A DNA stretch of 64,000 bases from Pseudomonadota bacterium. Its GTDB lineage: Bacteria; Bdellovibrionota; UBA1018. How positions within the stretch are numbered: the first letter of the stretch is position 1; the number at the start of each line of letters is the position of its first letter. The notes beneath the pieces are model-generated. The model ran no database searches. It saw nothing but the letters and a program-made list of their open reading frames with translations, and was not told the origin of the DNA. The stretch lies in NCBI GenBank assembly GCA_027485695.1, contig JAIXQO010000004.1, positions 194,408 to 258,407 of the forward strand, written 5' to 3'. The translations under genes and the position numbers were made by a program. Shown in pieces: positions 1-64,000 of this stretch.

Positions 1-1889
1 TCCGGGAACCACCAATAGGACGCCGTGATTTGCTTAAAGATCGACAGGAAATCGCCGACATCCCCGGCCGGCACTTCGGCGCGAAGATTCATCTCGTCTT
101 TCTTGCCGAAAACGATGTTACCTCCCACCGTGTAGGCGGTCCCGCCTTTCAGGCATTTGAGGTCGCGGAACTCGACTTTGTCTTCGGCATCGAGGTAGGA
201 GATCCGACCTTTGAAATCACCGAAACTCAAATGAATGAATTCGAAACCCGCTAGATCGCTGTCGAAATCCATCACCACGTTCTCGGCCGGGCCATGAACG
301 TGTACAGAGAGTTCGCCCCTGCCGGATGCTTTCTGTCCGATGAATTCCGAAACTTCTTTGAAATCGATATCACCTTCGCCACGAATGTCGAACCCGGGTT
401 TTTTGCCAATTCGGATCTCGCCTTTGGCCTCGAGCGCCGACTCGCGGATGAAGACAGACATCTGAGGGAATAGGACTTTGTCCGGAGTGACTGCAACCTT
501 GCCTTTGAGGTGCAGATCGGGAATGACGAAGATCTTGGTGAGCTTACGGGGTACGCCGTATTTCTGGTTGTCGAGCGTCAGTGCATCCATCGTCAGGTCG
601 ACGTCCCCGTCCAAGCGAAATGGACGCTCATCCGAAGGGAACTCGACTTTGAGGTTCGCGTCTCCAGTCAATCGACCATCTAGCGAGTAGAGAACGTCGA
701 GAACCGGAGAAGACAGCCAATTCACGTGAGCGCTACGGAGTTTGACGGGAATAGAAACCGGTGCCGAACTTCCGAGCTTCGTGCTAAATGAACCGATCTC
801 GATATCGCCGCCCTTACCGGATTGATCGGGACCTTTTTTCTCTCGTGGAGTCGTCGACAAGAGCGCGTGCTCTACATGGATGTCTTTGGTACGGGCGTTG
901 TAATCGCCCTCGATCTTGCCACTATCGATTTCAATGTCGCCGTATTGGAAATCCTCGGTACGGAGGGCGCCACGTGCTCGTAAGGTCTTTTCCCATTGAT
1001 CGAGGTCGGCGTTGACGGTCCCTTCGAACGCGACCGTACCCGACAACTCATCATCGTTCTCATTGCGCTTAACGAGCGTCTCGAGATTGCTCGTGCCTTT
1101 CATTTTGGCGTCGAGTTTCAAACCGGTTCCGGAGAGTATCTCGCCTTCCAAACGCCCATTAAGATCCAGCTCAGTAGCGCCTCGACGCAAATTAAACCTC
1201 TCTAAGTAGAGGCCATCTTTTTCGAGGCGGACTTTGAGGCTCAAACTCTCGAGATCGAGCGGGAGCGGGAAATTGACTTTGAGATCCGTACGCAGATTCA
1301 GCAGCTCAAGCGCCAAAGTATAGAAGCTGTGATTTTTATCGGCAACTTGTGACAAAGCGCCTTCTTTGGCCAAGAAGGAGATTTTGGACTTCCGAGCCGG
1401 AAGATCCAAAACGACTTCGGTATTTTCCAAGGTGATCTGTTCCGCGCGAACTTGAAACAATTGCTCCCAAGAGATGCGAAGCCTAGACGGAGGCGGCGTA
1501 TTCTTCAGTTTTTCTTTGCTCTCTTCGATCGAAGTTTCGACGCGTCCGTTGACGACACGAACCTCATGAATACTCACTCGCCCGGATAGCACCTGCATGG
1601 GCCTGAATCTGAGCAACAGCTGCTCGGCTGCGACGAGCGTACCTACCGGAAGTTTCGCCGGGTTTACCCCCGTGACTGAAACAAGTGGACGCGCGATGGC
1701 AACGCCGGGAGGAAAAAACTGCACTTGAAAGTGACTAAAGCCACCTTCCATCCCGAAATTGCCGGGAATCGTGCGTGAGACAATCCCCTGCGCACGGCTG
1801 GCGAACCACTCACTCTGAATGAATGCGATCGTCGAGAAGATCGCTCCACCGACGATTAAGATGAAGAGGATAAGAGGATTCGTTCGCAT
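1..1889 (-). CDS. AsmA-family (AsmA/TamB-like) envelope assembly protein, N-terminal part; gene runs off the window start
   Basis: Hand translation of the reverse strand from the ATG at 1889..1887 is open to position 1 (>620 aa, no stop). The N-terminus is a hydrophobic anchor (MRTNPLILFILIVGGAIFSTIAF). It is followed by a long beta-rich repetitive region typical of the AsmA family. The gene is missing from the ORF track because no stop lies within the window. Confidence 0.5.
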   Translation of the reverse strand, partial: MRTNPLILFILIVGGAIFSTIAFIQSEWFASRAQGIVSRTIPGNFGMEGGFSHFQVQFFPPGVAIARPLVSVTGVNPAKLPVGTLVAAEQLLLRFRPMQVLSGRVSIHEVRVVNGRVETSIEESKEKLKNTPPPSRLRISWEQLFQVRAEQITLENTEVVLDLPARKSKISFLAKEGALSQVADKNHSFYTLALELLNLRTDLKVNFPLPLDLESLSLKVRLEKDGLYLERFNLRRGATELDLNGRLEGEILSGTGLKLDAKMKGTSNLETLVKRNENDDELSGTVAFEGTVNADLDQWEKTLRARGALRTEDFQYGDIEIDSGKIEGDYNARTKDIHVEHALLSTTPREKKGPDQSGKGGDIEIGSFSTKLGSSAPVSIPVKLRSAHVNWLSSPVLDVLYSLDGRLTGDANLKVEFPSDERPFRLDGDVDLTMDALTLDNQKYGVPRKLTKIFVIPDLHLKGKVAVTPDKVLFPQMSVFIRESALEAKGEIRIGKKPGFDIRGEGDIDFKEVSEFIGQKASGRGELSVHVHGPAENVVMDFDSDLAGFEFIHLSFGDFKGRISYLDAEDKVEFRDLKCLKGGTAYTVGGNIVFGKKDEMNLRAEVPAGDVGDFLSIFKQITASYWWFP

Positions 1890-2725
1890 TGTTTCTTGCG
1901 TTCAACCGTATCACGATACTGTTCGTCAATCTGCGCAACCGCTTGATACCAGTAGATCGCGTCTTTCCAATTCTCCAGTTTTTCGTATGCGCGAGCCATC
2001 AAGTAGACCCAGTCAATTTTCGCGGCGACCTCAATATCTGGGTTCTCGATCATGGGATCCAGTTCAAGCAGCGCTTGAAAAGGCTTCCCCCCCAAAATCA
2101 GGCTAAACGCTTTGAGGCCACGCGCCTGCGTCTGCAAATCCGAATCGTACTCCGCTTTTTCAAACTCCAAAACCGCATAGTCATAAAGGTGCATCTGCAT
2201 CAGCGCAACACCGAGATCGAGACGATCGCGAGCGTGGCAGCCATGTGATACGTGAGCGAGGAAGGTTTGAAATGCCGATTCCGCGTCGGCATCCGGAAAC
2301 GGCGAATCATCGTGATCCTCCACTTCGAGGTGGAGATCGTCGACGAGTTCATGGAGCACCTGAAGCGGTTCTCGAGTGTCTCGATCGGACTTCTTGCGCC
2401 TAAAGAAACTTGTGCCTTCTTCGTGTAGTAGTTTCTGAATCTCGATTTCTTGAACTTCTTCTAGCAATCGAGGGGCTTGTGCGTTTGCGGGATCGTTGAT
2501 GAGGACCTTACGAAGGAGTTTTTTTGCGTCGTCGTAAAGACCTTCGGAGAGAAGGATCTTAGAATTAGAGATCCAGTCCGAGACCGACTCTTTGGCCGGC
2601 ATCTCGATATCCGCGGTCTTCTCACTATCGGACGCACCCGGGCTCAACGTGGTCTTCGTTTTAAGAAGATCGTCTCCAAGGTCAACCGTCGTCTGATCGA
2701 GAATGAGCGTTTTATCGGAAGACAT
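1856..2725 (-). CDS. TPR-like repeat protein with an acidic region, hypothetical
   Basis: 289-aa ORF with helical repeat content (LLRKVLINDPANAQAPRLL, YWYQAVAQIDEQY). Its 3' end overlaps the AsmA-like start by ~34 nt. Confidence 0.4.
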   Translation of the reverse strand: MSSDKTLILDQTTVDLGDDLLKTKTTLSPGASDSEKTADIEMPAKESVSDWISNSKILLSEGLYDDAKKLLRKVLINDPANAQAPRLLEEVQEIEIQKLLHEEGTSFFRRKKSDRDTREPLQVLHELVDDLHLEVEDHDDSPFPDADAESAFQTFLAHVSHGCHARDRLDLGVALMQMHLYDYAVLEFEKAEYDSDLQTQARGLKAFSLILGGKPFQALLELDPMIENPDIEVAAKIDWVYLMARAYEKLENWKDAIYWYQAVAQIDEQYRDTVERKKQCERILLSSSS

Positions 2726-2748
2726 GGATCACTCCAATCTTCCTGATT

Positions 2749-4110
2749 TTACTCGTATTTCGGTAGAAACTCTTCCAGAAAATGGGTGTCGTAATCTGCC
2801 GCGACGAATTTCGGATCCTGCATGACTTTGCGATGGAAGGCGATGTTCGTTTTGATTCCGTCGACCACGTATTCGTCAAGCGCCTGCCGCATTTTGCGGA
2901 TTGCCGCCTCGCGGGTCGGCGCATGCACGATGAGTTTTCCGATCATAGAATCGTAGAACGGCACCACACGATAATGATCGTAAACGAACGTATCGTTTCT
3001 CACTCCAAATCCGCCCGGAAGATGGAACCCGGTGATGAGACCGGGAGACGGCGTGAAGCGTTCGGAGTCTTCGGCATTAATCCGACACTCGATCGCATGC
3101 GATTCGATTTTGACGTCCGACTGCTCATATTGGCAAGGGAACCCAGCGGCTACGCGAATCTGCTCCTGGAGGAGATCGATTCCGGTGACCATTTCAGTGA
3201 CGGGATGCTCGACCTGAATCCGCGTGTTCATCTCCATGAAGTAGAATTTGCCGTCTTCATCGAGCAAGAACTCGACGGTTCCGACGTTTTCGTAGTTCAC
3301 GGCATCGCAAAGGCGGATCGCCGCCGAACCCATCGCTTCACGGATTTCCGGCGTGACCATCGGAGATGGACACTCTTCGATGAGTTTTTGGTGACGACGC
3401 TGAATCGTGCAATCGCGCTCACCTAAGAAAATGCGTTTACCGTATTTGTCGCAGAGAACCTGGATCTCGACGTGCCGAGGTCGCTCACAAAACTTCTCGA
3501 TGAACATCGAGCCATCGCCGAATGCGGCTTGGGCCTCATTGCACATACGTTCAAACGATTTTTTGAGCTGATCGGGCTGATAGACAACGTGAATGCCTCG
3601 TCCACCGCCACCGGCGGCTGCCTTGACGATGATCGGATAGCCGATTTTTTTGCCTTCTTCGAGCGCTGCTTCTACGCTTGGAACCGCGGCGAGCGTTCCC
3701 GGCAGCATCGGCACTCCGGCGCCTCGCGCGATGTTGCGCGCACGCGTCTTGTCGCCCATCGCGTAGATATTTTCGGGCGACGGTCCGATGAACGAGATAT
3801 TGCATTCGCGACAAAGTCGCGCGAACTCAAAGTTCTCCGAGAGAAACCCGTACCCCGGATGGATCGCTTCTGCACCCGTGATGTCGGCCGCGGTCAGGAT
3901 CGCTCCCATATTCAGATAACTCTGCTTGGACGGGGGCGGACCGATACAAACCGCTTCGTCGGCGAGTTTGACGTGCAGGGATTTTTCGTCGGCGGTGGAG
4001 TACACAGCCACCGTGGAAATACCTAGTTCGCGGCACGCGCGGATCACGCGTAGCGCGATCTCACCCCGGTTTGCGATCAGGACTTTTTTGAACAGGCGTG
4101 GTTCGCTCAT
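2749..4110 (-). CDS. accC: acetyl-CoA carboxylase biotin carboxylase subunit
   Basis: 453 aa with the N-terminus MSEPRLFKKVLIANRGEIALRVIRAC, the glycine-rich ATP-grasp loop and the full biotin carboxylase length and motifs. Confidence 0.95.
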   Translation of the reverse strand: MSEPRLFKKVLIANRGEIALRVIRACRELGISTVAVYSTADEKSLHVKLADEAVCIGPPPSKQSYLNMGAILTAADITGAEAIHPGYGFLSENFEFARLCRECNISFIGPSPENIYAMGDKTRARNIARGAGVPMLPGTLAAVPSVEAALEEGKKIGYPIIVKAAAGGGGRGIHVVYQPDQLKKSFERMCNEAQAAFGDGSMFIEKFCERPRHVEIQVLCDKYGKRIFLGERDCTIQRRHQKLIEECPSPMVTPEIREAMGSAAIRLCDAVNYENVGTVEFLLDEDGKFYFMEMNTRIQVEHPVTEMVTGIDLLQEQIRVAAGFPCQYEQSDVKIESHAIECRINAEDSERFTPSPGLITGFHLPGGFGVRNDTFVYDHYRVVPFYDSMIGKLIVHAPTREAAIRKMRQALDEYVVDGIKTNIAFHRKVMQDPKFVAADYDTHFLEEFLPKYE

Positions 4111-4129
4111 CGTTCACCCATCAGTGCAA

Positions 4130-4651
4130 TTACACCGTTGGATCGATGAGAAAAAGCGGTTCGCCGAACTCGACCGGCTGGCCGTTCTCGACCAAGATCG
4201 AGACGATCTTGCCGCTGATTTCGCTTTCGATCTCGTTCATGAGCTTCATCGCCTCGACAATGCAAAGGGTGTCGCCTTTTTTCACACGACCACCTTCTTG
4301 AACGTAGGATTCGGCTTCTGGACTCGGCGAACGATAGAAAGTTCCGACGAACGGCGAAGTGATCTTCTTCAGGCGATCCATCGATTCGGATGGAACTTCG
4401 GGCTCTTTCTTGGAGCCAGTGGCTGATGCCAAGGACAGCCCTGCAGAAGAACTGACCGCTGCATAACTGGCTGGCACACCGCCTAATTGGCGGGCAACCC
4501 GAAAACGTGAGCCCTTCGATTCGATTTCGATCTCAGATAAGCCGTGCTTTTCTAGCGCTGCAATCAATTCCTCGATCGGCGCCATGAAAGCAGAAGACTT
4601 CGGTTTCGATTCCGACTTCTTGGCCTGCTTACTTATTAACTTTTTCGACAT
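4130..4651 (-). CDS. accB: biotin carboxyl carrier protein of acetyl-CoA carboxylase
   Basis: C-terminal biotinyl domain with the [10 protein letters not shown] biotinylation motif and an Ala/Pro/Ser-rich linker. It lies immediately upstream of accC. The true start may be the internal Met (MAPIEEL), since the annotated start overlaps the efp stop by 23 nt. Confidence 0.9.
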
Positions 4652-5197
4652 AGGCGTAGTCCCGCGTATCTACCTTGATCACATCGCCTTCTTTAATATG
4701 GAAAGGCACCTGAACCACTGCACCTGGTTCAAGCTTGGCTGGCTTCGTGCCGCCGGTGACGGTATCGCCTTTGAAGGCAGGATCGGTCTCGATCACTTTG
4801 AGTTGAACGAACGTCGGCAGTTCGATGCCGATCGGACGCTCGTTGTAGTACATCACTTGGATGATGAGGTTTTCTTGAAGGAAGTCTTTTCCGTCGCCGA
4901 GGAGCTCGGCCGAAAGAGCGACCTGGTCATAGTCCGCTTGATTCATGAAGTGATAACCTTCGGCATCACGGTACATGTAGGACATTTCTTTTTGTTCCGT
5001 GTTCGCGGCGTCGACTTTGTCACCAGAGGTGATCGTCTTTTCGGTCACGTTCCCGTTCAGCATGTTTTTCAGCTTAGTGCGGGTGAAAGCGCGGCCTTTG
5101 CCAGGACTGACGTGCTGGAAATCCACGATTTCATATGGAACTTTTTCAATTTCAACCTTCAGTCCCTTGCGGAACTGGTTCGTAGCGTACTGTGACA
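4629..5197 (-). CDS. efp: translation elongation factor P
   Basis: The track ORF is 4629..5237, but the canonical EF-P N-terminus [16 protein letters not shown] starts at the ATG at 5197. The protein is ~189 aa and carries the KPGKG loop (SPGKGRAF). Confidence 0.9.
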
Positions 5198-5350
5198 TAG
5201 GGATATAGAGGTAACACGGAGGGCGAAGGGCCGGCAACGGAGAAGCTGAGAGACCTTATGGAGACTCAATCCCCTTTGATAACAATAGGATAGACCTAAA
5301 ATACGGCGATCTGGTGCAAATTTACGCGGTTTCTAGGCTTATATATAGAG

Positions 5351-5379
5351 AGAGGCTTTGAGGGGACCCCTGAGCCTCT
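5351..5379 (-). terminator. GC-rich hairpin (agaggcttt-gagggg-a-cccctg-agcctct) overlapping the stop of the TPR gene; possible terminator of the pilMNOPQ-TPR transcript
   Basis: Nested inverted repeat read directly from the sequence. The downstream tract on the minus strand is only weakly T-rich (ctctctatatata). Confidence 0.3.
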
Positions 5380-5989
5380 AACGTTCGAGGCCCGCGCGGT
5401 ATCGCTCGAGTACGACGAGCGCCGATTGCAGGACTTCGACTTGTTTGAATTTCTTCTGCTTGATCACACGCTCGTCGCTATCAATCGCATCACGAGCTGA
5501 TTTGATGGAATGAACCACCTTCTGAGGTGCGGGGTCAGTTCGCAGCACCATCGCACCTTGATCGTAAGCTTGGATCTCCAGCTCTCGCACCATGCGCTCG
5601 GCATCTTTGTCCAAGTTATTGAAATACAGGAGCATCTTATATGCTCCGAGCGCCTCGAGCGTACGTCCGAGCATCAGCGCACTCTCTGCAAACAATCTCT
5701 GCGCAACCAAGTTGTCAGGCGCTTCGCGTACGACATCGCCCAGTTCAGTCATGACTTCATCAAATTCTTTTTGATCAAAGAGCGCGCGGGCAAGCGCCAC
5801 TCGTCCGCCGATGAAATTGGGATGAACTCGAAGTCCTTCGCGGGCGATCTCAATCGCCTCTTGTATCATGCCGGCACGCCGGTAGGCCTCGGCCAGGGGA
5901 GCAAACACACGCGACTTTGGATCTTCCTGATATTTCTTCAGGTAATCGAAAAGGATCGGCGAAAACGAACCTGGCTTCTGCGTGCTCAA
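5378..5989 (-). CDS. TPR-repeat protein encoded directly downstream of pilQ (4-nt gap); possible pilus-biogenesis accessory factor
   Basis: 203 aa of all-helical TPR-like repeats (AEAYRRAGMIQEAIEIAREGLRVHPNF..., ALGAYKMLLYFNNLDKD). It has no signal peptide, so it differs from classical PilF/PilW lipoproteins. Confidence 0.5.
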   Translation of the reverse strand: MSTQKPGSFSPILFDYLKKYQEDPKSRVFAPLAEAYRRAGMIQEAIEIAREGLRVHPNFIGGRVALARALFDQKEFDEVMTELGDVVREAPDNLVAQRLFAESALMLGRTLEALGAYKMLLYFNNLDKDAERMVRELEIQAYDQGAMVLRTDPAPQKVVHSIKSARDAIDSDERVIKQKKFKQVEVLQSALVVLERYRAGLER

Positions 5990-5993
5990 ACCC

Positions 5994-7919
5994 TTAAGCT
6001 CCCTCTCGCTCCTCGTTGATCACACGTGGAGTGATGAATATAAACAACTCGTTTCGATCGATCGTCTTGGATTCTGAACCGAAAAGAATTCCGATCAAAG
6101 GAAGTTTTCTCAAGAACGGGAAACCGCTCTCACCCGTCGACTCCGAATTGCTGTAAACACCACCAATCACGAGAGTTCCACCACTCTCCGTGACCACACG
6201 CGTGTTGATCGACCGGTTGGCGATACCGCTGTTGGTCGCATCCAGCTGCTTCGGAACGTCGCTCTGAACCTGAAGGTCCATGATGATGTTGCCGTCGTTC
6301 GTGACCGTCGGGGTAACGCCCAAACGCAAGTTCGCGCTCGCCACCGTCTGACCGATACCGACCGCACCAGTCGTCGCATTGGTGACGGACGTCGGAACGA
6401 GGACCGGCTGACCTTGAACGATGTTCGCAGCTTGTTTATTCAAGACCACGACTCGAGGCGAAGAAATCACCTTGAGCTTACCCTCGACTTCGTTCATCGA
6501 CAGAATCGAATTGAGGCGAACGTTCATAAAACGCCCTAAACGCATACCAAGACCGAGCGTATTCGCTGGGTTGGTTGGGTTGGCGGTTGCAGCCGAGTTA
6601 GCCGAAACTGGGTTCGACAACAATGGATCTTGAAAACTACCGTCTCGAGCAATTCCATAACCGTAGAGCCGATTGTTGTCAGCCACGGAACCAAATCCCA
6701 ACTGACCGCTCATCGACTTCTGGAAGTTTTCAGATGCTTCTACGATCTTGGATTCAATTTGGACCTGCGGAGTTGGGCGATCCAAGAGCTCAATGATCTT
6801 AGCCATGCGGTCCAAGTTATCTTGGATATCCTGAATGATGATCGAGTTCGTGCGATCGTCGACTAGAATCGTGTCGCGAGTCGCGCTCGCGTCACCAGAA
6901 CCGGCTGCCCCGGCGCCGAAACGCTGAAGTACAGGAACCAATCGAGCCGGCTCCGCGTAGCTGATCGGGAAAATTCGAGTGACGCGTGGAGCGCTTGCTT
7001 GCGCAGCAGTCTTCGCCTGCAACTGCTGGGTTTTTTCCTGAGTAAGCGTCTGAAGCGTCGCAATCCGGAGAATGTTTCCGTTTCGCTCGGCACCCAAACG
7101 AAGCGTCGTCAGAACGATATCGAGAACCTGATCCCAAGGCACATCCGTGAGACTGAGATTCACCCGACCGGTGACCTCGCTACCAATAACCATGTTGAAA
7201 CCTGAGGTATCGCCAATCAAACGAAACACGTCGACGACGTCTGCGTCTTTGAAGTTCACTGTAATCCGACGCCCGACGTACTTTTTGTCTTTAATCGAGG
7301 CTTCGACCTGCGCAAGCGCGTCTTTTGGCGGCTCGTTCGGAATCTCAGGAGTGGAGGTCTCCGCATCCGATGCTTGAGTAGCAAGCGAATCCGAGGAATT
7401 TCCGGCCGACGCTTGAGACGCCTCGTTCGCAGAAGAATCTTTGGCCGCTTCCGGGTTATCTACCGGCGCCTGACCTGCGGCAGCTTCGGCTTCAGAGATC
7501 ATAGCGAGATCGGCCGGTCCACCGATGGCCAAGAGTGCTTGCTTTCCATTCGCCTCAAGATTCGCTTCTACCGCTTTGCGGAGCTGCACGATCACGCGAA
7601 CCGACTGTCCGTCTTTGCTCTCGTATGGACTGACTAAGATCACGTTACCCTTGAAGCTCGACGTATCGATCGCTCGACCAACATTCCGATTCGCAAGTTT
7701 GGCGTCCTTGATTTCTAGAACAATCTGCTGGTCGCCCGTATTTTCGGTCTTCTCGATTTGCATCGCACCATCAGCGATCACGCGAATCTGCTGCGGCGAA
7801 GACTTGCCGAGAAACTCGATTTTTTGAATTTTGACCGCGGCAAACGATTCACTGGAAATCAACGCAGCAAACAAAAATACTGCATGCTTAGTTCTTGAGA
7901 TCGCATCGAGTTTCATCAC
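5994..7919 (-). CDS. pilQ: type IV pilus secretin PilQ
   Basis: 641 aa with a signal peptide and an N-terminal AMIN-like domain. A Ser/Ala/Glu-rich linker and N0/N1-like domains follow. The C-terminal secretin domain has the diagnostic VIGGVYSNSESTGESGFPFLRKLPLIGILFG motif. Confidence 0.9.
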   Translation of the reverse strand: MMKLDAISRTKHAVFLFAALISSESFAAVKIQKIEFLGKSSPQQIRVIADGAMQIEKTENTGDQQIVLEIKDAKLANRNVGRAIDTSSFKGNVILVSPYESKDGQSVRVIVQLRKAVEANLEANGKQALLAIGGPADLAMISEAEAAAGQAPVDNPEAAKDSSANEASQASAGNSSDSLATQASDAETSTPEIPNEPPKDALAQVEASIKDKKYVGRRITVNFKDADVVDVFRLIGDTSGFNMVIGSEVTGRVNLSLTDVPWDQVLDIVLTTLRLGAERNGNILRIATLQTLTQEKTQQLQAKTAAQASAPRVTRIFPISYAEPARLVPVLQRFGAGAAGSGDASATRDTILVDDRTNSIIIQDIQDNLDRMAKIIELLDRPTPQVQIESKIVEASENFQKSMSGQLGFGSVADNNRLYGYGIARDGSFQDPLLSNPVSANSAATANPTNPANTLGLGMRLGRFMNVRLNSILSMNEVEGKLKVISSPRVVVLNKQAANIVQGQPVLVPTSVTNATTGAVGIGQTVASANLRLGVTPTVTNDGNIIMDLQVQSDVPKQLDATNSGIANRSINTRVVTESGGTLVIGGVYSNSESTGESGFPFLRKLPLIGILFGSESKTIDRNELFIFITPRVINEEREGA

Positions 7920-7949
7920 GGGTCACTCCTTGACCGGACTAGCCAGTTT

Positions 7950-8687
7950 CTATTTTTTCCCGCCGGGGCCGGCATCTGCCGCCATCGACATCTCGGTTTC
8001 GATCAATTCCTCTTCGCCGAGCGCGTTCACGAGCTTCTCTTTGACTACGAGAGATTTGGTCGTGATCTTAGCAATGATACCATTCTTATTTCCGATCTTC
8101 ATCTTCTCGGACACGAAGTGTGTTTTACCATCCGGCGCCAAAATCATGGCGCGCATCCGCTTGGGACCGGTCATCACGCCGGTCAGCTTGAACTCGTTCA
8201 CGGCATACTTTTCCAAATCCGTGAGCTGCTCGTTCGAGCTCTTCTGCGTTTCTGGCTGCTTGAACGGATCACGAAATTTCAGAAAATCCTGAATCCCTGC
8301 CCGAGCTTCTTCGTTGGTCTTCTTAATTTCGGATTTGACGGTGATGTTTTGGCCGGACTGAGAAAGATCAGGAGCTGATGCTCCTGCAGGAGTACCAGGC
8401 CCGGCACCGGATACTGCGCCTCCGGGAGGTAGAGAGCCTGCCGCAGACTGACCCGCTGCTGCAGCGGGACCTTGAGCGGGAGGAGCTTGCACTGGAGAAT
8501 GAGGAGCAGACGTCTGAGCTTGTGCAGGAGGAGCGGCTACCGGCGGAGCCGCCGCCGCTGGTTGCGCGGGAACTTGAGCCGCTTGTTGGGGAGGATTTGC
8601 GCCAGGAGCGGGTGGTTGGGCGAACGCCCGAAACAAACCAGCACCAATCCCCAAAGTTAATATCATCGCAGACGCCGCACGGTTCAT
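7950..8687 (-). CDS. pilP: pilus assembly protein PilP with a long Pro/Ala/Gln-rich low-complexity N-terminal region
   Basis: N-terminal signal anchor, then ~100 aa of PAPGANPPQQAAQVPAQPAAAAPPVAAPPAQAQ repeats, then a PilP-like beta domain (RDPFKQP...LTGVMTGPKRMRAMILAPDGKTHFV). It sits between pilO and pilQ. Confidence 0.7.
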   Translation of the reverse strand: MNRAASAMILTLGIGAGLFRAFAQPPAPGANPPQQAAQVPAQPAAAAPPVAAPPAQAQTSAPHSPVQAPPAQGPAAAAGQSAAGSLPPGGAVSGAGPGTPAGASAPDLSQSGQNITVKSEIKKTNEEARAGIQDFLKFRDPFKQPETQKSSNEQLTDLEKYAVNEFKLTGVMTGPKRMRAMILAPDGKTHFVSEKMKIGNKNGIIAKITTKSLVVKEKLVNALGEEELIETEMSMAADAGPGGKK

Positions 8688-9319
8688 GGTGCAGCTCCGG
8701 CAGCTGCTGTCGGAGCGCCTGCTTTTGGTTTTTCTTTTCCAGCCTCATCTTCGATCGTCGGCTGATACATAAACGTTTTCAGTAATAACGTGCCGTCGAT
8801 TTCGACGAATTTTTGCCCGGCCGGTTGACCGGCTCTCGAGCGTAGTTGAACGCTATCCACCCGCACAATGCGGTCTGCTTGAGCGATCCGCTCCAAGAAA
8901 GCGACGATCTGAACGAACATTCCACTGAACGCGATCTGAAGGGGAATTTCTTCGTAAAAGTTTTGTTTTACTCGAGCTCCGGGAGCGACAGAGTTCAACG
9001 TCAGGCTTAACTTCTTGGATTCTTCGAACAAGAATTTCGAGAAACCCGGCATATCGCTGTTTTCGGACAACGTCTGCTTCATCTGCGACAGCTGCTCGAC
9101 GAGCGTTCTCAGTTCTGCTTTTTTGGTCTCCAGACGCGCGATGAACTGCTTGCCCTCTTCGGCTTTCTTCTTCTTGGACTCGATCTCCTCTTGTTTCACA
9201 CGAATCTCTTCTTGCTTCACCAATAGTTCAGAAGCCGGATCATTGTAAAACGAGTAGTAGTCGTACCCGAGATAGCCCGCGCCGACGATAAAAAGTAAGA
9301 AGAGGTAAGAACGATTCAT
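8684..9319 (-). CDS. pilO: pilus assembly protein PilO
   Basis: 211 aa with an N-terminal TM, a coiled coil and a PilO-like C-terminal domain. Its position in the pilMNOPQ order supports the call. Confidence 0.75.
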   Translation of the reverse strand: MNRSYLFLLFIVGAGYLGYDYYSFYNDPASELLVKQEEIRVKQEEIESKKKKAEEGKQFIARLETKKAELRTLVEQLSQMKQTLSENSDMPGFSKFLFEESKKLSLTLNSVAPGARVKQNFYEEIPLQIAFSGMFVQIVAFLERIAQADRIVRVDSVQLRSRAGQPAGQKFVEIDGTLLLKTFMYQPTIEDEAGKEKPKAGAPTAAAGAAP

Positions 9320-10002
9320 CGCTTCTTCGCCTCCAAGTCGAACGTTGTAACGTCGACTCCTTTGTCTTTGGTCGTGCGCATTCCCATCATGTTGACGTCC
9401 TTGAAATAGATCGTCTCTTCAAGCGCGTTTTGGAAGTCCGAAACGACGCTCGCGCCGATTGCGGAGCCGGACATTTTGATGACTCCGTCCTGCCAAGTAA
9501 AACCACTGATCCAAACATCCTTGGGAGTCGCCTGTGAAAGGGCAATCAACATCTTCGAAACCACCGGGCGCTCTTCTAGAAGTTTTTGAACGACCGACAT
9601 TTTGGTCTTCACGGACTTCTCGTCCGCTTCGATGCTCTTTCGAAGCGTCTCGTAACCGGCGGTCTTGGCGATTTCGGAGTCGAGCAACGACATTTCGTTT
9701 GCTAACCGTTCGATCTCACTGTTGACGACACCTAGCTCTTCTAGTTTCCGCTCCTCGATCAAATAGTAGCCCATCCCAAAAACCGCCATACCCAGAATCA
9801 ACGACACCACCAGGTTGCGGGTAGCTTCTTTGCCTCGGAGTTGTGCGCCCTTGGTCGATTTGTAAGCGGGAGAATCTTGTGGGAGGAATCGATCTAATTT
9901 TGTTTTCCGTAAGAAATCATGCCACTGAGCCTTAAGCCCGCCGCCCTCTTCGAGACCGATACCTGCCGATCGTTTTTTCTGGGCAAGGTTAATCTTGATC
10001 AT
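9316..10002 (-). CDS. pilN: pilus assembly protein PilN
   Basis: 228 aa with a short cytoplasmic N-terminus, one TM (LVVSLILGMAVFGMGYYLI), a coiled coil and a periplasmic domain. It overlaps pilM and pilO by 4 nt each. Confidence 0.7.
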   Translation of the reverse strand: MIKINLAQKKRSAGIGLEEGGGLKAQWHDFLRKTKLDRFLPQDSPAYKSTKGAQLRGKEATRNLVVSLILGMAVFGMGYYLIEERKLEELGVVNSEIERLANEMSLLDSEIAKTAGYETLRKSIEADEKSVKTKMSVVQKLLEERPVVSKMLIALSQATPKDVWISGFTWQDGVIKMSGSAIGASVVSDFQNALEETIYFKDVNMMGMRTTKDKGVDVTTFDLEAKKR

Positions 10003-11066
10003 TTGACCGTACCCCGAATCGCAAGCCCCATCGGGACGGCGATCAACGATGCGGCATCTTGAAGAAGCTCAGGAGGGATCCCCTTCATCGAAGACGTAAT
10101 GCGTGCGAACGGGTTGAGAATCTGCGCCGGGATTCCAACCCGTTCTTCGACGATACGAGAGAGTTCCGGTAGTTTCGAGCTTCCGCCGGTGAGGAGCACG
10201 CTGTTGACCGGAGCTCCCGAAGACGAGGCGTTATAGAAGTCGAGGGAACGCTTGATCTCGACCGCAAAGTTCTCGGCCGCGACCATCATCAGTTCGACGA
10301 CTTCTTGAGGTGTCGCACCGTCGGCAAAATTCGTTTTCATGGATTCGGCTTCTTCGAAACTCAAATTGAGGTTCTTCTGGATGTCCGAGGTGAGGTTCCG
10401 TCCACCGAATGCGGAATCCTTGGTGTAAACGGGCACACCATTGTCGATCACTGCGACTTTGATGGCTGCGGAACCGATATCCACGAGCGCAGTTGCTTCA
10501 TTCGGAATTAAACCGTAGTTCGCCTCAAAAATATTTTGGAGCGCTAGGACTTCGGAATCGACGATCTTGATCTTAAGGCCGCCTCCTTGGATCGCGTTCG
10601 TAAAGCCTTCCATCACGGAGATTTTTGAAGCAATAAAAAGCACATCGGTTCGATGGTCCTTACCACGAGAAATCATGTGGTAATCCATCGAGACTTCACT
10701 CGGATCGAACGGAAGGTATTGTTCGGCTTCCCAGAAAACGGCGTCTTGAAGGTCCTTGACCTTCGGCACTTCGACGGTCATTCGCTTGATGATAACGGAG
10801 GCGCCCCCCAGGCCGGTCACCACTTGCTTCTGCGAAGGTTTTTTCTGCTTAACGATTTGACGAATGGCTTCGGTGACGGCGACTGGATTTACGATCTCGC
10901 GATTGACCACAGAATCTTCTGGCAAAGGAAACACACCGAAATTCGTCAATTGGAATGACTTGCCGGATTTCCTGAGCTCGACAAATTTGACCGATGACGA
11001 GCCGACGCTAATCGCGACTGCGTTTGAACCGGACGTGAGAGAAGCGAGTAAATCGCCAATTGCCAT
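9999..11066 (-). CDS. pilM: pilus assembly ATPase-like protein PilM (actin/FtsA fold)
   Basis: 355 aa with actin-like ATPase motifs (VDIGSAAIKVAV, LLTGGSSKLPEL). It is the first gene of the pilMNOPQ array. Confidence 0.85.
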   Translation of the reverse strand: MAIGDLLASLTSGSNAVAISVGSSSVKFVELRKSGKSFQLTNFGVFPLPEDSVVNREIVNPVAVTEAIRQIVKQKKPSQKQVVTGLGGASVIIKRMTVEVPKVKDLQDAVFWEAEQYLPFDPSEVSMDYHMISRGKDHRTDVLFIASKISVMEGFTNAIQGGGLKIKIVDSEVLALQNIFEANYGLIPNEATALVDIGSAAIKVAVIDNGVPVYTKDSAFGGRNLTSDIQKNLNLSFEEAESMKTNFADGATPQEVVELMMVAAENFAVEIKRSLDFYNASSSGAPVNSVLLTGGSSKLPELSRIVEERVGIPAQILNPFARITSSMKGIPPELLQDAASLIAVPMGLAIRGTVK

Positions 11067-11253
11067 AGAAGAGCCGATCCATCCTTGGAGGGTCAGATGA
11101 CTGGAGAAAACTGATGGACGATCACAGTCGAGTGACGACCCTGATCTCTCCCGCTCGGAATCTCCCTATCATCTGATGATCAAAACACTTCCGAGTTAAG
11201 AAAAGTTTACATGATTATGTCAACGGAGCAACTGCCGTAAGATTTTATTATCT

Positions 11254-11871
11254 TTATTGAAATGAGACTTCGCCGTTGTGGGTCGCAATGCGGACCACCG
11301 ACCAGCGATCGAGGCGCTCCGTCGCCAAGTCTTTGACGGGAGCGATAGCAAAAACGGTTGTTTCAAGACCATCTCCGCGACTCTGAAATCCGCGTTCTGG
11401 ATCATAACAAACTTCGGTAGAGACTTGTGGGATGCCGACTTGTTGGCCAATTGCCTGGGTCAAAACGACGAATCGCCGCCCACTGCGCGCACGAGCAACT
11501 AACCACTCCTTGAGAGGCTCACGTCCGACGGTCGAACGACAATCACGAATCGTCTCTGTTTTTATCCAGATCTCGTCCCCCCGCTTCTCCAGGATGATCA
11601 CTACGGGTGAGTGGCGGATAGAGCTCTCGAGGCGCACTTCCAGTACGGTCTCCGCGACTTTTCTTGCGATCCCCTCACCTAGCCACTTCGGGTACCGGTC
11701 TCGGACCGTGGGAACCGCGAGGATGGAAAGCGACAAAAAGAGAAAAAGCGCCAGAATCCAATTCTTTTTACGTTTGAATCGGACCTCGAGCTTTTCCCAA
11801 AGAACGAAGTTTCTCCACTCCGACTCTTTCCAACGATTTTCGGCTACATCAGATTCATGAAGGGGTGCCAT
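11254..11871 (-). CDS. hypothetical single-pass membrane protein between pilD and pilM
   Basis: 205 aa with one TM (WILALFLFLSLSILAV) and a periplasmic domain with no recognisable motifs. It overlaps the pilD 3' end by 28 nt. Confidence 0.4.
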   Translation of the reverse strand: MAPLHESDVAENRWKESEWRNFVLWEKLEVRFKRKKNWILALFLFLSLSILAVPTVRDRYPKWLGEGIARKVAETVLEVRLESSIRHSPVVIILEKRGDEIWIKTETIRDCRSTVGREPLKEWLVARARSGRRFVVLTQAIGQQVGIPQVSTEVCYDPERGFQSRGDGLETTVFAIAPVKDLATERLDRWSVVRIATHNGEVSFQ

Positions 11872-12665
11872 AAGATCTCGCCCAGAAGATGGTAATACAA
11901 TCCCCCAAGCACGAGAAAAGGTCCATAGGGGAGCGAGTATTTCATCAATCCTTCTGGAACCTCTCCTTCGAGCGAGCTCGGCCGTGATTTCTGACGTACG
12001 GCCAATACGATTCCGAACACGCTGCCCACGATCGAGCTAATAAAAATGGTCGTCAGGACACCGAGAGGACCGATGAACGCTCCAATCATCGCGATCAGCT
12101 TGATGTCGCCGCCTCCCAGGCCCATTTTTCCCGTACGCCACTCGTAGTACCAGGCGATCGCGTAGAAAAAGGCGAATCCCGCGATTGCACCAGAAAACGA
12201 TTGAATAACCGTAATAGACGGATCAAAGAACGAGAGCGCCAACCCCCAAACCAATCCACCTAAGCTCAAGCGATCCGGAATAATACGATGATCCAAATCG
12301 ATAAAAGTCACTGCAACTAAGATCGCGGCAAAAGGGAAATCCTTAAGAAATAGCCAATAAGAGAATCCAAAACGGATTTTCAGCGCGAGAAACAATAGAC
12401 CGGTCAGCAACTCAACCACCGGATAACGAAACGGGATAGAGGTCTTGCAATGGTGGCATTTGCCTCTCAATGCGAGGTAACTCAGTACGGGAATATTTTC
12501 GTAAAAGCGAATGGCGCCGCCGCATTTCGGGCAATGACTACCTGGAAACGCGATCGATTCGTCGCGGGGAACCCGGTAGATCACGACATTGAGGAAACTA
12601 CCGATAAACAAACCGGCCACTACCACAAAGACGTTGATCAAGAGCTCCGACGCTTCAAATAGCAT
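11844..12665 (-). CDS. pilD: prepilin peptidase / N-methyltransferase (A24 family)
   Basis: 273-aa polytopic protein with the tetra-Cys motif CPKCGGAIRFYENIPVLSYLALRGKCHHCK and conserved Asp-containing loops. Confidence 0.85.
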   Translation of the reverse strand: MLFEASELLINVFVVVAGLFIGSFLNVVIYRVPRDESIAFPGSHCPKCGGAIRFYENIPVLSYLALRGKCHHCKTSIPFRYPVVELLTGLLFLALKIRFGFSYWLFLKDFPFAAILVAVTFIDLDHRIIPDRLSLGGLVWGLALSFFDPSITVIQSFSGAIAGFAFFYAIAWYYEWRTGKMGLGGGDIKLIAMIGAFIGPLGVLTTIFISSIVGSVFGIVLAVRQKSRPSSLEGEVPEGLMKYSLPYGPFLVLGGLYYHLLGEILWHPFMNLM

Positions 12666-12668
12666 AGA

Positions 12669-13475
12669 CTATTCACGCCTCTGAATCAGAAGCGATGAGA
12701 CCAAGATCGATGCGAATGTGATCAGTATCGCATAAACACAAGAGGTGAGAACGAATGTGCCGCTCACCGGCAATCCGTAGGTGATAGTAAAACCGAGATT
12801 GAAATTTTCTAGGTTCGGCAAGATGAAGACCATCGATTTCAAAAGGGTCTTGACCACTCCTGGATCCATCTTGACGATCAGCGCATCGATTTCCGAAATA
12901 TTATTTCCTACGAGATAGAGACCAATCATGATGATGACCGTTTCAGACGAGGTCGAAAAAGACGCCACGATCAAGGTCAACCCGGCGAAGAACAAGCTCT
13001 GGATCGTCAGCAGGAAAACCCCATAGAAAAATGTTAGATTGAGCTTACCGCCAAAAGACAGGTAAAAAACTCCAATTGCGGCTGCGAGCACCGTGCAATT
13101 GAGAAGCAAGATGGCGAAAAGTCCAAAAAGCTTACCCAAAAGAAACTGAAAATGGGTAATCGGACGCGCCAGTGCCACGAAGATAGTTCGTCGCTCAAAT
13201 TCCTTCTGAATCATGCTTGCGCAGTGAAAAACCGCGATCATCATTCCCGACAAGTTCATCGCCGTGAACCCAAAATCGATGATCACTCGCTCAGGCGATA
13301 AGAATGTCAAATTCGATGCCGCAAACGCAATGCTCAAGAGCAAAACCGAGAGCAGAATGATGTTCAGCAAAACCTTATCACGCAGGATTTCCTGAAACGT
13401 GATTCTCGCGATTGCATATACCTGTGTGAACTTGATTCCCATGAGCTCACTTCCCTTTGCTTTCACGTGATTCAT
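12669..13475 (-). CDS. ABC-2 type transporter permease (PilI-like by position)
   Basis: 268 aa with 6 predicted TM helices. It overlaps the upstream ABC ATPase by 29 nt. The gene order matches pilG-pilH-pilI next to pilA in Myxococcus-type loci. Confidence 0.6.
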   Translation of the reverse strand: MNHVKAKGSELMGIKFTQVYAIARITFQEILRDKVLLNIILLSVLLLSIAFAASNLTFLSPERVIIDFGFTAMNLSGMMIAVFHCASMIQKEFERRTIFVALARPITHFQFLLGKLFGLFAILLLNCTVLAAAIGVFYLSFGGKLNLTFFYGVFLLTIQSLFFAGLTLIVASFSTSSETVIIMIGLYLVGNNISEIDALIVKMDPGVVKTLLKSMVFILPNLENFNLGFTITYGLPVSGTFVLTSCVYAILITFASILVSSLLIQRRE

Positions 13476-14364
13476 AGCGTTCTTCGAGGGATGACCTGAT
13501 CGGCGCTACACTGCGAATCCGTCCTCCTGCATCCATAATTGCCCGCAAGACCACTTCGACGTTTTCACGGCTATCGAGCTGAATGCGGACCGAGTTTGTC
13601 TTTTCAGATACCAGACTCATATGCGGGAGTCTCGGAAGCTGGGCGGCACTAAGTCCAGCAACCTCCACATCAACCCCCAATGTTTCTTGCTCAAGAAAGT
13701 TCGAGACGATTCCCGTGTCCACTATTTTGCCTTGGCGAATAATGGCTACGCGATCGCAAATCGCCTCTACGTCGGGAATCACGTGGCTGCTAAAGAGGAT
13801 GGTTCTCCCCTCACGAGAGAGCTCCAGGATCAACTCACGAATTTCCTTCCGCCCAGTGGGATCAAGACCGCTCATCGGTTCATCCAGAACGAGGAGCTCT
13901 GGGTCATGCAGGATCGCTTGCGCGATACCGATGCGCTGGAGCATACCTTTGGAATACTTCCTGAGCTCCAGTTTTCGGGCATGAGCCATTCCGACGCTCG
14001 CAAGCACTCGATCGACTCGAGACAATACGGTACTTTTTTTCATTCCAGATAACCGGCCGAAATAGACCAAGAACTCTTCCCCCGTGAGGAAGTCATGAAA
14101 ATACGGTCGCTCGGGCAGATAGCCAATGTTGGACTTAGCACTATTCTGAAACGTCGGAACGCCTTTCCAAAGGACGACTCCCTCGCGAGGCCGCTTCATC
14201 CCGACTACTAAATGGATCAATGTCGTCTTACCTGCGCCGTTCGGCCCCAAGAAACCGAATATCGAGCCTGTAGGCACCTGAAAAGAAACTCCCTTGAGAA
14301 CTTCAACTCGGTTGAGCCAGAAGCCGCTGCGAAAGGACTGTTGGACCTGATTAATTTCTAACAT
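13447..14364 (-). CDS. ABC transporter ATP-binding protein (PilH-like by position)
   Basis: Walker A (GPNGAGKTT), ABC signature (YSKGMLQRIGIAQA) and Walker B (LLVLDEPMSGLD) are all present. Confidence 0.85.
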   Translation of the reverse strand: MLEINQVQQSFRSGFWLNRVEVLKGVSFQVPTGSIFGFLGPNGAGKTTLIHLVVGMKRPREGVVLWKGVPTFQNSAKSNIGYLPERPYFHDFLTGEEFLVYFGRLSGMKKSTVLSRVDRVLASVGMAHARKLELRKYSKGMLQRIGIAQAILHDPELLVLDEPMSGLDPTGRKEIRELILELSREGRTILFSSHVIPDVEAICDRVAIIRQGKIVDTGIVSNFLEQETLGVDVEVAGLSAAQLPRLPHMSLVSEKTNSVRIQLDSRENVEVVLRAIMDAGGRIRSVAPIRSSLEERYESRESKGK

Positions 14365-14370
14365 TCGATC

Positions 14371-15288
14371 TCACTCTCCCACGAAAATGAGTTGCCTGGG
14401 GGTTTCACTGTTTAATCTTGAATCGTTCGCGACAAAAACTTTACCGCCCACCGGATCCCTAGCAAACCGCGGATTCTCACGCACAAACTTGACCCATCGG
14501 TTCTGTGGAGTATCCCGGCTTGGAAATCGCTTGAATGCTTCATTTGCCTCGGCCAAAAACCAGGCAATGGCGAGGTCCCGTTTCTTCTTTTCCCAAATCG
14601 CTTTCTCGCGTTCATCTTTGGCCGAACGCAACGACTGAGAAATGATTCGGTCCGCAACTTCGTAACGACCTACGGGATCGGAGAGCCGCTTAGACAATCT
14701 CTTAAGATAAATGGGAGCGTCCGGGAACGAATCGATACCCTCGAGCGATTCGGACGCTGCCGCGAGATTGTTCATTTCAAATAGCTCAACGTACGCCTTG
14801 GTCAGTGGGATACGCCATTCGTTTTGCCAATAGTCTCTAATAAATGATTCGGAATAGCGCTTACGAAGCCCGTCTCTCCGGAATGCGTCGCCCTTTGAAA
14901 TAATCAGATAGGCGCCTTCGTTGTCGTTACGAACAACCGTCAAGAAATTCGCACCCGCCGTATAGAGCGCAAAGAATGCGGGATCAACTTCGGTTGCGAG
15001 GTCGAGGTCATAAAACTGCTTGGCTCGTTTGCCGACCTGGACGCGCTTCCACTCGGCGGTCGTCAAGAATTTCAACATGAGCCAATCGACGGCCAAAGTC
15101 GATTGGCCGAAACTGATGATCCGAAAAAGATTGGGGTTCCAGGTATAGCCGACGTCATCCGTGATCTCTTGAGAGACGCGAGGTCGCGCCACCACAAGGT
15201 CCTGTTGGACGAAAAGGCCGACGAGACAAACCACGCCGGCCGTGATCAAGGTCATAAATGACATACCCATAACTCTAGTCTGCATCAA
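14371..15288 (-). CDS. membrane-anchored periplasmic protein upstream of the ABC pair (PilG-like accessory?)
   Basis: 305 aa with an N-terminal TM (FMTLITAGVVCLVGLFV) and no known motifs. The assignment rests on gene order only. Confidence 0.4.
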   Translation of the reverse strand: MMQTRVMGMSFMTLITAGVVCLVGLFVQQDLVVARPRVSQEITDDVGYTWNPNLFRIISFGQSTLAVDWLMLKFLTTAEWKRVQVGKRAKQFYDLDLATEVDPAFFALYTAGANFLTVVRNDNEGAYLIISKGDAFRRDGLRKRYSESFIRDYWQNEWRIPLTKAYVELFEMNNLAAASESLEGIDSFPDAPIYLKRLSKRLSDPVGRYEVADRIISQSLRSAKDEREKAIWEKKKRDLAIAWFLAEANEAFKRFPSRDTPQNRWVKFVRENPRFARDPVGGKVFVANDSRLNSETPRQLIFVGE

Positions 15289-15356
15289 AACAAACGAAAG
15301 TGAGAGAAATTATACTAATGATTTTCACAGTCGACGGATCCCAAGGTCGGTATTTT

Positions 15357-15381
15357 TTGACAGTTGTGTACGCGTATACAC
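15357..15381 (+). promoter_or_regulatory. pilA upstream region: perfect -35 hexamer TTGACA followed by the imperfect palindrome GTGTACGCGTATACAC
   Basis: Read directly in the 200-bp AT-rich intergenic region 15289..15489. No canonical sigma54 GG-N10-GC element was found by eye. Confidence 0.25.
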
Positions 15382-15489
15382 GCTAATTTATTTAAATTAT
15401 TACTAAACAAATAATTGAATTCCGAAACAACTGTTATAGAATATTAATTAGATCGACACTAATAATCCGTGATCGATTAAGAAGGACGT

Positions 15490-16158
15490 ATGAAGATGAA
15501 AACAATGACCAGCCTGCCACCAAAGCAATCTGCAACCTTGAAGAACAGACTTGGCTTCACTCTTGTCGAGTTGATGATCGTCGTCGCCATCATTGGTATC
15601 TTGGCTTCGATCGCGATTCCGAACTTTCAGAAATACCAAGCCCGGGCTCGTCAGCGTGAGGCGAATATCGCGCTGTCCGCCATCTATACTTCCCAAAAGG
15701 GATTTATCGCAGAATCGAACACCTATACGGCATGCTTGAGACAGGCCGGTTACGTTCCTGAAACTAACGGAGCTAACGTCAACGCCGTCAAACGCTACTA
15801 CGCTGTCGGATTCACGACTGCCGTCGTGGCAGCAGCAAGCACTTGTGGACCAACGGGCAACCAAGCATGCCTAGCCTACGACTACTCCGATGCAACGCCA
15901 GTGGCTTGTACCGGCGGTTCGAACGCAGGCTTCACGTCAGCGGTAACTACTGTGGACATCAACTACTCGGCTACGGCCAAAGCGTTTAGCGCTGCAACCG
16001 GTCCTACGATCGCAAGCAACGCGGCAACTCTCGTCATCGCTCAGAACTCGTTCATCGCCGGCGCTGCCGGGAACGTATCTTCGACCAGCTCGCTCTACGA
16101 CCAGTGGACGATCAACGAAGGTAAAATTCTGAAGAACACGACCAACGGTATCCAGTAA
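15490..16158 (+). CDS. pilA: type IVa major pilin
   Basis: The class III signal is ...KNRLG|FTLVELMIVVAIIGILASIAIPNFQKYQ, with Phe+1 and Glu+5. The C-terminal half is Ser/Thr/Ala-rich and carries Cys pairs. A Shine-Dalgarno sequence AAGGA lies upstream. The leader is 22 aa from the ATG at 15490, 20 aa from the ATG at 15496, and 6 aa (MKNRLG) if the in-frame TTG at 15547 is used. Confidence 0.9.
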   Translation: MKMKTMTSLPPKQSATLKNRLGFTLVELMIVVAIIGILASIAIPNFQKYQARARQREANIALSAIYTSQKGFIAESNTYTACLRQAGYVPETNGANVNAVKRYYAVGFTTAVVAAASTCGPTGNQACLAYDYSDATPVACTGGSNAGFTSAVTTVDINYSATAKAFSAATGPTIASNAATLVIAQNSFIAGAAGNVSSTSSLYDQWTINEGKILKNTTNGIQ

Positions 16159-16196
16159 GCCTGATCGATACTGCTTAGATCGTACAAAAGTATATA

Positions 16197-16231
16197 GCCC
16201 CCCAGTCTAGATTGGATTGGGGGGCTTTTTT
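16197..16231 (+). terminator. rho-independent terminator after pilA
   Basis: The stem gcccccca/tggggggc (8 bp, all G:C but one) with a 13-nt loop is followed by TTTTTT. Confidence 0.8.
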
Positions 16232-16246
16232 GTTCATAATCGTTTC

Positions 16247-17953
16247 ATGCTCTTATCGAAGGAAAAGAATTCGCCCTATAAGATCGCGCTATTCGCGGCA
16301 ATTCCGATCCTGACCTTGCTCTCCCAGGTGATCCCGCTGATTTCAGCAGATCCCCTCTTGGAATTCGACGACCTCATCCTTATTCGTTCCGTTCAATCCG
16401 AATCGGTCTTGTCGTACTTTCAAAAGCTTTTGTCGCTCAACGCGATCGACATTCAACCGGTCCGTGACCTCCTCATTTTGGGGGAAATCCGCTTCTCAAA
16501 AATTTTCTTTTCCCCGTTTCATCTCGTGAATGTTTTCCTCGTCGCGACCGCCTGCTTTTTTTGGTTTCGAATCACGAAGAAATGGGTGACCACCCAAGGA
16601 CATGCTTGGACCGCAATGACCTTGGCTCTCATTTGGGTCTTGAGTCATGGTGCCTGGGTATTTAGCTTGAGCTGGGTCGCCGCCCAGAAACACTGGCTCG
16701 CCCTCATCTTTTTGTTGTTGGCCATCGACTGCGCAAGACTCGAAACACATCAGCAGCAGCAGAGGCTCTCGGTTTCAAAGCTCTCGGTCTTCTTCGCTGT
16801 ACTGGGCATGCTTTCCCATCCGATTCTTTGCCTCGTGGGACTGCTCCCCTTCCTATTCTCTTGGTTCTCAAAGTCACGCCCCAAGCTAATCTCTCCGACA
16901 ACGACACTCGCATTGCTCTCACTTTTACTCCTCGGCCTGAACTACCACTACTATCAGTCGATCTATCCAGGCCTCGTTGGGTTCGCGAAGTTCCAACCTG
17001 CGTACGACTTCACATTCGTTTCGACCCTTCTGCTGCGATTCGGGCGATATTTCTTCAATCTGGTTTGCCCCGCATTCATTGCAGTCACCTACTCACCTGC
17101 CTCCTGGCAAAATATTGTCGGCATACCAATCGCCGTCGTGATGGGGTACGCACTCCTCAAGCTACTGCCCAGACTACAAGCATTGGTCGTCGGCGCACTC
17201 ATTTGTATTCCGTTTTTCGCGACGGCGCCCTTTCAGCAGGGTATATTCTTGTCCGATACTTATCTTTTGTTTCCAGTGGCGGTAGTGGGCTGGCTGTTGG
17301 CCCGCCTCGTAAATGAAGTTCCTCGTGCCGGATTCATCGCCGCCGTTTTGATCATCGTCAATCTAGCAACCTCATTCTCTATACCCGAGAGCTTCAAAAG
17401 CGATACCAACCTCTGGATACGCTCGTACCAAGTTGAACCGGATCACAACAGTTTGCTTTCAGTGATCTACGCACAACTTCAACGTGGGCTTCTGAATGAA
17501 GCGCGTTACAATTTGGAAATCGCACAAGAATGGATTCCCGAGAGCGCCCTTCTCAAAGACTACTGGTGCGACCTCCATCGACAAGACGTCCAGAAGCCAG
17601 CTCGAGAGCGCATTGAAAAACTGGAAACCCTGGTGAAATCCAGTGATTCCTACTCCTGCCGAGAGGCATTGATCATTTTGCTTCTCGCTGAAAAACGAGA
17701 CAAAGACGCGATCTCAATTGCAATGAACGTAGGTCGACTCAACGTCACAGACTCACGACACACGGCTGAGAATCTAAGCGCTCGCCTCTACATAGCCTGC
17801 ACAAACGAGAAGATCGAAAACTGCGAACTCATTAAAGAGCGGTGGGTTGACCTGAGCCGGAGAAGGATTCTCCCGTGGAACGAAGCCGTCTACCAAACTG
17901 CCCTTAAAAATATCACCGATGCCAAGATCCGCGACGCAATCAATCGAGAATAG
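16247..17953 (+). CDS. polytopic membrane protein with C-terminal TPR-like domain, paralog 1; GT-C-type glycosyltransferase or Wzy_C-like oligosaccharyltransferase (candidate pilin-modifying enzyme)
   Basis: ~11 TM segments. An early loop carries the DD motif LLEFDDLILIRS, and further conserved motifs are DIQPVRDLL, HLVN and HGAWVFSLSWVAAQKH. The C-terminal ~160 aa form helical repeats. The track start at 16217 is a TTG inside the terminator stem, so the ATG at 16247 is used. Confidence 0.5.
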   Translation: MLLSKEKNSPYKIALFAAIPILTLLSQVIPLISADPLLEFDDLILIRSVQSESVLSYFQKLLSLNAIDIQPVRDLLILGEIRFSKIFFSPFHLVNVFLVATACFFWFRITKKWVTTQGHAWTAMTLALIWVLSHGAWVFSLSWVAAQKHWLALIFLLLAIDCARLETHQQQQRLSVSKLSVFFAVLGMLSHPILCLVGLLPFLFSWFSKSRPKLISPTTTLALLSLLLLGLNYHYYQSIYPGLVGFAKFQPAYDFTFVSTLLLRFGRYFFNLVCPAFIAVTYSPASWQNIVGIPIAVVMGYALLKLLPRLQALVVGALICIPFFATAPFQQGIFLSDTYLLFPVAVVGWLLARLVNEVPRAGFIAAVLIIVNLATSFSIPESFKSDTNLWIRSYQVEPDHNSLLSVIYAQLQRGLLNEARYNLEIAQEWIPESALLKDYWCDLHRQDVQKPARERIEKLETLVKSSDSYSCREALIILLLAEKRDKDAISIAMNVGRLNVTDSRHTAENLSARLYIACTNEKIENCELIKERWVDLSRRRILPWNEAVYQTALKNITDAKIRDAINRE

Positions 17954-17956
17954 GCA

Positions 17957-19630
17957 ATGAACAATTATCTTAAAGCGAATATCGCACTGACTTTCGCTTC
18001 CGCTCTAATTTTCTTGGTCTGCTTCTGGCCGACGCTTCAATCGGACGTACTACTCGGCTACGACGATACGATCCTGATCCAACCTCTAAAAAATTTGTCG
18101 GCCCTCGACTATTGGAAGAACCTGATTGCGATGCGGATCTACGACGTTCAACCCATTCGCGACCTTCTTTTTATGGTCAATATCCGCCTCAGTGCACTCG
18201 GCTTACCTGCCTTTCACCTCGTCAACCTCTGCTTAGGCGTCGGAATTCTGGCGCTTAGTACACGGCTCATGAGTTTTTTCGCGTTCTCAAAGAGTTCAAT
18301 TTGCGCGGGATTAACATGGACGATCACTCACGGAGCTTGGGTTTGGAGCTTATCCTGGGTGTCCGCCCAGAAGCACCTGGGGGCGCTCTTCTGGTTGTTG
18401 GTCGCAGTATGGGTTTACGCGAGACGATCGTCGGAAAAACAGGAACTACGAGGCCGTGACTGGTGGATGATCGGGTTGGCCTATGCGCTCTCTTCGCTCT
18501 CCCATCCGATCTACTTACCTCTTGGACTCCTACCGCTCCTAGTCCGCCTCTTGAATCGCCGATCTATTCCTCAGTCATTCAAGCCAAGTGGATGGGTGGG
18601 TCCGCTCGCCCTTGCTGCAATCACGCTGACTTGCTTAGCGCTCAACGCCTACTACTACCTGAAAATCTACCCCTCCCAGAGCGAGGTCGCTAAATTTCTG
18701 TCACAGGAGAACACTATAGACGGACAACTCCTCCTTCAGGCTGGGAGGTACTTTTTCAATCTACTCTTACCGATCCAAGTCGCCGCACACTACTGGCCCG
18801 GATCCGCTGCCTCCTTGATCGGTATCCCTGTCGGCGTTGCGATGACCTGGACGCTCTTTAAGTTGGTCCCAAGAATGTGGGCGTCGATCGCATCGATGAT
18901 GATCGCACTACCTTTTCTGATGACCGCCCCGTTTCAAAAGAACGTATTTTTTTCAGATACCTACTTACTTCTCCCCGTACTGACGCTCTCAGTGCTTCTT
19001 ACCGCCTGCACTGAACGGTTTCCCCGATCGACTTGGGCGATTTGGATCATGAGCGCCGTGCAGCTCTATTTTTCCTATCCGATTCCTTCGAGTTTCACCT
19101 CCGACGAGGCACTCTGGACGAGATCCTACGAGGTGTCACCCAACCCCTCATCTCTCTTTGCACTGGTTTCCATACATCTCGAGCGAGGCAACCTGACTGA
19201 AGCCGGAACAAACCTCGATATCCTAGAGAAATGGATGCCAGAAAATCCACGCTATCCACGAAACCGTTGCATCTGGCTCAAAAAAACGGCTGATCGTGAT
19301 CCTTCTCGTCGTCTGCAAAACAAAAAATGGATGGAGGAACTCTACCGAACAAGCCAAGACTCCGTCTGTGCGCTTTTTCTCGTCGATTTGTACCAAGCGG
19401 AGGGAGCATGGTCACAGACCACCGATATTGCCTTGTCACTGACATCGCTCAACTCCGAAAATCAATGGGACGGCGAACGGCTCGCAGCAGGACTGACACA
19501 ATTATGCCAGCGCACGAATCGAACTGATTGCGCATCTGTGAGCGCCCATATTCGGTCACTCTGCACTCACCGGCCCAAGCCTTGGGACGAAAATGCCTAC
19601 CTCAAGAATTTAAGTGAGTTTCAAAAATAA
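17957..19630 (+). CDS. polytopic membrane protein with C-terminal TPR-like domain, paralog 2 of 16247..17953
   Basis: It shares collinear motifs with paralog 1: LLGYDDTILIQP, DVQPIRDLL, HLVN, HGAWVWSLSWVSAQKH, QAGRYFFNLLLP, SDTYLLLPV and WTRSYEVSPN. It starts 3 nt after the paralog 1 stop. Confidence 0.5.
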   Translation: MNNYLKANIALTFASALIFLVCFWPTLQSDVLLGYDDTILIQPLKNLSALDYWKNLIAMRIYDVQPIRDLLFMVNIRLSALGLPAFHLVNLCLGVGILALSTRLMSFFAFSKSSICAGLTWTITHGAWVWSLSWVSAQKHLGALFWLLVAVWVYARRSSEKQELRGRDWWMIGLAYALSSLSHPIYLPLGLLPLLVRLLNRRSIPQSFKPSGWVGPLALAAITLTCLALNAYYYLKIYPSQSEVAKFLSQENTIDGQLLLQAGRYFFNLLLPIQVAAHYWPGSAASLIGIPVGVAMTWTLFKLVPRMWASIASMMIALPFLMTAPFQKNVFFSDTYLLLPVLTLSVLLTACTERFPRSTWAIWIMSAVQLYFSYPIPSSFTSDEALWTRSYEVSPNPSSLFALVSIHLERGNLTEAGTNLDILEKWMPENPRYPRNRCIWLKKTADRDPSRRLQNKKWMEELYRTSQDSVCALFLVDLYQAEGAWSQTTDIALSLTSLNSENQWDGERLAAGLTQLCQRTNRTDCASVSAHIRSLCTHRPKPWDENAYLKNLSEFQK

Positions 19631-19697
19631 TCACGATCTCAAAAACTGATCTGATTTCCATTTCTTTCCAAACGGTTTCAACCGAAAATATAACGAT

Positions 19698-20690
19698 ATG
19701 CCCAACTGGCGGAAACCCACTGCACACCAGAATTTGGTTTTCATACTGATTTTTGCCCTGGGAGCCGCTTCCGGTGGTTCTTACACCTATTCTTTCTTTT
19801 CGCTTCAAAAAACCGAAGTCCGCAAGGTCTCTCCGCTTCTAGATCCAGCACTCGCCTACAGGAATTCTGGTGAATACCAACTTCCATTGGATTTCAGGCT
19901 CAAAGAAAGCGAGTCCTTGCTCCGCACGCGAATCCAACAGGAGATTGAGGACAACACGATTCAGGAAGCTTCGATTTACTATCGTAGCTTCAACAACGGA
20001 CCCTGGTTCGGCATCAACGAAGATGCAAGGTTCCTACCTGGCAGTCTCTTGAAACTCCCGCTGGCCATTGCACTATTCAAGCAATCGGAATCGGATCCAA
20101 ATCTCCTGGAACGACAGATTGCGTTCAATAACCCGGATTTACTTCCACTCTATAACTTGCAGTTCGCGGAACCCGCAGAACGCCTCGAGATCGGCCGTTC
20201 TTATAGCGTGAGGACACTGATTGAGCGCTCCCTCATATACTCTGATAACGTCGCTGCAAACTTACTTGAACGCACGCTCGGCGTGGAAGCCTGGGCTCGC
20301 CTCTCCAAGGATCTTTACGTTCCGATTGATCGCAACACCGCACACTCCCGGGGGCTCACGTCCAAGGAATACAGCACGTTCTTCCGCGTTCTTTACAACT
20401 CATCATACTTGAGCGAGACAAATTCAGAGTTTCTCCTCAATGTTTTGAGCAAATCCACGTTCATCGACGGGCTTCGAGCCATCGTTCCCGAAGGTACGAT
20501 TATCGCCCACAAATTCGGCGAGACCCTCTTCGGCGATAAAAAGAAGTTCGCCTACCTCAGTGATTGCGGGATTATCTACGGCAAGACCCAACCGCACATC
20601 GTTTGCGTTATGTTGCGTAGCGACTCTCGCAACAAAATGAATCGGGAGCTATTCATGCGATTATTCCGAGATCTTCCGATCATTTATTAA
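19698..20690 (+). CDS. membrane-anchored serine hydrolase with class A beta-lactamase / PBP-like fold
   Basis: N-terminal TM (LVFILIFALGAASGG). The active-site triad of motifs is S-x-x-K (PGSLLKLPLAIAL), SDN (LIYSDNVAANLL) and a K-x-G variant (AHKFGET). Confidence 0.5.
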   Translation: MPNWRKPTAHQNLVFILIFALGAASGGSYTYSFFSLQKTEVRKVSPLLDPALAYRNSGEYQLPLDFRLKESESLLRTRIQQEIEDNTIQEASIYYRSFNNGPWFGINEDARFLPGSLLKLPLAIALFKQSESDPNLLERQIAFNNPDLLPLYNLQFAEPAERLEIGRSYSVRTLIERSLIYSDNVAANLLERTLGVEAWARLSKDLYVPIDRNTAHSRGLTSKEYSTFFRVLYNSSYLSETNSEFLLNVLSKSTFIDGLRAIVPEGTIIAHKFGETLFGDKKKFAYLSDCGIIYGKTQPHIVCVMLRSDSRNKMNRELFMRLFRDLPIIY

Positions 20691-20747
20691 CCAAAGACCT
20701 CGCCTGCTGCCTCGACTCCGCAAGTCCATTCACCTTATTATAGAAAC

Positions 20748-23198
20748 ATGTTCACTCAGATCACTGTATTCGGTTGGGCTTGGGTTCTCTGGAAAACAAA
20801 CGGTTGGTACTCCCCGGGATACCTCTTCACGTTTCCGGCGCTCATCTTAACTGGGTATTGGGCGGATCGCAGATTCGGGGATCGCGTTCTCACGCCAAAG
20901 CAGAAAACGGTTTTCGCCCTCGCATTCTTCAGCCTCTTGGGAACGATTCGGCCTCAGCTTCTCTATCCTCAGTCATCCCTGTTTCTCGCCGCCATCCAAG
21001 CCGCATTCATCATGGTGCTGATCGTCGCCGCTTGGCTCGCCATACGCGACCAATGGAGGCACCAGCTCTCGATCTTACTATTTGCGGTGTCCGCTCTCGT
21101 CCTCGTTTTCGGAATCCTCTGCTCTCCCTATCCACTGATCGACGTATGGATCTACATTCAACAAGCGGTCGATGGAATTCAAAACGGGATCAATCCGTAC
21201 TCCATCGCTTTTCCGAGTGTCTACGCGGGCAAACCTCCTGCCGCTTTTCCGTATAGCCCAGTCACACTCCTGTATTTGACGCCTTTTCACGCAATACTCG
21301 GCGACGTTCGTTACGGCCTGGTCGCGGCATTGTTGATTTCGGGCCTACTCTGCCTAGGTACCAAATCGGACAAGTCTAGCAAGTACCTGTATACCAGCCT
21401 CATCCTGCTTTTCCCGTCGACTTTGAATGTCATTGAGCAAAGCTGGATCGATCCCATTAGCCTCATCCCTCTAGCGATGGCCATCCGGGGTCTCAAATCT
21501 AAGAAGAACTCCTGGTTCATCGCCGGAGTACTTTTACTCCCCGCAGTAAAACATTATAACTTCGCGTTCGTACCATTTCTGCTGCTCGCACATCCATCAT
21601 TCAGAAACTGGAAGAAAGCGCTCGCGCTCTTCGCAGGATCGGTGGCGTTCTTTGTTACTCAGTTTATTGCATTTACTCCGTCCAGCAAAACCTCGACTGG
21701 ATTCTTGAAGGAGATGCTATTCCCCACATTCGATCTTACAGAAATTCGCCACTTTTCACTCGGTGACTGGTTAATCGCCCATCAGATTCCCATTTCCGCC
21801 AACGAGGGACTCCTGATTTCTCTCCTCATTGGAGTCACATCCGTGGCCGTATTCATTTGGAAAAAGCGCCATTTACCCAGTGATTCAATCCTTTGGGGCA
21901 GCTATGCATTGATGGTTTTTTTCCTCCTCTATCCAAATACGGCGCTCAACTACGTTTGGTTCGCAGTCATCGCTTGGTGGATGAACGAGCTTTCTCGTCC
22001 CGAAGAAAGCACTGCGCCGCTCGTGAACGGTCTCGCCCCGATCGATGCTTTGTATTTCGTCACCCGCATCTTCCTGATCTTCGGTATGGAGCCCTATATT
22101 TCTGACGTGGGTCTCTATTTCAAATATTTTAGTGAGTGGCATTTCGGCGGACTCATGCCTTACCGAGACTTCTCGTTCGAATACCCACCTTTCGCATGGA
22201 TCCCGATCGTTTTTCCCGCTTCCTTGTTCTCGATCAACTCTGAGTCTCTTTTGGCCTATCGATTTTGTTTCATGAGTCTCATTGTTGCGGCTGATTTTTC
22301 CATTTTCCGATTCTTCAGACGGATCTCCGAACCCAAAGCTGCCTATTTCTACGTATTCTCAATCCTCGCTATGGCTCACCTCGTGCTCGATCGGATTGAT
22401 TTGATCGTCGGTTTTTTTCTGATTCTTCCTTTGTTCCCATTCGCGCGTACGAATCGATTTTTCTCCCAAGACATCATCATCGGCATGGGCGGGCTTTTTA
22501 AGATCTCCCCAATGATTGTGAGCGGGCTGCCGGAGCTTTTGAAAAAACGAGGCATCTTCCGAGCTACTCTCGGGGCGTTGGTCTCGGTCTCACTCTTCGT
22601 CATCGGCATGGCGTGGATGCTCGACTTCTCCGACGGCAAACCAACGTTATTCAACTATCACTCTCTTCGTGGCATCCAGGTCGAATCACTCATCGGAAAC
22701 GTCGCTCTTTTCCTCGCAACCATCTCGCCAGAATTGGGAATATCCGTTGGTAACAACTATGGAGCACAACATTTAAGCGGCTTTCCAGATTCGGTTGTTC
22801 TATTCGGAAAACTGCTTTCAATCGTTTCTGTTTTTGCGACTTTTGGGTGGGTCGTACGCAACGCGCTCGTGCATAAGAAGGTGGAACTGGCTCAGGCGAC
22901 TTTCCTCATGATTCTCACATTCGTGACCTTCAACACTGTATTGTCACCGCAATTCATCCTTTGGCTGATACCCGTCGGAATATTTGCAAGTATCGAACAG
23001 AAACGAAAATATGATCTCTATACGCTTTTTTTAATATCGGTGATCACCGGAGTCCATTTTCATTTCTACTGGAGCTACGTTCAAAAAGAGATCCCATTCC
23101 TCTTGAACCTGATGCTCCGTAATTTGCTACTCGTAGGACTCTGGGCAGTGAATATCTACCGGATCTCTCTAAACAAAGATAAATCGATGACTCGTTGA
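20748..23198 (+). CDS. 816-aa integral membrane protein (more than 20 predicted TM segments); possibly a duplicated GT-C/DUF2029-like mannosyltransferase-type module
   Basis: Hydrophobic almost throughout, with Trp/Tyr/Pro-rich loop motifs (WIYIQQAVDGIQNGINPYS, FNTVLSPQFILWLIP). The call is tentative. Confidence 0.4.
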   Translation: MFTQITVFGWAWVLWKTNGWYSPGYLFTFPALILTGYWADRRFGDRVLTPKQKTVFALAFFSLLGTIRPQLLYPQSSLFLAAIQAAFIMVLIVAAWLAIRDQWRHQLSILLFAVSALVLVFGILCSPYPLIDVWIYIQQAVDGIQNGINPYSIAFPSVYAGKPPAAFPYSPVTLLYLTPFHAILGDVRYGLVAALLISGLLCLGTKSDKSSKYLYTSLILLFPSTLNVIEQSWIDPISLIPLAMAIRGLKSKKNSWFIAGVLLLPAVKHYNFAFVPFLLLAHPSFRNWKKALALFAGSVAFFVTQFIAFTPSSKTSTGFLKEMLFPTFDLTEIRHFSLGDWLIAHQIPISANEGLLISLLIGVTSVAVFIWKKRHLPSDSILWGSYALMVFFLLYPNTALNYVWFAVIAWWMNELSRPEESTAPLVNGLAPIDALYFVTRIFLIFGMEPYISDVGLYFKYFSEWHFGGLMPYRDFSFEYPPFAWIPIVFPASLFSINSESLLAYRFCFMSLIVAADFSIFRFFRRISEPKAAYFYVFSILAMAHLVLDRIDLIVGFFLILPLFPFARTNRFFSQDIIIGMGGLFKISPMIVSGLPELLKKRGIFRATLGALVSVSLFVIGMAWMLDFSDGKPTLFNYHSLRGIQVESLIGNVALFLATISPELGISVGNNYGAQHLSGFPDSVVLFGKLLSIVSVFATFGWVVRNALVHKKVELAQATFLMILTFVTFNTVLSPQFILWLIPVGIFASIEQKRKYDLYTLFLISVITGVHFHFYWSYVQKEIPFLLNLMLRNLLLVGLWAVNIYRISLNKDKSMTR

Positions 23199-25129
23199 TC
23201 CTTGGCTTCGAATACAGTCATTGCCGGATGTGCAGAAATCCAAGAGTCGATCCAGTAGCTATAGTAGGTTCTCACGCCGATATACCGGTCATCCAAGAGG
23301 TATCGCACCTTCTCTGAGATTAACCGACGAATGATGACATCTGGGGACAACGACTCCAAGTCACCGACTGGTACGGGGTTTGAATCCAGCCAGGACTTAA
23401 CGGGCAATCCAGAGATGTAGTAGAGTTGATTGTCGCCGGTGGTGAGAATTTTTTCTCCCGGACGCACGTTCATCCTGAGCCAGGCCTTAGATGAACCGGC
23501 CCGAAAATCATCTCTTATTGCTAAATGCCAATCTGATATTTTTGAGTCTGTGAGCGCATGAAAAACAGGCGCGTCTCCATAGTTACCCGGTCGAATGGAG
23601 TCCCCGTAGGCGACCAGGGATAGAAATATACACGAAAGCACCGATACTTGAATTCTCGAACTGAGTGCTTGAATCAGAATGGATATTCCAATCACGGTTA
23701 ACCAACCGATCAAAGCTATCTCCGCTCCTAAGTGTCGGTCGGTCAGCCTGGCTTGTTGCAAGAGGAGTAATATGAATACGGCGACCAAAATCCCGGACAA
23801 CCCCATCCAAATACGTAGTGCTGGAGATTCTTTTTTCTTCCTCAGTATCACGCCAACTGCGACACCAATCAAAACCAGGAGAATCCAGCTCTCACTTGAT
23901 ATGATCGATGCTAGTCGTTCTAAACGTTGACTGAATTCCAATGAGTCTTTGGGCAAGTAGTAGCGGACTAGAGTCAACGCCCCATCTGTCATGCCTCGAC
24001 TGGGGAATAGATCGTCCATGATTGGAAAAATCGGATTCTGCGTGAAGATCACGTTTCTCACCGCCAGCGGAAGCGCAGCTAAGCCAAAAAAACCAATTGA
24101 TACTCCCCACTCTCGAACACTCGATTTTCGTATCCAGAGTGCTAACGCAACAATCGCAATCGCCAGTGGCCCATTAGTGAACTTAGAAACGCCCGCGACA
24201 CCGAGGATAAATGCGCCCACACGCGGTCTATCAAAAACCAAAGACAACCCGCCGACTAGGAAAAATAGAGACCCCCAGTCATTCTTGGCTAGGACAGTGA
24301 CCCATAATAGATCGCGGACTGAAATAGCGGCTAAAGCCGCAACCAGGGCAATGAGATCGTTTGCTTGGAACAGTCGTCTTGCTGCGTAGTAAGCGGCGAA
24401 ATAAGTTCCCATAAAACCTAAAACCGTGTGAAGCAGTTGTGCAAAAATCTGACCTTCGATCAGTCCGCGTCCAACTTCACCACTCAGCAGCCGCATGCCA
24501 AACAGGATGAGATACTCCCACTGTCCGGCATGAAAAATGACGATATCTCCTGGCGGAAGATATACCGAGCCATGATCCATCCAAAGTCTAGGAGCATAGA
24601 GGTGATAAATGAGAGGATCTGATGCCGCCCAGGGGCCTAGCGACTTAAACACTCGAAAAAGGAAAAAAACTGCCAAGTACAGAAGTATCCCTCGTTCGAT
24701 CCAAGACGCCAATTTCAGGGAACTAATGATTGGCCCGAGTTTTCTGGGTCGTACAAGTGCAGAGCCCATGCAAACACAGATCGCGAACAAGAGTCGAGAC
24801 TCTGGACCAATAGATCCAAAACCTAGGAACAATACAAAAAATGAGATGAAAGCCGCCCCCAAGATGAGGGAAACAAGCCAGTGTTCTTTGGCCACGCGAA
24901 ATAGAATCCGCGATAGACCGTCGCCCCACCCTACCAAGCTGAGTAGAAAAGTCGCAAAGACCGCAATGACCGATAGAATCGCAACAAAGTCGAGTTGGGC
25001 GTCCGGATTTCTCCCATCACCTAACACCAACCAACTCACCCAAAGAATGAATGAAGAACTGATCAGAGTGGGGAAATGAATCAATGAACCGCGAGAATCG
25101 TCAGTCCGAGCTAGATTCATCCTCGTCAC
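23156..25129 (-). CDS. 657-aa polytopic membrane protein with C-terminal periplasmic domain, ArnT/PMT-like (GT-C) glycosyltransferase candidate
   Basis: ~12-13 TM helices are followed by a ~130-aa soluble C-terminal domain. The gene converges on 20748..23198 with a 43-nt overlap, and its start overlaps the sigma54 activator stop by 29 nt. Confidence 0.4.
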   Translation of the reverse strand: MTRMNLARTDDSRGSLIHFPTLISSSFILWVSWLVLGDGRNPDAQLDFVAILSVIAVFATFLLSLVGWGDGLSRILFRVAKEHWLVSLILGAAFISFFVLFLGFGSIGPESRLLFAICVCMGSALVRPRKLGPIISSLKLASWIERGILLYLAVFFLFRVFKSLGPWAASDPLIYHLYAPRLWMDHGSVYLPPGDIVIFHAGQWEYLILFGMRLLSGEVGRGLIEGQIFAQLLHTVLGFMGTYFAAYYAARRLFQANDLIALVAALAAISVRDLLWVTVLAKNDWGSLFFLVGGLSLVFDRPRVGAFILGVAGVSKFTNGPLAIAIVALALWIRKSSVREWGVSIGFFGLAALPLAVRNVIFTQNPIFPIMDDLFPSRGMTDGALTLVRYYLPKDSLEFSQRLERLASIISSESWILLVLIGVAVGVILRKKKESPALRIWMGLSGILVAVFILLLLQQARLTDRHLGAEIALIGWLTVIGISILIQALSSRIQVSVLSCIFLSLVAYGDSIRPGNYGDAPVFHALTDSKISDWHLAIRDDFRAGSSKAWLRMNVRPGEKILTTGDNQLYYISGLPVKSWLDSNPVPVGDLESLSPDVIIRRLISEKVRYLLDDRYIGVRTYYSYWIDSWISAHPAMTVFEAKDQRVIDLSLFREIR

Positions 25130-26195
25130 CCATCCCTAACTTGGCTAGACGGTAGCGAATACTACGAAACGTGATTCCGAGAACTTCTGCGGCGCGCTTC
25201 TTGACGCCTCCAGTATGCTCCAGAGCTTTTTCGATATATTGCTTCTCGACAGCTGCGAGAATCGCATCAAGTTCGATCGGTCCCTTCGTGAAGTCCGGTG
25301 CGGGCAGCTCAATCGCACTCAAAGGTGGCGCGCCTGGTGCTCGCGGATGTGAGTCGCGAAAAACTTTCTCGACCTCATCAGTTCTAGACTGCTGAGACGA
25401 AGAGGAAGTGGATTGAGCGCTCGTTGCCTTCGCGGAAATGATCGCTTGCGGCAGACTCGACAATTCAATCAACGTTTTTGATTCTAAGGTAACCGCACGC
25501 TCGATCACGTTCTCGAGTTCCCGAATGTTACCGGGCCATCCGTAACGAGTCATCGCCTCCATCGCATCGTCGGAGAAAGCTTGGATTTCTTTGCCCTGAC
25601 GCTCACCAAATCGCTTCAGAAATTCATTGGCAAGCATCGGAATGTCACTGCCCCGCTCACGCAGAGGCGGAGTTCGAATCAAGATGACGTTTAGTCTGTA
25701 ATATAGATCTTCGCGGAATCTGCCTTCACGAATCATCAACTCGAGGTCACGGTTCGTAGCGGAGATGATCCGAACATCCACCTTGAGATCGTCGTTTGCG
25801 CCCACCCGGCGTACCACCCGCTCTTGCAACGCACGAAGAAGCTTGACCTGCATGGAGAGAGGCAACTCGCCGACTTCGTCCAGGAATAGCGTTCCGCCAT
25901 TTGCGGCCTCAAATAGTCCAGGCTTGTCCGAAACGGCTCCTGTGAAGCTACCCTTCTTATGCCCGAACATTTCGCTCTCGATTAGGTTCTCCGGAATAGC
26001 GCCACAGTTTACGGGAATGAAAGGTTTGCCTTTCATCGGTCCCGTGTCGTGAATCATTCGAGCAACGAGTTCTTTGCCGGTGCCGCTCTCACCGATGATC
26101 AATACGTTCGTTTTGTTACCAGACACCTTGGAAATCAGGGAGATCAGGCTCTTGACCGGCGCAGAATCCCCCAGAATTTTGCGACTCTTCTCCAC
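25101..26195 (-). CDS. sigma-54-dependent transcriptional activator lacking a receiver or sensor domain (PilR-like AAA+ plus Fis-type HTH only)
   Basis: Walker A GESGTGKE, GSFTGA (a GAFTGA variant), the EDLYYRLNV R-finger region, and a C-terminal HTH (KRAAEVLGITFRSIRYRLAKLG) after a Ser/Gln-rich linker. The ORF is bounded upstream by the pilC stop, so there is no room for a REC domain. Confidence 0.85.
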   Translation of the reverse strand: MEKSRKILGDSAPVKSLISLISKVSGNKTNVLIIGESGTGKELVARMIHDTGPMKGKPFIPVNCGAIPENLIESEMFGHKKGSFTGAVSDKPGLFEAANGGTLFLDEVGELPLSMQVKLLRALQERVVRRVGANDDLKVDVRIISATNRDLELMIREGRFREDLYYRLNVILIRTPPLRERGSDIPMLANEFLKRFGERQGKEIQAFSDDAMEAMTRYGWPGNIRELENVIERAVTLESKTLIELSSLPQAIISAKATSAQSTSSSSQQSRTDEVEKVFRDSHPRAPGAPPLSAIELPAPDFTKGPIELDAILAAVEKQYIEKALEHTGGVKKRAAEVLGITFRSIRYRLAKLGMGDEDESSSD

Positions 26196-27406
26196 TATTG
26201 AATCCCCTCGCCCATTTTGAAGATCGGAAGGTACATAGCAATCATGAGGCCGCCTACCGTGCCACCCAAGAATACGAGGATGACTGGTTCGATCAGCTTA
26301 GTGAGGCCGTTCACAAGAATTTCAACTTCGGCTTCATAGAAATCGGCGACTTTCTCTAACATTCGGTCCAGCTGACCCGTGCTCTCGCCGACGGCCATCA
26401 TCTGAACGGCCATTTTTGGAAACACGTCGATTTGGCCGAATACGTATGCGAGGCTCTTACCTTGCTCAATTTCCGGTCGAAGAATCGAAACCGCATCTTC
26501 TAAGACTGCGTTGTCGATCGTCTGTTTGCAGATGTCGATCGCATCGAGCAAGTTCACCCCGGAATTCAAAAGCGTCGCCAGCGTCCGAGTAAAACGGGCA
26601 GTACCGCCTTTTTGCATAATCGGTCCAAAGATCGGTACTTTGAAAAACATTTTGTCCCGCAAGACGCGCCCTTCGGGACTCTGAAAGAATTTGGTCAGGA
26701 CGAAAGCCGCGAACGCTATCGCGCCAATCAAGACCGTGAAGTGATCTCGGATAAAATGGGAGACATCGATCACGAACTGGGTCGGAGCCGGGAGAGCTTG
26801 GCCGTTTTGAGAAAGAAGTTCTTCGAACTTCGGGATGACGAACGTCAGCATACCGATGATCACCGCGACACCGACGCTGACCACGATCACCGGATACATC
26901 ATGGCCGATTTCAGTAATTTTTTCAGGCGGTCGGCGTCTTCGAGATAGTTGGTGAGGCGCCGCAAGATCGCATCCAGAGCACCTGAACTCTCGCCGGCTC
27001 GGACGAGCGCAAGATAGAGCTTCGGAAATGCCTTTGGGTAAGCACTCATGGCCTCCCAGAGAAATGTCCCTTCGCTGACTTTTTGCTTAATGCCCATACA
27101 AAGAGTCTTAAACGCGCCGGATCCCCCTTGATCCGTCAGAATGTCGAGCGCTTGAGTCAGCGGAATACCGGAACCGATGAGTACCTGCATCTGTCGCGTG
27201 AAAATGAGAACTTCTTCTGCGGAAACGTTGGTAGATTTAAATACTTCTCCCAAATCTTTTTGGGCAAGGCTCTGAACAGAAACCTTCAGCGGACGGACGC
27301 CTTGACCACGCAATAAGATCCTCAACTCCCCTTCGGAAGCTGCCGTGACCTTACCTTTGACGCGGTTTCCTTGGCGATCGACGCCATCATACATGTAATC
27401 CGGCAT
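26195..27406 (-). CDS. pilC: type IV pilus inner-membrane platform protein PilC (GspF family)
   Basis: 403 aa with two GspF-like repeats and 3 TM segments. It lies between pilT and the activator. Confidence 0.9.
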   Translation of the reverse strand: MPDYMYDGVDRQGNRVKGKVTAASEGELRILLRGQGVRPLKVSVQSLAQKDLGEVFKSTNVSAEEVLIFTRQMQVLIGSGIPLTQALDILTDQGGSGAFKTLCMGIKQKVSEGTFLWEAMSAYPKAFPKLYLALVRAGESSGALDAILRRLTNYLEDADRLKKLLKSAMMYPVIVVSVGVAVIIGMLTFVIPKFEELLSQNGQALPAPTQFVIDVSHFIRDHFTVLIGAIAFAAFVLTKFFQSPEGRVLRDKMFFKVPIFGPIMQKGGTARFTRTLATLLNSGVNLLDAIDICKQTIDNAVLEDAVSILRPEIEQGKSLAYVFGQIDVFPKMAVQMMAVGESTGQLDRMLEKVADFYEAEVEILVNGLTKLIEPVILVFLGGTVGGLMIAMYLPIFKMGEGIQ

Positions 27407-27423
27407 CTCTGGTCCTCACATCC

Positions 27424-28497
27424 TCACTTCAGATTCTGAAGCATACGCATCAGCTCTTCGGGCATATAACTATATTCCATCGCGGCTTCGGGAGAAATGG
27501 TGCCGGACTTCACGTATCCGATCAACGCCTGATTGAGCGTCTGCATTCCTGTTTCGCCTTGGCCTGTTTGCATGGCGGAATAGATTTGGTGAATTTTCTC
27601 TTCGCGAATGAGGTTTCGAATGGCCATGCTCGGCACCAGAACTTCGCAGGCCATTGCTCGGCCGCGTCCACCGATCTTCGGCACCAGGCACTGAGAGACG
27701 ATCGCCTGCAACGTAAAACTCAGCAACTGACGGACCTGCCCTTGTTGGTGAGGCGGAAACACGTTGATCACGCGGTTGACGGATTGAATCGCGCTGTTGG
27801 TGTGAAGCGTGCCGAAAACCAAGTGACCGGTTTCGGCCATAGTCAGCGCCATCTCGATCGTATCCAAATCCCGAAGCTCTCCGACCAGAATATAGTCCGG
27901 GTCTTGGCGAAGAATTTGTCGAAGCGCGTTCTTAAAACTCTTGGTATCTACGCCCACTTCACGCTGGTTCACCACGCAGTTTTTGTGTGGGTGGACGAAT
28001 TCGATCGGGTCCTCGATCGTGATAATATGTCCAAACTCGTCCCGATTGAGCGCATCGAGCATCGCGGCGAGCGTCGTCGACTTACCACTACCCGTCGGGC
28101 CAGTGACCAGCACTAACCCGTTCGGTCGCTTGATCACTTCTTTCAAAATATTGGGAACGCCGATCTCATTCCACTCTGGAATCTTGACCGGAATTCGACG
28201 GAAAACTGCGGCAACACTACCGCGCTGGAGAAATATGTTACCCCGGAAACGAGCGACGTCCTTAATCCCGAACGAAAAATCGAGTTCCAGGTTCCGTTCG
28301 AACTCCGCTTTCTGAGAATCCGTTAAAACCTGATAGCACAGCTCCTTGGTATCTTGCGGAGTCAGTGCATCGGTTTTGACCTTAACCATGTTCCCGGAGA
28401 TACGGAACTCAGGCGGTACGCCGACCGTAACGTGCAAGTCGGACGCGTTCTGGTCGACCATGGTTTTCAAAAGTGCTGGAAGACTGATCTTCGCCAT
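27424..28497 (-). CDS. pilT: twitching motility retraction ATPase PilT
   Basis: 357 aa with Walker A GPTGSGKST, Asp and His boxes, and a PilT-type length with no N-terminal GSPII domain. Confidence 0.9.
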   Translation of the reverse strand: MAKISLPALLKTMVDQNASDLHVTVGVPPEFRISGNMVKVKTDALTPQDTKELCYQVLTDSQKAEFERNLELDFSFGIKDVARFRGNIFLQRGSVAAVFRRIPVKIPEWNEIGVPNILKEVIKRPNGLVLVTGPTGSGKSTTLAAMLDALNRDEFGHIITIEDPIEFVHPHKNCVVNQREVGVDTKSFKNALRQILRQDPDYILVGELRDLDTIEMALTMAETGHLVFGTLHTNSAIQSVNRVINVFPPHQQGQVRQLLSFTLQAIVSQCLVPKIGGRGRAMACEVLVPSMAIRNLIREEKIHQIYSAMQTGQGETGMQTLNQALIGYVKSGTISPEAAMEYSYMPEELMRMLQNLK

Positions 28498-28503
28498 TTC
28501 TCG

Positions 28504-30225
28504 TTACTCCATTGTCATCGAAATTGCTTCTTGAAGGCTTGTATGTCCCTCGATCACTTTCGTAATCGCGGATTGCCGGAGCGACTTCATACCATTGGCG
28601 ACTGCAGCCCTGCGAATTTCGATGATCGTTTGACCTCGAAGCACCATTTCTTTTAACTCTTGCGTAAAATCAAATACCTCGTAAATCGCGAGACGGCCCT
28701 TGTAACCGGTGTTCGCACATGCTGGACAACCCTTGCCCACAAACATTTTAACTGCTCCCAGCTGTTCTGGTGGCACGCCGAGTTCCTTTAGTTTCTCTAG
28801 TGGGGCTGGCTGTTCTATCCGGCAACGTCCGCAGATTTTGCGAAGCAATCGCTGAGCTACGATGGTGTTAACCGAAGAGGTCACCAGAAATGGCTCGACT
28901 CCCATATTCATCAAACGCGTAATTGAGCTTGGAGCATCGTTCGTGTGCAATGTGGACAAAACCAAGTGACCCGTGAGCGCGGCCTGAATCGAAACTTCGG
29001 CGGTTTCATAGTCACGAATCTCACCCACCAGAATGATATCCGGGTCTTGGCGAAGAAGGGATCTGAGAACGGACGCGAAGTTCATTCCAACGTCTTTGTT
29101 GATCTGAGTCTGATTGATCCCTTCCAAGTTATATTCGACCGGGTCTTCGGCGGTTGAAATGTTGTCCGCAGTCTTATTGAGATCCGCGAGCGCGGAATAC
29201 AGCGTAGTGGTCTTACCGCTACCGGTCGGTCCAGTGACGAGCACCATTCCGTTTGGAGAATAAATTCCTTTTTTAAAGACCTCGAGCTGCTGAGTCTCGA
29301 ACCCAAGTTTGGTGAGGTCGAGATTTAGGCTGCCCTGACTCAAAATACGCATCACAACTTTTTCACCGAATAGAGTCGGGAGCGAGTTCACCCGGAAGTC
29401 GACGGTCTGTCCGCCGACCTTGATTTTGATACGGCCGTCTTGTGGAATTCGGCTTTCGGAGATATCCATCCGGGACATGATTTTGAGACGTGCGACGACA
29501 GTACGTTTCAGTTCCGGTGGAACTTCGGCGATCTCGTGCAATGCACCGTCTACCCGCATGCGAACGCGGAATCGGCGTTCATAGGGCTCTACGTGAATAT
29601 CGGAAGCACCCCGACGAACCGCTTCACCCAAAATACCGTTTACGAAGTTAACGACTGCCTCGCCCGTCGTATCTCCAGCTCCCCCGCTGTCGAGGGAGAC
29701 GTCGACGTCATGGACATCGAAACTACTGAGTCCGATCGATTTATTCGCTTCGTTCTTGAGTTCGTCCCGCTGAAGTACGTTCAGGGAACTCGCGATCACG
29801 GCGGACGCACTGAAATATTTGCTCAGCGCTTCTTCAAACGCACTAAAAGTTGTAACGACTGCTTCGATGTTTTTCTTCGTGACGAACTTGACCTTGTCGG
29901 CCATCGCCAGTCTAGTCGGATCGCAAACGGCAACGACGATCACATCATTTTTAGACTGAATAGGAATCAACTGGAGATCGCGCACTATGTCCGTAGGAAT
30001 GAGCGAGATGACTTTTTGATCGAGCGTGAATTTTGAGAGGTTGATGCTCGCCAGATTGAATCGCCGACTGAGGTATTCGACGAGCTTCGCCTCGCTCATT
30101 TTTTTTGTTTGAACGAGCACCTTGACCGGACTACCGTTCGGACCTGCGTCCGCCACCGCTTGGTCGAACTGGCCTTGTGAAATTTTGTTGTCCCGAAGGA
30201 GTATTTCTGCGAGCTGCCTAGACAT
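28504..30225 (-). CDS. pilB: type IV pilus assembly (extension) ATPase PilB (GspE family)
   Basis: 573 aa with an N-terminal GSPII domain, Walker A GPTGSGKTT and the tetra-Cys zinc site (CGRC...CPAC). Confidence 0.9.
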   Translation of the reverse strand: MSRQLAEILLRDNKISQGQFDQAVADAGPNGSPVKVLVQTKKMSEAKLVEYLSRRFNLASINLSKFTLDQKVISLIPTDIVRDLQLIPIQSKNDVIVVAVCDPTRLAMADKVKFVTKKNIEAVVTTFSAFEEALSKYFSASAVIASSLNVLQRDELKNEANKSIGLSSFDVHDVDVSLDSGGAGDTTGEAVVNFVNGILGEAVRRGASDIHVEPYERRFRVRMRVDGALHEIAEVPPELKRTVVARLKIMSRMDISESRIPQDGRIKIKVGGQTVDFRVNSLPTLFGEKVVMRILSQGSLNLDLTKLGFETQQLEVFKKGIYSPNGMVLVTGPTGSGKTTTLYSALADLNKTADNISTAEDPVEYNLEGINQTQINKDVGMNFASVLRSLLRQDPDIILVGEIRDYETAEVSIQAALTGHLVLSTLHTNDAPSSITRLMNMGVEPFLVTSSVNTIVAQRLLRKICGRCRIEQPAPLEKLKELGVPPEQLGAVKMFVGKGCPACANTGYKGRLAIYEVFDFTQELKEMVLRGQTIIEIRRAAVANGMKSLRQSAITKVIEGHTSLQEAISMTME

Positions 30226-30402
30226 AAATAGAGTTTCATTTTCTCACAGTGACAATTTATGTCTATGGTTACTGGTATTATTTTTAAATATTAATTATGA
30301 ATCAAAATTTTGACTGATCTTTAAGTACCGCAAAGAGGGAGTTCAATTTTTGACAACGGGATTATTAACGGTACCGGCCCATCAAGACGAATAATCCAAG
30401 AG

Positions 30403-30657
30403 ATGATCAGGGCTAATAGTCGCATCATTTTGATATTGATAGCCGCCTTACCGTGCTCGGTAAGTGCTGAATCGCCTTGCGATCACATTCCATCTACGCT
30501 GAGCGTGCTAGGCAAACTCTCGTTGGAGGATGCGCGTCCCGTCCAGCTCGGCATGATTAAGATGTATCCGGACCCAACCCAACGCACAGATTACACGTCA
30601 AGAATGAGCCGTTACGTAGCTACAGGCTACGAGAACCTCATGAGAAAACGCTCCTAG
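30403..30657 (+). CDS. small secreted hypothetical protein
   Basis: 84 aa with a signal peptide MIRANSRIILILIAALPCSVSA|E. There are no other motifs. Confidence 0.3.
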   Translation: MIRANSRIILILIAALPCSVSAESPCDHIPSTLSVLGKLSLEDARPVQLGMIKMYPDPTQRTDYTSRMSRYVATGYENLMRKRS

Positions 30658-30675
30658 TCCAAACTGATTGAGCAC

Positions 30676-31386
30676 GTGGCGGCCGGTGGAAATCAGGTTG
30701 CGAAAGCACTGAGTGGAACGGCAGCACATGGATACGGCAAGTACCGATTCGATATTGAATCCGTCTCTCCGACACTTCGTGACGTATACGAGGCCACTAT
30801 CGAAGACAATGAATTTGGAACAACTATTTTTAAGCGATCCAAGCGATATGCAGAGGAATATTCCGCTCTCTTGGAATCCGCAAAAAAATTTGGAAAACGA
30901 GGAATTGAGCCAGGAAGCTGGGTGCTTCAACAGAAGATCAAACTCAGAGATTTACCTGGCCAACCGGAGTTCTTCGGAACCAAGATCATCGTCTACGAGA
31001 GAGGCCCAGAGGATGGAAACCTGCTGCTCGCTCGACTGATTCACGCCGACCCACAAGAACGAATCGCAGCCGGATACAGCAAGGACGAAGATTGGCGTAA
31101 GCTGGTTAGGCTACAACAGGATATCAACCTGCGCAAAGCAATGAAACTACCTCGCTCCCGATCCGATGAAGCGCTTGATCTCATCTCAGAGAATTTCTAC
31201 CTGGAGCTCACTTCGGTTTTTTGGGCACGGGGTTCGCTTGGAGCTTCAGTAGCAGCATTCCAAGCCTCTCTTTGGGCAATTGGAATGGACTTCACGATCT
31301 TCAAAGTGCTTCCGGATTTCGTTGCGTTCAGAGTATCACTTCAGGACTTTCAAAAAAGCATTCGAGATGCGGAACTTTTTGAATAG
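30676..31386 (+). CDS. hypothetical protein
   Basis: 236-aa ORF (the track start may be GTG) with no recognisable motifs. It converges on ribF. Confidence 0.35.
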   Translation: MAAGGNQVAKALSGTAAHGYGKYRFDIESVSPTLRDVYEATIEDNEFGTTIFKRSKRYAEEYSALLESAKKFGKRGIEPGSWVLQQKIKLRDLPGQPEFFGTKIIVYERGPEDGNLLLARLIHADPQERIAAGYSKDEDWRKLVRLQQDINLRKAMKLPRSRSDEALDLISENFYLELTSVFWARGSLGASVAAFQASLWAIGMDFTIFKVLPDFVAFRVSLQDFQKSIRDAELFE

Positions 31387-31391
31387 CGCAT

Positions 31392-32342
31392 TTAAATCAC
31401 ATTAAAATACGCACGCGCGCGCTCACGATCATGGGCGATCTGAGTCTTGAGCTCATCGAAGCTGGCGAACTTCTTCTCTTCGCGGAATCGCTCGACGAAC
31501 TGAACTTCGATCTCTTCACCATAGAGATCAATCGTCGAATCGTTCGGAAGAATGAGGTGGGTCTCGACGAGCTTTCCTTCGTCTGATTGGAACGTTGGTC
31601 GAATACCAATATTGGTGACGCTCGGATACTTGCCGGCGAGTGAGCCCCGGGTCACCAACGTCCAAGTGGCATAGACACCGTTTGGGAGTTCGAGTTTTTC
31701 GTCGATTCGAATATTTGCGGTTGGGAATCCAAGCAAACGGCCACGCTGATCACCTTTGCGAACGACGCCTCGATAAAAGAAAAAACGTCCAAGTAACTTC
31801 TCAGCTTCATGAACACCGGCGGATTGAAGGAGCGCGCGGATATTGGAGCTGGAAACCAGTTGATCGCCCACTTTCATGGCTGCGATTTGATGGAGCGCCA
31901 CGCCGAATTCCTGACAGAGTTTCTCGAGGACCTCGAGTGTTCCTTCACGGTTTTTACCGAATGCAAAGTCATGCCCTACGACCAGGTGGCGCGCCTTGAA
32001 TCCTTGAACCACCACATTCAAGAAGAAATCCCTCGCTGACTGGGAGAAGAAGTCTTGGCTAAAGAGCTCCTCCACCGTGATATCGATCCCCGCTTGCTCG
32101 AGCATCTCGAGCTTTTCGTCATATCGATTGAGCAGTTTCACTTTCTGACCCGGGCGAAGCACTTCTTGCGGGTGAGGACGAAAAGTGAAGACGCAAGCAG
32201 GGCCGCTGATGAGCTTGGCCAGTTCAACCGTCTTACTCAGAAGCTGCCGATGCCCGAGATGCACGCCATCGAAGTTACCGATCGTGAGAACCGATTGATC
32301 TCGCTCTAAAACCAGCGATGGAAGCCCATAAAAACGTTTCAT
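31392..32342 (-). CDS. ribF: bifunctional riboflavin kinase / FMN adenylyltransferase
   Basis: The N-terminal nucleotidyltransferase carries the GNFDGVHLGH motif. The C-terminal riboflavin kinase domain carries GFPTANI and YGEEIEVQF. Confidence 0.9.
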   Translation of the reverse strand: MKRFYGLPSLVLERDQSVLTIGNFDGVHLGHRQLLSKTVELAKLISGPACVFTFRPHPQEVLRPGQKVKLLNRYDEKLEMLEQAGIDITVEELFSQDFFSQSARDFFLNVVVQGFKARHLVVGHDFAFGKNREGTLEVLEKLCQEFGVALHQIAAMKVGDQLVSSSNIRALLQSAGVHEAEKLLGRFFFYRGVVRKGDQRGRLLGFPTANIRIDEKLELPNGVYATWTLVTRGSLAGKYPSVTNIGIRPTFQSDEGKLVETHLILPNDSTIDLYGEEIEVQFVERFREEKKFASFDELKTQIAHDRERARAYFNVI

Positions 32343-32415
32343 CTCTCTCCGCTCCTAAAAAAAACAAGGCCTCGGGGTCGATTCGATCCCGAGGCCCTGC
32401 CAAAACATTCGAAAA

Positions 32416-34722
32416 TTAAGACGAGAACAACATCTCGCGGTATTTCGGAAGCGGCCAGTAATCGTCGCCGATCAAGCTCTCAAGCTCGTCGCTGATCTGG
32501 CGAATTTCTGCCATCGAGGCTGAAACTTCGACCGCGAGCAGTTTCGCTTTTTCTTCTTCTGTGTGCGCGGATTCGGCCTTGGAATAAACCGTCTCGAGCT
32601 GAGCGCGTTTGGTTTGCAGCGCTGCAATCAAGTGCATGAGCTTGTTCAAGACATCGACTTGAGGAGCACTGACGCCCGCGGCTTTGACCGAAACGACGGT
32701 CTGAGCAAGATCACCCGAGTACGCGTAAGCGGCCGGGAGAACTTGGGTGTCGATCATCGATTTCAGCATATCGACCTCGATCATCAAGTTCTTGATGTAT
32801 CGTTCGACCCGGACATGGTAGCGCGAATTCACTTCGGCTTCGGAGAACACGCCGTACTTAGTGAAAAGCTCGATCGATTTTTTCTCGATCAACTGATGGA
32901 GCGCTTCTGGGGTCTTACGAAGGTTCGGAAGACCACGACGTTCAGCTTCGGCAACCCATTCTTCGGAGTAGCCATTGCCTTCGAAACGGATTTTCTTCGT
33001 TTCAATGACAGCGGCTTTGACGACTTCCATGATTGCTTCTTCGGTCTTCTTGCCGGCTTTCAGTTTTTCCTTCAGCGAAGCGATGATCTCGGACATACCG
33101 TCCGCGATCGCCGTGTTCAAGATCGTAACCGGGAACGCGGTCGAGGCGCTCGAACCGACGGCGCGGAACTCGAATTTATTGCCGGTGAACGCGAATGGAG
33201 ACGTACGATTGCGGTCCGTGTTGTCTTTCATCACTTCTGGAAGCTGGCTCACGCCGAGTTTGATGACGGCCTGTTCAGCGCCCTTTTCAGCGACAGCGCC
33301 CGCTTCGATCTCATTCAAGATCTTAGTGAGCATATCGCCCAGGAACGCGGAAACGATCGCAGGAGGCGCCTCGTTGGCACCGAGGCGGTGATCATTACCT
33401 GAGGAAGCGATCGCGGCGCGAACCAGACCCGAGTGCTTGTAGATACCTTTGAGCACGCTCATCAGCACCAACAAGAAACGAAGGTTCTGGTGAGGCGTTT
33501 TGCCTGGATCAAGCAGGTTCATTCCGTTCAGTTCGGAACCGCTTGCCGAAACCGAGAGAGACCAGTTGTTGTGCTTACCGCTTCCGTTGACTCCCGCGAA
33601 AGGTTTCTCGTGCAAGAGCACGGCGAAGTTATGCTTAAGCGCGACTTTGCGGAGAACTTCCATCGTCAGCTGATTGTGGTCAGTCGAGACGTTCGCTTCT
33701 TCAAAGATCGGCGCCGACTCGAACTGATTCGGGGCCACTTCGTTGTGACGAGTCTTGACCGGAACGCCTAGCTTGAAAAGCTCGAGTTCGACTTCGGACA
33801 TGTAGGCAAGAACGCGCGTTGGGATTGCACCGAAATAGTGGTCTTCGAGCTGTTGACCTTTCGGCGGTTGACCGCCGACGAGCGTGCGTCCCGTCATCAT
33901 TAAGTCTGGGCGAAGCGCCGCCAAAGAGCGATCGATCAGGAAGTATTCTTGTTCTGCGCCCAGGGTTGGAACCACGCGGTTCACGCCTTCTAGCCCAGTC
34001 ATCGCGAGGAGTTCGCATGCTTTTTTGGAGATGGCGTCCATGCTGCGAAGAAGCGCGGTTTTCTCATCCAGTGCATCGCCATGATAGCTGATGAATACGG
34101 AAGGAATACAGAGCGTCTTGCCATTCGTGGATTCCATGAGGAAAACCGGGCTCGAAGGATCCCAAGCGGTGTAACCGCGCGCTTCGAACGTGGTACGCAT
34201 ACCGCCCGACGGGAAGCTCGAGGCATCCGGCTCGGATTGAATGAGCTGTGAGCCGGAGAACTTTTCGATCGCTTGGCCCTCGTCATCGAAGGTCAAGAAC
34301 GCATCGTGCTTCTCGGCGGTGTTTCCGGTTTGTGGTTGGAACCAGTGGCAGAAGTGGGTTGCACCTTTGGTGAGTGCCCACTCCTTGATCGCATGAGCGA
34401 CCGTATTGGCGATCTCTCCATCCAGTTTTTGGCCTTGTTCCATGGTCTGGCGAATCTTGGTATAGACGTCACGTGGGAGACGGTCTTTCATTTGGCGAAG
34501 ACCGAACGTGTTCACTCCGAAATACTCGGAGACCGGAAGACGTTTGCCGTCTTCGTCGCGAGGTGGGTCGATTTTTCTTGGGTTACGGGATTGGATCTCT
34601 TTGATCGCTTGAAAACGGGCTTTCGCCCCTGTGCCTAGAGCCATGGGAATTGCTTCTCCTTGTGTGTGGGATGACGACAATGCCACCCCAAACCTACGAT
34701 CGGCGCTCTGAGCTTCATCCAA
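32416..34722 (-). CDS. glnN: glutamine synthetase type III (GlnN-like)
   Basis: ~740-768 aa with GSIII-specific N-terminal and catalytic regions (KGATHFCHWFQP, NGSGKHNNWS). The likely true start is Met27 (MALGTGAKARF, at ~34644). Confidence 0.85.
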   Translation of the reverse strand: MDEAQSADRRFGVALSSSHTQGEAIPMALGTGAKARFQAIKEIQSRNPRKIDPPRDEDGKRLPVSEYFGVNTFGLRQMKDRLPRDVYTKIRQTMEQGQKLDGEIANTVAHAIKEWALTKGATHFCHWFQPQTGNTAEKHDAFLTFDDEGQAIEKFSGSQLIQSEPDASSFPSGGMRTTFEARGYTAWDPSSPVFLMESTNGKTLCIPSVFISYHGDALDEKTALLRSMDAISKKACELLAMTGLEGVNRVVPTLGAEQEYFLIDRSLAALRPDLMMTGRTLVGGQPPKGQQLEDHYFGAIPTRVLAYMSEVELELFKLGVPVKTRHNEVAPNQFESAPIFEEANVSTDHNQLTMEVLRKVALKHNFAVLLHEKPFAGVNGSGKHNNWSLSVSASGSELNGMNLLDPGKTPHQNLRFLLVLMSVLKGIYKHSGLVRAAIASSGNDHRLGANEAPPAIVSAFLGDMLTKILNEIEAGAVAEKGAEQAVIKLGVSQLPEVMKDNTDRNRTSPFAFTGNKFEFRAVGSSASTAFPVTILNTAIADGMSEIIASLKEKLKAGKKTEEAIMEVVKAAVIETKKIRFEGNGYSEEWVAEAERRGLPNLRKTPEALHQLIEKKSIELFTKYGVFSEAEVNSRYHVRVERYIKNLMIEVDMLKSMIDTQVLPAAYAYSGDLAQTVVSVKAAGVSAPQVDVLNKLMHLIAALQTKRAQLETVYSKAESAHTEEEKAKLLAVEVSASMAEIRQISDELESLIGDDYWPLPKYREMLFSS

Positions 34723-34773
34723 AGTGAAGGAGCTGCCAGGATCTCAATTTTTTCGATCTGTTGGATCAGTCTT

Positions 34774-36693
34774 TTAAACTTTTGCCGTTTTCGGTGAGGA
34801 GTGAACCCCCTCTAGGGCCTCGATGCACTCGAACGTTTCTTGGGCGACTTCTTTTGCCCGAACCCGGTCGAAACTTGCAACTCCGCCGAACCGAACCTGC
34901 TCCCCGTACTCTAGCACAGTGACGATGCGATTCCAGAGTGTTTCCCCGACTTTACCAGCATTTCTAACGGTTTCCTGAAGTTCGGAACGCGTCAAAGCCC
35001 GGATATTTTGCCCCTGAGCTTCGGAGATCTGCTCCATCAAATGATCCTGAACTTGACCATAGAAATGAAGTGCCTCGTCGGGCGCGACCGTAGCCCAATC
35101 CAGCTTCCTGAACTCCTGACGAAGTCGTTCGGTTTCTCCTCGAAGCTGGCGTCCCCGGCTCGGTCCACGTCCCGGGTTTTTCCGGATCCAAATGACCCCG
35201 ATCACTGAGAGTGCGATCAAGAGCAGCGCGAGTAGTTGAATCACCAGCTCTTTGCCGCGAAATCTCAGTTTGAACTTAGGCAACTTCCAGGCGGCCGCCT
35301 GCCCGAGAACCGGATTGGAAGTAGCTTCTGGTACATCACCCGAAAGCGTTTTAGAGGTCTGATCACTGCGACGATCAGCCAGGCTGTCTGGCGAGGTCGA
35401 GTCGGCAACTCCCTCGACCGTAATCGGTATCGTGTCACTCTTGATGGTGACGTATTGTTTTTTGCGAGGGCTGTAGAACGTAAACGGAACCGCTGGGAGC
35501 GTGAAACTCCCCCCCGACCGTGGAACAATGAGCGACTCAAAGATTTTTTCACCCTGGGTACCGGCCTTGCCACCTCGGAGTTGGTCCTTGGACTCATAGA
35601 GCTGAAGTCCATCCGGAAGCTCGACCTTGGGCATCTTGAGATTAGCGAAATTGCCTTTGCCTTCGAGTTTCAGAGTCCAGTTCATCGACTCATTGACCTT
35701 GAGCGAGGTACGATCTGCGACGGCAACCCAATTAAATTCGCCGATTGCGCCATCAAATCCCGGAGGCGCTGGCGGAAGCGCCTGAACCTCGATCGTCACC
35801 GGGTCGGTCTTGAGCTGCGCGATTCGCGGAGCCAACTGATTGAAAAACTGGAAGAACAAATCCTCTTCGTCCCCGAATCCTCCGCCCCGCGCTTTCGGTT
35901 GCTCGACGTACTGGGCCTTGGTGTACATCGAATCAATGACGAGTTTGCCTTCTTTGAGAGCGGACGCGGAATAACGAGCAAGGAGCGCACGGTGATAAGC
36001 GACTCCGTCCAAGGTCACGATCTGAGCCGAGAGTCTACCGGTCAAAACCGGCATATCGAGCTCTTCTTTCAGAAATCCACTCATCGTTGGATACTTCTCC
36101 GCCACCACATTGAAGCTCGGATGCCGCGAGTAGAAATAATAGCTGACGGTGATCGGTTCACCTTTGACGACCGAAGTGTGATCCACTTCGGCGCGAACAA
36201 ATACCGCAGCTCCTTTGCCGACCTTACCGGAACCGCGAAGTCCATTCCCGGCCCCACCGTAGTTCGCAGGAGGAGGCGTTGCTTGTCCGCCCGTTGACAC
36301 TTGAATCGACAGCCCCGCTGCGTTCAAGATTTCGGCACCCACCTTGGTTTTGATCTGATCGATCGTGAGCTTGCCCTGTTTCTTAGGGCGAAGGACATAT
36401 GTGAAAGTCCGCTCGAACACGGCGCCGACCTTGCCGTTCTCGTAGTAGGACTGAATGTACGAGGATTGAAATTGATTGATCGTCTCGAAATCTGGTGCGG
36501 AAAACTGCGGCTCCTCCATCGGAACTTCGTTGTCGGCTTTGATTTTCACCTGGAGCGTAACGCTCTCATCATCGGCGATCTCCGTACGATCGACCTCTGC
36601 TGTCATATCGACAGCATGGGCGACGGTCGCACAGAAAACAGATGCGACAATTGCGGTCCGAAGAAAAAGACGATTCAGTTTCATCTCTACCAA
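34774..36693 (-). CDS. batD: BatD-like (aerotolerance operon) protein
   Basis: 639 aa with a signal peptide, an Ig-like N-terminal region, a C-terminal TM and a cytoplasmic tail. It is the last gene of the Bat operon. Confidence 0.7.
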   Translation of the reverse strand: MVEMKLNRLFLRTAIVASVFCATVAHAVDMTAEVDRTEIADDESVTLQVKIKADNEVPMEEPQFSAPDFETINQFQSSYIQSYYENGKVGAVFERTFTYVLRPKKQGKLTIDQIKTKVGAEILNAAGLSIQVSTGGQATPPPANYGGAGNGLRGSGKVGKGAAVFVRAEVDHTSVVKGEPITVSYYFYSRHPSFNVVAEKYPTMSGFLKEELDMPVLTGRLSAQIVTLDGVAYHRALLARYSASALKEGKLVIDSMYTKAQYVEQPKARGGGFGDEEDLFFQFFNQLAPRIAQLKTDPVTIEVQALPPAPPGFDGAIGEFNWVAVADRTSLKVNESMNWTLKLEGKGNFANLKMPKVELPDGLQLYESKDQLRGGKAGTQGEKIFESLIVPRSGGSFTLPAVPFTFYSPRKKQYVTIKSDTIPITVEGVADSTSPDSLADRRSDQTSKTLSGDVPEATSNPVLGQAAAWKLPKFKLRFRGKELVIQLLALLLIALSVIGVIWIRKNPGRGPSRGRQLRGETERLRQEFRKLDWATVAPDEALHFYGQVQDHLMEQISEAQGQNIRALTRSELQETVRNAGKVGETLWNRIVTVLEYGEQVRFGGVASFDRVRAKEVAQETFECIEALEGVHSSPKTAKV

Positions 36694-38543
36694 TCCTTCT
36701 CTAAACTCTGGGGGCGCCCTTTTTGGCGCTGCATTTTTTCTTGGAGCTCTTTCTCTTTTCGGGAAAGTTCGTTCATGACTTCGGCTGCTGCCTGGGCATC
36801 GAGCTTCTCGGATTTGAATTCGCGTTTTTGTCCGACGCCTTTGTAATCTCCTGATTTTTGGCCTTTTTCTTGACCCTCAGGCTTTTGATTTTTTTTGCTT
36901 TCGGATTCGGAAGAATCCTTTTTATCTTCGCCCGACTTGTCGTTCGGTTTCGATTCGGATTTCGAACCATCTTTTTTGTCTTCGGACTTTTCATCTTTCT
37001 CATCCGAAGACGATGACTGGGATTGCGACTGGGCGGCACGAAGGAGTGCTTGCTGTGACTGCTCTAGAAGCTTGGAATCCCCCGATCGCTTGGCGTCGTC
37101 GATGGACTTGAGGTACTGCTCGATTGCGCCGTTCATATCTTTGGCTTTTTCGAGGGCTAACCCGGCATTGAACGAAGACTTGGCCGCATCGGCAGGGCGG
37201 TTCTGCGCGCGGAATGCGTCTGCAGCTCCGCTGAAACTTTCCGAGGCGCGTTTGGCATCTTGCTCCAGGCTCATGACGGATCCTTGGTTAAAGAGCAGTT
37301 CCGGAGACTCTGGATCCGAGAGTTGAGCCTGTTTCAAAGCTTCGCGAGCGCGAGGGTAGTCTTTGCCCTCGATGCTTTTCATTGCTTCACGATTGCCCAG
37401 GTACCCGCCCAGCGTCGTATCGGCATGAACTCGAGTCGAGATCAAAACTCCAAGCAAGATCGCCGCTACAGCTGGAAGCTTGCGACGTTTACGTCCACCC
37501 AGAATGAACCAGAATAGTACCATCACCGCACCGCCCAGCGGCCATTGGAAACGCTCTTGTCGGGTCACTACTTTTTGTTCCTGGCGACTTCCACGCGATA
37601 GTCCATCCAGCGCGGCGAGAAACGATTCCATTTCTCGTTCGCCGGAACCCAAGGTCCAATACTGACCATTCAGAGGACTTGCGATCTCCTTGAGGACTTC
37701 TGGATGAAACCGGCTCATCACCGTCTCTCCCCGTTGATCCCGCTTATAACCGACACGAAGTCCGTTCGGATCACGGACTGGGATCGGAACTCCTGTCTCC
37801 GTTCCCACGCCAAACGCAAAAAAACTCACGGCGTTTTGCTTCAAAAGATCGATCGTCGCACCAATATGCTCTTCGTGATCCTCACCATCACTGACGAGTA
37901 GGATTACACGACTTGCCGCCGAGTTCGGTTGATCGGCCGAACCGAGCTGCTCGGCTCCCCGATTCAATGTATCCACGCTCGTTTTGAGAGCGGCGCCTAA
38001 GTCAGTACCTTGATTCGAAACGAGCGTCGGCGAGAGTCCCTCGATCACCTCGAGCAAATAGTCGTAGTCATTGGTCAGCGGGCTTTGGAGGTGCGCTGAA
38101 CCGGCAAAAGCAACGATTCCCACGCGATCTCCCGCTAAGCGAGAAACCATCTGTTTCAGCACGTACTTCACTTTTTTGAGCCGAGTCGGAACGACGTCCT
38201 CGGCCTCCATGCTGTTCGACACGTCAACGGCGACCACAATATCCAAGCCCGAAGTCTGATGTTTCTCCTCGATCACGCCCCACTGAGGCCGCGCCAGCGC
38301 CAGGCAGAGGAAAACCGCGATGATCGAAACCATCCGCAAATCTCGCTCCGCGCGTTCATACGGGATCGCACTCATCGCGCGTCCCCAGAGAGACTCGGAG
38401 ATAAATTTTTCGAACTGCTTACGTTCGCTCACGATCCGCTGTTTCACAAAAAAGAAAAAGACCAGGGCACCGAGGGCGCCCAAGATCCATTTGGCTTTGA
38501 AGAAAACGATCGGACCGAGCGATATCACGCGACGACCCTCCAC
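36687..38543 (-). CDS. BatB (vWA) - BatC (TPR) fusion protein with a Lys/Ser/Asp/Glu-rich tail
   Basis: N-terminal TMs, a vWA MIDAS region (DVSNSMEAED), a second TM, TPR repeats, then low-complexity KSEDKKDGSKSESKPNDKSGEDKKDSSESESKKNQK. Confidence 0.7.
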   Translation of the reverse strand: MEGRRVISLGPIVFFKAKWILGALGALVFFFFVKQRIVSERKQFEKFISESLWGRAMSAIPYERAERDLRMVSIIAVFLCLALARPQWGVIEEKHQTSGLDIVVAVDVSNSMEAEDVVPTRLKKVKYVLKQMVSRLAGDRVGIVAFAGSAHLQSPLTNDYDYLLEVIEGLSPTLVSNQGTDLGAALKTSVDTLNRGAEQLGSADQPNSAASRVILLVSDGEDHEEHIGATIDLLKQNAVSFFAFGVGTETGVPIPVRDPNGLRVGYKRDQRGETVMSRFHPEVLKEIASPLNGQYWTLGSGEREMESFLAALDGLSRGSRQEQKVVTRQERFQWPLGGAVMVLFWFILGGRKRRKLPAVAAILLGVLISTRVHADTTLGGYLGNREAMKSIEGKDYPRAREALKQAQLSDPESPELLFNQGSVMSLEQDAKRASESFSGAADAFRAQNRPADAAKSSFNAGLALEKAKDMNGAIEQYLKSIDDAKRSGDSKLLEQSQQALLRAAQSQSQSSSSDEKDEKSEDKKDGSKSESKPNDKSGEDKKDSSESESKKNQKPEGQEKGQKSGDYKGVGQKREFKSEKLDAQAAAEVMNELSRKEKELQEKMQRQKGRPQSLEKDW

Positions 38544-39508
38544 ACGAAACGAGAGAACAGAATTTCAAGGAGAAGGAAACCAAGTGCTAAGACGGCGACG
38601 AGCTGAAACCGCTCGTCGTAGCGAATTTTTTCTTTGACCTTGAGTTCCGATTTCTCCAAGTGATTGATCTCGGAAAAAACTTCATCGAGCGTTTTCTCAT
38701 CCTGAACCCGATAGAATTTACCGTTGGTCGCAGCCGAGATTTGCTGAAGCAGTTCCGTGTTGAGTGCGTTGTCGAACCACTGATAGTTCGTGACCACGTC
38801 GCCGGTAAAAGTCTTGCGGCGGATCGGGAGTTTCACCCGCCCCTCACGACCAATTGCGATCGTATAGACCTTGATGCCGAAACCCGCTGCAAGGTCTCCT
38901 GCCGTCAATGGATCCACTTGGCCGATGTTGCTGTCTCCGTCCGTGAGCAAAATAATGACTCGACTCTTGGCCGTCGAATTTCTCAAGCGATTCACGCCGA
39001 GCGCGAGGCCATCACCAATCGCGGTACCGTCTTTCAGTACGCCCGTCTCTACCTTGCGAAGCTCCTGAAGAACGAGGCCATAGTCGAGGGTCGGAGGAGA
39101 AAGAGTGAGTGGCTCCCCGCTAAATACGACGAACCCGATGCGATCGTTGTCGCGGCCCCGGATGAAATCTTCCATCGTTCGTTTTGCGATATCGAGTCGT
39201 GGTTTTTCACCGAGATCTTCGATGTTCATGGAAGCTGAAACGTCCATAATCATCAGAATGTCGATACCACTCGTCTGCCGCTCGGTTTCCCGGGAACTCG
39301 ATTGCGGACGTGCGGCTGCTACCACCAGTAGAACCACCGCAACGACTCGTAGAATCTGGAGCACCAAAGGTACAAAACCGCTCTGCATATCGACGGGGAT
39401 CGACTTGCCGGTGTAAACGCGCGACTCCACTTGGCGTTTCTTCGACCAAAACCAAAGCCACGCAAGCGGGATCAGAATCAGGAGTACCCAAGGATCCGCG
39501 AGTCTCAT
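38525..39508 (-). CDS. batA: BatA-like vWA-domain membrane protein
   Basis: Two N-terminal TMs, a vWA domain with MIDAS (DVSASMNIEDL), and a C-terminal TM. Confidence 0.75.
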   Translation of the reverse strand: MRLADPWVLLILIPLAWLWFWSKKRQVESRVYTGKSIPVDMQSGFVPLVLQILRVVAVVLLVVAAARPQSSSRETERQTSGIDILMIMDVSASMNIEDLGEKPRLDIAKRTMEDFIRGRDNDRIGFVVFSGEPLTLSPPTLDYGLVLQELRKVETGVLKDGTAIGDGLALGVNRLRNSTAKSRVIILLTDGDSNIGQVDPLTAGDLAAGFGIKVYTIAIGREGRVKLPIRRKTFTGDVVTNYQWFDNALNTELLQQISAATNGKFYRVQDEKTLDEVFSEINHLEKSELKVKEKIRYDERFQLVAVLALGFLLLEILFSRFVWRVVA

Positions 39509-40407
39509 TTCGCCTCCCCGGGGGATAAAACGGGTTCAGGTGATACCGGCGTTGAGCTTGCAGTGATGAATGCCACTAACTGACTATGCACGGCCCGAAT
39601 CTCATCTTCGGTCGGAGCAAAATCAGTGAACTTGACCAAATCCAGCACCTGAAAAATGGACCGGAGTTCACCGTTCTGAGAGGCGATCAGTTTCCCATCG
39701 AGCCTTTGAAACAACTCAGTAGTCGTCGATTCTTCGGCCGGGATCCCGTACGCAAAACTGAGATAGGTCTTGAGTCGATCCGACAGCAAATGGCAAAGCG
39801 CTTTGTATTTACGCTCTTGAAACGACGGAATCCCTTCGAGCTTACGGATTTCATCCAAGACCTTTTGTGTCGGCGTCCGAAGATCCACCACAGCAAGCGC
39901 GGAATTCCTCCTGGAATAGCGAACCAACGCATAAACGATGCCACCCAAAATAAGGAGCGCGGCAAGCACCCCGCCCCAAATCCAGAGGCGAGGAAACCGA
40001 AGCATGAGCGGATCATACGGCTTCAGCTCTTCGGAATTCTGTCCAGGGCCGACCACTTGAACCGTAAATGAGTTGGTCTTACCGATCTCAGTGCCATCGA
40101 CCGACTTGATCGTAAAAGGGGGAACCGCCACTTCTCCCGTCTTCAGGAAGAAGATCAGCGATCCACGAACGAGCGCGATATCATTTTTTTCGGTCGCGAA
40201 GGTGATCCCTGAGTCGAGTGCTAGCGCGATCTCGCTACCATCCACGGAAGTGGCTTGAAACGGCACACCGACGCCCAGCTCGATCTGGCTGATCGCCGAA
40301 TCGAGTTGTATTGAGTAGCGTGATGCGCTTTTGGGCGTTTCAGCGGCGACGAGAACGTGCGCCGAAAAAAAGCACCAAGCGACGAAAAAGATCGTCTTCG
40401 GTTTCAA
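39505..40407 (-). CDS. hypothetical membrane protein of the Bat/MoxR operon
   Basis: 300 aa with a signal peptide and an internal TM (IWGGVLAALLILGGIVYALV). It sits between DUF58 and batA, as in other Bat loci. Confidence 0.4.
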   Translation of the reverse strand: MKPKTIFFVAWCFFSAHVLVAAETPKSASRYSIQLDSAISQIELGVGVPFQATSVDGSEIALALDSGITFATEKNDIALVRGSLIFFLKTGEVAVPPFTIKSVDGTEIGKTNSFTVQVVGPGQNSEELKPYDPLMLRFPRLWIWGGVLAALLILGGIVYALVRYSRRNSALAVVDLRTPTQKVLDEIRKLEGIPSFQERKYKALCHLLSDRLKTYLSFAYGIPAEESTTTELFQRLDGKLIASQNGELRSIFQVLDLVKFTDFAPTEDEIRAVHSQLVAFITASSTPVSPEPVLSPGEAK

Positions 40408-41215
40408 TGCTCAGATCCTCCACTTTTGACCGCAGAAAAACAGAACGTAAGTCTTTTTCTTTTTTCTCGGCTTTGATTTTCTGCCAGTTCTGAAATCGGT
40501 AAGATGACGTATCGACCAGCGAGACCTTACCCGTTTCTGGGTCTTCGAGTCGAATCCATCCGATGGGTGGAATACGCTCTTCTTGCGCATTGAACGCACG
40601 GACGGCGATCACGTCATGTCCGTGCCCCAGCGGTAGCAATTGGTCCTCGTAATTTTTTGCTTCGAAATCACTAAGGATGAATACAACACCCGTATGTTTC
40701 AGGATTTGATTCGCCCGTGAGAGGGCGAGATCCAGACGAGAACCTCGATCAGATGCCGGCTCCGCGAAACAAGCGGCTAGCACTCGATGAAGTGCGGCTT
40801 TGCCTTTTTTGGGCGGAAGCGTTTCAACCACGCCCTCGGCAAACGTGACGATTCCGATTTTGTCTCCGGCGATCGTCGCCGCATGAGCAAGCATCGCTGC
40901 CGTTTCACGCAACAAATCTCGTTTGGTTGTGCGGCTCGTTCCAAACGATCCTGATCGCGACAAATCAAGCACCAGAAGAATCGAGAGCTCCCGCTCCTCT
41001 TCGTACTTCTTCATCAACGGGTCCCGAGTGCGTGCGCTCGCCTTCCAGTCAATGTGACGGACGTCGTCTCCCGGGATATATTGTCGATGCTCAGAAAACT
41101 GGAGACCCTGGCCTTTGAAAGGACTCTTAAATGAACCGCTCAGCGATTCATCCAAAAGCCGTTTCGTCCGGACCTCGAGCAGCCGAGCTTTTTTGGCGAT
41201 CTCGGTTGAGTCCAT
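40340..41215 (-). CDS. DUF58 domain protein (MoxR partner)
   Basis: Carries the DDVRHIDWKASART....LLVLDLSRSGSFG signature of DUF58. Confidence 0.8.
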   Translation of the reverse strand: MDSTEIAKKARLLEVRTKRLLDESLSGSFKSPFKGQGLQFSEHRQYIPGDDVRHIDWKASARTRDPLMKKYEEERELSILLVLDLSRSGSFGTSRTTKRDLLRETAAMLAHAATIAGDKIGIVTFAEGVVETLPPKKGKAALHRVLAACFAEPASDRGSRLDLALSRANQILKHTGVVFILSDFEAKNYEDQLLPLGHGHDVIAVRAFNAQEERIPPIGWIRLEDPETGKVSLVDTSSYRFQNWQKIKAEKKEKDLRSVFLRSKVEDLSIETEDDLFRRLVLFFGARSRRR

Positions 41216-41229
41216 TGATCTCCTCGACC

Positions 41230-42246
41230 TTACGGTACTTCGACCTGTTCGAGAATCTTACGGATCACGGCCTCTGAATCGATACCTTCGGCCTCGGCTT
41301 CGAACGTCAAAATCAAACGATGCCTAAGCACATCATAAACCACACTCTTAACGTCTTCTGGGGTCACGAATGCTCGGTGCTGAATGAACGCGTTCGCCCG
41401 TGCGGTCTTGGCGAGTGCGATCGTTGCCCGCGGGCTTGCGCCGACCTGAATCCATTTCTTGATGGACTCGAGCCCGACTTTCTCGGGGAAACGCGTCGCA
41501 AAGATCAGCTTGATGATGTAGTCCTTGACCTTCTCGTCCATGAAAATCTGGCCGATCAGTTTCCGCGCGGCGAGAACTTTGTCTGGATGGCAGACCTTGT
41601 TGATTTTGATCTCTTGGAACGAAGTCATCCGGTTTAGGATGATTTTCTCTTCTTCCATGTTTGGATAGCCGACCCGGACCTTAAACAGGAAACGATCGAG
41701 TTGGGCTTCTGGGAGTGGGTAAGTCCCCTCTTGCTCAATTGGGTTTTGCGTCGCCAGCACCGTGAAAAGCTCAGGGAGATCGTAAGTCGTTTCGCCGATC
41801 GTCACTTGGTGCTCACCCATTGCTTCGAGAAGCGCGCTTTGAACTTTGGCGGGAGCCCGGTTGATCTCGTCGGCAAGAACAAGGTTCGAGAAAATCGGAC
41901 CTTTGCGAGGAGTGAAATCGCCGTTCTTTTGATTGAAGATCATCGTCCCGACGAGGTCGCTGGGGAGCAGATCGGGGGTGAACTGGATTCGGCTGAAATC
42001 GGCATGAATCACGTTCGCGAGCGTTTTGATCGTCAGGGTCTTCGCTAATCCCGGAAGTCCTTCCAACAAAACATGGCCGTCACAAAGTAGAGCCATCAGG
42101 AGGCGTTCCAAGAGGATCCTCTGACCCACGACGATGTGGGAGGTCTCTGCGAAGATTTCATCGATGAATTGGCTTTTCTGGCGGATTTCCGCGGTCAGGG
42201 TCTGGAGATCGGTGGCTTGAGACATATAACCTGATTCTCCGCCCAC
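41230..42246 (-). CDS. MoxR-family AAA+ ATPase
   Basis: Walker A LLEGLPGLAKT, Walker B/sensor motifs and a MoxR-specific C-terminus. Confidence 0.9.
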   Translation of the reverse strand: MGGESGYMSQATDLQTLTAEIRQKSQFIDEIFAETSHIVVGQRILLERLLMALLCDGHVLLEGLPGLAKTLTIKTLANVIHADFSRIQFTPDLLPSDLVGTMIFNQKNGDFTPRKGPIFSNLVLADEINRAPAKVQSALLEAMGEHQVTIGETTYDLPELFTVLATQNPIEQEGTYPLPEAQLDRFLFKVRVGYPNMEEEKIILNRMTSFQEIKINKVCHPDKVLAARKLIGQIFMDEKVKDYIIKLIFATRFPEKVGLESIKKWIQVGASPRATIALAKTARANAFIQHRAFVTPEDVKSVVYDVLRHRLILTFEAEAEGIDSEAVIRKILEQVEVP

Positions 42247-42258
42247 CTCTCAGGGTCG

Positions 42259-45200
42259 TCAACGCGGAAGCTGTCTTGCCGCCGTCATTAAAAACTTTTG
42301 AAAATCATTTGATCCGAAACTTATCATCAAGCGTCGAAGAGTCGCCGCTGCCGCTTTCGGATCCTGACGGATCCAATCCGCCATCCGCGCCACGGATGGT
42401 CCACTGAGTGAATCGGAAATCCACCGCTCACGGGCGTTCCGAGCGGAGGCCGACCGGATGGTTCCGTCATTTTCAGACAAATAGCCGGTGAACTCCCGAA
42501 GCATCCCGACAATTCTTTGACGATCCGCTACACTCCAATTCGGAAGAGATCCTAGATTCCCAGATTCCCCCAAAACCGCGAACGCCCACTCGACGACGAA
42601 TCGCGTCTCCAACTCCGTTTTCCAAAGCCCATTCATGACCCGGTCAAATGCAGCACTTCGTGGCGCTTCTTCCTGGTCGCTCAGAGCCAGCACCTCTTCG
42701 AAACTATTTTTGAGATCCGCAGCCGACAGTGTTTTTGCCTGATCGATCCAGTTCCCCACCGATACCCACTCCGAATCTGGGGAGGCGGCCAACCGATCAG
42801 CGATGATTTTTATCGTTCCACTCGGCATATATCGCGAAAAGAGTAGTCCACCTTCGAGCGCGGTTTGCACGGTTTCAAACGATATGTCGCTACGGAGTAA
42901 ATTCTCTAAGATCGGCGTTCTCGCAGCGAACTTCAGCAGTTCACCGACGGACACTGCAAAATCTGGATCCGCAAAAAGCCGAGTCATGGCCCGTTCACCA
43001 CTCACGCGCTGAGCTTCATAAATCCGTTCGGAAAAAATCCGCGAAACCGCGTGGATCACTCCCAGCTGTCCGGCTTGAGTGAGCGTCGAAATCGAACCGG
43101 CATCCCAAAACTGAAATGCGATTTCTCGGATGATCTTGATTCCCGGCACTCGACTACCCGCTTGGACTTCAAGCTCCTCTCGGAGCAGCGGGAATGTTTG
43201 GTGAATCTGGAATAGTCTTGCCTTGATTCGATTCGGAACCGGTGCGCGGAACCAGTGGCGTGGATCTTTGGGTATGCCCAAGCCATCCGCGAGGTTGTCG
43301 CAATTATCGATTTTCGGCAGACCACCGAGACCTTCATACTGCTTCAACATCGATTCCAGCTCATAAACGACGTCTACGAGTCGTTTCGGCTGAGACGAAA
43401 CATAGCGTTCACGGATCGATGCGGGCCACGTCTCACGAGGCTCATCACCCCATGCCAGCGCGAACTCGGTCATGAACTTTTCGGCAAAATTACCGGGTAG
43501 CACGAACTTGAAATCCGCCGACTGAAGCAACAACTCCAAACGTTCGAGATTCGTGAATACTCCGACCCGTGTGGTACCGAGTGGCACATCGTAAATCGAG
43601 ATCGGTTGGGCGGATTCGGAGGACCGTGAAATAAACTGATAAAGGTCCGACGCCGTGAATCGCTTTTGATCACTCTTGCGCTCACCTGGAGCGAGACTAA
43701 ACGCGCGGATCATTCCTTGAACAGCCTGAGATCCTTCACTACTCGCGAGCGCGCCCAAGAAATTCCTCCACTCACCCGTACCTCTATGAGGGAGAGCTGT
43801 CATCCATTGGGAGCGGATCTCACGGGTGCGCGCCTGAATCTGAGTTTCGTCGATCACGCATTCCTTGGCGCGTAGATATTTCGACATCTGCTCCGTGCCC
43901 GGAAAAGCCGCAAGCGACGGAATCGTGTAACTTCGTTTCGTTCCATCCAGCAATCGACGCAAATCTGCGAAAAAGGTCGCATCCCGCGTGAGCGTCGCGA
44001 GTCGAACCAGAATCGTATGCCCGCCTTCTGAAACCTTGTTCATTGCTTGCGAGAGTGACCGCACGAGTGGTTCGGCGAACGTGTCAATAGCCGCTCCGCC
44101 ACGATTGATCAATACACCCAAATCACCGGACTCGATGAACTCCCGAAATCCCGGAAGCATCACGCGGAACTGATCACGGTCCCAAGGCCATTTGGAAAAC
44201 GTTTCGATAAATGGACGAAATAGCCCTCGGTCCTCGAGTCCCTGATAATGGGCAGCGAGCTCGGCTGGGCGACCGAGACAAAGAAAATAGTCTGCGAATT
44301 GACTTTCCCACTTTTGATCGTATTTCAACCGACGACAGGCTTGATCTTGCGCCGACTGCGACGGTTGATAGACGAGCTTTGGAAAATCAGATTCAGCTCG
44401 ACGATGAAAATCCATACGAGTCGTCCAAGACTCCCGTCGCGATAAATCAAATCGCACCTCATTAGACGAACGAAACAACTTAAAGACGTCTAGAATCAGA
44501 CCACTGAGGCGATCGTCACGCGATAGTTCCCAAAGAAATTTGATTCCCGCTCCTGCTCGATCGGACTTGAATAACTCTGGCGCATCTTGCCAGCGAACCT
44601 CGAGCATCGCCGAGTGAATACCAGAAAACCAAGGATGCTGCGAACCGCGAACAAAAATAGCTTGGAGCGCTCCGGCGCTCTCGGACATTCGTGCGGGCTC
44701 CGCTACTTGCGCAAGTGCAGAGACCAAACCCGCCGTTTGCTCCACTTGGTTTTCGGTGAGAACGACCTCTCCGCCGATGAGATCGCGCGCGACGCTGAGA
44801 AGATCTTCGGCATCCGCGTCGTTCATCGAAGAAATCGCCAAAATCGCAGGCGTCAGTACCTCCGCGCGGTTCAATTCGGAGAACAACAGCACGATATCTT
44901 CTCGATGGCTCGACATGAACCGGCTTAAGTCGTAAGCGATTCCGGCTTCAGTCAATCGATGAACCCATTCAAGCGCTGGTTCACCGATATTCGAAGTCGC
45001 TAGATCAAAGAAGTTTGGGAACTCCTGGTAGAATCCCGGCGGTACCGCGCAGAAATCTCGGATCACCAGTGCAGTCGTTGCCGCGAAATGTGTGACGAAT
45101 TCATTGAGCTCGAGATTGGGCTTTTGCTTAAACTCTTCGTTGATGAATTTCCAGGCGTCGTCGAAACGACGACCATCGTTCATGCAACTCACGGGAGCAT

Positions 45201-46080
45201 TTAGGCTTGAGACTAATCGCAATACTTGATCCAAGCGTCGTGCTTGATCTGAACCTAGTGTTCTCAGCACCAGTTCCGCGGCTGCAAAACGCGACTGGAA
45301 CTCGGAGGAATCCCGTCCGAGAATCTGGCGGAATAGATTCACTAACTCACGCGGACTCATTCGCGTCGCTATTGCTTGGGCGGAAGCATCCCGTTTGAAT
45401 GCTTGCGTGATTCTAGACGTGGCCTGAATGATTCGTTTTCGAACATCCTCAGGTGGATTGAATCTGAGCACCGCGGTTCGCATGGACGCGTAGCTCGGCT
45501 GTTTCATCATTCGCTCTAAGGCATGGATCGCACGGTACGCCTGTTCGGGAGTCAGTCGCCGAAGCTTGTTTCTTACCTCGGCGTTATTGTTCGTGTTGAG
45601 ATGCGAAACAGCGCGCGCGATCGCGTCACCTTCTTCAAATACGGTGAACAAACGCTTAAGAAAAGACTCCAGCTCGCCAGACTCTTGGAGTTGTTCTAGA
45701 ATCGACCGAGACTCTTCGCGAGGCGCTCCCGGTGCAAAAAGAAAACGATTTAAAGTGTCAACGAGCGGTGCAACCGCCTGATCCGAAGAAGCAGAGATCC
45801 AATCCACGAGCGGTTGGATCGAACCATTTGAATTGAAACATTGAAGGAGGCCACGAAACTCCGCGGTCGTTAATCGATCTCCGGCAAGATCCAAGCTTGG
45901 ACAAGAAGGCCGACCTTCGCGGGAACCACGCTGCGCCTCCAGACGAGAATCTCCCTTTTTCCCAGAGAACATGCTCGGGGAACACGAGGAGAGAACGAGC
46001 GCCGTAGTGACGAGTAAAAACCGAATTAAGCCCATGAATTCAAGGCCCGAGCCTAGACTAGAGGCCCCATCGTTGACCAA
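42259..46080 (-). CDS. giant (≈1250-1273 aa) predicted lipoprotein of unknown function, first gene of the MoxR-Bat operon region
   Basis: The likely start is MGLIRFLLVTTALVLSSC (lipobox LSSC) at ~46035. The remainder is alpha-rich and Arg/Leu/Glu-rich with no recognisable domain. Confidence 0.5.
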   Translation of the reverse strand: MVNDGASSLGSGLEFMGLIRFLLVTTALVLSSCSPSMFSGKKGDSRLEAQRGSREGRPSCPSLDLAGDRLTTAEFRGLLQCFNSNGSIQPLVDWISASSDQAVAPLVDTLNRFLFAPGAPREESRSILEQLQESGELESFLKRLFTVFEEGDAIARAVSHLNTNNNAEVRNKLRRLTPEQAYRAIHALERMMKQPSYASMRTAVLRFNPPEDVRKRIIQATSRITQAFKRDASAQAIATRMSPRELVNLFRQILGRDSSEFQSRFAAAELVLRTLGSDQARRLDQVLRLVSSLNAPVSCMNDGRRFDDAWKFINEEFKQKPNLELNEFVTHFAATTALVIRDFCAVPPGFYQEFPNFFDLATSNIGEPALEWVHRLTEAGIAYDLSRFMSSHREDIVLLFSELNRAEVLTPAILAISSMNDADAEDLLSVARDLIGGEVVLTENQVEQTAGLVSALAQVAEPARMSESAGALQAIFVRGSQHPWFSGIHSAMLEVRWQDAPELFKSDRAGAGIKFLWELSRDDRLSGLILDVFKLFRSSNEVRFDLSRRESWTTRMDFHRRAESDFPKLVYQPSQSAQDQACRRLKYDQKWESQFADYFLCLGRPAELAAHYQGLEDRGLFRPFIETFSKWPWDRDQFRVMLPGFREFIESGDLGVLINRGGAAIDTFAEPLVRSLSQAMNKVSEGGHTILVRLATLTRDATFFADLRRLLDGTKRSYTIPSLAAFPGTEQMSKYLRAKECVIDETQIQARTREIRSQWMTALPHRGTGEWRNFLGALASSEGSQAVQGMIRAFSLAPGERKSDQKRFTASDLYQFISRSSESAQPISIYDVPLGTTRVGVFTNLERLELLLQSADFKFVLPGNFAEKFMTEFALAWGDEPRETWPASIRERYVSSQPKRLVDVVYELESMLKQYEGLGGLPKIDNCDNLADGLGIPKDPRHWFRAPVPNRIKARLFQIHQTFPLLREELEVQAGSRVPGIKIIREIAFQFWDAGSISTLTQAGQLGVIHAVSRIFSERIYEAQRVSGERAMTRLFADPDFAVSVGELLKFAARTPILENLLRSDISFETVQTALEGGLLFSRYMPSGTIKIIADRLAASPDSEWVSVGNWIDQAKTLSAADLKNSFEEVLALSDQEEAPRSAAFDRVMNGLWKTELETRFVVEWAFAVLGESGNLGSLPNWSVADRQRIVGMLREFTGYLSENDGTIRSASARNARERWISDSLSGPSVARMADWIRQDPKAAAATLRRLMISFGSNDFQKFLMTAARQLPR

Positions 46081-46144
46081 TGGATTCGGTGCGACAAAAG
46101 CTTGATGAGTCTCGCTAAGTTAGGCTTCGTTCCTCAGTGTGGAC

Positions 46145-46780
46145 CTAGCGCACTCGCTCGAACTCACACGAGATCTCTTGTTGGCGCATGTTCACGTCGC
46201 CTTGAATGACCGTCTTAGTCTGCGAATGGAACGAGAGGCGGTTACGATCAGGAGAGATGGTCCAAGCCCCCGTCTCGACTTCGTTCTCCCAGTAAGGTTT
46301 CGCGTGAGCATCTGGATTGAACAAGTCGAAACCCGGAACCGGGTAATGGTAAGGCACGATTTTGCGATCGGTCGTTTTCACTTGAAAGGCGATTGAGTTC
46401 GAACTCGAGATGGTCTGCACTGAGACTTTTGTCCGGGCCTCGAACCAGCCGTTTTTCTGAGCGGTCTCCCCGGATTTTGGATAGATCGTCGTATAAACGG
46501 TACTCTCATCCGTACGGCTCCAGGTGAATCCGCTGCAATCGGACATCATTTGTTGGATGCGAATACCTTGATTCGCATGAATGCTCACGGACCCCGAAGT
46601 GACTGAGAAATCCATGGCGTGCCCTGGTGTGGCGAGCGCTTGCGACAGTTCGGTGGCGTCGACAACCGTGCAACCACGATTCGACAAACGGTAGTCACCC
46701 GCAAACTTCGGGCAGTCCGCATGAGCGAGTGAAGCAAAGCCGAAAATGACGAACGCCAGAGCAAAAGATCGGATTTTCAT
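46145..46780 (-). CDS. secreted hypothetical protein
   Basis: 211 aa with a signal peptide MKIRSFALAFVIFGFASLAHA|D and several Cys. Confidence 0.4.
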   Translation of the reverse strand: MKIRSFALAFVIFGFASLAHADCPKFAGDYRLSNRGCTVVDATELSQALATPGHAMDFSVTSGSVSIHANQGIRIQQMMSDCSGFTWSRTDESTVYTTIYPKSGETAQKNGWFEARTKVSVQTISSSNSIAFQVKTTDRKIVPYHYPVPGFDLFNPDAHAKPYWENEVETGAWTISPDRNRLSFHSQTKTVIQGDVNMRQQEISCEFERVR

Positions 46781-46916
46781 CTAGTGAATATGTATGAAAT
46801 CGATCGAGGCCCTCCATCTGGAACTCCCGTTTTTATCCTGGGAGTCAGCAATAGTGTTTCAAATTTACTGAATCATTTATATGAAAACAGGTCCACGGAA
46901 CGGACTCATTCACGAG

Positions 46917-48320
46917 TTAGAGCGTGATGTCATCCGATCGTTTTCCGCCGCCACTACCAAAAGACGGAGGAATCGGTGCACCTGGTGCATCTCCGGCCAA
47001 ATTCGCGAAGAGCGTAAACTCGCCAAGCCACGCCAAACGAACAGTACCGGTCTCACCGGCGCGGTGTTTGGCGATGATCAGTTCGCCGATGCCTCTATCC
47101 TCGGACTCTTTATTGTAAACTTCGTCGCGATAAACGAATCCGACGATGTCAGCATCCTGCTCAATAGCGCCCGATTCACGAAGATCGGAGAGCATCGGAC
47201 GTTTATCAGTACGCGCTTCTAGAGCACGAGAAAGCTGCGAAAGCGCAATAATCGGAACCCGCAGTTCCTTAGCGAGTGATTTCAGGTTTCGGCTGATCTC
47301 GGAAATCTCTCGTTCACGCGAGTTTTCACCTTTGGATGCTTTGGAGCCTTTCATCAACTGAAGGTAGTCTACGATGACCAGATCCAGGCGTTTTTCAACG
47401 GATTGCAAACGTCGGCAACGCGCGCGCATGTCCATGACCGTCAAATCACCAGAATCATCGATGAACAGTTTTGCTCTCGAGAGCTGGTCCGCGGCCGTGG
47501 CCAAACGGCCCCAATCTCGTTCAACTAAGCGACCGAGTTTCAGGCGCTTGGAGTCGATTCGAGCAGTACTCGCAATCATCCTCAGTCCGAGTTCCTCTTT
47601 GCTCATCTCGAGCGAAAACATCGCGACGACCGCTCCACCTTGGATCGCGGCGTTCTGCGCGGCTGAAACAACGAGCGAGGATTTACCCATTGCTGGTCGC
47701 CCACCGATGACGATGAGCTGGCCGCCATGCAGACCAGAAGTCATCTTATCGAACTCGGTGAAACCGGTCGAAAGCCCGGTGACGGCCGCGCCCTTGGAGG
47801 AAGCCTCCTCGATCGCATGCATGTTCTGAACAATGATCTCCTGCATGGAGGAGAATGATTTGGTCAGTTTGACGTCGGAAACGGAGAAAACTTTTTTCTC
47901 CGCTTCATCCAAGAACGCATCGACATCATCAACGCGGTCAAAGGCCGCTTCGGCGATCTCAGCGGATACGTCGATCATGCGACGAATGAGCGCCTTGTCG
48001 CGAATAATCTTGGCGTAATAGGCGACGTTTGAAATCGCAAAAGTGTCTTCGACCAGAGACGCGAGAAAACCGCTTCCACCGATGGAGTCGAACCATCCGC
48101 GATCGCGCAGACTGTTCGTCAACGTCACCAGGTCTAGCGGTTGTCCACGACTGGAGAGCTGCAGGAGGAGTTCGAATACTTTTTGGTGGGCGTCGAGGTA
48201 GAAGTCGCGGGGCTCAATGCCCACTTCGACGACGCGGTGGATGGACTCGTTATTGAGAAGGATGGCGCCCAATACGGAACGCTCGGCCTCTAAGTTATGC
48301 GGCGGAATTCTCATTGCCAA
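46917..48320 (-). CDS. dnaB: replicative DNA helicase
   Basis: 467 aa with the N-terminal domain (ERSVLGAILL), Walker A GRPAMGKS and RecA-like motifs. Confidence 0.9.
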   Translation of the reverse strand: MAMRIPPHNLEAERSVLGAILLNNESIHRVVEVGIEPRDFYLDAHQKVFELLLQLSSRGQPLDLVTLTNSLRDRGWFDSIGGSGFLASLVEDTFAISNVAYYAKIIRDKALIRRMIDVSAEIAEAAFDRVDDVDAFLDEAEKKVFSVSDVKLTKSFSSMQEIIVQNMHAIEEASSKGAAVTGLSTGFTEFDKMTSGLHGGQLIVIGGRPAMGKSSLVVSAAQNAAIQGGAVVAMFSLEMSKEELGLRMIASTARIDSKRLKLGRLVERDWGRLATAADQLSRAKLFIDDSGDLTVMDMRARCRRLQSVEKRLDLVIVDYLQLMKGSKASKGENSREREISEISRNLKSLAKELRVPIIALSQLSRALEARTDKRPMLSDLRESGAIEQDADIVGFVYRDEVYNKESEDRGIGELIIAKHRAGETGTVRLAWLGEFTLFANLAGDAPGAPIPPSFGSGGGKRSDDITL

Positions 48321-48511
48321 GTTTACGGCCCCCCCGACCTAAGCTGATGCGTGATTCGCATCTCGAACTCTACGATTATCACAACGAGCGCACCGGCAGA
48401 ATGAGTCATTTTCTGAACAGAGGATGATTAGTCGATGTGCTCTACAAAAAATTCTCAGGACAGAGAACTTTCACGCGGAACGCGCCTGGCGGATTTTGGG
48501 CCAGGACGGCC

Positions 48512-48557
48512 CAAAACAAAAAGCAGAGAGGCATCCTCGTTTCCAAGGACGCCTCTC
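48512..48557 (-). terminator. rho-independent terminator downstream of rplI
   Basis: On the minus strand, the hairpin gagaggcgtccttggaaacgaggatgcctctc is followed by tgctttttgtttt. Confidence 0.6.
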
Positions 48558-48584
48558 AAAAAGTTTCTCAACTGTATTCGAAGA

Positions 48585-49031
48585 TTACTCTTCTTTGACA
48601 ACCCAGACTTTGACCGGAGCGACGACGTCTTGGTCGAACTTCACCGTTACGTCGAAAACGCCGAGCGTCTTGATAGCTTGATCCAGCTGGATCATGCGCT
48701 TCTCAACCGAAACACCAGCTGCCTTGAGGGCGTCTGCAATGTCCGAAGTAGAAACGGAGCCGAAGAGTTTGTCGTTCTCGCCGACTTTGCGGGAGAGCGT
48801 GACTTTCGTATCGGAAATTTTCTTAGCGAGATCCTGGGAGACCGCACGTGCTGCGATGCGCTTCTTCTCAAGGATCTTCTTTTGATTTTCGATCTGCTTC
48901 ACGTTGTTCGCGTCAGCGAGAGCGACGAGTTTGCGTGGCAGAAGGAAGTTACGAGCGAAGCCTTCGGAAACGTTGACGACATCACCGATACGGCCCAGAT
49001 TTTCTACGTTCTCACGCAGGATGACTAACAT
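48585..49031 (-). CDS. rplI: 50S ribosomal protein L9
   Basis: 148 aa starting MLVILRENVENLGRIGDVVNV. Confidence 0.9.
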   Translation of the reverse strand: MLVILRENVENLGRIGDVVNVSEGFARNFLLPRKLVALADANNVKQIENQKKILEKKRIAARAVSQDLAKKISDTKVTLSRKVGENDKLFGSVSTSDIADALKAAGVSVEKRMIQLDQAIKTLGVFDVTVKFDQDVVAPVKVWVVKEE

Positions 49032-49043
49032 GGCGGAACTCCT

Positions 49044-49967
49044 TTAAAGTTTAGAATTTGATTGCCTGAATTTAGCCCGAAAGTCAAACCACTGATCAAA
49101 GAAACCCACCGATAACAGCAGGGGCATCATGAAAAAGATGACCAGCAAGAAGACCAACGAACGGAAAAAACCAAATAATCTGAAACGGTCGAAAAGGGAC
49201 GAGAGCACTGCTACGCCCTGAATCGCGAAGAACGCGAGCAAGATTTTAAGCCCGTTCAGCGCAATTACATAGGTTTTACCCTCAGCGAAGAGCACGATGC
49301 CCCAGAGAACCAGAGCCGGCCAGATCACGTAATCATTGAGTTTCCAGGCCTGAAGGGTCTCTCTCGTTTTGCCTACAGCACTCATCCGCCCTTTCGGGTT
49401 GAACTGAACAACGAAATGAATCGTCGCCCAAACGGACAAAAGCGCGGCGGTCCCGAATGAGGACGGAAGTGACTCCCAGGTCGCCTTTTTCCATTCCGCA
49501 ATCTCATCAGCGTTCATCAGGTTTTTCTGCCCCTGACCTTCGCTGAAGAGTTTTGCGAACTGATCCAAAGCGTCTCGGATCTCTTGCCCCACATGGATTC
49601 CCTGCACCCGGCTGAACACATAAATGCCGCCGAAAACGAAAACCAGTTGTGCGAGCCACGCAACGACCGTCGTCCGCTCGATCGTACCGGAGGGCCGAAC
49701 CAACATCGTCGGTACAACCAGCAAAAGCGGCAACGTCAGCGCTAAAAACAAATATGCAAGAGAAGGTTGGCCAGCGAAATAAATGATCGCCGAATTAGCT
49801 GCCAGCGAAACCGCAGCCCAGAGCGCGCCAAATTGGAACGCAGCCAGAAGCACCGGAAGCGGCGACAAGAACGCGAAAAATGCGCTCAAAAAAAGGGCGG
49901 CGCCCATGAATAGCGGCGTCGCCCGATACCAAGTTCTCAAGAATCCGACTACTCGGTTCCGATTCAC
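49044..49967 (-). CDS. DUF2232 (YybS-like) membrane protein
   Basis: 307-aa polytopic protein between rpsF and rplI, the same position YybS occupies in Firmicutes. Confidence 0.5.
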   Translation of the reverse strand: MNRNRVVGFLRTWYRATPLFMGAALFLSAFFAFLSPLPVLLAAFQFGALWAAVSLAANSAIIYFAGQPSLAYLFLALTLPLLLVVPTMLVRPSGTIERTTVVAWLAQLVFVFGGIYVFSRVQGIHVGQEIRDALDQFAKLFSEGQGQKNLMNADEIAEWKKATWESLPSSFGTAALLSVWATIHFVVQFNPKGRMSAVGKTRETLQAWKLNDYVIWPALVLWGIVLFAEGKTYVIALNGLKILLAFFAIQGVAVLSSLFDRFRLFGFFRSLVFLLVIFFMMPLLLSVGFFDQWFDFRAKFRQSNSKL

Positions 49968-49973
49968 CCGGAA

Positions 49974-50450
49974 TTACTCCTCCGAGGAGGAAGAATCCGA
50001 ATGGTCATCTCCGCCGCCACGCTCTTCAGCTTCGAAACGACGGCGTTCAGCCGCGCGCTCTTCACGGCGTGCTTCGCGCTCTTCTTCACGCTTCTTGGCT
50101 TGTGCCTTGAGGGTGTCTTTGCGCTTGGCGTACTCTTCGCCGTTGAATTCTTCGGCGACGTTCACGGAGAGGAAGCGGAGAACGTGTTCGTTGAGGCGCA
50201 GGTTACGCTCCATCTCAGAAACAACGTTGCCAGTTCCCGTGTACACGTAGTGCGTGTAGCGTCCGCGGGATTCTTTTTCAATTTTGTATGCGAGTTTACG
50301 GGTTCCCCAGTCTTCTTCAGAGACGAGGGCGCCTTTGTACTGGCCGACGACTTCTTTGAGCTTCTCTTGAAGCGCGCGGAGTTGGTCATCCGTCATTTCC
50401 GGACGGGTGATGAAAGTCGTTTCGTAACCAGCAAGAACAGTCTTAGCCAT
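49974..50450 (-). CDS. rpsF: 30S ribosomal protein S6 with acidic/Arg-rich C-terminal extension
   Basis: The S6 core starts at MAKTVLAGYETTFITRPEM (ATG at ~50450), whereas the track ORF extends to 50558. The tail reads RREERAAERRRFEAEERGGGDDHSDSSSSEE. Confidence 0.85.
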   Translation of the reverse strand: MAKTVLAGYETTFITRPEMTDDQLRALQEKLKEVVGQYKGALVSEEDWGTRKLAYKIEKESRGRYTHYVYTGTGNVVSEMERNLRLNEHVLRFLSVNVAEEFNGEEYAKRKDTLKAQAKKREEEREARREERAAERRRFEAEERGGGDDHSDSSSSEE

Positions 50451-50680
50451 TTGTAATGCCTTCCTTATGGATGCAGGAGCTTCGGCGATGATCGCCGGAA
50501 ATCCGGAGCCCGCCAGGGAAATCCCGCGAGCAAGGTTGAAAAGTCGAAGTCCGGACATTACCCGAAGAAGATGTGCTTTTCATCATTCTTTATTTTTTGC
50601 ATGATAAAATGGATAAATATTTGTTTTTATAAGACATTTTTAACCTTTACGAATTAAATAGTTATTCGCAATATAGGCAA

Positions 50681-51166
50681 ATGACCACGCAGGAATGGCA
50701 AAACTGGTTTAGCCAACACCTCAACTCCCCGAAAAACATCTCGCTTTCGTTCGAATCGAAATGGTTTGAGTCCCCGCCATTAGTCCTGCGTGCTTGGCTC
50801 GCGGAAAACCCCACTCAAATCCCAGTTGCTCGGCGATTTTTTCAGAAAATAGAAAAGACCCGATTCCGGGAGCCAAACGAAATGGCGCACTTATTCAAAA
50901 AATGGCGGTCACTGATTTTCGAAAAACTATCGAAACCCCCGACATTATCCCCTGACGCTCGCGAAGAGATCCTTCGTCAGCTTCTGAGAGATCGCGAACG
51001 AATCACGGTAGAGGACTACCTCACCGCGCTCGGGCCGACTGTCACTCGCCGTGTCGCACAACTCGATCTACAAACTTTTCCATTTTTGAAAAAACGCGGG
51101 AAAACTCAAGCTCGCTTCTATGTGAGATCTCCGATCCCTCGCGGACTACGCCGACCCTCTTTCTGA
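50681..51166 (+). CDS. hypothetical protein
   Basis: 161-aa ORF with no motifs. It is basic and probably cytoplasmic. Confidence 0.3.
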   Translation: MTTQEWQNWFSQHLNSPKNISLSFESKWFESPPLVLRAWLAENPTQIPVARRFFQKIEKTRFREPNEMAHLFKKWRSLIFEKLSKPPTLSPDAREEILRQLLRDRERITVEDYLTALGPTVTRRVAQLDLQTFPFLKKRGKTQARFYVRSPIPRGLRRPSF

Positions 51167-51183
51167 GGGGGAAAAATGGGATT

Positions 51184-52503
51184 TCAACGGACCTTAAAAA
51201 CACCATCCGTCAATTCACGATCAAGCTCCTGAATCCGCTCCATCACACCAGGCGTTCGGAAACCTGGTAAAAGTTCACTCAATTTCCCCCAGTGATCGGC
51301 CATCCACGCAGACGATGCTTGAAATACTCCTGACTGAAACACAGCCATCGAATGATGCTTTAAGAACTCCCGTGAAGACATCTTCATGATCGAGTAAGGT
51401 GTTCCGGCGTATTCACCATTCACTCCAATTGGTCGAAACCCCATTTGCGAAAAGAGTCGCTGGTGGACTCCATCTGCCTGAATATAGAGTTGAGTTCGTG
51501 GGCCAGCGGCAAACATCGCAGAAATCTGGGCCCAGTCGGTGACCGATGCTTCGACGACCTTGTTCTTTTTGATCACGAGTCGACCCGGCTCTGATGCCAA
51601 CTCCCCTTCTACTCGTGGCGCTCGCATTTTAGAAATGAGTTCAAACGGCAACAGCTCATCAGGCGAAAATGAGTAAACCAGAGAAACGCCACTCTCGATC
51701 TCAAAATGTTCCGGCAATTCGGTGTAAAACGAATGTTGCGCTCGCGGCAGGATGGCTGGATTCACGCCGGTATATAGCGGAAGCGCTGGGTTGAGTTCGG
51801 GATAATTCACGATGGGCGAATGGGTCTTCACCATCAAGAGAGTTCGACTCTCGGTTTTTTCTGATGCTTCGCGGAGTTTAGCTGCGTCCGCCTCGCTGAT
51901 TTTCAAGCGTTCATAATAAGTAGAAAACACCTGATTTCGATAGTCGCTCACTAAATTGCGGTAAGCTGCAGGTGCAGTTTCCGGAAGCGGTCCTGCTGCG
52001 AGATTCAAGAAAAAATAGGTGGTCGGTTTTTTGGCATTCGTTTGGGTCTGAAAAACAATGCCCTTGAATCCATCAGGCATTTGGAAATGATGCCCTTTTC
52101 GAATGAAATCCCAGAACACTAGCTGGATATGATCTTCGATCGCTTGATGACTGGTTTGAACTGTCACTTGGAATAGTCCGTGTCGAAAAGTCGCCTGTAA
52201 ACTGAGGTTGCCGGCTTCGGTCGAAAATGCAGATTTATTAAAAGAGTCTCCCCCAGCCGTACGGAACATGATCCGTAGCAATTGATCCGAGTCCAGCGGC
52301 TGAAGCATAAACGGCCCTAAGGCGACCTTCCCGAACATCTGCCCAAATGCTGCTTCGGGATATTGAAGCACGGACCTGCAAAACTTCTCGAAATCTGTCG
52401 CGGCAGCCAACGGCGAAAGAAGCGCCGCCGTCGCACCAAACCATCCGATCAAAATTCGAATCGTTCGAAACCCCATCATTGGCTTTTCGGAAATCCCGAA
52501 CAT
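51184..52503 (-). CDS. secreted hypothetical protein downstream of tetR (same operon)
   Basis: 439 aa with an N-terminal signal peptide (ILIGWFGATAALLSPLAAA). It starts 10 nt after the TetR stop. Confidence 0.45.
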   Translation of the reverse strand: MFGISEKPMMGFRTIRILIGWFGATAALLSPLAAATDFEKFCRSVLQYPEAAFGQMFGKVALGPFMLQPLDSDQLLRIMFRTAGGDSFNKSAFSTEAGNLSLQATFRHGLFQVTVQTSHQAIEDHIQLVFWDFIRKGHHFQMPDGFKGIVFQTQTNAKKPTTYFFLNLAAGPLPETAPAAYRNLVSDYRNQVFSTYYERLKISEADAAKLREASEKTESRTLLMVKTHSPIVNYPELNPALPLYTGVNPAILPRAQHSFYTELPEHFEIESGVSLVYSFSPDELLPFELISKMRAPRVEGELASEPGRLVIKKNKVVEASVTDWAQISAMFAAGPRTQLYIQADGVHQRLFSQMGFRPIGVNGEYAGTPYSIMKMSSREFLKHHSMAVFQSGVFQASSAWMADHWGKLSELLPGFRTPGVMERIQELDRELTDGVFKVR

Positions 52504-52512
52504 TCGATTGAA

Positions 52513-53157
52513 CTATTGGTCAAAAACCTGCGCGGAGTTCTCTAGAACCGCCAATAATTCGACGATTTCTGAGATCGTCTGCTCCATCCACTGCTCAGAC
52601 GTGATCCCGTGGTCCATCGTGAAATACCTCTGAATGGCGAAAAAATAAGTGCGATACAAAATTTCGGACTTTTTTCGAGCTACCGATGCCCGTACTCCCG
52701 GCTCGTGCTCCAGGAAAATATTCTCCAGTCTGCGAACAGCATGCGCATAAAACTGGGTATTGAGTCTCCTCAGTCGACGATCAATCGAGGCGTGATGATA
52801 GAACAGGATGAAGCATCGATAGTAGTGCTTGTGCCGCAGGAAAAAATTCAGATTGCTTCGGACGATGTTCAGAACTTGGTCTTCGGTCGAGGACTCTCGA
52901 TGACCCATCGATGAATCAATCGATTTCAGACCGACTTGCGCGATATAGAGAACGACTTTTTCGAACAGAAGTTCTTTCTTCGGAAAATAGTGAGCAACCA
53001 ATGCTCGACTCGTACCCGCTTGTTTAGCGATCTCAGTGATAGAAGCATTTTCCAGGCCTAAGTTCCCGATACAAAAGGCACTAGCTTCGAGAAGATTCTC
53101 CTCGGTCCTCACTGATTTCTGCGTTTTTACGGGTGGCGTTTTTTTCTGCGATTTCAA
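52513..53157 (-). CDS. TetR/AcrR-family transcriptional regulator
   Basis: The N-terminal HTH reads LENASITEIAKQAGTSRALVAHYFPKKELLF. Confidence 0.8.
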   Translation of the reverse strand: MKSQKKTPPVKTQKSVRTEENLLEASAFCIGNLGLENASITEIAKQAGTSRALVAHYFPKKELLFEKVVLYIAQVGLKSIDSSMGHRESSTEDQVLNIVRSNLNFFLRHKHYYRCFILFYHHASIDRRLRRLNTQFYAHAVRRLENIFLEHEPGVRASVARKKSEILYRTYFFAIQRYFTMDHGITSEQWMEQTISEIVELLAVLENSAQVFDQ

Positions 53158-53227
53158 CCAAGGCTCCCTTCCTGAGAAATAAACGAGTAATCGAAGTGTT
53201 TCGCTTATTTCCCATTCTATTTCATTT

Positions 53228-53243
53228 TTGAACGATTGTTCAA
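53228..53243. promoter_or_regulatory. perfect 16-bp palindromic operator TTGAACgattGTTCAA (tetR-proximal copy)
   Basis: Read directly from the sequence ~70 bp upstream of the tetR start. Confidence 0.5.
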
Positions 53244-53293
53244 AAACATTTTGACGCTATCGGTCATCAGAATATATCTAACCACTATGTAAC

Positions 53294-53308
53294 TGAACGA
53301 TTGTTCAA
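53294..53308. promoter_or_regulatory. second copy of the operator (cTGAACgattGTTCAA), ~30 bp upstream of the divergent secreted-protein gene
   Basis: Near-identical repeat 66 bp from copy 1. An SD AAGGAG follows at 53325..53330. Confidence 0.5.
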
Positions 53309-53336
53309 TTTTAGTCTCAACCCCAAGGAGTCTCCT

Positions 53337-53843
53337 ATGAAAAACGTTATCCTCTCTGTATGCGCACTGATCGTCACACTGACCGGGGCTACCTCAAGCG
53401 CCCGCTCGGAAATGGTCGACGAATCGATGGCCAAACCCTATAAATTTGAATGTTTTCTGATCCAGAGAAAAGTCCCGACCAAACGTGAGTTCGTTTGTTT
53501 CTCCGGCACAACGAATCAGCCCATGCCCTATGATCTGAGCGAACTTTTCATGGTGGACCTGGACGCCGCCAATCAAATTGTTTCCGGGTTCAAATTTAAA
53601 TTCACGCTCGAAGAAGCCGGGTTCGCAAAATGCCCAGGATGCGCTTTATATGACACCATTCCAGCTGCCAATGCACCGCAGCTGGTCGTCAAAGGAGCCA
53701 CTCTCCAGCATATCGAACTTCGCTTTCTCAATGGTGGCCAAATAACGACGTATTTCCAGGGTGGTCTCAAGTTTACCTATGAGCTCATCCCGGCAAATTC
53801 GAATGAGACCGCCTACATTTACCGCATGTTCTTTGGGCAATAG
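53337..53843 (+). CDS. secreted hypothetical protein divergent from tetR
   Basis: Start MKNVILSVCALIVTLTGATSSA with a strong SD AAGGAG. The track start at 53301 lies inside the operator. The protein is Cys-containing and beta-rich. Confidence 0.5.
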   Translation: MKNVILSVCALIVTLTGATSSARSEMVDESMAKPYKFECFLIQRKVPTKREFVCFSGTTNQPMPYDLSELFMVDLDAANQIVSGFKFKFTLEEAGFAKCPGCALYDTIPAANAPQLVVKGATLQHIELRFLNGGQITTYFQGGLKFTYELIPANSNETAYIYRMFFGQ

Positions 53844-53965
53844 ATCCCATCACAATCTATTCAAACACGTGTACTTCGATGCGCTACGCGGAAAGTTCGA
53901 ATAGATCTAAATTTTCCCAATTTTTTACAGTTAATCATGAATTCAACTACAACAAAGGAATCACC

Positions 53966-54451
53966 GTGAAAAACAAACTTTTTGCCCTTCTAACAATAGC
54001 TATCATGAACTCAACCTCCAGCTGGGCCTGCATGGGCGGAAGCTATGAAATTCAAATTCCAGAATACGGGAAATGCGTGCTCAACGCGGACGGAATTTCT
54101 TGCGGAGGTAAGTCTCTCCCGATGATGTATATCGATGACATTGGCGACATGAGCGATATGAAATTTGCGGATATCCGTTATCAACAGTGGGGTACGATTC
54201 AACTGATGTACAACACCAATCAACGCCGAGCCAACAACCCAAACGGACTCAAATGGGTGGCACTGGGCTCACTCGATGATGCCAATATTTTCTCGATCTT
54301 CGAACTCTACGAGAACAATCAGCGCAAGGTGATCAAACTTGAATCGAATCGGGCGCCCGGTGGAGGAGCGTACCGCAGTTTTTCCCCCGCCGCGAACAAG
54401 GGAGCCGGTAAAATCTACGGAATCTCGTACGACGCCGATATAGGCTGCTAA
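53966..54451 (+). CDS. secreted hypothetical Cys-rich protein
   Basis: Probable GTG start (VKNKLFALLTIAIMNSTSSWA) with an SD AAAGGA 6 nt upstream. The track ORF 53879.. is longer. Confidence 0.4.
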   Translation: MKNKLFALLTIAIMNSTSSWACMGGSYEIQIPEYGKCVLNADGISCGGKSLPMMYIDDIGDMSDMKFADIRYQQWGTIQLMYNTNQRRANNPNGLKWVALGSLDDANIFSIFELYENNQRKVIKLESNRAPGGGAYRSFSPAANKGAGKIYGISYDADIGC

Positions 54452-54505
54452 TTGCCGTTCATTCACTGAGGTCTAGACGAACGATGAAAATCGGCGCTCT
54501 AGACC

Positions 54506-54742
54506 TCATTTTTTTACTGATTCGGACGCTGGTTTTCGGCTTGAGTCAGCGGGGAGAGACTCCATTGGCCGTGGTGTCTTTTTGGCTTTTGCCTGGGCAG
54601 GTTTGCGCTTGGTCACAGGTGCGTCGATGGCGTCGAAGAACTCTTCCACGTGACTACCCACGTTGTCCGATTCGGCGCGCGAATAAGACATCCAACCAAA
54701 ACTCGACACCACTAGAAGAAAAACAAAACCTAGGTAATACAC
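54506..54742 (-). CDS. small membrane protein downstream of tatC, weakly TatA/TatB-like
   Basis: The N-terminal pattern M-x-x-LG-x-x-x-LLVV-x-x-FG and ...NVGSHVEEFFDAI resemble the TatA TM hinge and amphipathic helix. The tail is Lys-rich. The canonical FGxxKLP motif is absent. Confidence 0.3.
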   Translation of the reverse strand: MYYLGFVFLLVVSSFGWMSYSRAESDNVGSHVEEFFDAIDAPVTKRKPAQAKAKKTPRPMESLPADSSRKPASESVKK

Positions 54743-54929
54743 ACTCTCAGTATAAACCCACCCGAGTTGCCGCGCTAGGCGCGGATTACGGGAACTTTCG
54801 ATTTCCTCTCCGCCCCCAAAACTGCGTCAAAAAAGGGCGCCACTTATAAATGATTTGAACGATTCACCGAGGAATTTTCGGCAAAAACAGTGTCATTCTT
54901 GACATGACTTCCTGAGGAAATCACTTCGT

Positions 54930-55721
54930 TCAGTAATCGGATTTGCCTTCGAGCGGGTTTTTCTCCGCTGGCACTGTCGCGTCGACCTTGCGCTTGCGTC
55001 CGATCGCGTGGACGACCCAAATGGATCCTTCGTACATGAGGATCAATGGCGCCATGAGGATCAACATCGAAACCGCGTCCGGTGGCGCAAACAGCGCCGA
55101 AACCACGGTAATTCCGATAATCGCATTCCGACGGTGCGTCTTCAGAAACTGAGAGTCGACCAATCCAAGCACGCCGGCCAGTACGATGAATACCGGTAGC
55201 TCGAAGCCCAGTCCAAAAAGCAGCATCAGCTTCAAACAAGTCGAGTAATAAGAATCGATCGTCAACATCGGGACGTCAGCTGGGCCGCCGTAAGTGACGA
55301 AGAACTTGAAGCCAACGGGAAACAACACGTAATACGCAAAGAGCGCACCGCCCACAAAAAACACCGTCGCGGCAGAAATGAATGGGATGACGAGCTTCTT
55401 CTCGCGCTCCCGTAGCCCCGGCGAAATGAACGACCAGAGCTCATAGAAAAAATAGGGCGAGAACAGGAAGACCGACAGGTAGCCTGCGATCTTCAGATGC
55501 GTGAAAAAGTTTTCAAAAAGAGAGGTGAAATAGAGGTTCTGCTTCTCGACCGGCAAAACCTCAAAAAGCGGGGCGCGCAGCCAAGCCATGACGGGCTCGG
55601 AGAAATAGTAGCCTCCGCCGAATCCGATCACGAATGCATACAACATCCGCATCAAACGCGCGCGGAGTTCGTCGAAGTGATCGAAAAAACTCATTCTCTT
55701 TTCTTGATCATGGGGCAACAT
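54930..55721 (-). CDS. tatC: twin-arginine translocase subunit TatC
   Basis: 263 aa with N-terminus ...MSFFDHFDELRARLMRMLY and 6 TM helices. Confidence 0.85.
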   Translation of the reverse strand: MLPHDQEKRMSFFDHFDELRARLMRMLYAFVIGFGGGYYFSEPVMAWLRAPLFEVLPVEKQNLYFTSLFENFFTHLKIAGYLSVFLFSPYFFYELWSFISPGLREREKKLVIPFISAATVFFVGGALFAYYVLFPVGFKFFVTYGGPADVPMLTIDSYYSTCLKLMLLFGLGFELPVFIVLAGVLGLVDSQFLKTHRRNAIIGITVVSALFAPPDAVSMLILMAPLILMYEGSIWVVHAIGRKRKVDATVPAEKNPLEGKSDY

Positions 55722-55747
55722 AGGGTCTACCTAGGAGACTATCAACG

Positions 55748-56422
55748 ATGACCGACAATGAAAACCCGAAGAAAGGTCCGAGCGCAAATAACCCGAATCG
55801 CAAAAAACTCGCTGTCGCAGGCCTGACTTTACTTCTGGTTGGGTTGATCGCGACTTTTTACCTTCGCTACGTGCGCGAAGAGCCGCTTTTCCCGCCGACC
55901 TCGACCTCCGCCCCTGCCCCAGCGCCCGAAAATGAGGTCGTGGCAAGTGATCAGGTCATCCAAAAACTCGAGACCGATGACAAAGGCGTGTCCCTTATTC
56001 ATGGAAAATTCGAGACCACCCAAGGGGTCATTGAGATTCGTTTCTTTCCCAAAGATGCTCCGAACACGGTCCGACGAATCGTCGAGTTAATGAAATCAGG
56101 TTTCTACAACGGGATTAAATTTCACCGGGTCGTACCCGATTTTGTCGTCCAAGGCGGCGATCCTACCGGCACCGGCGGCGGGGGAAGCGGCCAGAAACTC
56201 AAAGCCGAGTTCAACCAACGCAAACACAAACCAGGCTCTATTGCCATGGCTCGAACTCCGGATCCCGATTCGGCGGACAGCCAGTTCTACATTTGCCTAA
56301 ACGACCTCCCGCAGCTCGACGGCGCCTACACGGTCTTCGGCCAGGTGGTCAAAGGTATGGACGTCGTCAAGAAGATCAAAATGGGCGACAAGATCATCCG
56401 GTCGAGTATCATCACTCGATAG
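55748..56422 (+). CDS. cyclophilin-type peptidyl-prolyl cis-trans isomerase, membrane-anchored
   Basis: N-terminal TM, then the cyclophilin core (FHRVVPDFVVQGGDPTGTGGGG, GSIAMAR). Confidence 0.85.
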   Translation: MTDNENPKKGPSANNPNRKKLAVAGLTLLLVGLIATFYLRYVREEPLFPPTSTSAPAPAPENEVVASDQVIQKLETDDKGVSLIHGKFETTQGVIEIRFFPKDAPNTVRRIVELMKSGFYNGIKFHRVVPDFVVQGGDPTGTGGGGSGQKLKAEFNQRKHKPGSIAMARTPDPDSADSQFYICLNDLPQLDGAYTVFGQVVKGMDVVKKIKMGDKIIRSSIITR

Positions 56423-56448
56423 TGACGTCGGTCAGTTCCGAGCTTTCT

Positions 56449-57066
56449 CTATTGGACGGTCTTCTTAGCTTGAGCGGTCGGGAGGATGCCCGCTTCTTTG
56501 AGTGTACGTTCGGCGCGACCGCTTCCGGTACGAATCCAATACTCGTACATCTGGAGGAGATTCTTTTCGTTTTTGAGTGATGTCTGGTCGCTGATCTCGG
56601 CCAAGAGATCTACGAACATCGAGAATCGATCAGCCAATTCCGTAAATATGGGTCGAAGCTGCGCTTCTGCCTGCATGACCGCAACACGCTGGTAAGCGAT
56701 CCCACCCATGTCGATGTAGTAGTCGAGGTCGACGAGCTTACGATTCAAGCTATCTTGAAAAAAACCCGCCATGTAGAGAGAAACATCTCCCACTTGGCGA
56801 AATAGAGCTCGTTGCTGGCTGGGAGTCGCTTCGGCCTCGAAAGCCTCTTTGATCATGAACGCCAGAGGCTCTTCCTTGGATTGGCCGTTGGCATCCTTAG
56901 GATATAAAGCATCGGTGACCATAAACTGCTGAAGCAAATTCAGGAGGTAAACTTCGGTTTCGGGTCGAGGTTTCACTCGGCTACGGCCGATCGCTTGTTT
57001 CAATAACTCGTGAAAATACTCAGCAGGTTCAGCAACCAGTTTCAGCGATTTCGAAGACTCATCCAT
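56449..57066 (-). CDS. hypothetical protein
   Basis: 205-aa ORF with no motifs. It converges on the PPIase. Confidence 0.35.
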   Translation of the reverse strand: MDESSKSLKLVAEPAEYFHELLKQAIGRSRVKPRPETEVYLLNLLQQFMVTDALYPKDANGQSKEEPLAFMIKEAFEAEATPSQQRALFRQVGDVSLYMAGFFQDSLNRKLVDLDYYIDMGGIAYQRVAVMQAEAQLRPIFTELADRFSMFVDLLAEISDQTSLKNEKNLLQMYEYWIRTGSGRAERTLKEAGILPTAQAKKTVQ

Positions 57067-57132
57067 TCGCAGAAAATCCCTTTCTTAAGAGCCTAATTTC
57101 TATTGTAAGCCGAGGTACGGCTCTGTCAAACT

Positions 57133-57795
57133 GTGGGCATGTCATTCTCTACCCACACCGGAATCCGCGTCACCAGTCTGGCGCTATTGCTCGCCGCGCG
57201 CTTAGCCATCGCGGCCAAGCCGATTCCGTCCGGGGTAGAGGTCGATTTACTGGGTCGTCCTTGCCTACTGAAGGGCCCCTTCTCCAAGGCCGTGTTACTT
57301 TCCGTGCATCAAATGGGTCCGGAGAAAATCACCCCAAACCTGACTCCCAAAGAAATGGAGCAGATCGCAAAACAGGCAGCTTCTTCCAAGTCCCTCCCTC
57401 CGGCGCTTTCGGCCTACCGGGATCGACTCGTGAAACGACTCCGAGCCCAGGTTGCTTACGATAAATCGCTTACGGATCTGAAAAAGAAGCCCTACAACCC
57501 GGAACTTTCAGAGCTCTTCGTCAAAGGTCTCAAAGAACACATGAACGCGACGCGATTCCCGCTTTTCCGGGATGAGATCCGAAACCTTTTCTCGAAAAAC
57601 ACGAAAAAGACGCTCACCCCGGAATTCCTCGAAAAAATCAAAGAAACCGTCACGTCTTACATCGAACCGGATACTGAAGAGGAATTCCATAAAGCGATCC
57701 GAACCTCAGATATCCGCTATGAATGCCATTTCGGCGAAGAGCTCGACGACCCTCACGGCGAAGACGCTGAAGAAGACAAAAACACCCGGCGTTGA
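57133..57795 (+). CDS. secreted hypothetical protein
   Basis: Signal peptide (RVTSLALLLAARLAIAAKP) and an acidic C-terminal tail. Confidence 0.4.
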   Translation: MGMSFSTHTGIRVTSLALLLAARLAIAAKPIPSGVEVDLLGRPCLLKGPFSKAVLLSVHQMGPEKITPNLTPKEMEQIAKQAASSKSLPPALSAYRDRLVKRLRAQVAYDKSLTDLKKKPYNPELSELFVKGLKEHMNATRFPLFRDEIRNLFSKNTKKTLTPEFLEKIKETVTSYIEPDTEEEFHKAIRTSDIRYECHFGEELDDPHGEDAEEDKNTRR

Positions 57796-57996
57796 TGGCC
57801 AACTACCCTTCGTTCCACACCATTTTATCCCTCATTCCACGAAAAATTTAAGTTCCAAACTGTAGACGATCTTGCGTGGTCAACTTTCTTACCCTAAGTT
57901 CACGAACGCGACAGGTCGGACGTTTTTCGAAACACCCGGCGCCGCTCGCGACTCTTTAATCACAGACCATTTTCAAACGCTTCTCAAGGAGCTCCC

Positions 57997-59760
57997 ATGA
58001 GTCCGTTCTCAAAATCGAGGATCGGCAAGACCGCAAGTCTTTTGCCGATCTTCACTGCCGCAGTCTTTTCATTCTCTGCTTTTTCAGCTGATCCGCCGAA
58101 AACCGTCGCTCAGTACTGGAATGAAACTGGTTTCAAGATGTCGATCTTCGAAGATTTCTTCTTGCCCACCTGTAACCAGACGCTCGCCGGCTTCAGCGCC
58201 TGTTACAAAGCTGCACAGTCCTTGGCGAAAATGGGCAAGCCCGCTCTGTATCTGGCCGACCCGACCGAGATCGCTGAGCTTCTGCCCCTCTACACCGCAA
58301 AAAAAATCGAAGACGTCACCGCTCAAACTGCCCTCTATGAATTGACGGAGATTGATCACTCGAAACAACCGTTCACGAACGAACAATACAACCGGATCAA
58401 CAAACAAGTTCGTGCTGCTAGAATCAATTTCGTCATCAAGAGTTTTCCGATGGCCCAAGTTACGCCGGTGCCATTCACAAAACTCCACAAAAACCTGATG
58501 GCGCGTATACGTCCCGAGCTCCAGGGAGAAAAACTCGAAGCCTACGTTGCGTCCACCCTTTTTAACGCCGGCATCGGAGAATTTTTCGATCCCCATGCGC
58601 ATATCGACGCGAACGCGATTTTCGATATCGAAAACGATGATCGAAGAGTTTTCTACGGTATCGGCTCGTTTCTGAAAAAAACCGACCAAGGATTGGAGAT
58701 CACTGGAATTACCAAAGACAGCCCATCGATGCGCGCAGGCCTCAAGCGCAAGGACATCATCACCACGATCAATAACAAATCCATTGTCGGTATGCCATAC
58801 GTGGAAACACTCCCGCTCATCCGTGGCGAAAAAAACACGGTCGTGAAATTCAATATCGTTCGTGCCGGCCAACCTCTTGAAATCGAGGTAAAGCGCGGAG
58901 AAATCAAAAATCCGAATTTCTCCTACGAACTCTCAACTGACGGACCTATCAAAATCGGATACATGAAACTAAACACTTTTATGGATAACCCGGGCGTTGA
59001 GGCGGGCACCGACATCAAAACCTCGATCAAAGTGAGGGAGGCGATCCAAGATCTCGAGAAACAAGGTGCCCAGGGTTTCATCCTCGATCTCCAAGACAAT
59101 CCAGGCGGACTACTGGATATGGCGGTTGAAATCGGCGGCCATTTCGTCGGTAAGAAAACCATCGTTGAGCAGCACGAGCCGATCTCAAACGAGCTCAAGA
59201 AGAGACACGATGCACCCGAAGATGCGGTCACCAAACTCCCGCTGGTGATCTTGGTTGACGCGGGGTCCGCGAGTGCTTCCGAACTTCTAGCCGGTGCGAT
59301 GCAGGACTATAATCGTGCCCTGATCGTCGGGGCGCGGTCCTTCGGCAAAGGTACGGTCCAAGGAGTCGGCGATTTCTCCAAAGTCCTCCCATTTTTCGGG
59401 ATCCAAGAGGACAAAGTCCTGATCCGAAAAACGATCTCTCGTTTTCACCAGCCAAGCGGCCGAACGAACCAGTTCAAGGGAATCATTCCGAATATCGCGG
59501 TTGGCACAAAACCAGGAGTGGACGAAGACGACAGCGCCCTTCGCGAAGAAGACTACTACATGAGCGTCTCCGCGACGCAAACGACCGGCGGCGATTGGAA
59601 AGAGCCGAATCCACGCAAGATCCGTTCACTGCAGCGTTGCGTGGAGCGCAAAGGTACCCGCACCAAAGCCTACGATGAACTCGAGAAAGCAGCTCCTTAC
59701 AACGAGCCGAACTTGCGACGTTTGTACGCCGAAGACGTGATCTACTGCTTGAGTAACTAG
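57997..59760 (+). CDS. ctpA: S41-family C-terminal processing (tail-specific) protease with PDZ domain
   Basis: A PDZ domain (GITKDSPSMRAGLKRKDII), the catalytic region (GFILDLQDNPGG, LVDAGSASASE, SFGKGTVQ) and a signal peptide are present. An SD AAGGAG lies upstream. Confidence 0.85.
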   Translation: MSPFSKSRIGKTASLLPIFTAAVFSFSAFSADPPKTVAQYWNETGFKMSIFEDFFLPTCNQTLAGFSACYKAAQSLAKMGKPALYLADPTEIAELLPLYTAKKIEDVTAQTALYELTEIDHSKQPFTNEQYNRINKQVRAARINFVIKSFPMAQVTPVPFTKLHKNLMARIRPELQGEKLEAYVASTLFNAGIGEFFDPHAHIDANAIFDIENDDRRVFYGIGSFLKKTDQGLEITGITKDSPSMRAGLKRKDIITTINNKSIVGMPYVETLPLIRGEKNTVVKFNIVRAGQPLEIEVKRGEIKNPNFSYELSTDGPIKIGYMKLNTFMDNPGVEAGTDIKTSIKVREAIQDLEKQGAQGFILDLQDNPGGLLDMAVEIGGHFVGKKTIVEQHEPISNELKKRHDAPEDAVTKLPLVILVDAGSASASELLAGAMQDYNRALIVGARSFGKGTVQGVGDFSKVLPFFGIQEDKVLIRKTISRFHQPSGRTNQFKGIIPNIAVGTKPGVDEDDSALREEDYYMSVSATQTTGGDWKEPNPRKIRSLQRCVERKGTRTKAYDELEKAAPYNEPNLRRLYAEDVIYCLSN

Positions 59761-59774
59761 CAGAGGCTGACGCG

Positions 59775-60371
59775 CTAGGACCTCGCTCGAAGCGTATCGA
59801 TCAACTCAAAGACGCCGGAACGGATCATAGACACCGAGATTGCGACCAGGAGAAGTGCCGCAATCTTGGAGAGGACGACCGTTCCGTCTTTACCCAATAC
59901 GCGAGCAACCTGATGGCCGTTCTTCAGTACGATCCACGCGATCGCGTAGTTGAGGATCAGGGATGCAAGCGTGATGAGATATCCATTCACGTCAACCTGA
60001 AGAATCAACGTCGTTAAAATCGCCGGTCCCGTGATGAGTGGAACGGCGAGCGGAACAATCCCCGTCGAGCCCGAGGAACGTTGGTGGGAATCTGGCCCCC
60101 CCAGAAGATCTGCGAGCGAAATCAGAAGCAGAATCAATCCGCCGGCGATCTTGAAATCCGGAATACTGATGCCGAGATGATGAAAAATCGCGCGACCAGC
60201 GAATGTGAACACGATCGCTAAAATCAACGCAACGCCCATCGAAGTATTCACGATGCGCTTACGTTCCTCGTTACCCAGCATCTGCGTCAGCGACAGGAAG
60301 AGCGGCAATATTCCGATGATATCAAGAGCAACAAACAGCGCGGTGAATGAAATCAAAAAAGACGACATCAT
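59775..60371 (-). CDS. MarC-family integral membrane protein
   Basis: 198 aa with 6 TM helices and MarC-like sequence. Confidence 0.65.
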   Translation of the reverse strand: MMSSFLISFTALFVALDIIGILPLFLSLTQMLGNEERKRIVNTSMGVALILAIVFTFAGRAIFHHLGISIPDFKIAGGLILLLISLADLLGGPDSHQRSSGSTGIVPLAVPLITGPAILTTLILQVDVNGYLITLASLILNYAIAWIVLKNGHQVARVLGKDGTVVLSKIAALLLVAISVSMIRSGVFELIDTLRARS

Positions 60372-60383
60372 CTCAATTTCTTC

Positions 60384-63032
60384 CTATCCAACAGTAGACG
60401 TCACCAGCGGAGCATCGAGCAACAACCGACGAGCGAGGTTACAGACATCTCGGGCCGTGACTTTTTCAATCGAGCGCGCGATATCCGCCTCTGTTTTAAA
60501 TGGCAGACGATAGACTTCCTCTAAGGTGAAATAGCTGGCCATCGACGAATCACCTTGAAGGTCCATCGCACGGCGACCGAGGTAGAACTCTTTTGCACGG
60601 CGCATTTCTTTTTCAGTCGGGCCCTTTTTTACTAAGTCCTCGATCACTTTGCGCATGCCTTCGACTGCCTCAACGCGTTTTCCAGGGGAGCAAGCGATAT
60701 AGGTACCCACATATCCATTTTCCATGCCCTCCATGGAGACCGGAGCAATGGAATAGGCTAAGCTTTTCTTCTCGCGAAGCTCAATGAAGAGTCGACCGCT
60801 CTGACCACCTAAAATATTCGAGAGCACCCGCAGTGGGAGACGATCGTCGTCACCGAGTTTCAAACCCAGACCGCCAGTGAGCAAGTGAACTTGCTCGCGC
60901 CCAAGTTTTCTCTCGACCCACCTTGGAGCGACCAGTTCATTTTCTCGGGGAACTTCTGGAATCAATCGATTCTTACCGGAGGCGAAGGACTTTAAGCTTT
61001 CGTCGAACTGCTTCAAGAACGCTTCAAAATCCTTGCGGTTGATATTGCCCACCATGCTCACCACGAGATTCTCGGGCTGGACCCAGCGGCGATGGAACTC
61101 TTTGAGCGTCGCGGAATCCATTCCTTCAACGCTCTCTAAAGTCCCTTGCGTGAACTTGCCATAAGGATGTTTCTCAAAAAGCGTCTCCATGAACAATTTC
61201 GAACAGAGCGCAGACGAATGATCCTCGATGCCACGAATCGTGTCCTGAGCCAACCGTTTCGCATGCGCGAGTTCTTCTTCGTTGAAACTCGGCTCCAGTA
61301 AAACTTCTTGATAGAGCGAGGAGAGCTTGGACCAATCCCGTGCTAGGCCGACCAGGGTTAACCCAACCGTATTTCGTCCTGCGAATCCATCCATTCCGGC
61401 GGCGGAGCCTTCGATGATCGAGGTGATTTGTTTGGCCGTTTTTGAGTGAGTACCTTTGTTCCAGGTTGCGGCAAGTAACGGGCTTGCTCCGAGATCTTGC
61501 TGCGCGGAACGAACTGGGTCTACGGTTTCCAGGCGAGTTCCGCCCAAAACTGCGGAGTAGATGCTCATCAAGTGCGAATTCGGGCGATCGCGGTAAAGGA
61601 TCGTCGCACCGGACGGGAGGCGAATTTTTTCCGGAATCAAATCGAACGAAGAACCTTTCTTCGTTCGACGCGCGCTCGGCGCTTCCTGAGGCTGAGATGC
61701 CGTCAAGGTATCCCGAGCGATCTTCTCAAACGGAGCCGTCGTGAATCCTTCAGTCGCTTTTGGAATCATGAATGCGCCGGTCATCCGATCCAAAGTCAGA
61801 TATTTCTCTGCGATCGCACGCAGCTGATCCGGTGTCACGGAACGAATCGCATCCAAGTAACGGCGATCAAACTCTCGGTCGTTGACTTGGAATTTTAAGA
61901 ACCCAAGACGTCCGGCAACTCCGTCGGCGGTTTGCGCTGCGTAGAAACGCTCGCTCTCTTGGTTGACCGCGACCCGCGCGATTTCCTCGTCCGTTGGACC
62001 GTGTTCCTGAATGCGGCGGATTTCTTCACACATTCCTTGAAACGCCGGTTCTAGCTTTTCGAGGTTTTCGCAGTCGAGCGCGAAATACAGCATGCCTGGA
62101 TCTTTGGGTACGTAGGTTCCGCCATTTACATCAGTGACGACGCTCTCCTGATAGAACAATCGTTGGTACAAGCGGGACATCTCACCCATTGCAAGCACGC
62201 TCGCCAGCAGATCAATGGCAGGTAGATCTTCGTGCTTGAGATCAGGGATCCTGAAAGCCACGCATGCGGATGGCGTTTTCACGTCAAACTTGCGAGTCGA
62301 GAATTTGAGTTTCGAATTTTCTGGTTTCTCTGACAGTCGAGGGAGTGAATAAGGCGCTTTTTTCTTGAGCACCTTGGATCCGAACCGCTTCTCCAAGAGC
62401 GCGAGGATTTTTTTCTTACGGGCATCATCGAATGGCCCCACGAGCACGAGCCCCATATTGCCGGTCACGTACTGTCGACGATAGAACGCCTCGAGATCCG
62501 AAACGCTCGCCGCCTTGAGCGTACGCGCGAAACCAATGACTGGACGACCGTAAGGGTGTTTGGAGTAAACGTTCGAGAACAGATCCTGGAACAGCATGCG
62601 GTTCGGGCTATCCTCACCTCGCTTGAGTTCTTCTAAGATCACCTCGCGCTCGCGAACGAAATCTTCTTTCAGGAATCTTTGTGGTCGCGCCATCTCTCCG
62701 AAAACATCGAGAATCTTCTCCCAGTGATGAGACGCTACGGTGACGTGATAAACAGTTTGATCGAATGAGGTATAGGCATTGACGTCGCCTCCGAAACTCT
62801 CGATCGCACGAGCCAGCGCGCCGGTCGAAGCCTTGCCACTCGCCTTGGCGTCGGTGTCTTTGAAATGCATGTGCTCGAGGAAATGCGCAAAACCAGCTTC
62901 TTTGGGTTTTTCGTCAGCACTTCCTGTATTGATCCACCAATAGATCGAAGCCACCGGCCCATCGAAATTTTGAAAAAGGACCGGGATACCATTCGAGAGC
63001 GTCAGTTCTTCGGGCGTGAATAGCTTGGACAT
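60384..63032 (-). CDS. M16-family zinc metallopeptidase (two tandem insulinase-like units)
   Basis: 882 aa. The N-terminal inverted zinc motif HFLEHMHF (HxxEH) is present, and a second, inactive M16 half follows. Confidence 0.85.
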   Translation of the reverse strand: MSKLFTPEELTLSNGIPVLFQNFDGPVASIYWWINTGSADEKPKEAGFAHFLEHMHFKDTDAKASGKASTGALARAIESFGGDVNAYTSFDQTVYHVTVASHHWEKILDVFGEMARPQRFLKEDFVREREVILEELKRGEDSPNRMLFQDLFSNVYSKHPYGRPVIGFARTLKAASVSDLEAFYRRQYVTGNMGLVLVGPFDDARKKKILALLEKRFGSKVLKKKAPYSLPRLSEKPENSKLKFSTRKFDVKTPSACVAFRIPDLKHEDLPAIDLLASVLAMGEMSRLYQRLFYQESVVTDVNGGTYVPKDPGMLYFALDCENLEKLEPAFQGMCEEIRRIQEHGPTDEEIARVAVNQESERFYAAQTADGVAGRLGFLKFQVNDREFDRRYLDAIRSVTPDQLRAIAEKYLTLDRMTGAFMIPKATEGFTTAPFEKIARDTLTASQPQEAPSARRTKKGSSFDLIPEKIRLPSGATILYRDRPNSHLMSIYSAVLGGTRLETVDPVRSAQQDLGASPLLAATWNKGTHSKTAKQITSIIEGSAAGMDGFAGRNTVGLTLVGLARDWSKLSSLYQEVLLEPSFNEEELAHAKRLAQDTIRGIEDHSSALCSKLFMETLFEKHPYGKFTQGTLESVEGMDSATLKEFHRRWVQPENLVVSMVGNINRKDFEAFLKQFDESLKSFASGKNRLIPEVPRENELVAPRWVERKLGREQVHLLTGGLGLKLGDDDRLPLRVLSNILGGQSGRLFIELREKKSLAYSIAPVSMEGMENGYVGTYIACSPGKRVEAVEGMRKVIEDLVKKGPTEKEMRRAKEFYLGRRAMDLQGDSSMASYFTLEEVYRLPFKTEADIARSIEKVTARDVCNLARRLLLDAPLVTSTVG

Positions 63033-63203
63033 GAGTTCAGTGTATCTGAAATTCCCACTGAGATCCGATAGATAAAGATGATCGCATCATGAATGATTCC
63101 CGCGTTTACATCGCCTTGAGTACTCATCATCCCCAAGGAGCGCTTCTCTACCGCCAAAAACCAAGCGCCCGGCTACGGACTATGGTAAAACCCACGTCAT
63201 TCT

Positions 63204-64000
63204 ATGCGTTCCCTTTATATTCATTTCCCATTCTGCGAGACCAAATGTCACTACTGTGACTTTTACTCAATTGGCCGGGAGAAAACGCGCCCCGAGGATG
63301 CGGGTACATTCGAGAAATCGTTAGTCGCGGAATCTAAACGCGAGGCACATCGTCTCTCGTCTCAAATCAATACTATTTTTTTCGGTGGTGGAACACCGTC
63401 GATGACAGATCCAGATTCCATGGCACGTGCCATCGAGCCGCTGCAGTTGGGGAATCGCGTTCACGCTGCAACCGAGTGGACGATGGAGGCAAACCCATCG
63501 TCGGTCGACCGCGACCGGATCAAGGAGTACAAGAAACTGGGTGTGAATCGCATCTCCATGGGCGTGCAGTCACTCAATGACGAACGACTCGTGGCGCTCG
63601 GCCGCGTGCACGGAGAATCGCAGGCACTCTCAGCGCTCGATGAGCTTTTCTCTGCGGGCTTTAAAAATGTATCGGTAGATCTCCTTTGCGGTGTCCCTGA
63701 CCAATCGGACGAAGAGCTCGAAGCGGCCATGAAGCGCCTGTTATCGTTCCCGATCACGCATTTAAGCTGCTATTTGCTGACTTTGGTCAAAGGCCACGCC
63801 ATGTACAAGAAACTCCCGGACGAAGACACGCAGCTGCGCCACTTACTTCTGATCGACCGAGTGATGCGTGAAAACGGGTTTGAACACTACGAAATTTCGA
63901 ACTTCTGTAAGCCGGGATTCGAAGCAAAACATAACCTCGCCTACTGGAAGCGACAGGGATACCTCGGACTGGGTCCGAGCGCGCACTCTTACGACGATCA
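63204..64000 (+). CDS. hemW: radical-SAM heme chaperone HemW / oxygen-independent coproporphyrinogen oxidase-like, N-terminal part; gene runs off the window end
   Basis: ATG at 63204 giving MRSLYIHFPFCETKCHYCDFYS (CxxxCxxC radical-SAM cluster) and IFFGGGTPS. The frame is open to position 64000. Confidence 0.8.
   Translation, partial: MRSLYIHFPFCETKCHYCDFYSIGREKTRPEDAGTFEKSLVAESKREAHRLSSQINTIFFGGGTPSMTDPDSMARAIEPLQLGNRVHAATEWTMEANPSSVDRDRIKEYKKLGVNRISMGVQSLNDERLVALGRVHGESQALSALDELFSAGFKNVSVDLLCGVPDQSDEELEAAMKRLLSFPITHLSCYLLTLVKGHAMYKKLPDEDTQLRHLLLIDRVMRENGFEHYEISNFCKPGFEAKHNLAYWKRQGYLGLGPSAHSYDD

Follow-up and report, generated by a model that had tools for sequence, protein, structure and literature searches.

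What do five consecutive genes for membrane proteins contribute when they stand between a type IV pilin gene and the genes of the pilus motor? The question is raised by positions 16247-25129 of a 64,000-nucleotide stretch of DNA from a Bdellovibrio-like predator, the whole of which is called the window below. A sequence-only reading had described this block as five envelope-protein genes in a row, inserted as one cargo and a candidate for a lipid-linked-sugar-dependent glycosylation system for the pilin. The genes, here named M1, M2, Bla, M4 and M5 (Table 1), are all real open reading frames, and hydrophobic segments occur in all five products, with many in M1, M2, M4 and M5; the length given for the polytopic M4 also holds. 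The flanks are as that reading described them, with the pilin gene on one side and the sigma-54 activator gene, pilC, pilT and pilB on the other, the last three being tightly packed with gaps of no more than 17 nt (26195..30225); pilG/H/I-like genes, pilD and pilMNOPQ lie on the opposite flank. The idea of a single inserted cargo does not stand. The GC content of the cassette (0.47-0.52) is the same as that of its flanks and thus gives no compositional sign of recent insertion, and the genes fall into two transcription units. M1, M2, Bla and M4 follow one another with gaps of 3, 67 and 57 nt, with a promoter-like site ahead of M4 at 20712-20741. M5 is co-oriented with the activator gene, and its start shares 20-29 nt with the 3' end of that gene, which makes M5 the last gene of a pilB-pilT-pilC-activator operon.

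Table 1. Features of the pilA-pilB region, in positions of the window
Feature	Position	Strand	Basis
Sigma-70-like promoter candidate (TTGAAT-16-TAGAAT) upstream of pilA	15415..15442	+	consensus scan
pilA, major type IV pilin	15490..16158	+	PF07963 N_methyl, 4e-8
Rho-independent terminator between pilA and M1	16196..16234	+	14-pair stem with 8 G-C pairs, then T run
M1, predicted GT-C-fold glycosyltransferase with C-terminal TPR domain, 568 aa	16247..17953	+	paralogue of M2; row of alignment A2
M2, predicted GT-C-fold glycosyltransferase with C-terminal TPR domain, 557 aa	17957..19630	+	structure model; family alignment
Bla, class-A beta-lactamase/PBP-fold serine enzyme with one N-terminal membrane anchor, 330 aa	19698..20690	+	PF13354, 1e-30
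M4, fusion of two modules, 816 aa	20748-23198	+	open reading frame
M4 N-terminal module, polytopic	20748..22040	+	GT87-like motif order D132, NPY151, FPY169-P171, K268
M4 C-terminal module, GT87/PIG-M-like GT-C glycosyltransferase (putative)	22041..23198	+	PYRD474F-EYPP motif
M5, polytopic membrane protein with soluble C-terminal domain of ~150 aa	23156..25129	-	open reading frame; overlaps the activator gene
Sigma-54 enhancer-binding protein, REC-less, 'pilR-like'	25101..26195	-	PF00158 from residue 7; C-terminal HTH_8; no receiver (REC) domain by Pfam
pilC	26195-27406	-	T2SSF, 5e-63
pilT	27424-28497	-	pilT_fam, 490 bits, above cut-off
pilB	28504-30225	-	type_IV_pilB, 687 bits, above cut-off

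The pilin gene has a promoter candidate of its own, and no sigma-54 consensus was found upstream of it at two or fewer mismatches. Its product is a prepilin of 222 aa with the cleavage motif G/FTLVE and a mature length of ~200 aa, which matches the Myxococcus-type PilA model NF041775 at 2.6e-26, under the cut-off of that model, and its size is typical for Myxococcota/Bdellovibrionota-type phyla (PMC11046646). The exposed part of the pilin had been called strikingly rich in Ser and Thr, but at 22% Ser/Thr the globular part equals the pilins of related genomes, so that its composition is not distinctive. The block does begin just after a strong pilA terminator, the stem of which occupies 16196-16226, and M1 starts 13 nt past the terminator. 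The order pilA, terminator, M1/M2-family gene is also found at two other loci (L027 and L038), making three genomes with the window. Pilin-accessory cassettes are known to be built in this way, with a terminator separating the pilin gene from the accessory gene (PMC11841053).

M1 and M2 are tandem paralogues with TPR tails, as had been read from the sequence (35% identity, E 1e-95, with the C-terminal TPR region found by profile search against the PDB), and an orthologue of M1, P0003, is 51% identical to it. The predicted structure of M2 (pLDDT 92.3) has a polytopic membrane domain with a GT-C fold, and among the structures that match it best are those of ArnT and of the protein O-mannosyltransferases Pmt4 and Pmt2. 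An alignment of 62 family members, M1 and M2 included, shows no variation at D36, R68-D69, K139, D334 and Y336, and 90% or more of the members keep D37 and H140; D36 and D37 sit just after the first helix of the M2 model, in the first loop. M1, being a row of the same alignment (A2), keeps all of the invariant residues (D, RD, K, P, Y, D.Y). The TPR tail has two cysteines that recur in at least 90% of the members and fit an oxidising periplasmic location. The family aligns by hhalign, with 99% probability and E 3.7e-18 and over a region that takes in the membrane domain, to a bacterial protein named protein O-mannosyl-transferase by JGI, a label that comes from automatic annotation. On the strength of the model and the alignment, M1 and M2 are GT-C-fold glycosyltransferases with predicted catalytic activity, which agrees with the proposal that the genes 3' of pilA encode enzymes of the pilin-modifying type. 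PMT, PMT_2 and DUF1736 of Pfam match none of the 62 members, and the PMT/PMT_2/TMTC models find nothing in M1, M2, M4 or M5 even at E <=10. Bla falls in PF13354, and homologues connect the C-terminal half of M4 to GT87. No model of Pfam or NCBIfam covers the M1/M2 family.

Three kinds of known protein glycosylation system invite comparison. TfpW of Pseudomonas aeruginosa group IV strains (Pa5196, PA7) is a GT-C pilin D-arabinofuranosyltransferase. This enzyme spans the membrane with 11 TM segments, carries a DDX motif in the first periplasmic loop and has a TPR domain in the periplasm; it is encoded directly after pilA, and in its absence the pilin is no longer glycosylated (10.1101/2020.04.19.049825). 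M1 and M2 have the architecture described for TfpW (~11 TM segments, an acidic Asp-Asp motif in the first loop and a C-terminal TPR domain), and M1 likewise stands directly 3' of pilA with the terminator between them. Unlike tfpW, the gene occurs in two tandem copies that lack a tfpX-like partner and are followed by GT87-like and beta-lactamase-fold genes, and the family resides in Myxococcota and Bdellovibrionota, not in Gammaproteobacteria. Genes of the D-arabinofuranose pathway (DprE1/DprE2-like) are absent from the Pfam-scanned ORFs at 5994-46080. The eukaryotic TMTC1-4 and PMT proteins are GT-C protein O-mannosyltransferases that use Dol-P-Man donors, and TMTC proteins have TPR tails. The acidic pair in loop 1, the extracytoplasmic TPR tail and the hhalign match above are shared with them, whereas the Pfam models of these families are not matched. 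TfpO/PilO and PglL are Wzy_C-type O-oligosaccharyltransferases, which transfer glycans en bloc from undecaprenyl-diphosphate. They resemble the present case in being membrane enzymes that glycosylate pilin, and tfpO directly follows pilA, but their fold and mechanism are different and Pfam finds Wzy_C in none of the five cassette proteins. The lipid-linked-sugar part of the earlier proposal finds no support nearby: neither the cassette nor the Pfam-scanned ORFs at 5994-46080 include genes for a polyprenyl-phosphate-sugar synthase, a flippase or a sugar-nucleotide pathway.

The distribution of the M1/M2 family points to a link with pili. The family comprises 736 representative clusters, and all 38 genome loci found with one peptide pattern, mostly on MAG contigs, come from Myxococcota or Bdellovibrionota. 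At about nine of the 38, pilA, pilGHI or pilBTC is no more than a few kb away (P ~4e-11 under a generous null), and fewer than 100 nt separate the family gene from pilA in the window and at four further loci (L014, L022, L027 and L038). Pilus families are the sole recurring theme among 136 flanking genes, and the pil-linked members are scattered across all parts of the family tree. The genome of B. bacteriovorus HD100 has pilG, and no GT-C gene, as the next gene after pilA. The expected linkage to pilA recurs in independent genomes as far as M1 and M2 are concerned; none of the 38 loci has M4, M5 or Bla, and these three are not found with pilA elsewhere, which places them outside the conserved core. 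Glycosylation of the pilin by M1 and M2 is well supported by analogy. Since the family recurs beside pilin genes in predatory bacteria, the pili of this predator are probably sugar-coated. The passages of the M. xanthus pilus cryo-EM paper that contain modification-related terms report no pilin glycosylation.

The same survey feeds the rival account that survives best, namely that M1 and M2 are general periplasmic protein O-glycosyltransferases of PMT/TMTC type, or that the target of the block is LPS, lipid A or exopolysaccharide, its position among pil genes reflecting co-regulation or chance. The 29 of 38 loci that have no pilus gene within 10 kb, and the several paralogues carried per genome, indicate that the family may have wider targets, and the structural matches include, besides Pmt4 and Pmt2, ArnT, which modifies lipid A. 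According to Schwudke 2003, as cited in PMC2233673, mannose replaces phosphate in the lipid A of B. bacteriovorus, implying periplasmic mannosylation of GT-C type in the group. However, no genes other than those for pili recur beside the family, the terminator-coupled site after pilA recurs in three genomes, and M4, M5 and Bla are singletons among ~15 billion proteins, which is hard to reconcile with a core function in lipid A. This account is rather unlikely.

The two modules of M4 have separate relatives. The C-terminal module is homologous to P0007 (E 1.6e-16) and P0014 (E 1.5e-8), both of which match the GT87 family PF09594 (41 and 39 bits, cut-off 25), P0007 matching the PIG-M family as well, and its profile weakly matches GPI mannosyltransferase 1 in the PDB (E 0.05). 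M4 itself has no direct match to PF09594, its N-terminal half being alike at the level of motifs only; the similarity between the two modules is weak (hhalign E 0.003, probability 10%). Relatives of the N-terminal module are ~460-aa proteins that belong to no Pfam family, and the gene of a metagenomic one adjoins GT2 and sugar-epimerase genes. GT87/PimE and PIG-M enzymes are polyprenyl-phosphate-mannose-dependent mannosyltransferases. From sequence, M4 appears related to this class, with which it shares the PY-x-D-F-x-x-E-Y-P-P loop motif, but it falls below the Pfam model and is a two-module fusion of unusual build relative to them. To our knowledge the known GT87 enzymes have lipoglycans, not proteins, as targets; a role of M4 in pilin glycosylation is plausible. 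P0011 is a natural fusion of an M4C-type with an M1/M2-type module, suggesting that the two types act in one pathway.

Bla was correctly recognised as a membrane-anchored serine hydrolase of class-A beta-lactamase fold, with a single hydrophobic segment at residues 13-31. Aligned to TEM-1 and 6v4w, it keeps the SxxK and SDN motifs of class A beta-lactamases and PBP-fold esterases. It differs from the former in its membrane anchor, in having KFG for KTG and an Asn, not a Glu, at the position of Glu166, and in its score against the NCBIfam model bla_class_A (78.7 bits, cut-off 200). The loss of KTG and of Glu166 indicates that Bla is probably not a true beta-lactamase. M5 had been called a convergent ArnT/PMT-like protein. 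It is convergent with M4 only, and Pfam, the PDB profile search and hhalign lend no support to the ArnT/PMT label: the first two return no match, and hhalign gives 5% probability against the M1/M2 profile and 0.2% against the GT87-like profile. The one NCBIfam hit, LIC_10190, is weak (E 2.4e-6, 26.6 bits, cut-off 100). M5 has 657 aa from a GTG start, or 654 aa if translation begins with the ATG at 25120, which is the form of database protein P0017, and the gene of a 35% identical homologue, P0018, adjoins two GT-C+TPR genes, a GT2-methyltransferase fusion and an activator-like C-terminus. M4, M5 and Bla are almost confined to this lineage, occurring elsewhere only in one close metagenomic relative, apart from the distant homologue of M5; the convergent M4/M5 pair is kept in the relative, at 62% and 37-51% identity.

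The reading preferred here, to which even chances are given, is a TfpW-type pilin accessory cassette enlarged with further membrane glycosyltransferase modules. The gene layout, the fold of M1 and M2 with its conserved motif, the family relations and the repeated pilA linkage are observed; which donor and acceptor are used, in what order the steps run and what Bla and M5 do, we infer as follows. The pilin gene would be transcribed from its own promoter, and a small fraction of the transcripts would read through the strong terminator into M1-M2-Bla-M4. M1 and M2 would lie in the inner membrane with the Asp-Asp loop and the TPR tail in the periplasm, where the tail may bind the globular part of the membrane-anchored pilin while the GT-C domain moves a sugar from a polyprenyl-phosphate-sugar donor to Ser or Thr of the pilin, before pilus assembly. 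The two GT87-like modules of M4 would add further sugars, most likely of mannose type and from the same class of donor. Bla, anchored on the periplasmic face, could edit an acyl or peptide substituent or have a separate role, and M5, co-expressed with the pilus motor genes, could be a further membrane component. An extended version, which we regard as unlikely, takes the block and M5 for a complete periplasmic line made of GT-C enzymes only, in which M1, M2, both halves of M4 and possibly M5 would build a pilin oligosaccharide stepwise from polyprenyl-phosphate monosaccharides, using neither a cytoplasmic glycosyltransferase nor en bloc transfer, and Bla would trim or acylate the product. If true, bacteria would here apply to a pilus the lumenal logic of ALG/PMT pathways, and pilus glycosylation by a hitherto undescribed family would be common among predatory Myxococcota and Bdellovibrionota.

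Whether all five genes belong to the enlarged cassette is a narrower matter. M1 and M2 might alone be the pilin accessory, with Bla, M4 and M5 unrelated lineage-specific envelope genes that happen to lie between convergent pil operons; their absence beside the family at all 38 loci, the opposite strand and separate operon of M5 and the promoter-like site before M4 would fit this. The short gaps that join M1-M2-Bla-M4, the preservation of the M4/M5 pair in the relative, the P0011 fusion and the recurrence of an M5 homologue beside GT-C+TPR genes speak against it, and it is quite unlikely. That M1 and M2 are non-catalytic TPR scaffolds or chaperones for the pilin or the secretin (like PilF, PilW, Tgl or TfpY), with the GT-C domain as a mere membrane anchor, is very improbable: TfpY and some other pilin accessory proteins do help assembly without modifying the pilin (PMC11841053), but the similarity to PilF and PilW is no better than to any TPR protein, and the acidic and basic residues of the GT-C domain that are invariant (D36, R68-D69, K139, D334) or nearly so (D37, H140) in 62 diverse members argue for retained catalysis.

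The type IV pilus supercluster of the window is of the Myxococcus style, and the best matches of its Pil proteins are in Bdellovibrionales and Bacteriovoracaceae MAGs. The sequence-only reading placed a block of five membrane-protein genes next to pilA in this cluster, and the ORFs, their coordinates and the pil genes on the flanks bear this out. The strands, gaps and overlaps of the genes show that the block consists of two convergent units, one running pilA-terminator-M1-M2-Bla-M4 and the other pilB-pilT-pilC-activator-M5. In the second unit, pilB, pilT and pilC precede the sigma-54 activator gene with gaps of no more than 17 nt. The segment from pilA to M4 has the opposite orientation to the other genes of the pilus cluster.

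Features of the pilus cluster, the adjoining cassette and nearby genes in the window
Feature	Position	Strand	Remarks
Full pilus set (pilQPONM, pilD, pilIHG-like ABC system, pilA, pilC, pilT, pilB)	5994-30225		within 24 kb; Myxococcus-like order
pilQ, pilP, pilO, pilN, pilM, 205-aa ORF, pilD		-	
205-aa ORF	11254-11871	-	between pilM and pilD; no Pfam family
ABC-2 permease and ABC ATPase		-	pilI/pilH-like
305-aa ORF		-	occupies pilG position
Sigma-70-like site	15415-15442		upstream of pilA
pilA	15490-16158	+	prepilin methylation motif; best NCBIfam match is Myxococcus-type PilA
PilA leader	15490-15555		22 residues from first ATG
Hairpin	16196-16234		14 pairs, then T run; 3' of pilA
M1	16247-17953	+	
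M2	17957-19630	+	3 nt after M1
Bla	19698-20690	+	67 nt after M2
M4	20748-23198	+	57 nt after Bla
M5	23156-25129	-	43-nt overlap with M4 3' end
Sigma-54 activator gene	25101-26195	-	no receiver domain; 3' end overlapped by M5 start
Bat/MoxR-type operon	34774-46080	-	MoxR AAA, DUF58, VWA proteins, BatD
1273-aa ORF	42259-46080		follows the Bat/MoxR-type operon; no Pfam family

M1 and M2 share 35% identity (E 1e-95) and are thus paralogues. When 5.8 billion proteins were searched by word index, nothing came up but M1, M2 and one metagenomic fragment. A full HMMER search with the M1/M2 profile recovered 736 representative clusters at E <= 0.001, of which 137 also pass E <= 1e-30; almost every match is 500-590 aa long. 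In an alignment of 62 family members, D36, R68, D69, K139, P184, Y234, D334 and Y336 are invariant, and D37, H140 and two cysteines of the tail are at least 90% conserved. The membrane part has no Pfam match in any of the 62, the only Pfam matches of the tail are to TPR families, and a PDB profile search with the family returned TPR proteins only. The HMM family search proposed in the sequence-only reading gave no usable Pfam or NCBIfam match for M1, M2, M4 or M5. The values in the comparison table for M1/M2 are 19.0 for ALG12, 18.0 for Pmt4, 17.2 for ALG3, 16.7 for AglB, 16.5 for STT3B, 16.4 for Pmt2, 15.0 for ArnT, 14.9 for AftB, 14.5 for PglB, 14.4 for PIG-M and 12.2 for PimE. It is concluded that M1 and M2 are predicted GT-C glycosyltransferases with TPR tails, from a branch outside all curated models. 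For M2, a first AF2 model made from three aligned sequences had a low pLDDT (55) and was set aside; the model used reached 92.3.

TfpW, the pilin arabinosyltransferase of Pseudomonas, is described as a GT-C enzyme of 646 aa that has 11 TM segments and carries a DDX motif in its first periplasmic loop and a TPR domain on the periplasmic side; its gene lies directly 3' of pilA (10.1101/2020.04.19.049825). A Rho-independent terminator between the pilin and accessory gene is a recognised cassette feature (PMC11841053). Compared by description, M1/M2 show every listed feature of TfpW, and the terminator as well. For a survey of the family, one genome per species was scanned with the family alignment and the window Pil proteins were then mapped onto the loci, which number 38, all in Myxococcota or Bdellovibrionota. 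At nine of them (L006, L012, L014, L019, L022, L025, L027, L038 and L039) a family gene has pilA, pilGHI or pilBTC no more than a few kb away (P about 4e-11 under a generous null), and in L014, L022, L027 and L038 the family gene is less than 100 nt from pilA. The order of pilA, strong terminator and family gene seen in the window recurs in L027 and L038; pilA of L027 is flanked by a family copy on both sides, and at L025 a gap of 17 nt separates a second pilin gene from a more distant relative. The commonest Pfam families among 136 immediate neighbours are ABC_tran (pilH type), N_methyl (pilins), T2SSF and PilZ, with no other recurring theme among them, and the pil-linked members are spread over all branches of a rough family tree. 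By analogy with TfpW, the GT-C and TPR architecture and the linkage to pilA make M1 and M2 strong candidates for pilin glycosyltransferases. The proposed pilin glycosylation module is partly supported: strongly for M1 and M2, moderately for M4, with Bla and M5 as putative components. A strict pilin-only role is disfavoured by the 29 loci, out of 38, that have no pilus gene within reach, and by some genomes that carry four or more family copies.

The Bacteriovoracaceae MAG CANFNL01 (L018, L014 and L023) has at least four family members, among them a tandem pair that is not close to pilus genes and a member situated between pilH and pilA; L018 8181-11578 is among its loci. In B. bacteriovorus HD100 the gene 3' of pilA is pilG.

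A rival reading, kept because the lipid A of B. bacteriovorus carries mannose (Schwudke 2003, cited in PMC2233673), is that the GT-C enzymes act on lipid A or LPS rather than on pilin. Lipid A mannosylation is an unlikely role for M4 and M5, because both genes are nearly unique. Type IV pili power the entry of Bdellovibrio-like predators into prey as well as the social motility of myxobacteria, and structural studies exist of the large pilins of these bacteria. The literature searches turned up no pilin glycosylation system for their phyla, nor any account of glycosylated pilin in Bdellovibrio or Myxococcus. The pilin glycosyltransferase reading offers a concrete candidate, a GT-C and TPR family without a Pfam or NCBIfam model that is repeatedly found beside pilA. 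If it is true, pilin glycosylation of the TfpW type would reach well past Gammaproteobacteria, with consequences for how predatory bacteria resist phages and recognise prey, and for their surface properties.

The homologues of the 816-aa M4 form two groups, one for each half. Its C-terminal half (from about residue 431) matches two database proteins that themselves score above the Pfam GT87 cut-off, P0007 (41 bits, with PIG-M matched too) and P0014 (39 bits), and shares with its GT87 homologues the motifs PYRDF-EYPP, RGIQVES and SPQ-W-P. Its profile has a marginal PDB match to GPI mannosyltransferase 1 (PIG-M; E 0.05). The N-terminal half matches proteins of ~460 aa that have no Pfam family and a similar motif order, at least one of them labelled actinomycete, and found no match in a PDB profile search. 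The two halves align weakly with each other (hhalign probability 10%). A second metagenome scan, with M4, gave only one distant relative of the N-terminal half, present in three samples, which adjoins two GT2 and two sugar epimerase/dehydratase genes. The support for M4 as a glycan-extending enzyme is moderate. In the JGI metagenome protein P0011 (1191 aa), an N-terminal GT87-like module of the M4 C-terminal type is joined to an M1/M2-type GT-C and TPR module (residues about 499-1092) and a long series of TPRs. The protein is a natural fusion of two module types that are separate in the window, suggesting that they share one pathway.

Roughly a dozen segments of M5 are hydrophobic, and its tail is soluble. 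The sequence-only reading called it ArnT/PMT-like; neither a PDB profile search nor hhalign against the GT-C and TPR and the GT87-like profiles (not significant) gave evidence for a place in GT-C, its NCBIfam match to LIC_10190 is weak and sub-threshold, and it is co-oriented with the pilBTC-activator operon. No match was found by tblastn against plasmids, and no relatives with M5 patterns in the metagenome scan. The sole distant homologue is P0018 (35% identity), which sits between two canonical GT-C and TPR genes and a group made up of a GT2-methyltransferase fusion, a further two methyltransferases and a fragment that has 76% identity to the C-terminal end of the window's sigma-54 activator. 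This neighbourhood and the position in the pilBTC operon tie M5 to glycan chemistry and pili, a context that does not define its activity. Two divergent canonical GT-C and TPR genes with YDD and HP...E.V motifs are found at the metagenomic locus L004 (597-7356), along with an M5 homologue, a fusion of methyltransferase and GT2, a pair of methyltransferases and an activator-like fragment. The locus resembles a more complete cluster of the type in the window and includes a candidate donor synthase. The GT2 and methyltransferases of L004 were sought in the window and the loci and none was found; in the cassette and the Pfam-scanned ORFs of 5994-46080, genes for polyprenyl-phosphate-sugar synthases, flippases and nucleotide sugars are all lacking.

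Bla belongs to PF13354 (1e-30) and has a single anchor at its N-terminus. Aligned with TEM-1 and 6v4w, it retains Ser-x-x-Lys and Ser-Asp-Asn, while Lys-Phe-Gly replaces Lys-Thr-Gly and Asn stands at the Glu166 position, and its score is far under the NCBIfam class A threshold. Bla is probably a serine protein that forms an acyl-enzyme with some other substrate, and any role in the cassette is a guess.

Across the 38 family loci, linkage to pilA recurs for the GT-C and TPR gene; M4, M5 and Bla occur at none of them. A single close counterpart of M4 and M5 is known from metagenomes, again in convergent arrangement. Each of the five cassette proteins forms a singleton cluster among about 15 billion sequences, as does the activator. 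What is conserved is therefore a core of pilA with a GT-C and TPR gene; the remainder is lineage-specific, the GT87-like double protein M4, Bla and M5 being rare additions. Nor is the block a single inserted cargo, as it comprises two convergent units, and recent horizontal insertion was rejected on the ground of a GC content equal to that of the flanks.

The size and Ser/Thr content of PilA are typical for Myxococcota and Bdellovibrionota (size comparison in PMC11046646). Ser/Thr richness, at first taken as distinctive, was dropped as a glycosylation signal, since related pilins have the same content. For a type IVa pilin, the leader that precedes G|F cleavage is long. Since the protein collection has no entry identical to the 222-aa sequence, translation in the deposited annotation probably begins at a later codon. 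A search upstream of pilA found no sigma-54 promoter consensus. The AAA+ domain of the 'pilR-like' activator starts at residue 7, and no pilS-like kinase gene lies beside it. The 205-aa ORF has a counterpart in the equal position in a Bacteriovoracaceae MAG (L038 3035-3619), with 36% identity.

Follow-up and report, generated by a model that had tools for sequence, protein, structure and literature searches.

Why are two tandem membrane proteins with TPR domains encoded downstream of the major pilin gene in a type IVa pilus cluster, and what might they act on? Bdellovibrionota and Myxococcota move by means of type IV pili, which Bdellovibrio also uses to enter its prey. The pilins of these groups are unusually large (PMC11046646), and our search of the literature turned up no account of glycosylated pilins in Bdellovibrionota. 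The two proteins, here called A and B, are encoded within a 64,000-nucleotide stretch of DNA from a Pseudomonadota bacterium (GCA_027485695.1 JAIXQO010000004.1:194408-258407), referred to below as the window. A sequence-only reading of the window had taken them for duplicated enzymes acting on a polyprenyl-linked donor at the periplasmic side, with either a GT-C or a Wzy_C/PglL-type active site.

Tandem genes A and B in the pilus locus

The cluster surrounding A and B comprises a complete type IVa pilus set (pilQPONM, pilD, an ABC pair, pilA, pilC, pilT and pilB) and is of the Myxococcus type (Myxococcus/Bdellovibrio). From this cluster type and three GTDB matches (Oligoflexia, Bdellovibrio and Bacteriovoracaceae) we infer a Bdellovibrionota-like host. 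As the sequence-only reading had proposed, A and B are paralogs: they are co-directional, only 3 nt separate the stop of A from the start of B, and BLASTP aligned them collinearly over their full length (192/545 identities, 35%; 54% positives; E=3e-96), a likeness far above chance. The shared motifs quoted in that reading are all present and collinear, including LEFDDLILIRS/LGYDDTILIQP, DIQPVRDLL/DVQPIRDLL, FHLVN, HGAWVFSLSWVAAQKH/HGAWVWSLSWVSAQKH, GRYFFNL and SDTYLL(F/L)PV, with one correction: its pattern W(I/T)RSYEV.P is wrong for A, which reads WIRSYQVEP where B reads WTRSYEVSP. The DD motif in the first loop of each protein is presumed to be a catalytic or metal-binding acidic pair. For A, the start was placed at ATG 16247, where the alignment of its homolog P0003 (50% identical to A) begins at the N-terminus; the upstream TTG 16217, which sits within the terminator stem, was rejected.

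PilA matched Pfam N_methyl (4e-08) and the NCBIfam model of Myxococcus-type PilA (NF041775, 2.6e-26, under the model cut-off), and its globular part contains 22% Ser+Thr and 4 Cys. A motif scan of the window gave pilA as the sole pilin-like gene, which leaves the earlier suggestion that the duplication serves two pilins without a second pilin. Directly 3′ of pilA, the 89 nt from its stop to the ATG of A hold a strong terminator-like hairpin with a folding energy of -34.6 kcal/mol (z=-4.7; 0/200 shuffles as stable). Because this hairpin ends just 20 nt upstream of the ATG, A and B are probably expressed, at a low level, via read-through from pilA. The two genes would also be tightly coupled to each other.

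Two further co-directional genes follow B. The first encodes a 330-aa protein with SLLK, SDN and KFG motifs (read in translation) that matched Pfam Beta-lactamase2 (9.7e-31) and the NCBIfam class A beta-lactamase model (3.8e-22, under the cut-off); in the related locus L005 the GT-C gene (P0004) is followed by a homolog with 52% identity, and the gene may belong to the same module as A and B. The second encodes an 816-aa protein whose C-terminal half (~residues 435-800) is homologous to GT87-type, mannosyltransferase-like GT-C proteins, two of its homologs, P0185 and P0192, matching Pfam GT87 at 2.2e-10 and 8.3e-10; judged by this homology, it is possibly a further periplasmic glycosyltransferase of the same island. 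Donor-synthesis genes (GT2, GtrA-like flippase, DprE1/2) were absent from the 42 window ORFs scanned with Pfam.

Table 1. Features of the pilA-A-B region, in window coordinates
Feature	Position	Strand	Description
pilA	15490..16158	+	Major type IVa prepilin; 222 aa, mature ~200 aa
Hairpin	16196..16226	+	Intrinsic terminator-like; 14-bp stem, 8 GC pairs, T-tail
Paralog A	16247..17953	+	568 aa; ATG 16247, stop 17953; predicted GT-C membrane domain ~residues 1-376, then predicted C-terminal periplasmic TPR ~386-568
DD motif of A (D41-D42)	16367..16372	+	Start of first periplasmic loop (predicted)
Paralog B	17957..19630	+	557 aa; ATG 17957, stop 19630; predicted 11-TM GT-C domain residues 1-373, then predicted periplasmic TPR ~383-557
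DD motif of B (D36-D37)	18062..18067	+	Periplasmic loop EL1 (predicted)
Beta-lactamase-fold serine-hydrolase-like protein	19698..20690	+	330 aa; membrane-anchored, class-A fold
Polytopic membrane protein	20748..23198	+	816 aa; two modules (homolog search, BLAST mapping)

Fold, topology and conservation of the A/B family

The family of A and B numbers at least 736 cluster representatives; it carries no annotation and is missed by current Pfam and NCBIfam models. Scanned alone against Pfam, A matched 0 families at E<=1 and B gave just two spurious sub-threshold matches (RIC1 and PrgI); no NCBIfam model was reached by either, and both stay below the Pfam gathering scores of PMT_2, PMT and TMTC_DUF1736. 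Scanning 71 family members against Pfam returned TPR models only, bar single stray matches. Among PDB sequences, neither phmmer with A and B nor a profile of the TM region only found a match at E<=10, and the family profile matched TPR proteins only. With B alone as the query, a word-indexed search for homologs yielded just B itself, A and one fragment.

The TM-only family HMM matched a set of proteins over their entire membrane domain, and several of these pass the Pfam PMT_2 gathering score (P0171, 44.1 bits; P0175, 30.0; P0170, 29.5; P0180, 27.0; P0166, 26.6), P0171 additionally passing PMT and P0180 TMTC_DUF1736. Comparison of the TM-only family profile with these five PMT_2-positive proteins by hhalign resulted in a probability of 99.1% (E=6.7e-19, 371 columns), in a register that places the family DD on the DD of those proteins. 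Homology of the A/B membrane domain to PMT_2 proteins is thereby demonstrated at the profile level, through intermediates and profile-profile comparison, in agreement with the PMT/TMTC/ArnT-type reading proposed earlier from the first-loop DD. For the confident structure model, 18 GT-C structures ranked first among the 60 matches listed. In a Foldseek comparison with the PDB, all E-values were >0.02, and ArnT and PglB were present at TM-scores of just 0.37-0.42.

The helices of the model and positive-inside statistics predict 11 TM helices in an N-in/C-out arrangement with the TPR domain at the C-terminus. In the short cytoplasmic loops, K+R averages 1.5-3.3 and D+E <=1.0 (71 sequences); charges are missing from the short periplasmic turns, and EL1 has a net acidic character. 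In the predicted topology, DD, QPxRD, FHLxN, HGAW...AQKH, SHP, NxxYY, GRYF and SDTY cluster where the membrane borders the periplasm, several of them taking the forms QP(I/V)RD, H..W...(Q/R)KH and S(H/Q)P in A and B, so that the active-site loops, on this computational evidence, would face the periplasm, as the sequence-only reading had expected of its DD and His motifs. A Cys pair in the C-terminal domain (C517/C525 in the TPR domain of B), 97% conserved across the family, would fit an oxidising compartment. With these motifs predicted to be non-cytoplasmic and a GT-C relationship found, the transferase interpretation stands.

The conserved motifs of the pair extend to the family as a whole. 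Among 68 other members (residues numbered as in B), conservation is 100% for D36, D69, D334 and Y336 and at least 97% for D37, P66, R68, W134, K139, H140, P184, Y234 and G289, with D37, the second D of the DD motif, at 97%; none of these residues is lost in A or B. Because A and B each retain every invariant residue of the family, both copies look active. Two residues that are near-invariant elsewhere in the family are altered in A and B: HG stands in place of HP, and Q138 in place of R. Combining the multi-span GT-C fold, the first-loop acidic motif and the predicted non-cytoplasmic active-site loops that characterize the GT-C superfamily, the best reading of A and B is as putative paralogous inner-membrane GT-C enzymes with a C-terminal TPR domain, from a divergent PMT_2/TMTC-like branch without annotation. 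On the strength of the motif map and the confident structure model, the family could be annotated as GT-C/TPR protein glycosyltransferases.

Candidate acceptor and possible division of labour

The gene order of the window recurs in related loci. L001 shows a pilin 3′ end, a hairpin and an ATG upstream of an A-like gene, and L005 has the same pilA to GT-C arrangement. In L003, L013 and L014, family members have homologous pilins nearby that are likewise rich in Ser/Thr (20-27% S+T). In L014 the space between pilA and the family member holds genes for a GT2 enzyme and for methyltransferases, and this GT2 enzyme is contextual evidence for a polyprenyl-phosphate-linked donor. By motif scan, a pilin stands beside a family member in just 5/30 loci, or 4/13 when only loci with at least 3 kb on both flanks are considered; L001, whose flank has the pilin 3′ end only, is a further case beyond these five. 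One family member sits between two proteins of >3,300 aa. Most members are without an adjacent pilin, and the acceptors of the family would therefore not be restricted to pilins.

For the window itself, PilA is the presumed acceptor, and on balance we consider it probable that A and B are both TfpW/TMTC-like transferases and use polyprenyl-phosphate sugars for O-glycosylation of this Ser/Thr-rich pilin. A polyprenyl-phosphate-linked sugar would be made in the cytoplasm, flipped over the membrane and bound in a periplasmic pocket, where the DD pair would serve as catalytic base and/or metal ligand. The TPR domain would hold the protein acceptor. The Ser/Thr hydroxyls of PilA, the neighbouring major pilin, would receive the sugar while the pilin is still in the inner membrane and not yet built into a pilus. 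The likeliest arrangement is that each copy has its own site or sugar, or that the two work in sequence, one adding the first sugar and the other extending it. The analysis shows paralogy, the GT-C fold, PMT_2-type homology, a TPR domain, a computed topology and, in several genomes, linkage to pilA; we infer the enzymatic activity, the donor type, the pilin as acceptor and the division of labour.

The competing explanation that we take most seriously, although it appears somewhat unlikely, is that A and B are genuine GT-C enzymes whose acceptor is an envelope or secreted protein, a lipid or a glycan (e.g. lipid A, as for ArnT, or exopolysaccharide), their position after pilA being an accident of lineage. 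Arguing against such an accident, the pilA-terminator-GT-C layout recurs in three independent subclade sequences (the window, L001 and L005), pilins also occur near the more distant members in L003, L013 and L014, and the 20 nt between terminator and start codon leave no room for a promoter of their own. The TPR domain, moreover, matches the protein-acting TMTC and TfpW enzymes rather than ArnT.

A more elaborate scheme, which we regard as unlikely, would join A, B, the beta-lactamase-fold gene and the two-module GT87-like gene into a self-contained periplasmic line that builds a stepwise multi-sugar, possibly further-modified pilin glycan, with A and B initiating different sites or sugars and with cassette turnover diversifying the pilus surface. 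Polyprenyl-phosphate monosaccharides would be the donors, without an oligosaccharyltransferase, and the resulting surface diversity could help the predatory (Bdellovibrionota-like) host to escape phages or to recognise prey. Fast cassette turnover is suggested by the decayed L005 copy and by GT-C genes that are just 35-37% identical where neighbour genes are 52-59% identical.

That A and B form an obligate heterodimer like yeast Pmt1-Pmt2, together constituting one pilin glycosyltransferase, seems distinctly unlikely. L005 keeps one intact GT-C copy, the other being only a decayed remnant in the 1-kb gap after pilA (DD changed to DA, an in-frame stop, family-profile match E=2.4e-4), and L002, L003, L004, L013 and L014 each list a single family copy among their ORFs. 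One GT-C copy is thus enough elsewhere, as L005 shows with its one intact and one decayed copy, and we consider obligate pairing less likely than a difference in site or sugar or sequential action. The two donor or acceptor specificities suggested in the sequence-only reading are a speculative proposal. Far less probable still are Wzy_C/PglL-type O-oligosaccharyltransferases that use the conserved His to move a glycan en bloc from undecaprenyl diphosphate to the pilin, the other option left by the sequence-only reading: the pilin-specific oligosaccharyltransferases (TfpO/PilO and PglL) are likewise polytopic and often pilA-linked, and A and B do have conserved His at the predicted periplasmic face, but neither protein has a Wzy_C Pfam match at E<=1, the profile-profile homology goes to PMT_2 proteins, and this identity is ruled out on fold, GT-C structures coming first and no O-antigen-ligase-type fold appearing among the 60 matches listed.

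Comparison with known systems

Among the closest known systems are the PMT family (Pmt1/Pmt2/Pmt4), ArnT and the TMTC enzymes, and bacterial PMT_2+TPR proteins (Pfam PF13231 and PF08409; PMT clan) are uncharacterised relatives of A and B. TMTC1-4 have 11 TM helices, a cytoplasmic N-terminus, a DD (M1) in EL1 and a non-cytoplasmic C-terminal TPR domain (PMC7801869), all of which A and B are predicted to share; unlike the bacterial A and B, they are eukaryotic and ER-resident and use Dol-P-Man on cadherins. Of the TMTC motif set M1-M7 (DD; SHKSYRP; RxD; KE(T/Q)xxT; DW; PxxP; ERxxY; PMC7801869), M1 is kept in A and B, M2 is replaced by QPxRD with only the Pro kept, M3 RxD by (R/Q)KH and M4 KE(T/Q) by S(H/Q)P, M7 aligns with SDTY with its acidic residue kept, and M5 and M6 are without a clear equivalent. 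The KE of M4 has been modelled as a metal/phosphate ligand (PMC7801869), and its loss points to an unusual active-site variant in the A/B family. Given the change of KE to (H/Q)P and the two altered residues (HG and Q138), the chemistry or donor of A and B may differ, or their activity may be altered.

TfpO/PilO and PglL resemble A and B in being pilin-directed, polytopic, often pilA-adjacent and active at the periplasmic face; they belong to another fold and family (Wzy_C), to which A and B showed no relationship, and transfer pre-built Und-PP-linked glycans en bloc.

By analogy, the closest functional model is TfpW of Pseudomonas aeruginosa, the pilin D-arabinofuranosyltransferase of group IV strains (Pa5196/PA7). 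This GT-C enzyme (AAM52060.1), whose gene comes directly after pilA, is predicted to span the membrane 11 times; the DDX in its first periplasmic loop is essential, the proline-rich YX6PFX7P motif falls in one of the late periplasmic loops, and the TPR domain is likewise periplasmic. It modifies several Ser/Thr of the pilin (bioRxiv 10.1101/2020.04.19.049825). Matched to this published description, A and B have in common with TfpW the position downstream of pilA, the 11 predicted TM helices, the DD in loop 1 and the TPR domain. The Y-x6-P-x-x7-P pattern is also found in A and B, in the equivalent loop EL4 before the last TM helices (Y265-x6-P272-I-x7-P281 in B and Y-x6-P-A-x7-P in A), although the F of the TfpW motif is conserved in neither. 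TfpW comes from a single gene (646 aa), A and B from a tandem pair (557-568 aa), and the scanned part of the window contains no D-Araf pathway genes. Unlike TfpW, A and B reside in a Myxococcus/Bdellovibrio-type cluster with a large pilin of 200 aa and are followed by the extra GT87-like and beta-lactamase-fold genes.

If A and B do glycosylate PilA, TfpW-type modification, that is, GT-C-mediated transfer from monosaccharide donors, would reach beyond Gammaproteobacteria and provide a testable handle on phage evasion or surface recognition by such pili. Set beside TfpW, A and B make a credible, not very surprising new example of a pilin-linked GT-C enzyme.

A and B are tandem paralogs within a type IVa pilus cluster

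The tandem membrane proteins A (568 aa) and B (557 aa) are encoded within a complete Myxococcus-type gene cluster for type IVa pili. Their ORFs are co-directional, separated by 3 nt, and match exactly the span for which the sequence-only reading had proposed a tandem duplication. BLASTP aligned the two proteins collinearly over 545 residues (35% identity, 54% positives, E=3e-96), and the collinear motifs quoted in that reading were all found, except for SYEV.P in A, where the sequence is WIRSYQVEP.

Features of the window and of the loci carrying homologs of A and B
Feature	Locus	Coordinates	Strand	Remark
pilQ	window	5994-7919	-	
pilP, pilO, pilN, pilM	window	7950-11066	-	
pilD	window	11844-12665	-	
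ABC-2 permease	window	12669-13475	-	
ABC ATPase	window	13447-14364	-	
PilG-like protein	window	14371-15288	-	305 aa, without Pfam family
pilA	window	15490-16158	+	
pilA terminator hairpin	window	16196-16226	+	14-bp stem, z=-4.7
A to 816-aa membrane protein	window	16247-23198	+	four genes
A	window	16247-17953	+	ATG 16247 to stop 17953
B	window	17957-19630	+	ATG 17957 to stop 19630
beta-lactamase-fold protein	window	19698-20690	+	
816-aa membrane protein	window	20748-23198	+	
657-aa ORF	window	23156-25129	-	without Pfam match at E<=0.001
sigma-54 activator	window	25101-26195	-	364 aa
pilC	window	26195-27406	-	
pilT	window	27424-28497	-	
pilB	window	28504-30225	-	
Bat/MoxR-type operon	window	34774-42246	-	
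hairpin after pilin	L001	66-103		
PilG-like protein	L003	5996-6679		
gap between pilA and P0004	L005	6986-8000		
beta-lactamase-fold gene	L005	9857-10852		
P0151 and giant ORFs	L008	1-13848		
PilG-like protein	L013	3-755		
second methyltransferase	L014	1742-2530	+	
three genes between homolog and pilA	L014	4707-8154	-	

Mature PilA has about 200 aa, with Ser plus Thr making up 22% of its globular part, in line with the 'large pilin' class described in all Bdellovibrionota (PMC11046646). The strong, very stable hairpin terminator lies directly 3' of pilA, and only 20 nt separate its end from the ATG of A, so that A and B can hardly have a promoter of their own; they are probably expressed by read-through past the terminator. 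Such expression is usual for pilin accessory genes. At L001, the locus of P0003 (50% identical to A), the 119 nt 5' of the gene hold a pilin 3' end (...VNGFQ-stop), a hairpin and the ATG in the layout of the window, the hairpin sequence being different, and this conserved layout implies attenuated read-through of the downstream genes. An alternative start of A at TTG 16217 was rejected, as it lies inside the terminator stem and the closest homolog of A aligns from the ATG.

Downstream of B, the membrane-anchored class A beta-lactamase-fold protein (Pfam Beta-lactamase2, 9.7e-31) carries the motifs SLLK, SDN and KFG; in the window as in L005 (52% identity), its gene lies directly 3' of the GT-C gene(s). 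The polytopic 816-aa protein, which ends the pilA-A-B gene string, consists of two modules, residues ~50-303 resembling 450-470-aa membrane proteins without Pfam family and residues ~435-800 resembling Pfam GT87 matchers (P0185, 2.2e-10; P0192, 8.3e-10), and the protein resembles a fusion of two GT-C-like enzymes. In a Myxococcus-type cluster a PilS/PilR pair is expected where the window has the 657-aa ORF and the sigma-54 activator. The activator has an AAA+ domain from residue 7 and lacks a receiver domain, and no histidine-kinase domain was recognisable in the 657-aa ORF (Pfam, E<=0.001). Further along, and unrelated to A and B, a type III glutamine synthetase gene lies upstream of a Bat/MoxR-type operon encoding BatD, two VWA proteins, a DUF58 protein and a MoxR AAA_3 ATPase.

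A GT-C fold with PMT_2-type homology

Scanned as single sequences, A and B gave no Pfam or NCBIfam match and no match among PDB sequences, and a word-indexed homolog search returned the pair and one fragment. Exhaustive profile search revealed 736 cluster representatives at E<=1e-3, 137 of them at E<=1e-30, with lengths of 480-600 aa in nearly all of the 150 family matches listed; the family is real, yet unannotated. In a pattern scan, all three species-representative genomes carrying matches belonged to Bdellovibrionota. In the 71-sequence family alignment D36, D69, D334 and Y336 (B numbering) are invariant and ~25 more positions are conserved at >=90%, giving the signatures DP(I/L)L-x-(Y/R)DD-xxL, D(I/L/V)QP(V/I)RDLS, FHLTN, HP....SVAW(I/V)(S/A)ARKHLL, LS(Q/H)PI, N..YY, GRYF and F.SDTYLL. 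A and B keep every invariant residue and both look catalytically intact; with the L005 homolog P0004 they have three derived replacements in common (HP to HG126, R to Q138 and WP to xG).

With this alignment AlphaFold2 modelled B confidently (pLDDT 93.3, pTM 0.92); three aligned sequences gave pLDDT 55. The structural matches of the model (with an unlabelled figure for each) included ALG12 (18.8), Pmt4 (18.2), ALG3 (17.4), AglB (16.8), STT3B (16.5), Pmt2 (16.3), ArnT (15.2), AftB (15.1), GPI mannosyltransferase I (14.7) and PglB (14.5); Foldseek was uninformative, all its E-values being >0.02, though ArnT and PglB were in its list. The Wzy_C/PglL identity offered earlier as the other possibility is rejected because of the fold, no WaaL/PglL-type structure being among the 60 structural matches listed.

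Profile search of a large database retrieved distant relatives, several bearing PMT_2, PMT or TMTC_DUF1736. Five passed the PMT_2 gathering score of 26.1 bits in hmmscan: P0171 (44.1 bits; PMT passed too, 25.5 bits), P0175 (30.0), P0170 (29.5), P0180 (27.0; TMTC_DUF1736 passed too, 27.2 bits) and P0166 (26.6). Aligned by hhalign with these five proteins, the TM-only family alignment gave a probability of 99.1% (E=6.7e-19, 371 columns), with DD falling on DD, QP(V/I)RD on YRP, FHLxN on xHxxN, HP....SV.W on HPxH(T/V)E.VA, S(Q/H)P on SKE and SDTY on (A/S)(D/E)Rxx. Together with the fold, this bears out the proposed GT-C relationship. TMTC enzymes are described by motifs M1-M7, the KE pair of M4 being modelled as a metal/phosphate ligand (PMC7801869); the A/B family retains M1 (DD), the M2 Pro and the M7 acidic residue, whereas M3 RxD is changed to (R/Q)KH and the KE pair is replaced. 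Judged by profile-profile homology and this motif comparison, the family is a divergent, non-standard branch of the PMT_2/TMTC-like GT-C group.

The B model has 11 membrane helices. Across the 71 sequences, Lys+Arg (1.5-3.3) outnumber Asp+Glu (<=1.0) in the five short loops of one side; on the opposite side the short turns lack charge, and the long first loop has a net acidic composition (5.8 against 8.3). Because these charges follow the positive-inside rule, the N-terminus is predicted to be cytoplasmic, with every conserved motif and the C-terminal domain in the periplasm, which agrees with the side previously assigned to the DD and His motifs; no cytoplasmic placement was found. A Cys pair conserved in 97% of the family (C517/C525 in B) is consistent with an oxidising compartment. 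The C-terminal ~175 residues are TPR (family profile against consensus TPR proteins, E=7e-16; OGT TPR domain, 1e-6).

Recurrent linkage of the family to pilA

The linkage does not extend to the whole family: of 30 loci covered by a motif scan, 5 had a pilin gene near the family member, as had 4 of the 13 with >=3 kb on both sides. L001 adds a further case, with just the 3' end of a pilin gene in its flank. The pilins of the loci described here are mutually homologous (36-53% identity, Ser/Thr 20-27%). Gene order is pilA, PilG-like, dnaJ, homolog in L003 (Bdellovibrio sp. HCB185ZH); PilG-like, homolog, convergent pilA in L013; and homolog, 581-aa membrane protein, methyltransferase, GT2 enzyme (Pfam 4e-22), pilA in L014. 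Together, the L014 genes resemble a complete module for glycosylation from lipid-linked sugars, adjacent to the pilin. There, the 581-aa protein is polytopic and without Pfam match, the GT2 enzyme (336 aa) has a C-terminal stretch that is hydrophobic by eye, and a second methyltransferase flanks the family member on its opposite side. Several loci have a PilG-like gene alongside pilA, the GT-C gene or both: the protein of the window is 59% identical to that of L005 and distantly related to those of L003 and L013 (E 1e-5 to 1e-10), and in L013 the gene overlaps the GT-C gene start.

L005 has a window-type pilus cluster in the order pilA, 1-kb gap, P0004, beta-lactamase-fold gene. The gap has no ORF >=62 aa and contains a decayed N-terminal family remnant, ..PILAFDAP.. 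(DD to DA), an in-frame stop and then ..YPLRDISHWID, which matched family HMM positions 16-81 (E=2.4e-4 among six frames; the BLAST match is weak). This suggests an ancestral tandem pair of which L005 lost one copy. P0004 shares 35-37% identity with A and with B, against 52-59% for the neighbouring genes, and this higher divergence of the GT-C genes suggests rapid turnover at the locus.

Proposed function and comparison with TfpW

By analogy with GT-C enzymes generally (PMT, TMTC, ArnT and the Pseudomonas aeruginosa pilin glycosyltransferase TfpW), A and B would use a polyprenyl-phosphate sugar as donor and the DD pair as catalytic residues, with the TPR domain selecting the acceptor and Ser/Thr residues of PilA as the targets. 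That other envelope proteins or glycolipids are the acceptor instead of pilin is unlikely, but finds some support in the wider family, which is not pilin-restricted: in L008, P0151 (615 aa) is flanked by two giant ORFs (3,443 and 3,332 aa), with RCC1/WD40-like repeats in the downstream one, and the family may also glycosylate large surface proteins. For two copies acting on pilin, a difference in site or in sugar, or action in sequence, is preferred to an obligate heterodimer, because A and B both look intact and are tightly coupled, and because single-copy relatives exist, both in L005 and in the other family loci with ORFs listed.

TfpW, compared here by its published description, is the closest functional model: a self-interacting 646-aa protein with 11 predicted TM helices and a periplasmic TPR domain, whose DDX motif in loop 1 is essential and whose gene is directly 3' of pilA (bioRxiv 10.1101/2020.04.19.049825). 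Its Y-x6-P-x-x7-P pattern also occurs in the corresponding loop of A and B. These results aid annotation of the family and make pilin glycosylation in Bdellovibrionota-type pili testable, with little surprise for the specialist: A and B are putative pilin-adjacent GT-C/TPR glycosyltransferases of a known sort, previously unannotated, and distinctive in that they occur in tandem, lack the KE motif and have additional GT87-like and beta-lactamase-fold neighbours.

What the first reader, a model, noticed from the sequence alone, without database searches (positions are those of the whole stretch)
25101..26195. PilR-position sigma54 activator with no receiver domain, and no pilS in the locus
The ORF begins directly with the AAA+ sigma54-interaction domain (GESGTGKE … GSFTGA). 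It cannot extend upstream because the pilC stop abuts it. Canonical PilR proteins carry an N-terminal REC domain phosphorylated by PilS. A REC-less enhancer-binding protein (PspF/HrpS-like) implies constitutive activity, or control by an anti-activator rather than by a two-component kinase. In addition, no canonical -24/-12 (GG-N10-GC) element is visible upstream of pilA, so its real target may lie elsewhere.
Basis: partly seen in the sequence, partly recalled or inferred. Interest (0 to 1): 0.55.

Follow-up and report, generated by a model that had tools for sequence, protein, structure and literature searches.

The report
PilR activator without receiver domain
The gene after pilC is a real, conserved copy of the pilus regulator PilR that has lost its phosphorylation (receiver) domain and its partner kinase PilS in a whole branch of Bdellovibrio-like bacteria, so it cannot be switched by a two-component kinase, and what it controls is unknown.

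Summary
ORF 25101-26195 (-) encodes a 364-aa sigma54 activator made only of an AAA+ domain, a lid and a Fis-type HTH. Its GTG start overlaps the pilC stop. No pilS, receiver domain or histidine kinase is detectable in the 64 kb.

It is not an artefact. All 120 listed homologue clusters (328-420 aa) lack a receiver domain. In all 15 related loci inspected, pilC abuts the gene. Non-synonymous divergence is low while synonymous sites are saturated.

In a tree, the receiver-less proteins form one clade. It is sister to the canonical Bdellovibrionales PilR (463-507 aa), which is preceded by pilS. The DNA-recognition helix is nearly identical. It is therefore a PilR orthologue that lost PilS, the receiver and the linker once.

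No -24/-12 promoter lies in any intergenic region of the window or of 13 related loci. The pilA genes instead carry sigma70-type -35/-10 boxes.

Most likely it is an input-less activator made together with PilB, PilT and PilC, acting on an unidentified sigma54 promoter elsewhere. Control by a protein acting in trans is not excluded.

This is a new variant of a known kind and is moderately interesting.

The parts
25101..26195 (-). Receiver-less PilR orthologue (364 aa): AAA+ sigma54-interaction domain, lid, variable Ser-rich linker, Fis-type HTH
   Evidence: Pfam. Alignment and invariant motifs. Tree. Purifying selection.
26070..26093 (-). Walker A motif GESGTGKE (residues 35-42)
   Evidence: Invariant in the alignment.
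25935..25952 (-). Sigma54-contact loop GSFTGA (residues 82-87), a variant of GAFTGA shared with canonical Bdellovibrio PilR
   Evidence: G82, F84, T85, G86 and A87 are invariant. All 21 clade members read carry GSFTGA.
25137..25259 (-). HTH_8 DNA-binding domain. The recognition helix ITFRSIRYRLAKLG is close to ISFRSMRYRIEKYN of B. bacteriovorus PilR.
26193..26197 (-). Junction TAGTG: the pilC stop and the activator GTG start overlap by one base, with a GAGGGG Shine-Dalgarno sequence upstream. pilS, receiver and linker would sit here in canonical relatives.
   Evidence: In L031 the canonical relative has pilS at 7977-9545 and pilR at 9581-10987.
26195..27406 (-). pilC (T2SSF, 403 aa)
27424..28497 (-). 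pilT (T2SSE, 357 aa)
28504..30225 (-). pilB (MshEN + T2SSE, 573 aa), first gene of the apparent pilB-pilT-pilC-pilR operon
   Evidence: Gene spacings of 6, 17 and -1 nt.
30238..30305 (-). Two sigma70-like promoter matches upstream of pilB. No promoter-like site lies between pilB and the activator.
15415..15442 (+). Sigma70-type promoter match TTGAAT-16-TAGAAT, 47 nt before the pilA ATG. No -24/-12 element lies here.
15490..16158 (+). pilA (major pilin, Myxococcus-type)
   Evidence: NCBIfam. Pfam N_methyl and Pilin_PilA.
16196..16226 (+). Strong intrinsic terminator after pilA (14-bp stem plus a T run)
5994..15288 (-). Rest of the pilus supercluster: pilQ, pilP, pilO, pilN, pilM, a 205-aa ORF, pilD, an ABC permease and ABC ATPase (pilI and pilH-like), and a 305-aa pilG-position gene
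   Evidence: Synteny with L084 and L085.
16217..25129 (.). Variable island between pilA and the activator: four large membrane proteins without Pfam family and a beta-lactamase-like protein. Not part of the regulator; shown for context.

Best explanation
The gene is an orthologue of pilR. In the common ancestor of a deep, mostly uncultured Bdellovibrionota clade it lost the upstream kinase gene pilS and its own receiver domain and coiled-coil linker. What remains is AAA+ domain, lid and HTH, fused directly behind pilC.

The catalytic and sigma54-contact motifs are intact and under purifying selection, so it most likely still assembles into a ring, hydrolyses ATP and opens sigma54 promoters. 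It does so without any phosphorylation input. Its activity would then be set by how much of it is made, through co-transcription and translational coupling with pilB-pilT-pilC.

In this clade pilA is read from a sigma70-type promoter, and no -24/-12 promoter lies in the pilus cluster. The target is therefore one or more unidentified sigma54 promoters elsewhere in the genome.

Shown here: architecture, orthology, clade-wide conservation, loss of pilS and the receiver, and absence of local -24/-12 sites. Inferred: constitutive assembly, operon coupling, and a target located elsewhere.
For: - **Architecture:** Sigma54_activat at residues 7-173, lid and HTH_8, with no receiver domain.
- **Breadth:** all 120 listed homologue clusters (58-100% identity, 328-420 aa) lack PF00072.
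- **Synteny:** in 15 of 15 related loci pilC abuts the gene within -4 to +27 nt.
- **Canonical relatives:** about 75 Bdellovibrionales loci have a roughly 2-kb gap after pilC. In the B. bacteriovorus locus read in full (L031) it holds a 522-aa PilS and the receiver end of a 468-aa PilR; across the loci the PilR ORFs are 463-507 aa.
- **Tree:** in a neighbour-joining tree of the AAA+ domain, the receiver-less proteins form one clade. It is sister to canonical PilR, and other activators from the same loci fall outside.
- **Boundary:** the receiver-less N-terminus starts exactly where the canonical linker ends. Walker A, GSFTGA, Walker B and the conserved arginines R161 and R167 (the arginine-finger region, assigned from memory) are invariant, and the HTH recognition helix is nearly identical to Bdellovibrio PilR.
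- **Selection:** dN is 0.16-0.25 in the AAA+ domain and 0.09-0.26 in the HTH region, with dS saturated; where it could be computed, omega is about 0.1.
- **No relic:** no pilS or receiver remnant appears in the window or in ten of the related loci (E > 1).
- **Receiver type:** canonical Bdellovibrio PilR aligns across receiver, linker and AAA+ with Aquifex NtrC1 (4l4u, 1ny5; E 1e-111, with only a 2-residue gap in the linker). From the literature, the unphosphorylated NtrC1 receiver represses ring assembly and its removal activates the protein (Lee 2003 and Doucleff 2005, cited in PMC7175178).
- **Sigma54 in the clade:** a clade member (L089, Bdellovibrionota FG-2) also encodes a canonical kinase plus receiver-containing activator with GAFTGA.
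- **No local -24/-12 site:**
- **pilA promoters:** sigma70-type boxes matching 9-10 of 12 positions occur in 7 of 9 clade loci.
- **Positive control:** L048 has canonical pilS and pilR, with TGGCACATGTCCTGCT about 53 nt before pilA.
Against: - No target promoter was found, so sigma54-dependent activation is not demonstrated.
- rpoN was not seen in the window or in any fetched locus, and whole genomes of the clade could not be scanned.
- Constitutive activity rests on analogy with NtrC1. If the ancestral PilR was of the NtrC type, in which the phosphorylated receiver is needed for assembly, a bare truncation would have been inactive and compensatory changes must be assumed.
- Most pilin genes next to canonical pilS-pilR in the sister clade also lack a clear -24/-12 site. 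A switch of pilA to sigma70 is therefore not specific to the receiver-less clade, and the ancestral wiring is uncertain.
- The promoter calls are consensus matches, not mapped transcription starts.
- The tree is a single neighbour-joining tree without bootstrap support.
Confidence: 0.55

Rival explanations
1. The receiver-less activator is not constitutive. It is held in check in trans, as PspF is by PspA or HrpS by HrpV, by a partner protein or a small ligand. The partner could be a component of the pilus machine that replaces PilS as the sensor.
For: All well-studied activators with this domain layout are controlled by protein binding in trans (group 4 in Table 1 of PMC7175178). The gene is always fused to the pilB-pilT-pilC operon. 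An Arg or Lys two residues before the ILGES motif at the extreme N-terminus is conserved across the clade but not in canonical PilR, which has Gln there.
Against: No conserved candidate partner gene exists. The downstream neighbour differs between loci: membrane protein, GT22, pilA, pilG-like gene, sulfatase or HD-domain protein. No PspA-like or HrpV-like domain appears in the window ORFs scanned. The FleQ-type c-di-GMP site is not supported: the post-Walker A Arg-Asn pair reads Arg-Met here (the motif was recalled from memory).
Confidence: 0.25
2. The protein no longer works with sigma54. It acts as a plain DNA-binding regulator, either a repressor or a sigma70-dependent activator, of the pilus genes. 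This would resemble the activator-like proteins TyrR, VpsR or Rhodobacter NtrC.
For: No -24/-12 site lies anywhere in the pilus cluster. pilA has sigma70-type boxes. The HTH is strongly conserved.
Against: The GSFTGA loop, Walker A and B and the arginine fingers are invariant across the clade. From general knowledge, proteins that gave up sigma54 have lost GAFTGA. No repeated PilR-box-like motif was found near pilA.
Confidence: 0.08
3. It is not a PilR descendant. It is an unrelated receiver-less activator (PspF-like) that was inserted behind pilC.
For: It has the same domain layout as PspF, and it matches the PspF model end to end (TIGR02974, profile positions 1-335 of 336).
Against: The PspF score of 290.7 bits is far below the 443.55-bit cut-off. 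The clade is sister to canonical PilR, and other activators of the same genomes are outgroups. It shares the GSFTGA variant and the recognition helix with Bdellovibrio PilR but not with the second activator of L089. It occupies the pilR slot of the Myxococcus-type cluster ribF-pilB-pilT-pilC-[pilS-pilR]-pilA-pilGHI-pilD-pilMNOPQ (PMC6060248).
Confidence: 0.05
4. It is an artefact or a decaying remnant: a frameshift, misassembly or wrong start hides a receiver domain, or the gene is a pseudogene.
For: None beyond the unusual layout and the GTG start.
Against: The same layout occurs in 15 independent assemblies and 120 protein clusters. A complete pilC ends at the start codon, and an in-frame stop lies 33 codons upstream. 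No receiver or pilS remnant is detected in any frame. Purifying selection is strong.
Confidence: 0.02

Closest known systems
PilR of the PilS-PilR two-component system (Bdellovibrio bacteriovorus, Myxococcus xanthus, Geobacter, Pseudomonas aeruginosa)
   Same: It is 53% identical to B. bacteriovorus PilR over the whole AAA+ to HTH region. It shares the GSFTGA loop variant and a near-identical recognition helix. It occupies the same slot after pilC in a Myxococcus-type pilus supercluster, and its clade is sister to canonical PilR in the tree.
   Different: It has no receiver domain, no linker, no phospho-acceptor Asp and no adjacent pilS. pilA has no -24/-12 promoter. It therefore cannot be a two-component response regulator, although public annotation (JGI) names its relatives as one.
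Group 4 enhancer-binding proteins without a regulatory domain (PspF, HrpR/HrpS)
   Same: The domain layout is the same: AAA+ plus HTH only, with the Pfam domain starting within a few residues of the N-terminus (PMC7175178).
   Different: It is not related by descent, scoring below the PspF family cut-off and grouping with PilR. No PspA-like or HrpV-like negative regulator is encoded nearby, and it is not next to a regulated sigma54 operon.
Aquifex aeolicus NtrC1 and its receiver-less construct NtrC1C (1NY5, 1NY6)
   Same: The canonical sister PilR aligns with NtrC1 through receiver, linker and AAA+. The window protein starts at the position where the NtrC1 linker ends, so it is a natural counterpart of the engineered receiver-less, constitutively assembling NtrC1C (literature knowledge).
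   Different: This truncation is natural, fixed across a clade and retains the HTH. Its constitutive activity has not been measured.
Neisseria pilE regulation (Nps/Npa with RpoN in commensals, RpoD in pathogens)
   Same: It is a precedent for pilin transcription moving from a sigma54 plus PilR-like activator to a sigma70 promoter within one lineage (PMC6528607; PMC6755734, listed).
   Different: That literature describes loss of use of the sigma54 pathway, not a conserved, truncated activator that is kept under selection.

Membership tests
Bacterial enhancer-binding protein (sigma54 activator, AAA+) | Sigma54-interaction AAA+ domain with Walker A and Walker B | tested here: met
   PF00158 E 2.4e-71, full-length match. 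GESGTGKE and DE106-107 are invariant.
Bacterial enhancer-binding protein (sigma54 activator, AAA+) | GAFTGA loop that contacts sigma54 | tested here: met
   GSFTGA at residues 82-87. F84 and T85 are invariant across the clade and in canonical PilR.
Bacterial enhancer-binding protein (sigma54 activator, AAA+) | C-terminal DNA-binding HTH | tested here: met
   PF02954 at residues 313-353, E 1.1e-15.
Bacterial enhancer-binding protein (sigma54 activator, AAA+) | A sigma54 (-24/-12) target promoter and rpoN in the genome | tested here: inconclusive
   No convincing site in the 64-kb window or in 13 related loci. rpoN is absent from the fetched DNA. Whole genomes could not be scanned. A second activator with GAFTGA in L089 suggests sigma54 is present in the clade.
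PilR (response regulator of PilS-PilR) | Orthology: closest relatives are PilR proteins, and the gene lies in the pilus cluster after pilC | tested here: met
   Sister clade to canonical PilR. 53% identity, shared GSFTGA and recognition helix. Synteny.
PilR (response regulator of PilS-PilR) | N-terminal receiver domain with phospho-acceptor Asp | tested here: not met
   No PF00072. The ORF cannot be extended. No receiver-like sequence in any frame.
PilR (response regulator of PilS-PilR) | Cognate PilS histidine kinase encoded next to it | tested here: not met
   pilC abuts the gene. tblastn with PilS gives E 1.1 in the window and nothing in related loci. Presence elsewhere in the genome was not testable.
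PilR (response regulator of PilS-PilR) | Activates a sigma54 promoter of the major pilin gene | tested here: not met
   The best -24/-12 score within 220 nt upstream of pilA in nine clade loci is 4.0 or less; extending to 300 nt adds two non-conserved sites of 9.3-9.8. The control L048 scores 14.9. Sigma70-type boxes are present instead. This rests on sequence only; no transcript mapping exists.
PspF / HrpS type (group 4 activators) | No regulatory domain | tested here: met
PspF / HrpS type (group 4 activators) | Family membership by sequence | tested here: not met
   TIGR02974 scores 290.7 bits against a cut-off of 443.55, and PRK11608 scores 243 against 529. The protein groups with PilR.
PspF / HrpS type (group 4 activators) | Negative regulator acting in trans, encoded in the regulated operon | tested here: inconclusive
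   No conserved neighbour other than pilB, pilT and pilC, and no PspA or HrpV domain in the window ORFs. A distant partner cannot be excluded.
NtrC1/DctD-type control (receiver represses assembly) in the ancestor | Short coiled-coil linker between receiver and AAA+, with activation on removal of the receiver | tested here: inconclusive
   Canonical sister PilR aligns with NtrC1 through the linker with a 2-residue gap. The functional consequence is inferred from the literature and was not tested.

The most novel reading that the evidence does not exclude
A whole clade of Bdellovibrionota has disconnected the PilR core from both its sensor (PilS plus receiver) and its classical target (pilA). 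It nevertheless keeps the core under strong selection and welded to pilB-pilT-pilC. The core may have been co-opted as a dosage-controlled or pilus-machine-controlled sigma54 activator of a different, non-pilin regulon. In that case pilus-operon expression, or a pilus component acting in trans, would replace phosphorylation as the input.
Probability: 0.3. Interest if true: 0.6.

Novelty: new variant of a known kind. Interest (0 to 1): 0.4.

Why it matters
PilS-PilR is the textbook circuit that matches pilin synthesis to pilin stock in the membrane. Here a deep lineage removed the sensing half and still kept the ATPase and DNA-binding half under selection. That lineage is related to predatory bacteria, which need type IV pili to attack prey.

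This is a natural experiment on three points:
- what a receiver domain does in this activator family (repression or activation);
- how regulators are rewired after losing their input;
- what PilR controls besides pilin.

It also has a practical side. Automatic annotation labels these proteins as two-component response regulator PilR, which is wrong for this clade and would mislead regulon and signalling inventories.

Tried and rejected
- **Longer ORF or frameshift.** The upstream frame was translated. A stop lies 33 codons upstream and pilC is complete. Rejected.
- **Hidden pilS or receiver remnant.** tblastn against the window and ten related loci found nothing.
- **Sigma54 promoters.** I ran a simple pattern, a weight matrix over the whole window and all loci, and an intergenic, orientation-aware scan. 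Only coding-region hits came up. Several are artefacts of conserved peptides: PilB IVAQRLL, PilT AMACEVL and, on the antisense strand, PilC AMYLPIF.
- **PilR-box-like palindrome.** TGTCA-N6-16-TGACA, taken from the L048 upstream region, has no match in the window.
- **rpoN.** This is uninformative because whole genomes were not available.
- **FleQ-like c-di-GMP site.** It was checked by eye on the alignment and is not supported.
- **Second kinase and activator pair in L089 as a relocated PilS-PilR.** Rejected. It is 41% identical, has GAFTGA and a different HTH, and its kinase is a CHASE2 type only 24% identical to PilS.
- **Rfam and tRNA scans of the window.** Both were empty.
- **Literature.** Three searches found no description of a receiver-less PilR.
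Full report
**What is there**

The ORF at 25101-26195 on the minus strand encodes 364 aa. Pfam finds a full-length Sigma54_activat domain at residues 7-173 (E 2.4e-71), an AAA lid at 179-263 and a Fis-type HTH_8 at 313-353. It finds no receiver domain. NCBIfam matches many activator families through the AAA+ core, but every score is below its cut-off. PspF scores 290.7 bits against a cut-off of 443.55.

The GTG start shares one base with the TAG stop of a complete pilC (26195-27406). It is preceded by GAGGGG. In the activator's frame a stop lies 33 codons upstream and no other start codon lies between. pilT (27424-28497) and pilB (28504-30225) precede pilC, with gaps of 17 and 6 nt. The only sigma70-like promoter matches in 22900-30800 lie just upstream of pilB. 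The four genes therefore look like one operon with translational coupling at the last junction. This is inference.

**Wider context**

The window carries a Myxococcus-type pilus supercluster:
- pilQ, pilP, pilO, pilN and pilM at 5994-11066;
- pilD, an ABC permease, an ABC ATPase and a pilG-position gene up to 15288;
- pilA at 15490-16158;
- a 9-kb island of large membrane proteins;
- the activator, then pilC, pilT and pilB;
- a 1.2-kb insert, then ribF.

This matches the published organisation ribF-pilB-pilT-pilC-pilS-pilR-pilA-pilGHI-pilD...pilMNOPQ of Cystobacterineae, Bdellovibrionales and Desulfuromonadales (PMC6060248). The activator sits exactly in the pilR slot, and the pilS slot is empty.

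tblastn with B. bacteriovorus PilS and with the PilR receiver segment finds nothing in the window (E 1.1 and 2.0). No kinase or receiver domain appears among the ORFs scanned.

**Not an artefact**

The exact protein exists in NCBI on a 581-kb contig. The 120 best homologue clusters (58-100% identity, 328-420 aa) all lack PF00072. They come from MAGs labelled Bdellovibrionota, Oligoflexia, Bdellovibrionales or Bacteriovoracaceae, and JGI names many of them "two-component response regulator PilR".

I inspected 15 related loci: L001-L005 from species-representative genomes and L081-L089 from metagenome and NCBI contigs. In every one, pilC is followed within -4 to +27 nt by a 345-370-aa activator with the same three Pfam domains.

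Against six relatives, non-synonymous divergence is 0.16-0.25 in the AAA+ and lid region and 0.09-0.26 in the HTH region. Synonymous sites are saturated. The inter-domain linker is free to vary, with 23-30% identity. The gene is functional.

**What it descends from**

About 75 loci from Bdellovibrio and Pseudobdellovibrionaceae match at 50-56% identity. They all show a gap of roughly 2 kb between pilC and the AAA+ match. In B. bacteriovorus (L031) that gap holds a 522-aa membrane histidine kinase (pilS, 7977-9545) and the receiver plus linker of a 468-aa PilR (9581-10987). Extracted full ORFs are 463-507 aa in this group and 354-363 aa in the close group.

A neighbour-joining tree of the AAA+ domain puts all receiver-less proteins in one clade. 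That clade is sister to the canonical PilR clade. Other activators encoded in the same loci fall outside both.

The alignment shows that the receiver-less proteins begin where the canonical linker ends...KKELVKEYSFQNMIGNSPAM against M-EKSRKILGDSAPV. Walker A, Walker B and the conserved arginines R161 and R167 (the arginine-finger region, assigned from memory) are invariant. Both groups share the GSFTGA variant and a nearly identical recognition helix (ITFRSIRYRLAKLG against ISFRSMRYRIEKYN). A second, canonical activator in L089 differs, with GAFTGA and IPKNTLLRKIRKFA.

The simplest history is a single deletion of pilS, receiver and linker at the base of this clade.

**Promoters**

A weight matrix for TGGCACG-N4-TTGCW (maximum 18.6) gives 13.3 as the best window score, inside the activator gene on the wrong strand. 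All other scores of 8 or more are intragenic or lack the -12 GC. An orientation-aware scan of every intergenic region of the window and eight related loci finds nothing convincing, and four further loci give the same result.

Upstream of pilA in nine clade loci the best score within 220 nt is 4.0 or less. Seven of the nine show TTGnnn-16/17/18-TAnnnT boxes matching 9-10 of 12 positions. In the window this is TTGAAT-16-TAGAAT at 15415-15442.

The method does detect real sites. In L048, which has canonical pilS-pilR, TGGCACATGTCCTGCT lies about 53 nt before the pilA ATG. L021 has a divergent pair scoring 17.0 next to another activator.

One caveat matters. Most pilin genes beside canonical pilS-pilR in the sister clade also lack a clear -24/-12 site. 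Sigma70-type pilin promoters may therefore be widespread in the phylum and are not a peculiarity of the receiver-less clade.

**How it most likely works**

The sigma54-contact loop and the ATPase motifs are kept, so the protein should still act on sigma54 RNA polymerase. A canonical kinase and activator pair with GAFTGA in a clade member (L089) argues that the sigma54 system exists in the clade.

Without a receiver domain the protein cannot take a phosphoryl signal. Canonical Bdellovibrio PilR aligns over receiver, linker and AAA+ with Aquifex NtrC1 (E 1e-111, with a 2-residue gap in the linker). According to the literature cited in PMC7175178, the unphosphorylated NtrC1 receiver and its coiled-coil linker hold the ATPase in an inactive dimer, and removing them gives a constitutively assembling protein.

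On that analogy the natural truncation would give an always-competent activator. Its level would follow pilB-pilT-pilC expression. This step is inference.

The target is unknown. It is not in the 64 kb or within 10 kb of the gene in relatives.

**Rivals**

- **Control in trans** (0.25), as for PspF and HrpS (group 4 in PMC7175178). It cannot be excluded, but no conserved partner gene exists beside pilB, pilT and pilC.
- **A sigma54-independent role** (0.08). This is unlikely given the invariant GSFTGA.
- **Independent recruitment of a PspF-like gene** (0.05). The tree and the shared motifs contradict it.
- **Artefact or pseudogene** (0.02). Refuted.

**Comparison with what is known**

By descent the protein is a PilR. 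By architecture it is a group 4 activator. It fails three defining features of the PilS-PilR response regulator: the receiver domain, the adjacent PilS, and a sigma54 promoter at pilA.

Published comparisons report PilS and PilR as present in B. bacteriovorus HD100 and absent in Peredibacter and in Bacteriovorax marinus SJ (PMC13147790; PMC6060248). None of three literature searches turned up a receiver-less PilR.

Neisseria offers a precedent for pilin promoters moving between sigma54 and sigma70 (PMC6528607).

**Verdict**

This is a new variant of a known kind, of moderate interest (0.4). The main open point is the target regulon, and whole-genome scans of the clade and simple biochemistry could settle it.

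Noticed in passing
window 16217-25129: A roughly 9-kb island lies between pilA and the activator. It holds four large polytopic membrane proteins (578, 557, 816 and 657 aa) with no Pfam family, plus a beta-lactamase-like protein (19698-20690). Relatives carry different cargo at the same place: GT22, radical SAM and GT2 in L081 and L082, a sulfatase in L086, and nothing in L083 and L085. It may be a variable pilin-modification island.
   Followed up: partly
window 30226-31391: A 1.2-kb insert lies between pilB and ribF. It has an 84-aa ORF with a signal peptide (30403-30657) and a 236-aa ORF (30676-31386), neither with a family match. Relatives have only 42-353 nt here, and in L086 a small peroxiredoxin gene as well.
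   Followed up: no
window 26237-26252 (-); L014, L028, L048, L054, L077 near the pilC 3' end: The conserved PilC C-terminal peptide AMYLPIF is encoded by a sequence that reads as a sigma54-like TGGCAnnTACATTGC (on the antisense strand in most loci). These are recurrent false-positive promoter hits. PilB IVAQRLL and PilT AMACEVL codons do the same on the sense strand.
   Followed up: yes
L029 18108-19975; L034 17370-19239 (Bdellovibrio sp. HCB117 and B. bacteriovorus s4): These Bdellovibrio genomes carry another receiver-less activator (327 aa) about 8 kb downstream of canonical pilR. TGGCATCCTTCCTGCT lies 12 nt before a 90-aa ORF nearby. This may be a separate group 4-type system.
   Followed up: no
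L073, L075, L078, L079: In a basal subclade, receiver-containing PilR-like genes are not linked to pilB, pilT or pilC. Each carries a sigma54 promoter 63-135 nt upstream of itself (for example TGGTATGGATGTTGCT), which suggests autoregulation.
   Followed up: no
L006, L011, L019, L057, L061, L064 (canonical pilS-pilR loci): Pilin genes next to canonical pilS-pilR mostly lack a recognisable -24/-12 site, and L057 and L061 show sigma70-like boxes ending in TAGAAT. Only L048 has a clear site, and L024 a possible one (CGGCAC-N5-TTGAA). What PilR targets in Bdellovibrionota in general is therefore unclear.
   Followed up: partly
L089 15835-19038 (Bdellovibrionota bacterium FG-2): A CHASE2 histidine kinase and a canonical receiver-AAA+-HTH activator (GAFTGA) lie 5 kb from the receiver-less PilR, close to ribF. 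It is a distinct two-component system, not PilS-PilR.
   Followed up: partly
Homologue list: JGI annotation names many of these receiver-less proteins "two-component system response regulator PilR (NtrC family)". This is a systematic misannotation. A few clusters are attributed to Cryobacterium, Methylotenera or Streptomyces MAGs, most likely through binning contamination.
   Followed up: no
window 32416-42246: Next to the pilus cluster lie a type III glutamine synthetase-sized ORF (768 aa, assigned by synteny) and ORFs in the positions of the BatD and VWA genes of relatives, plus a MoxR AAA protein confirmed by Pfam (41230-42246). This block is syntenic with most relatives (L081, L083, L085, L086).
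   Followed up: no
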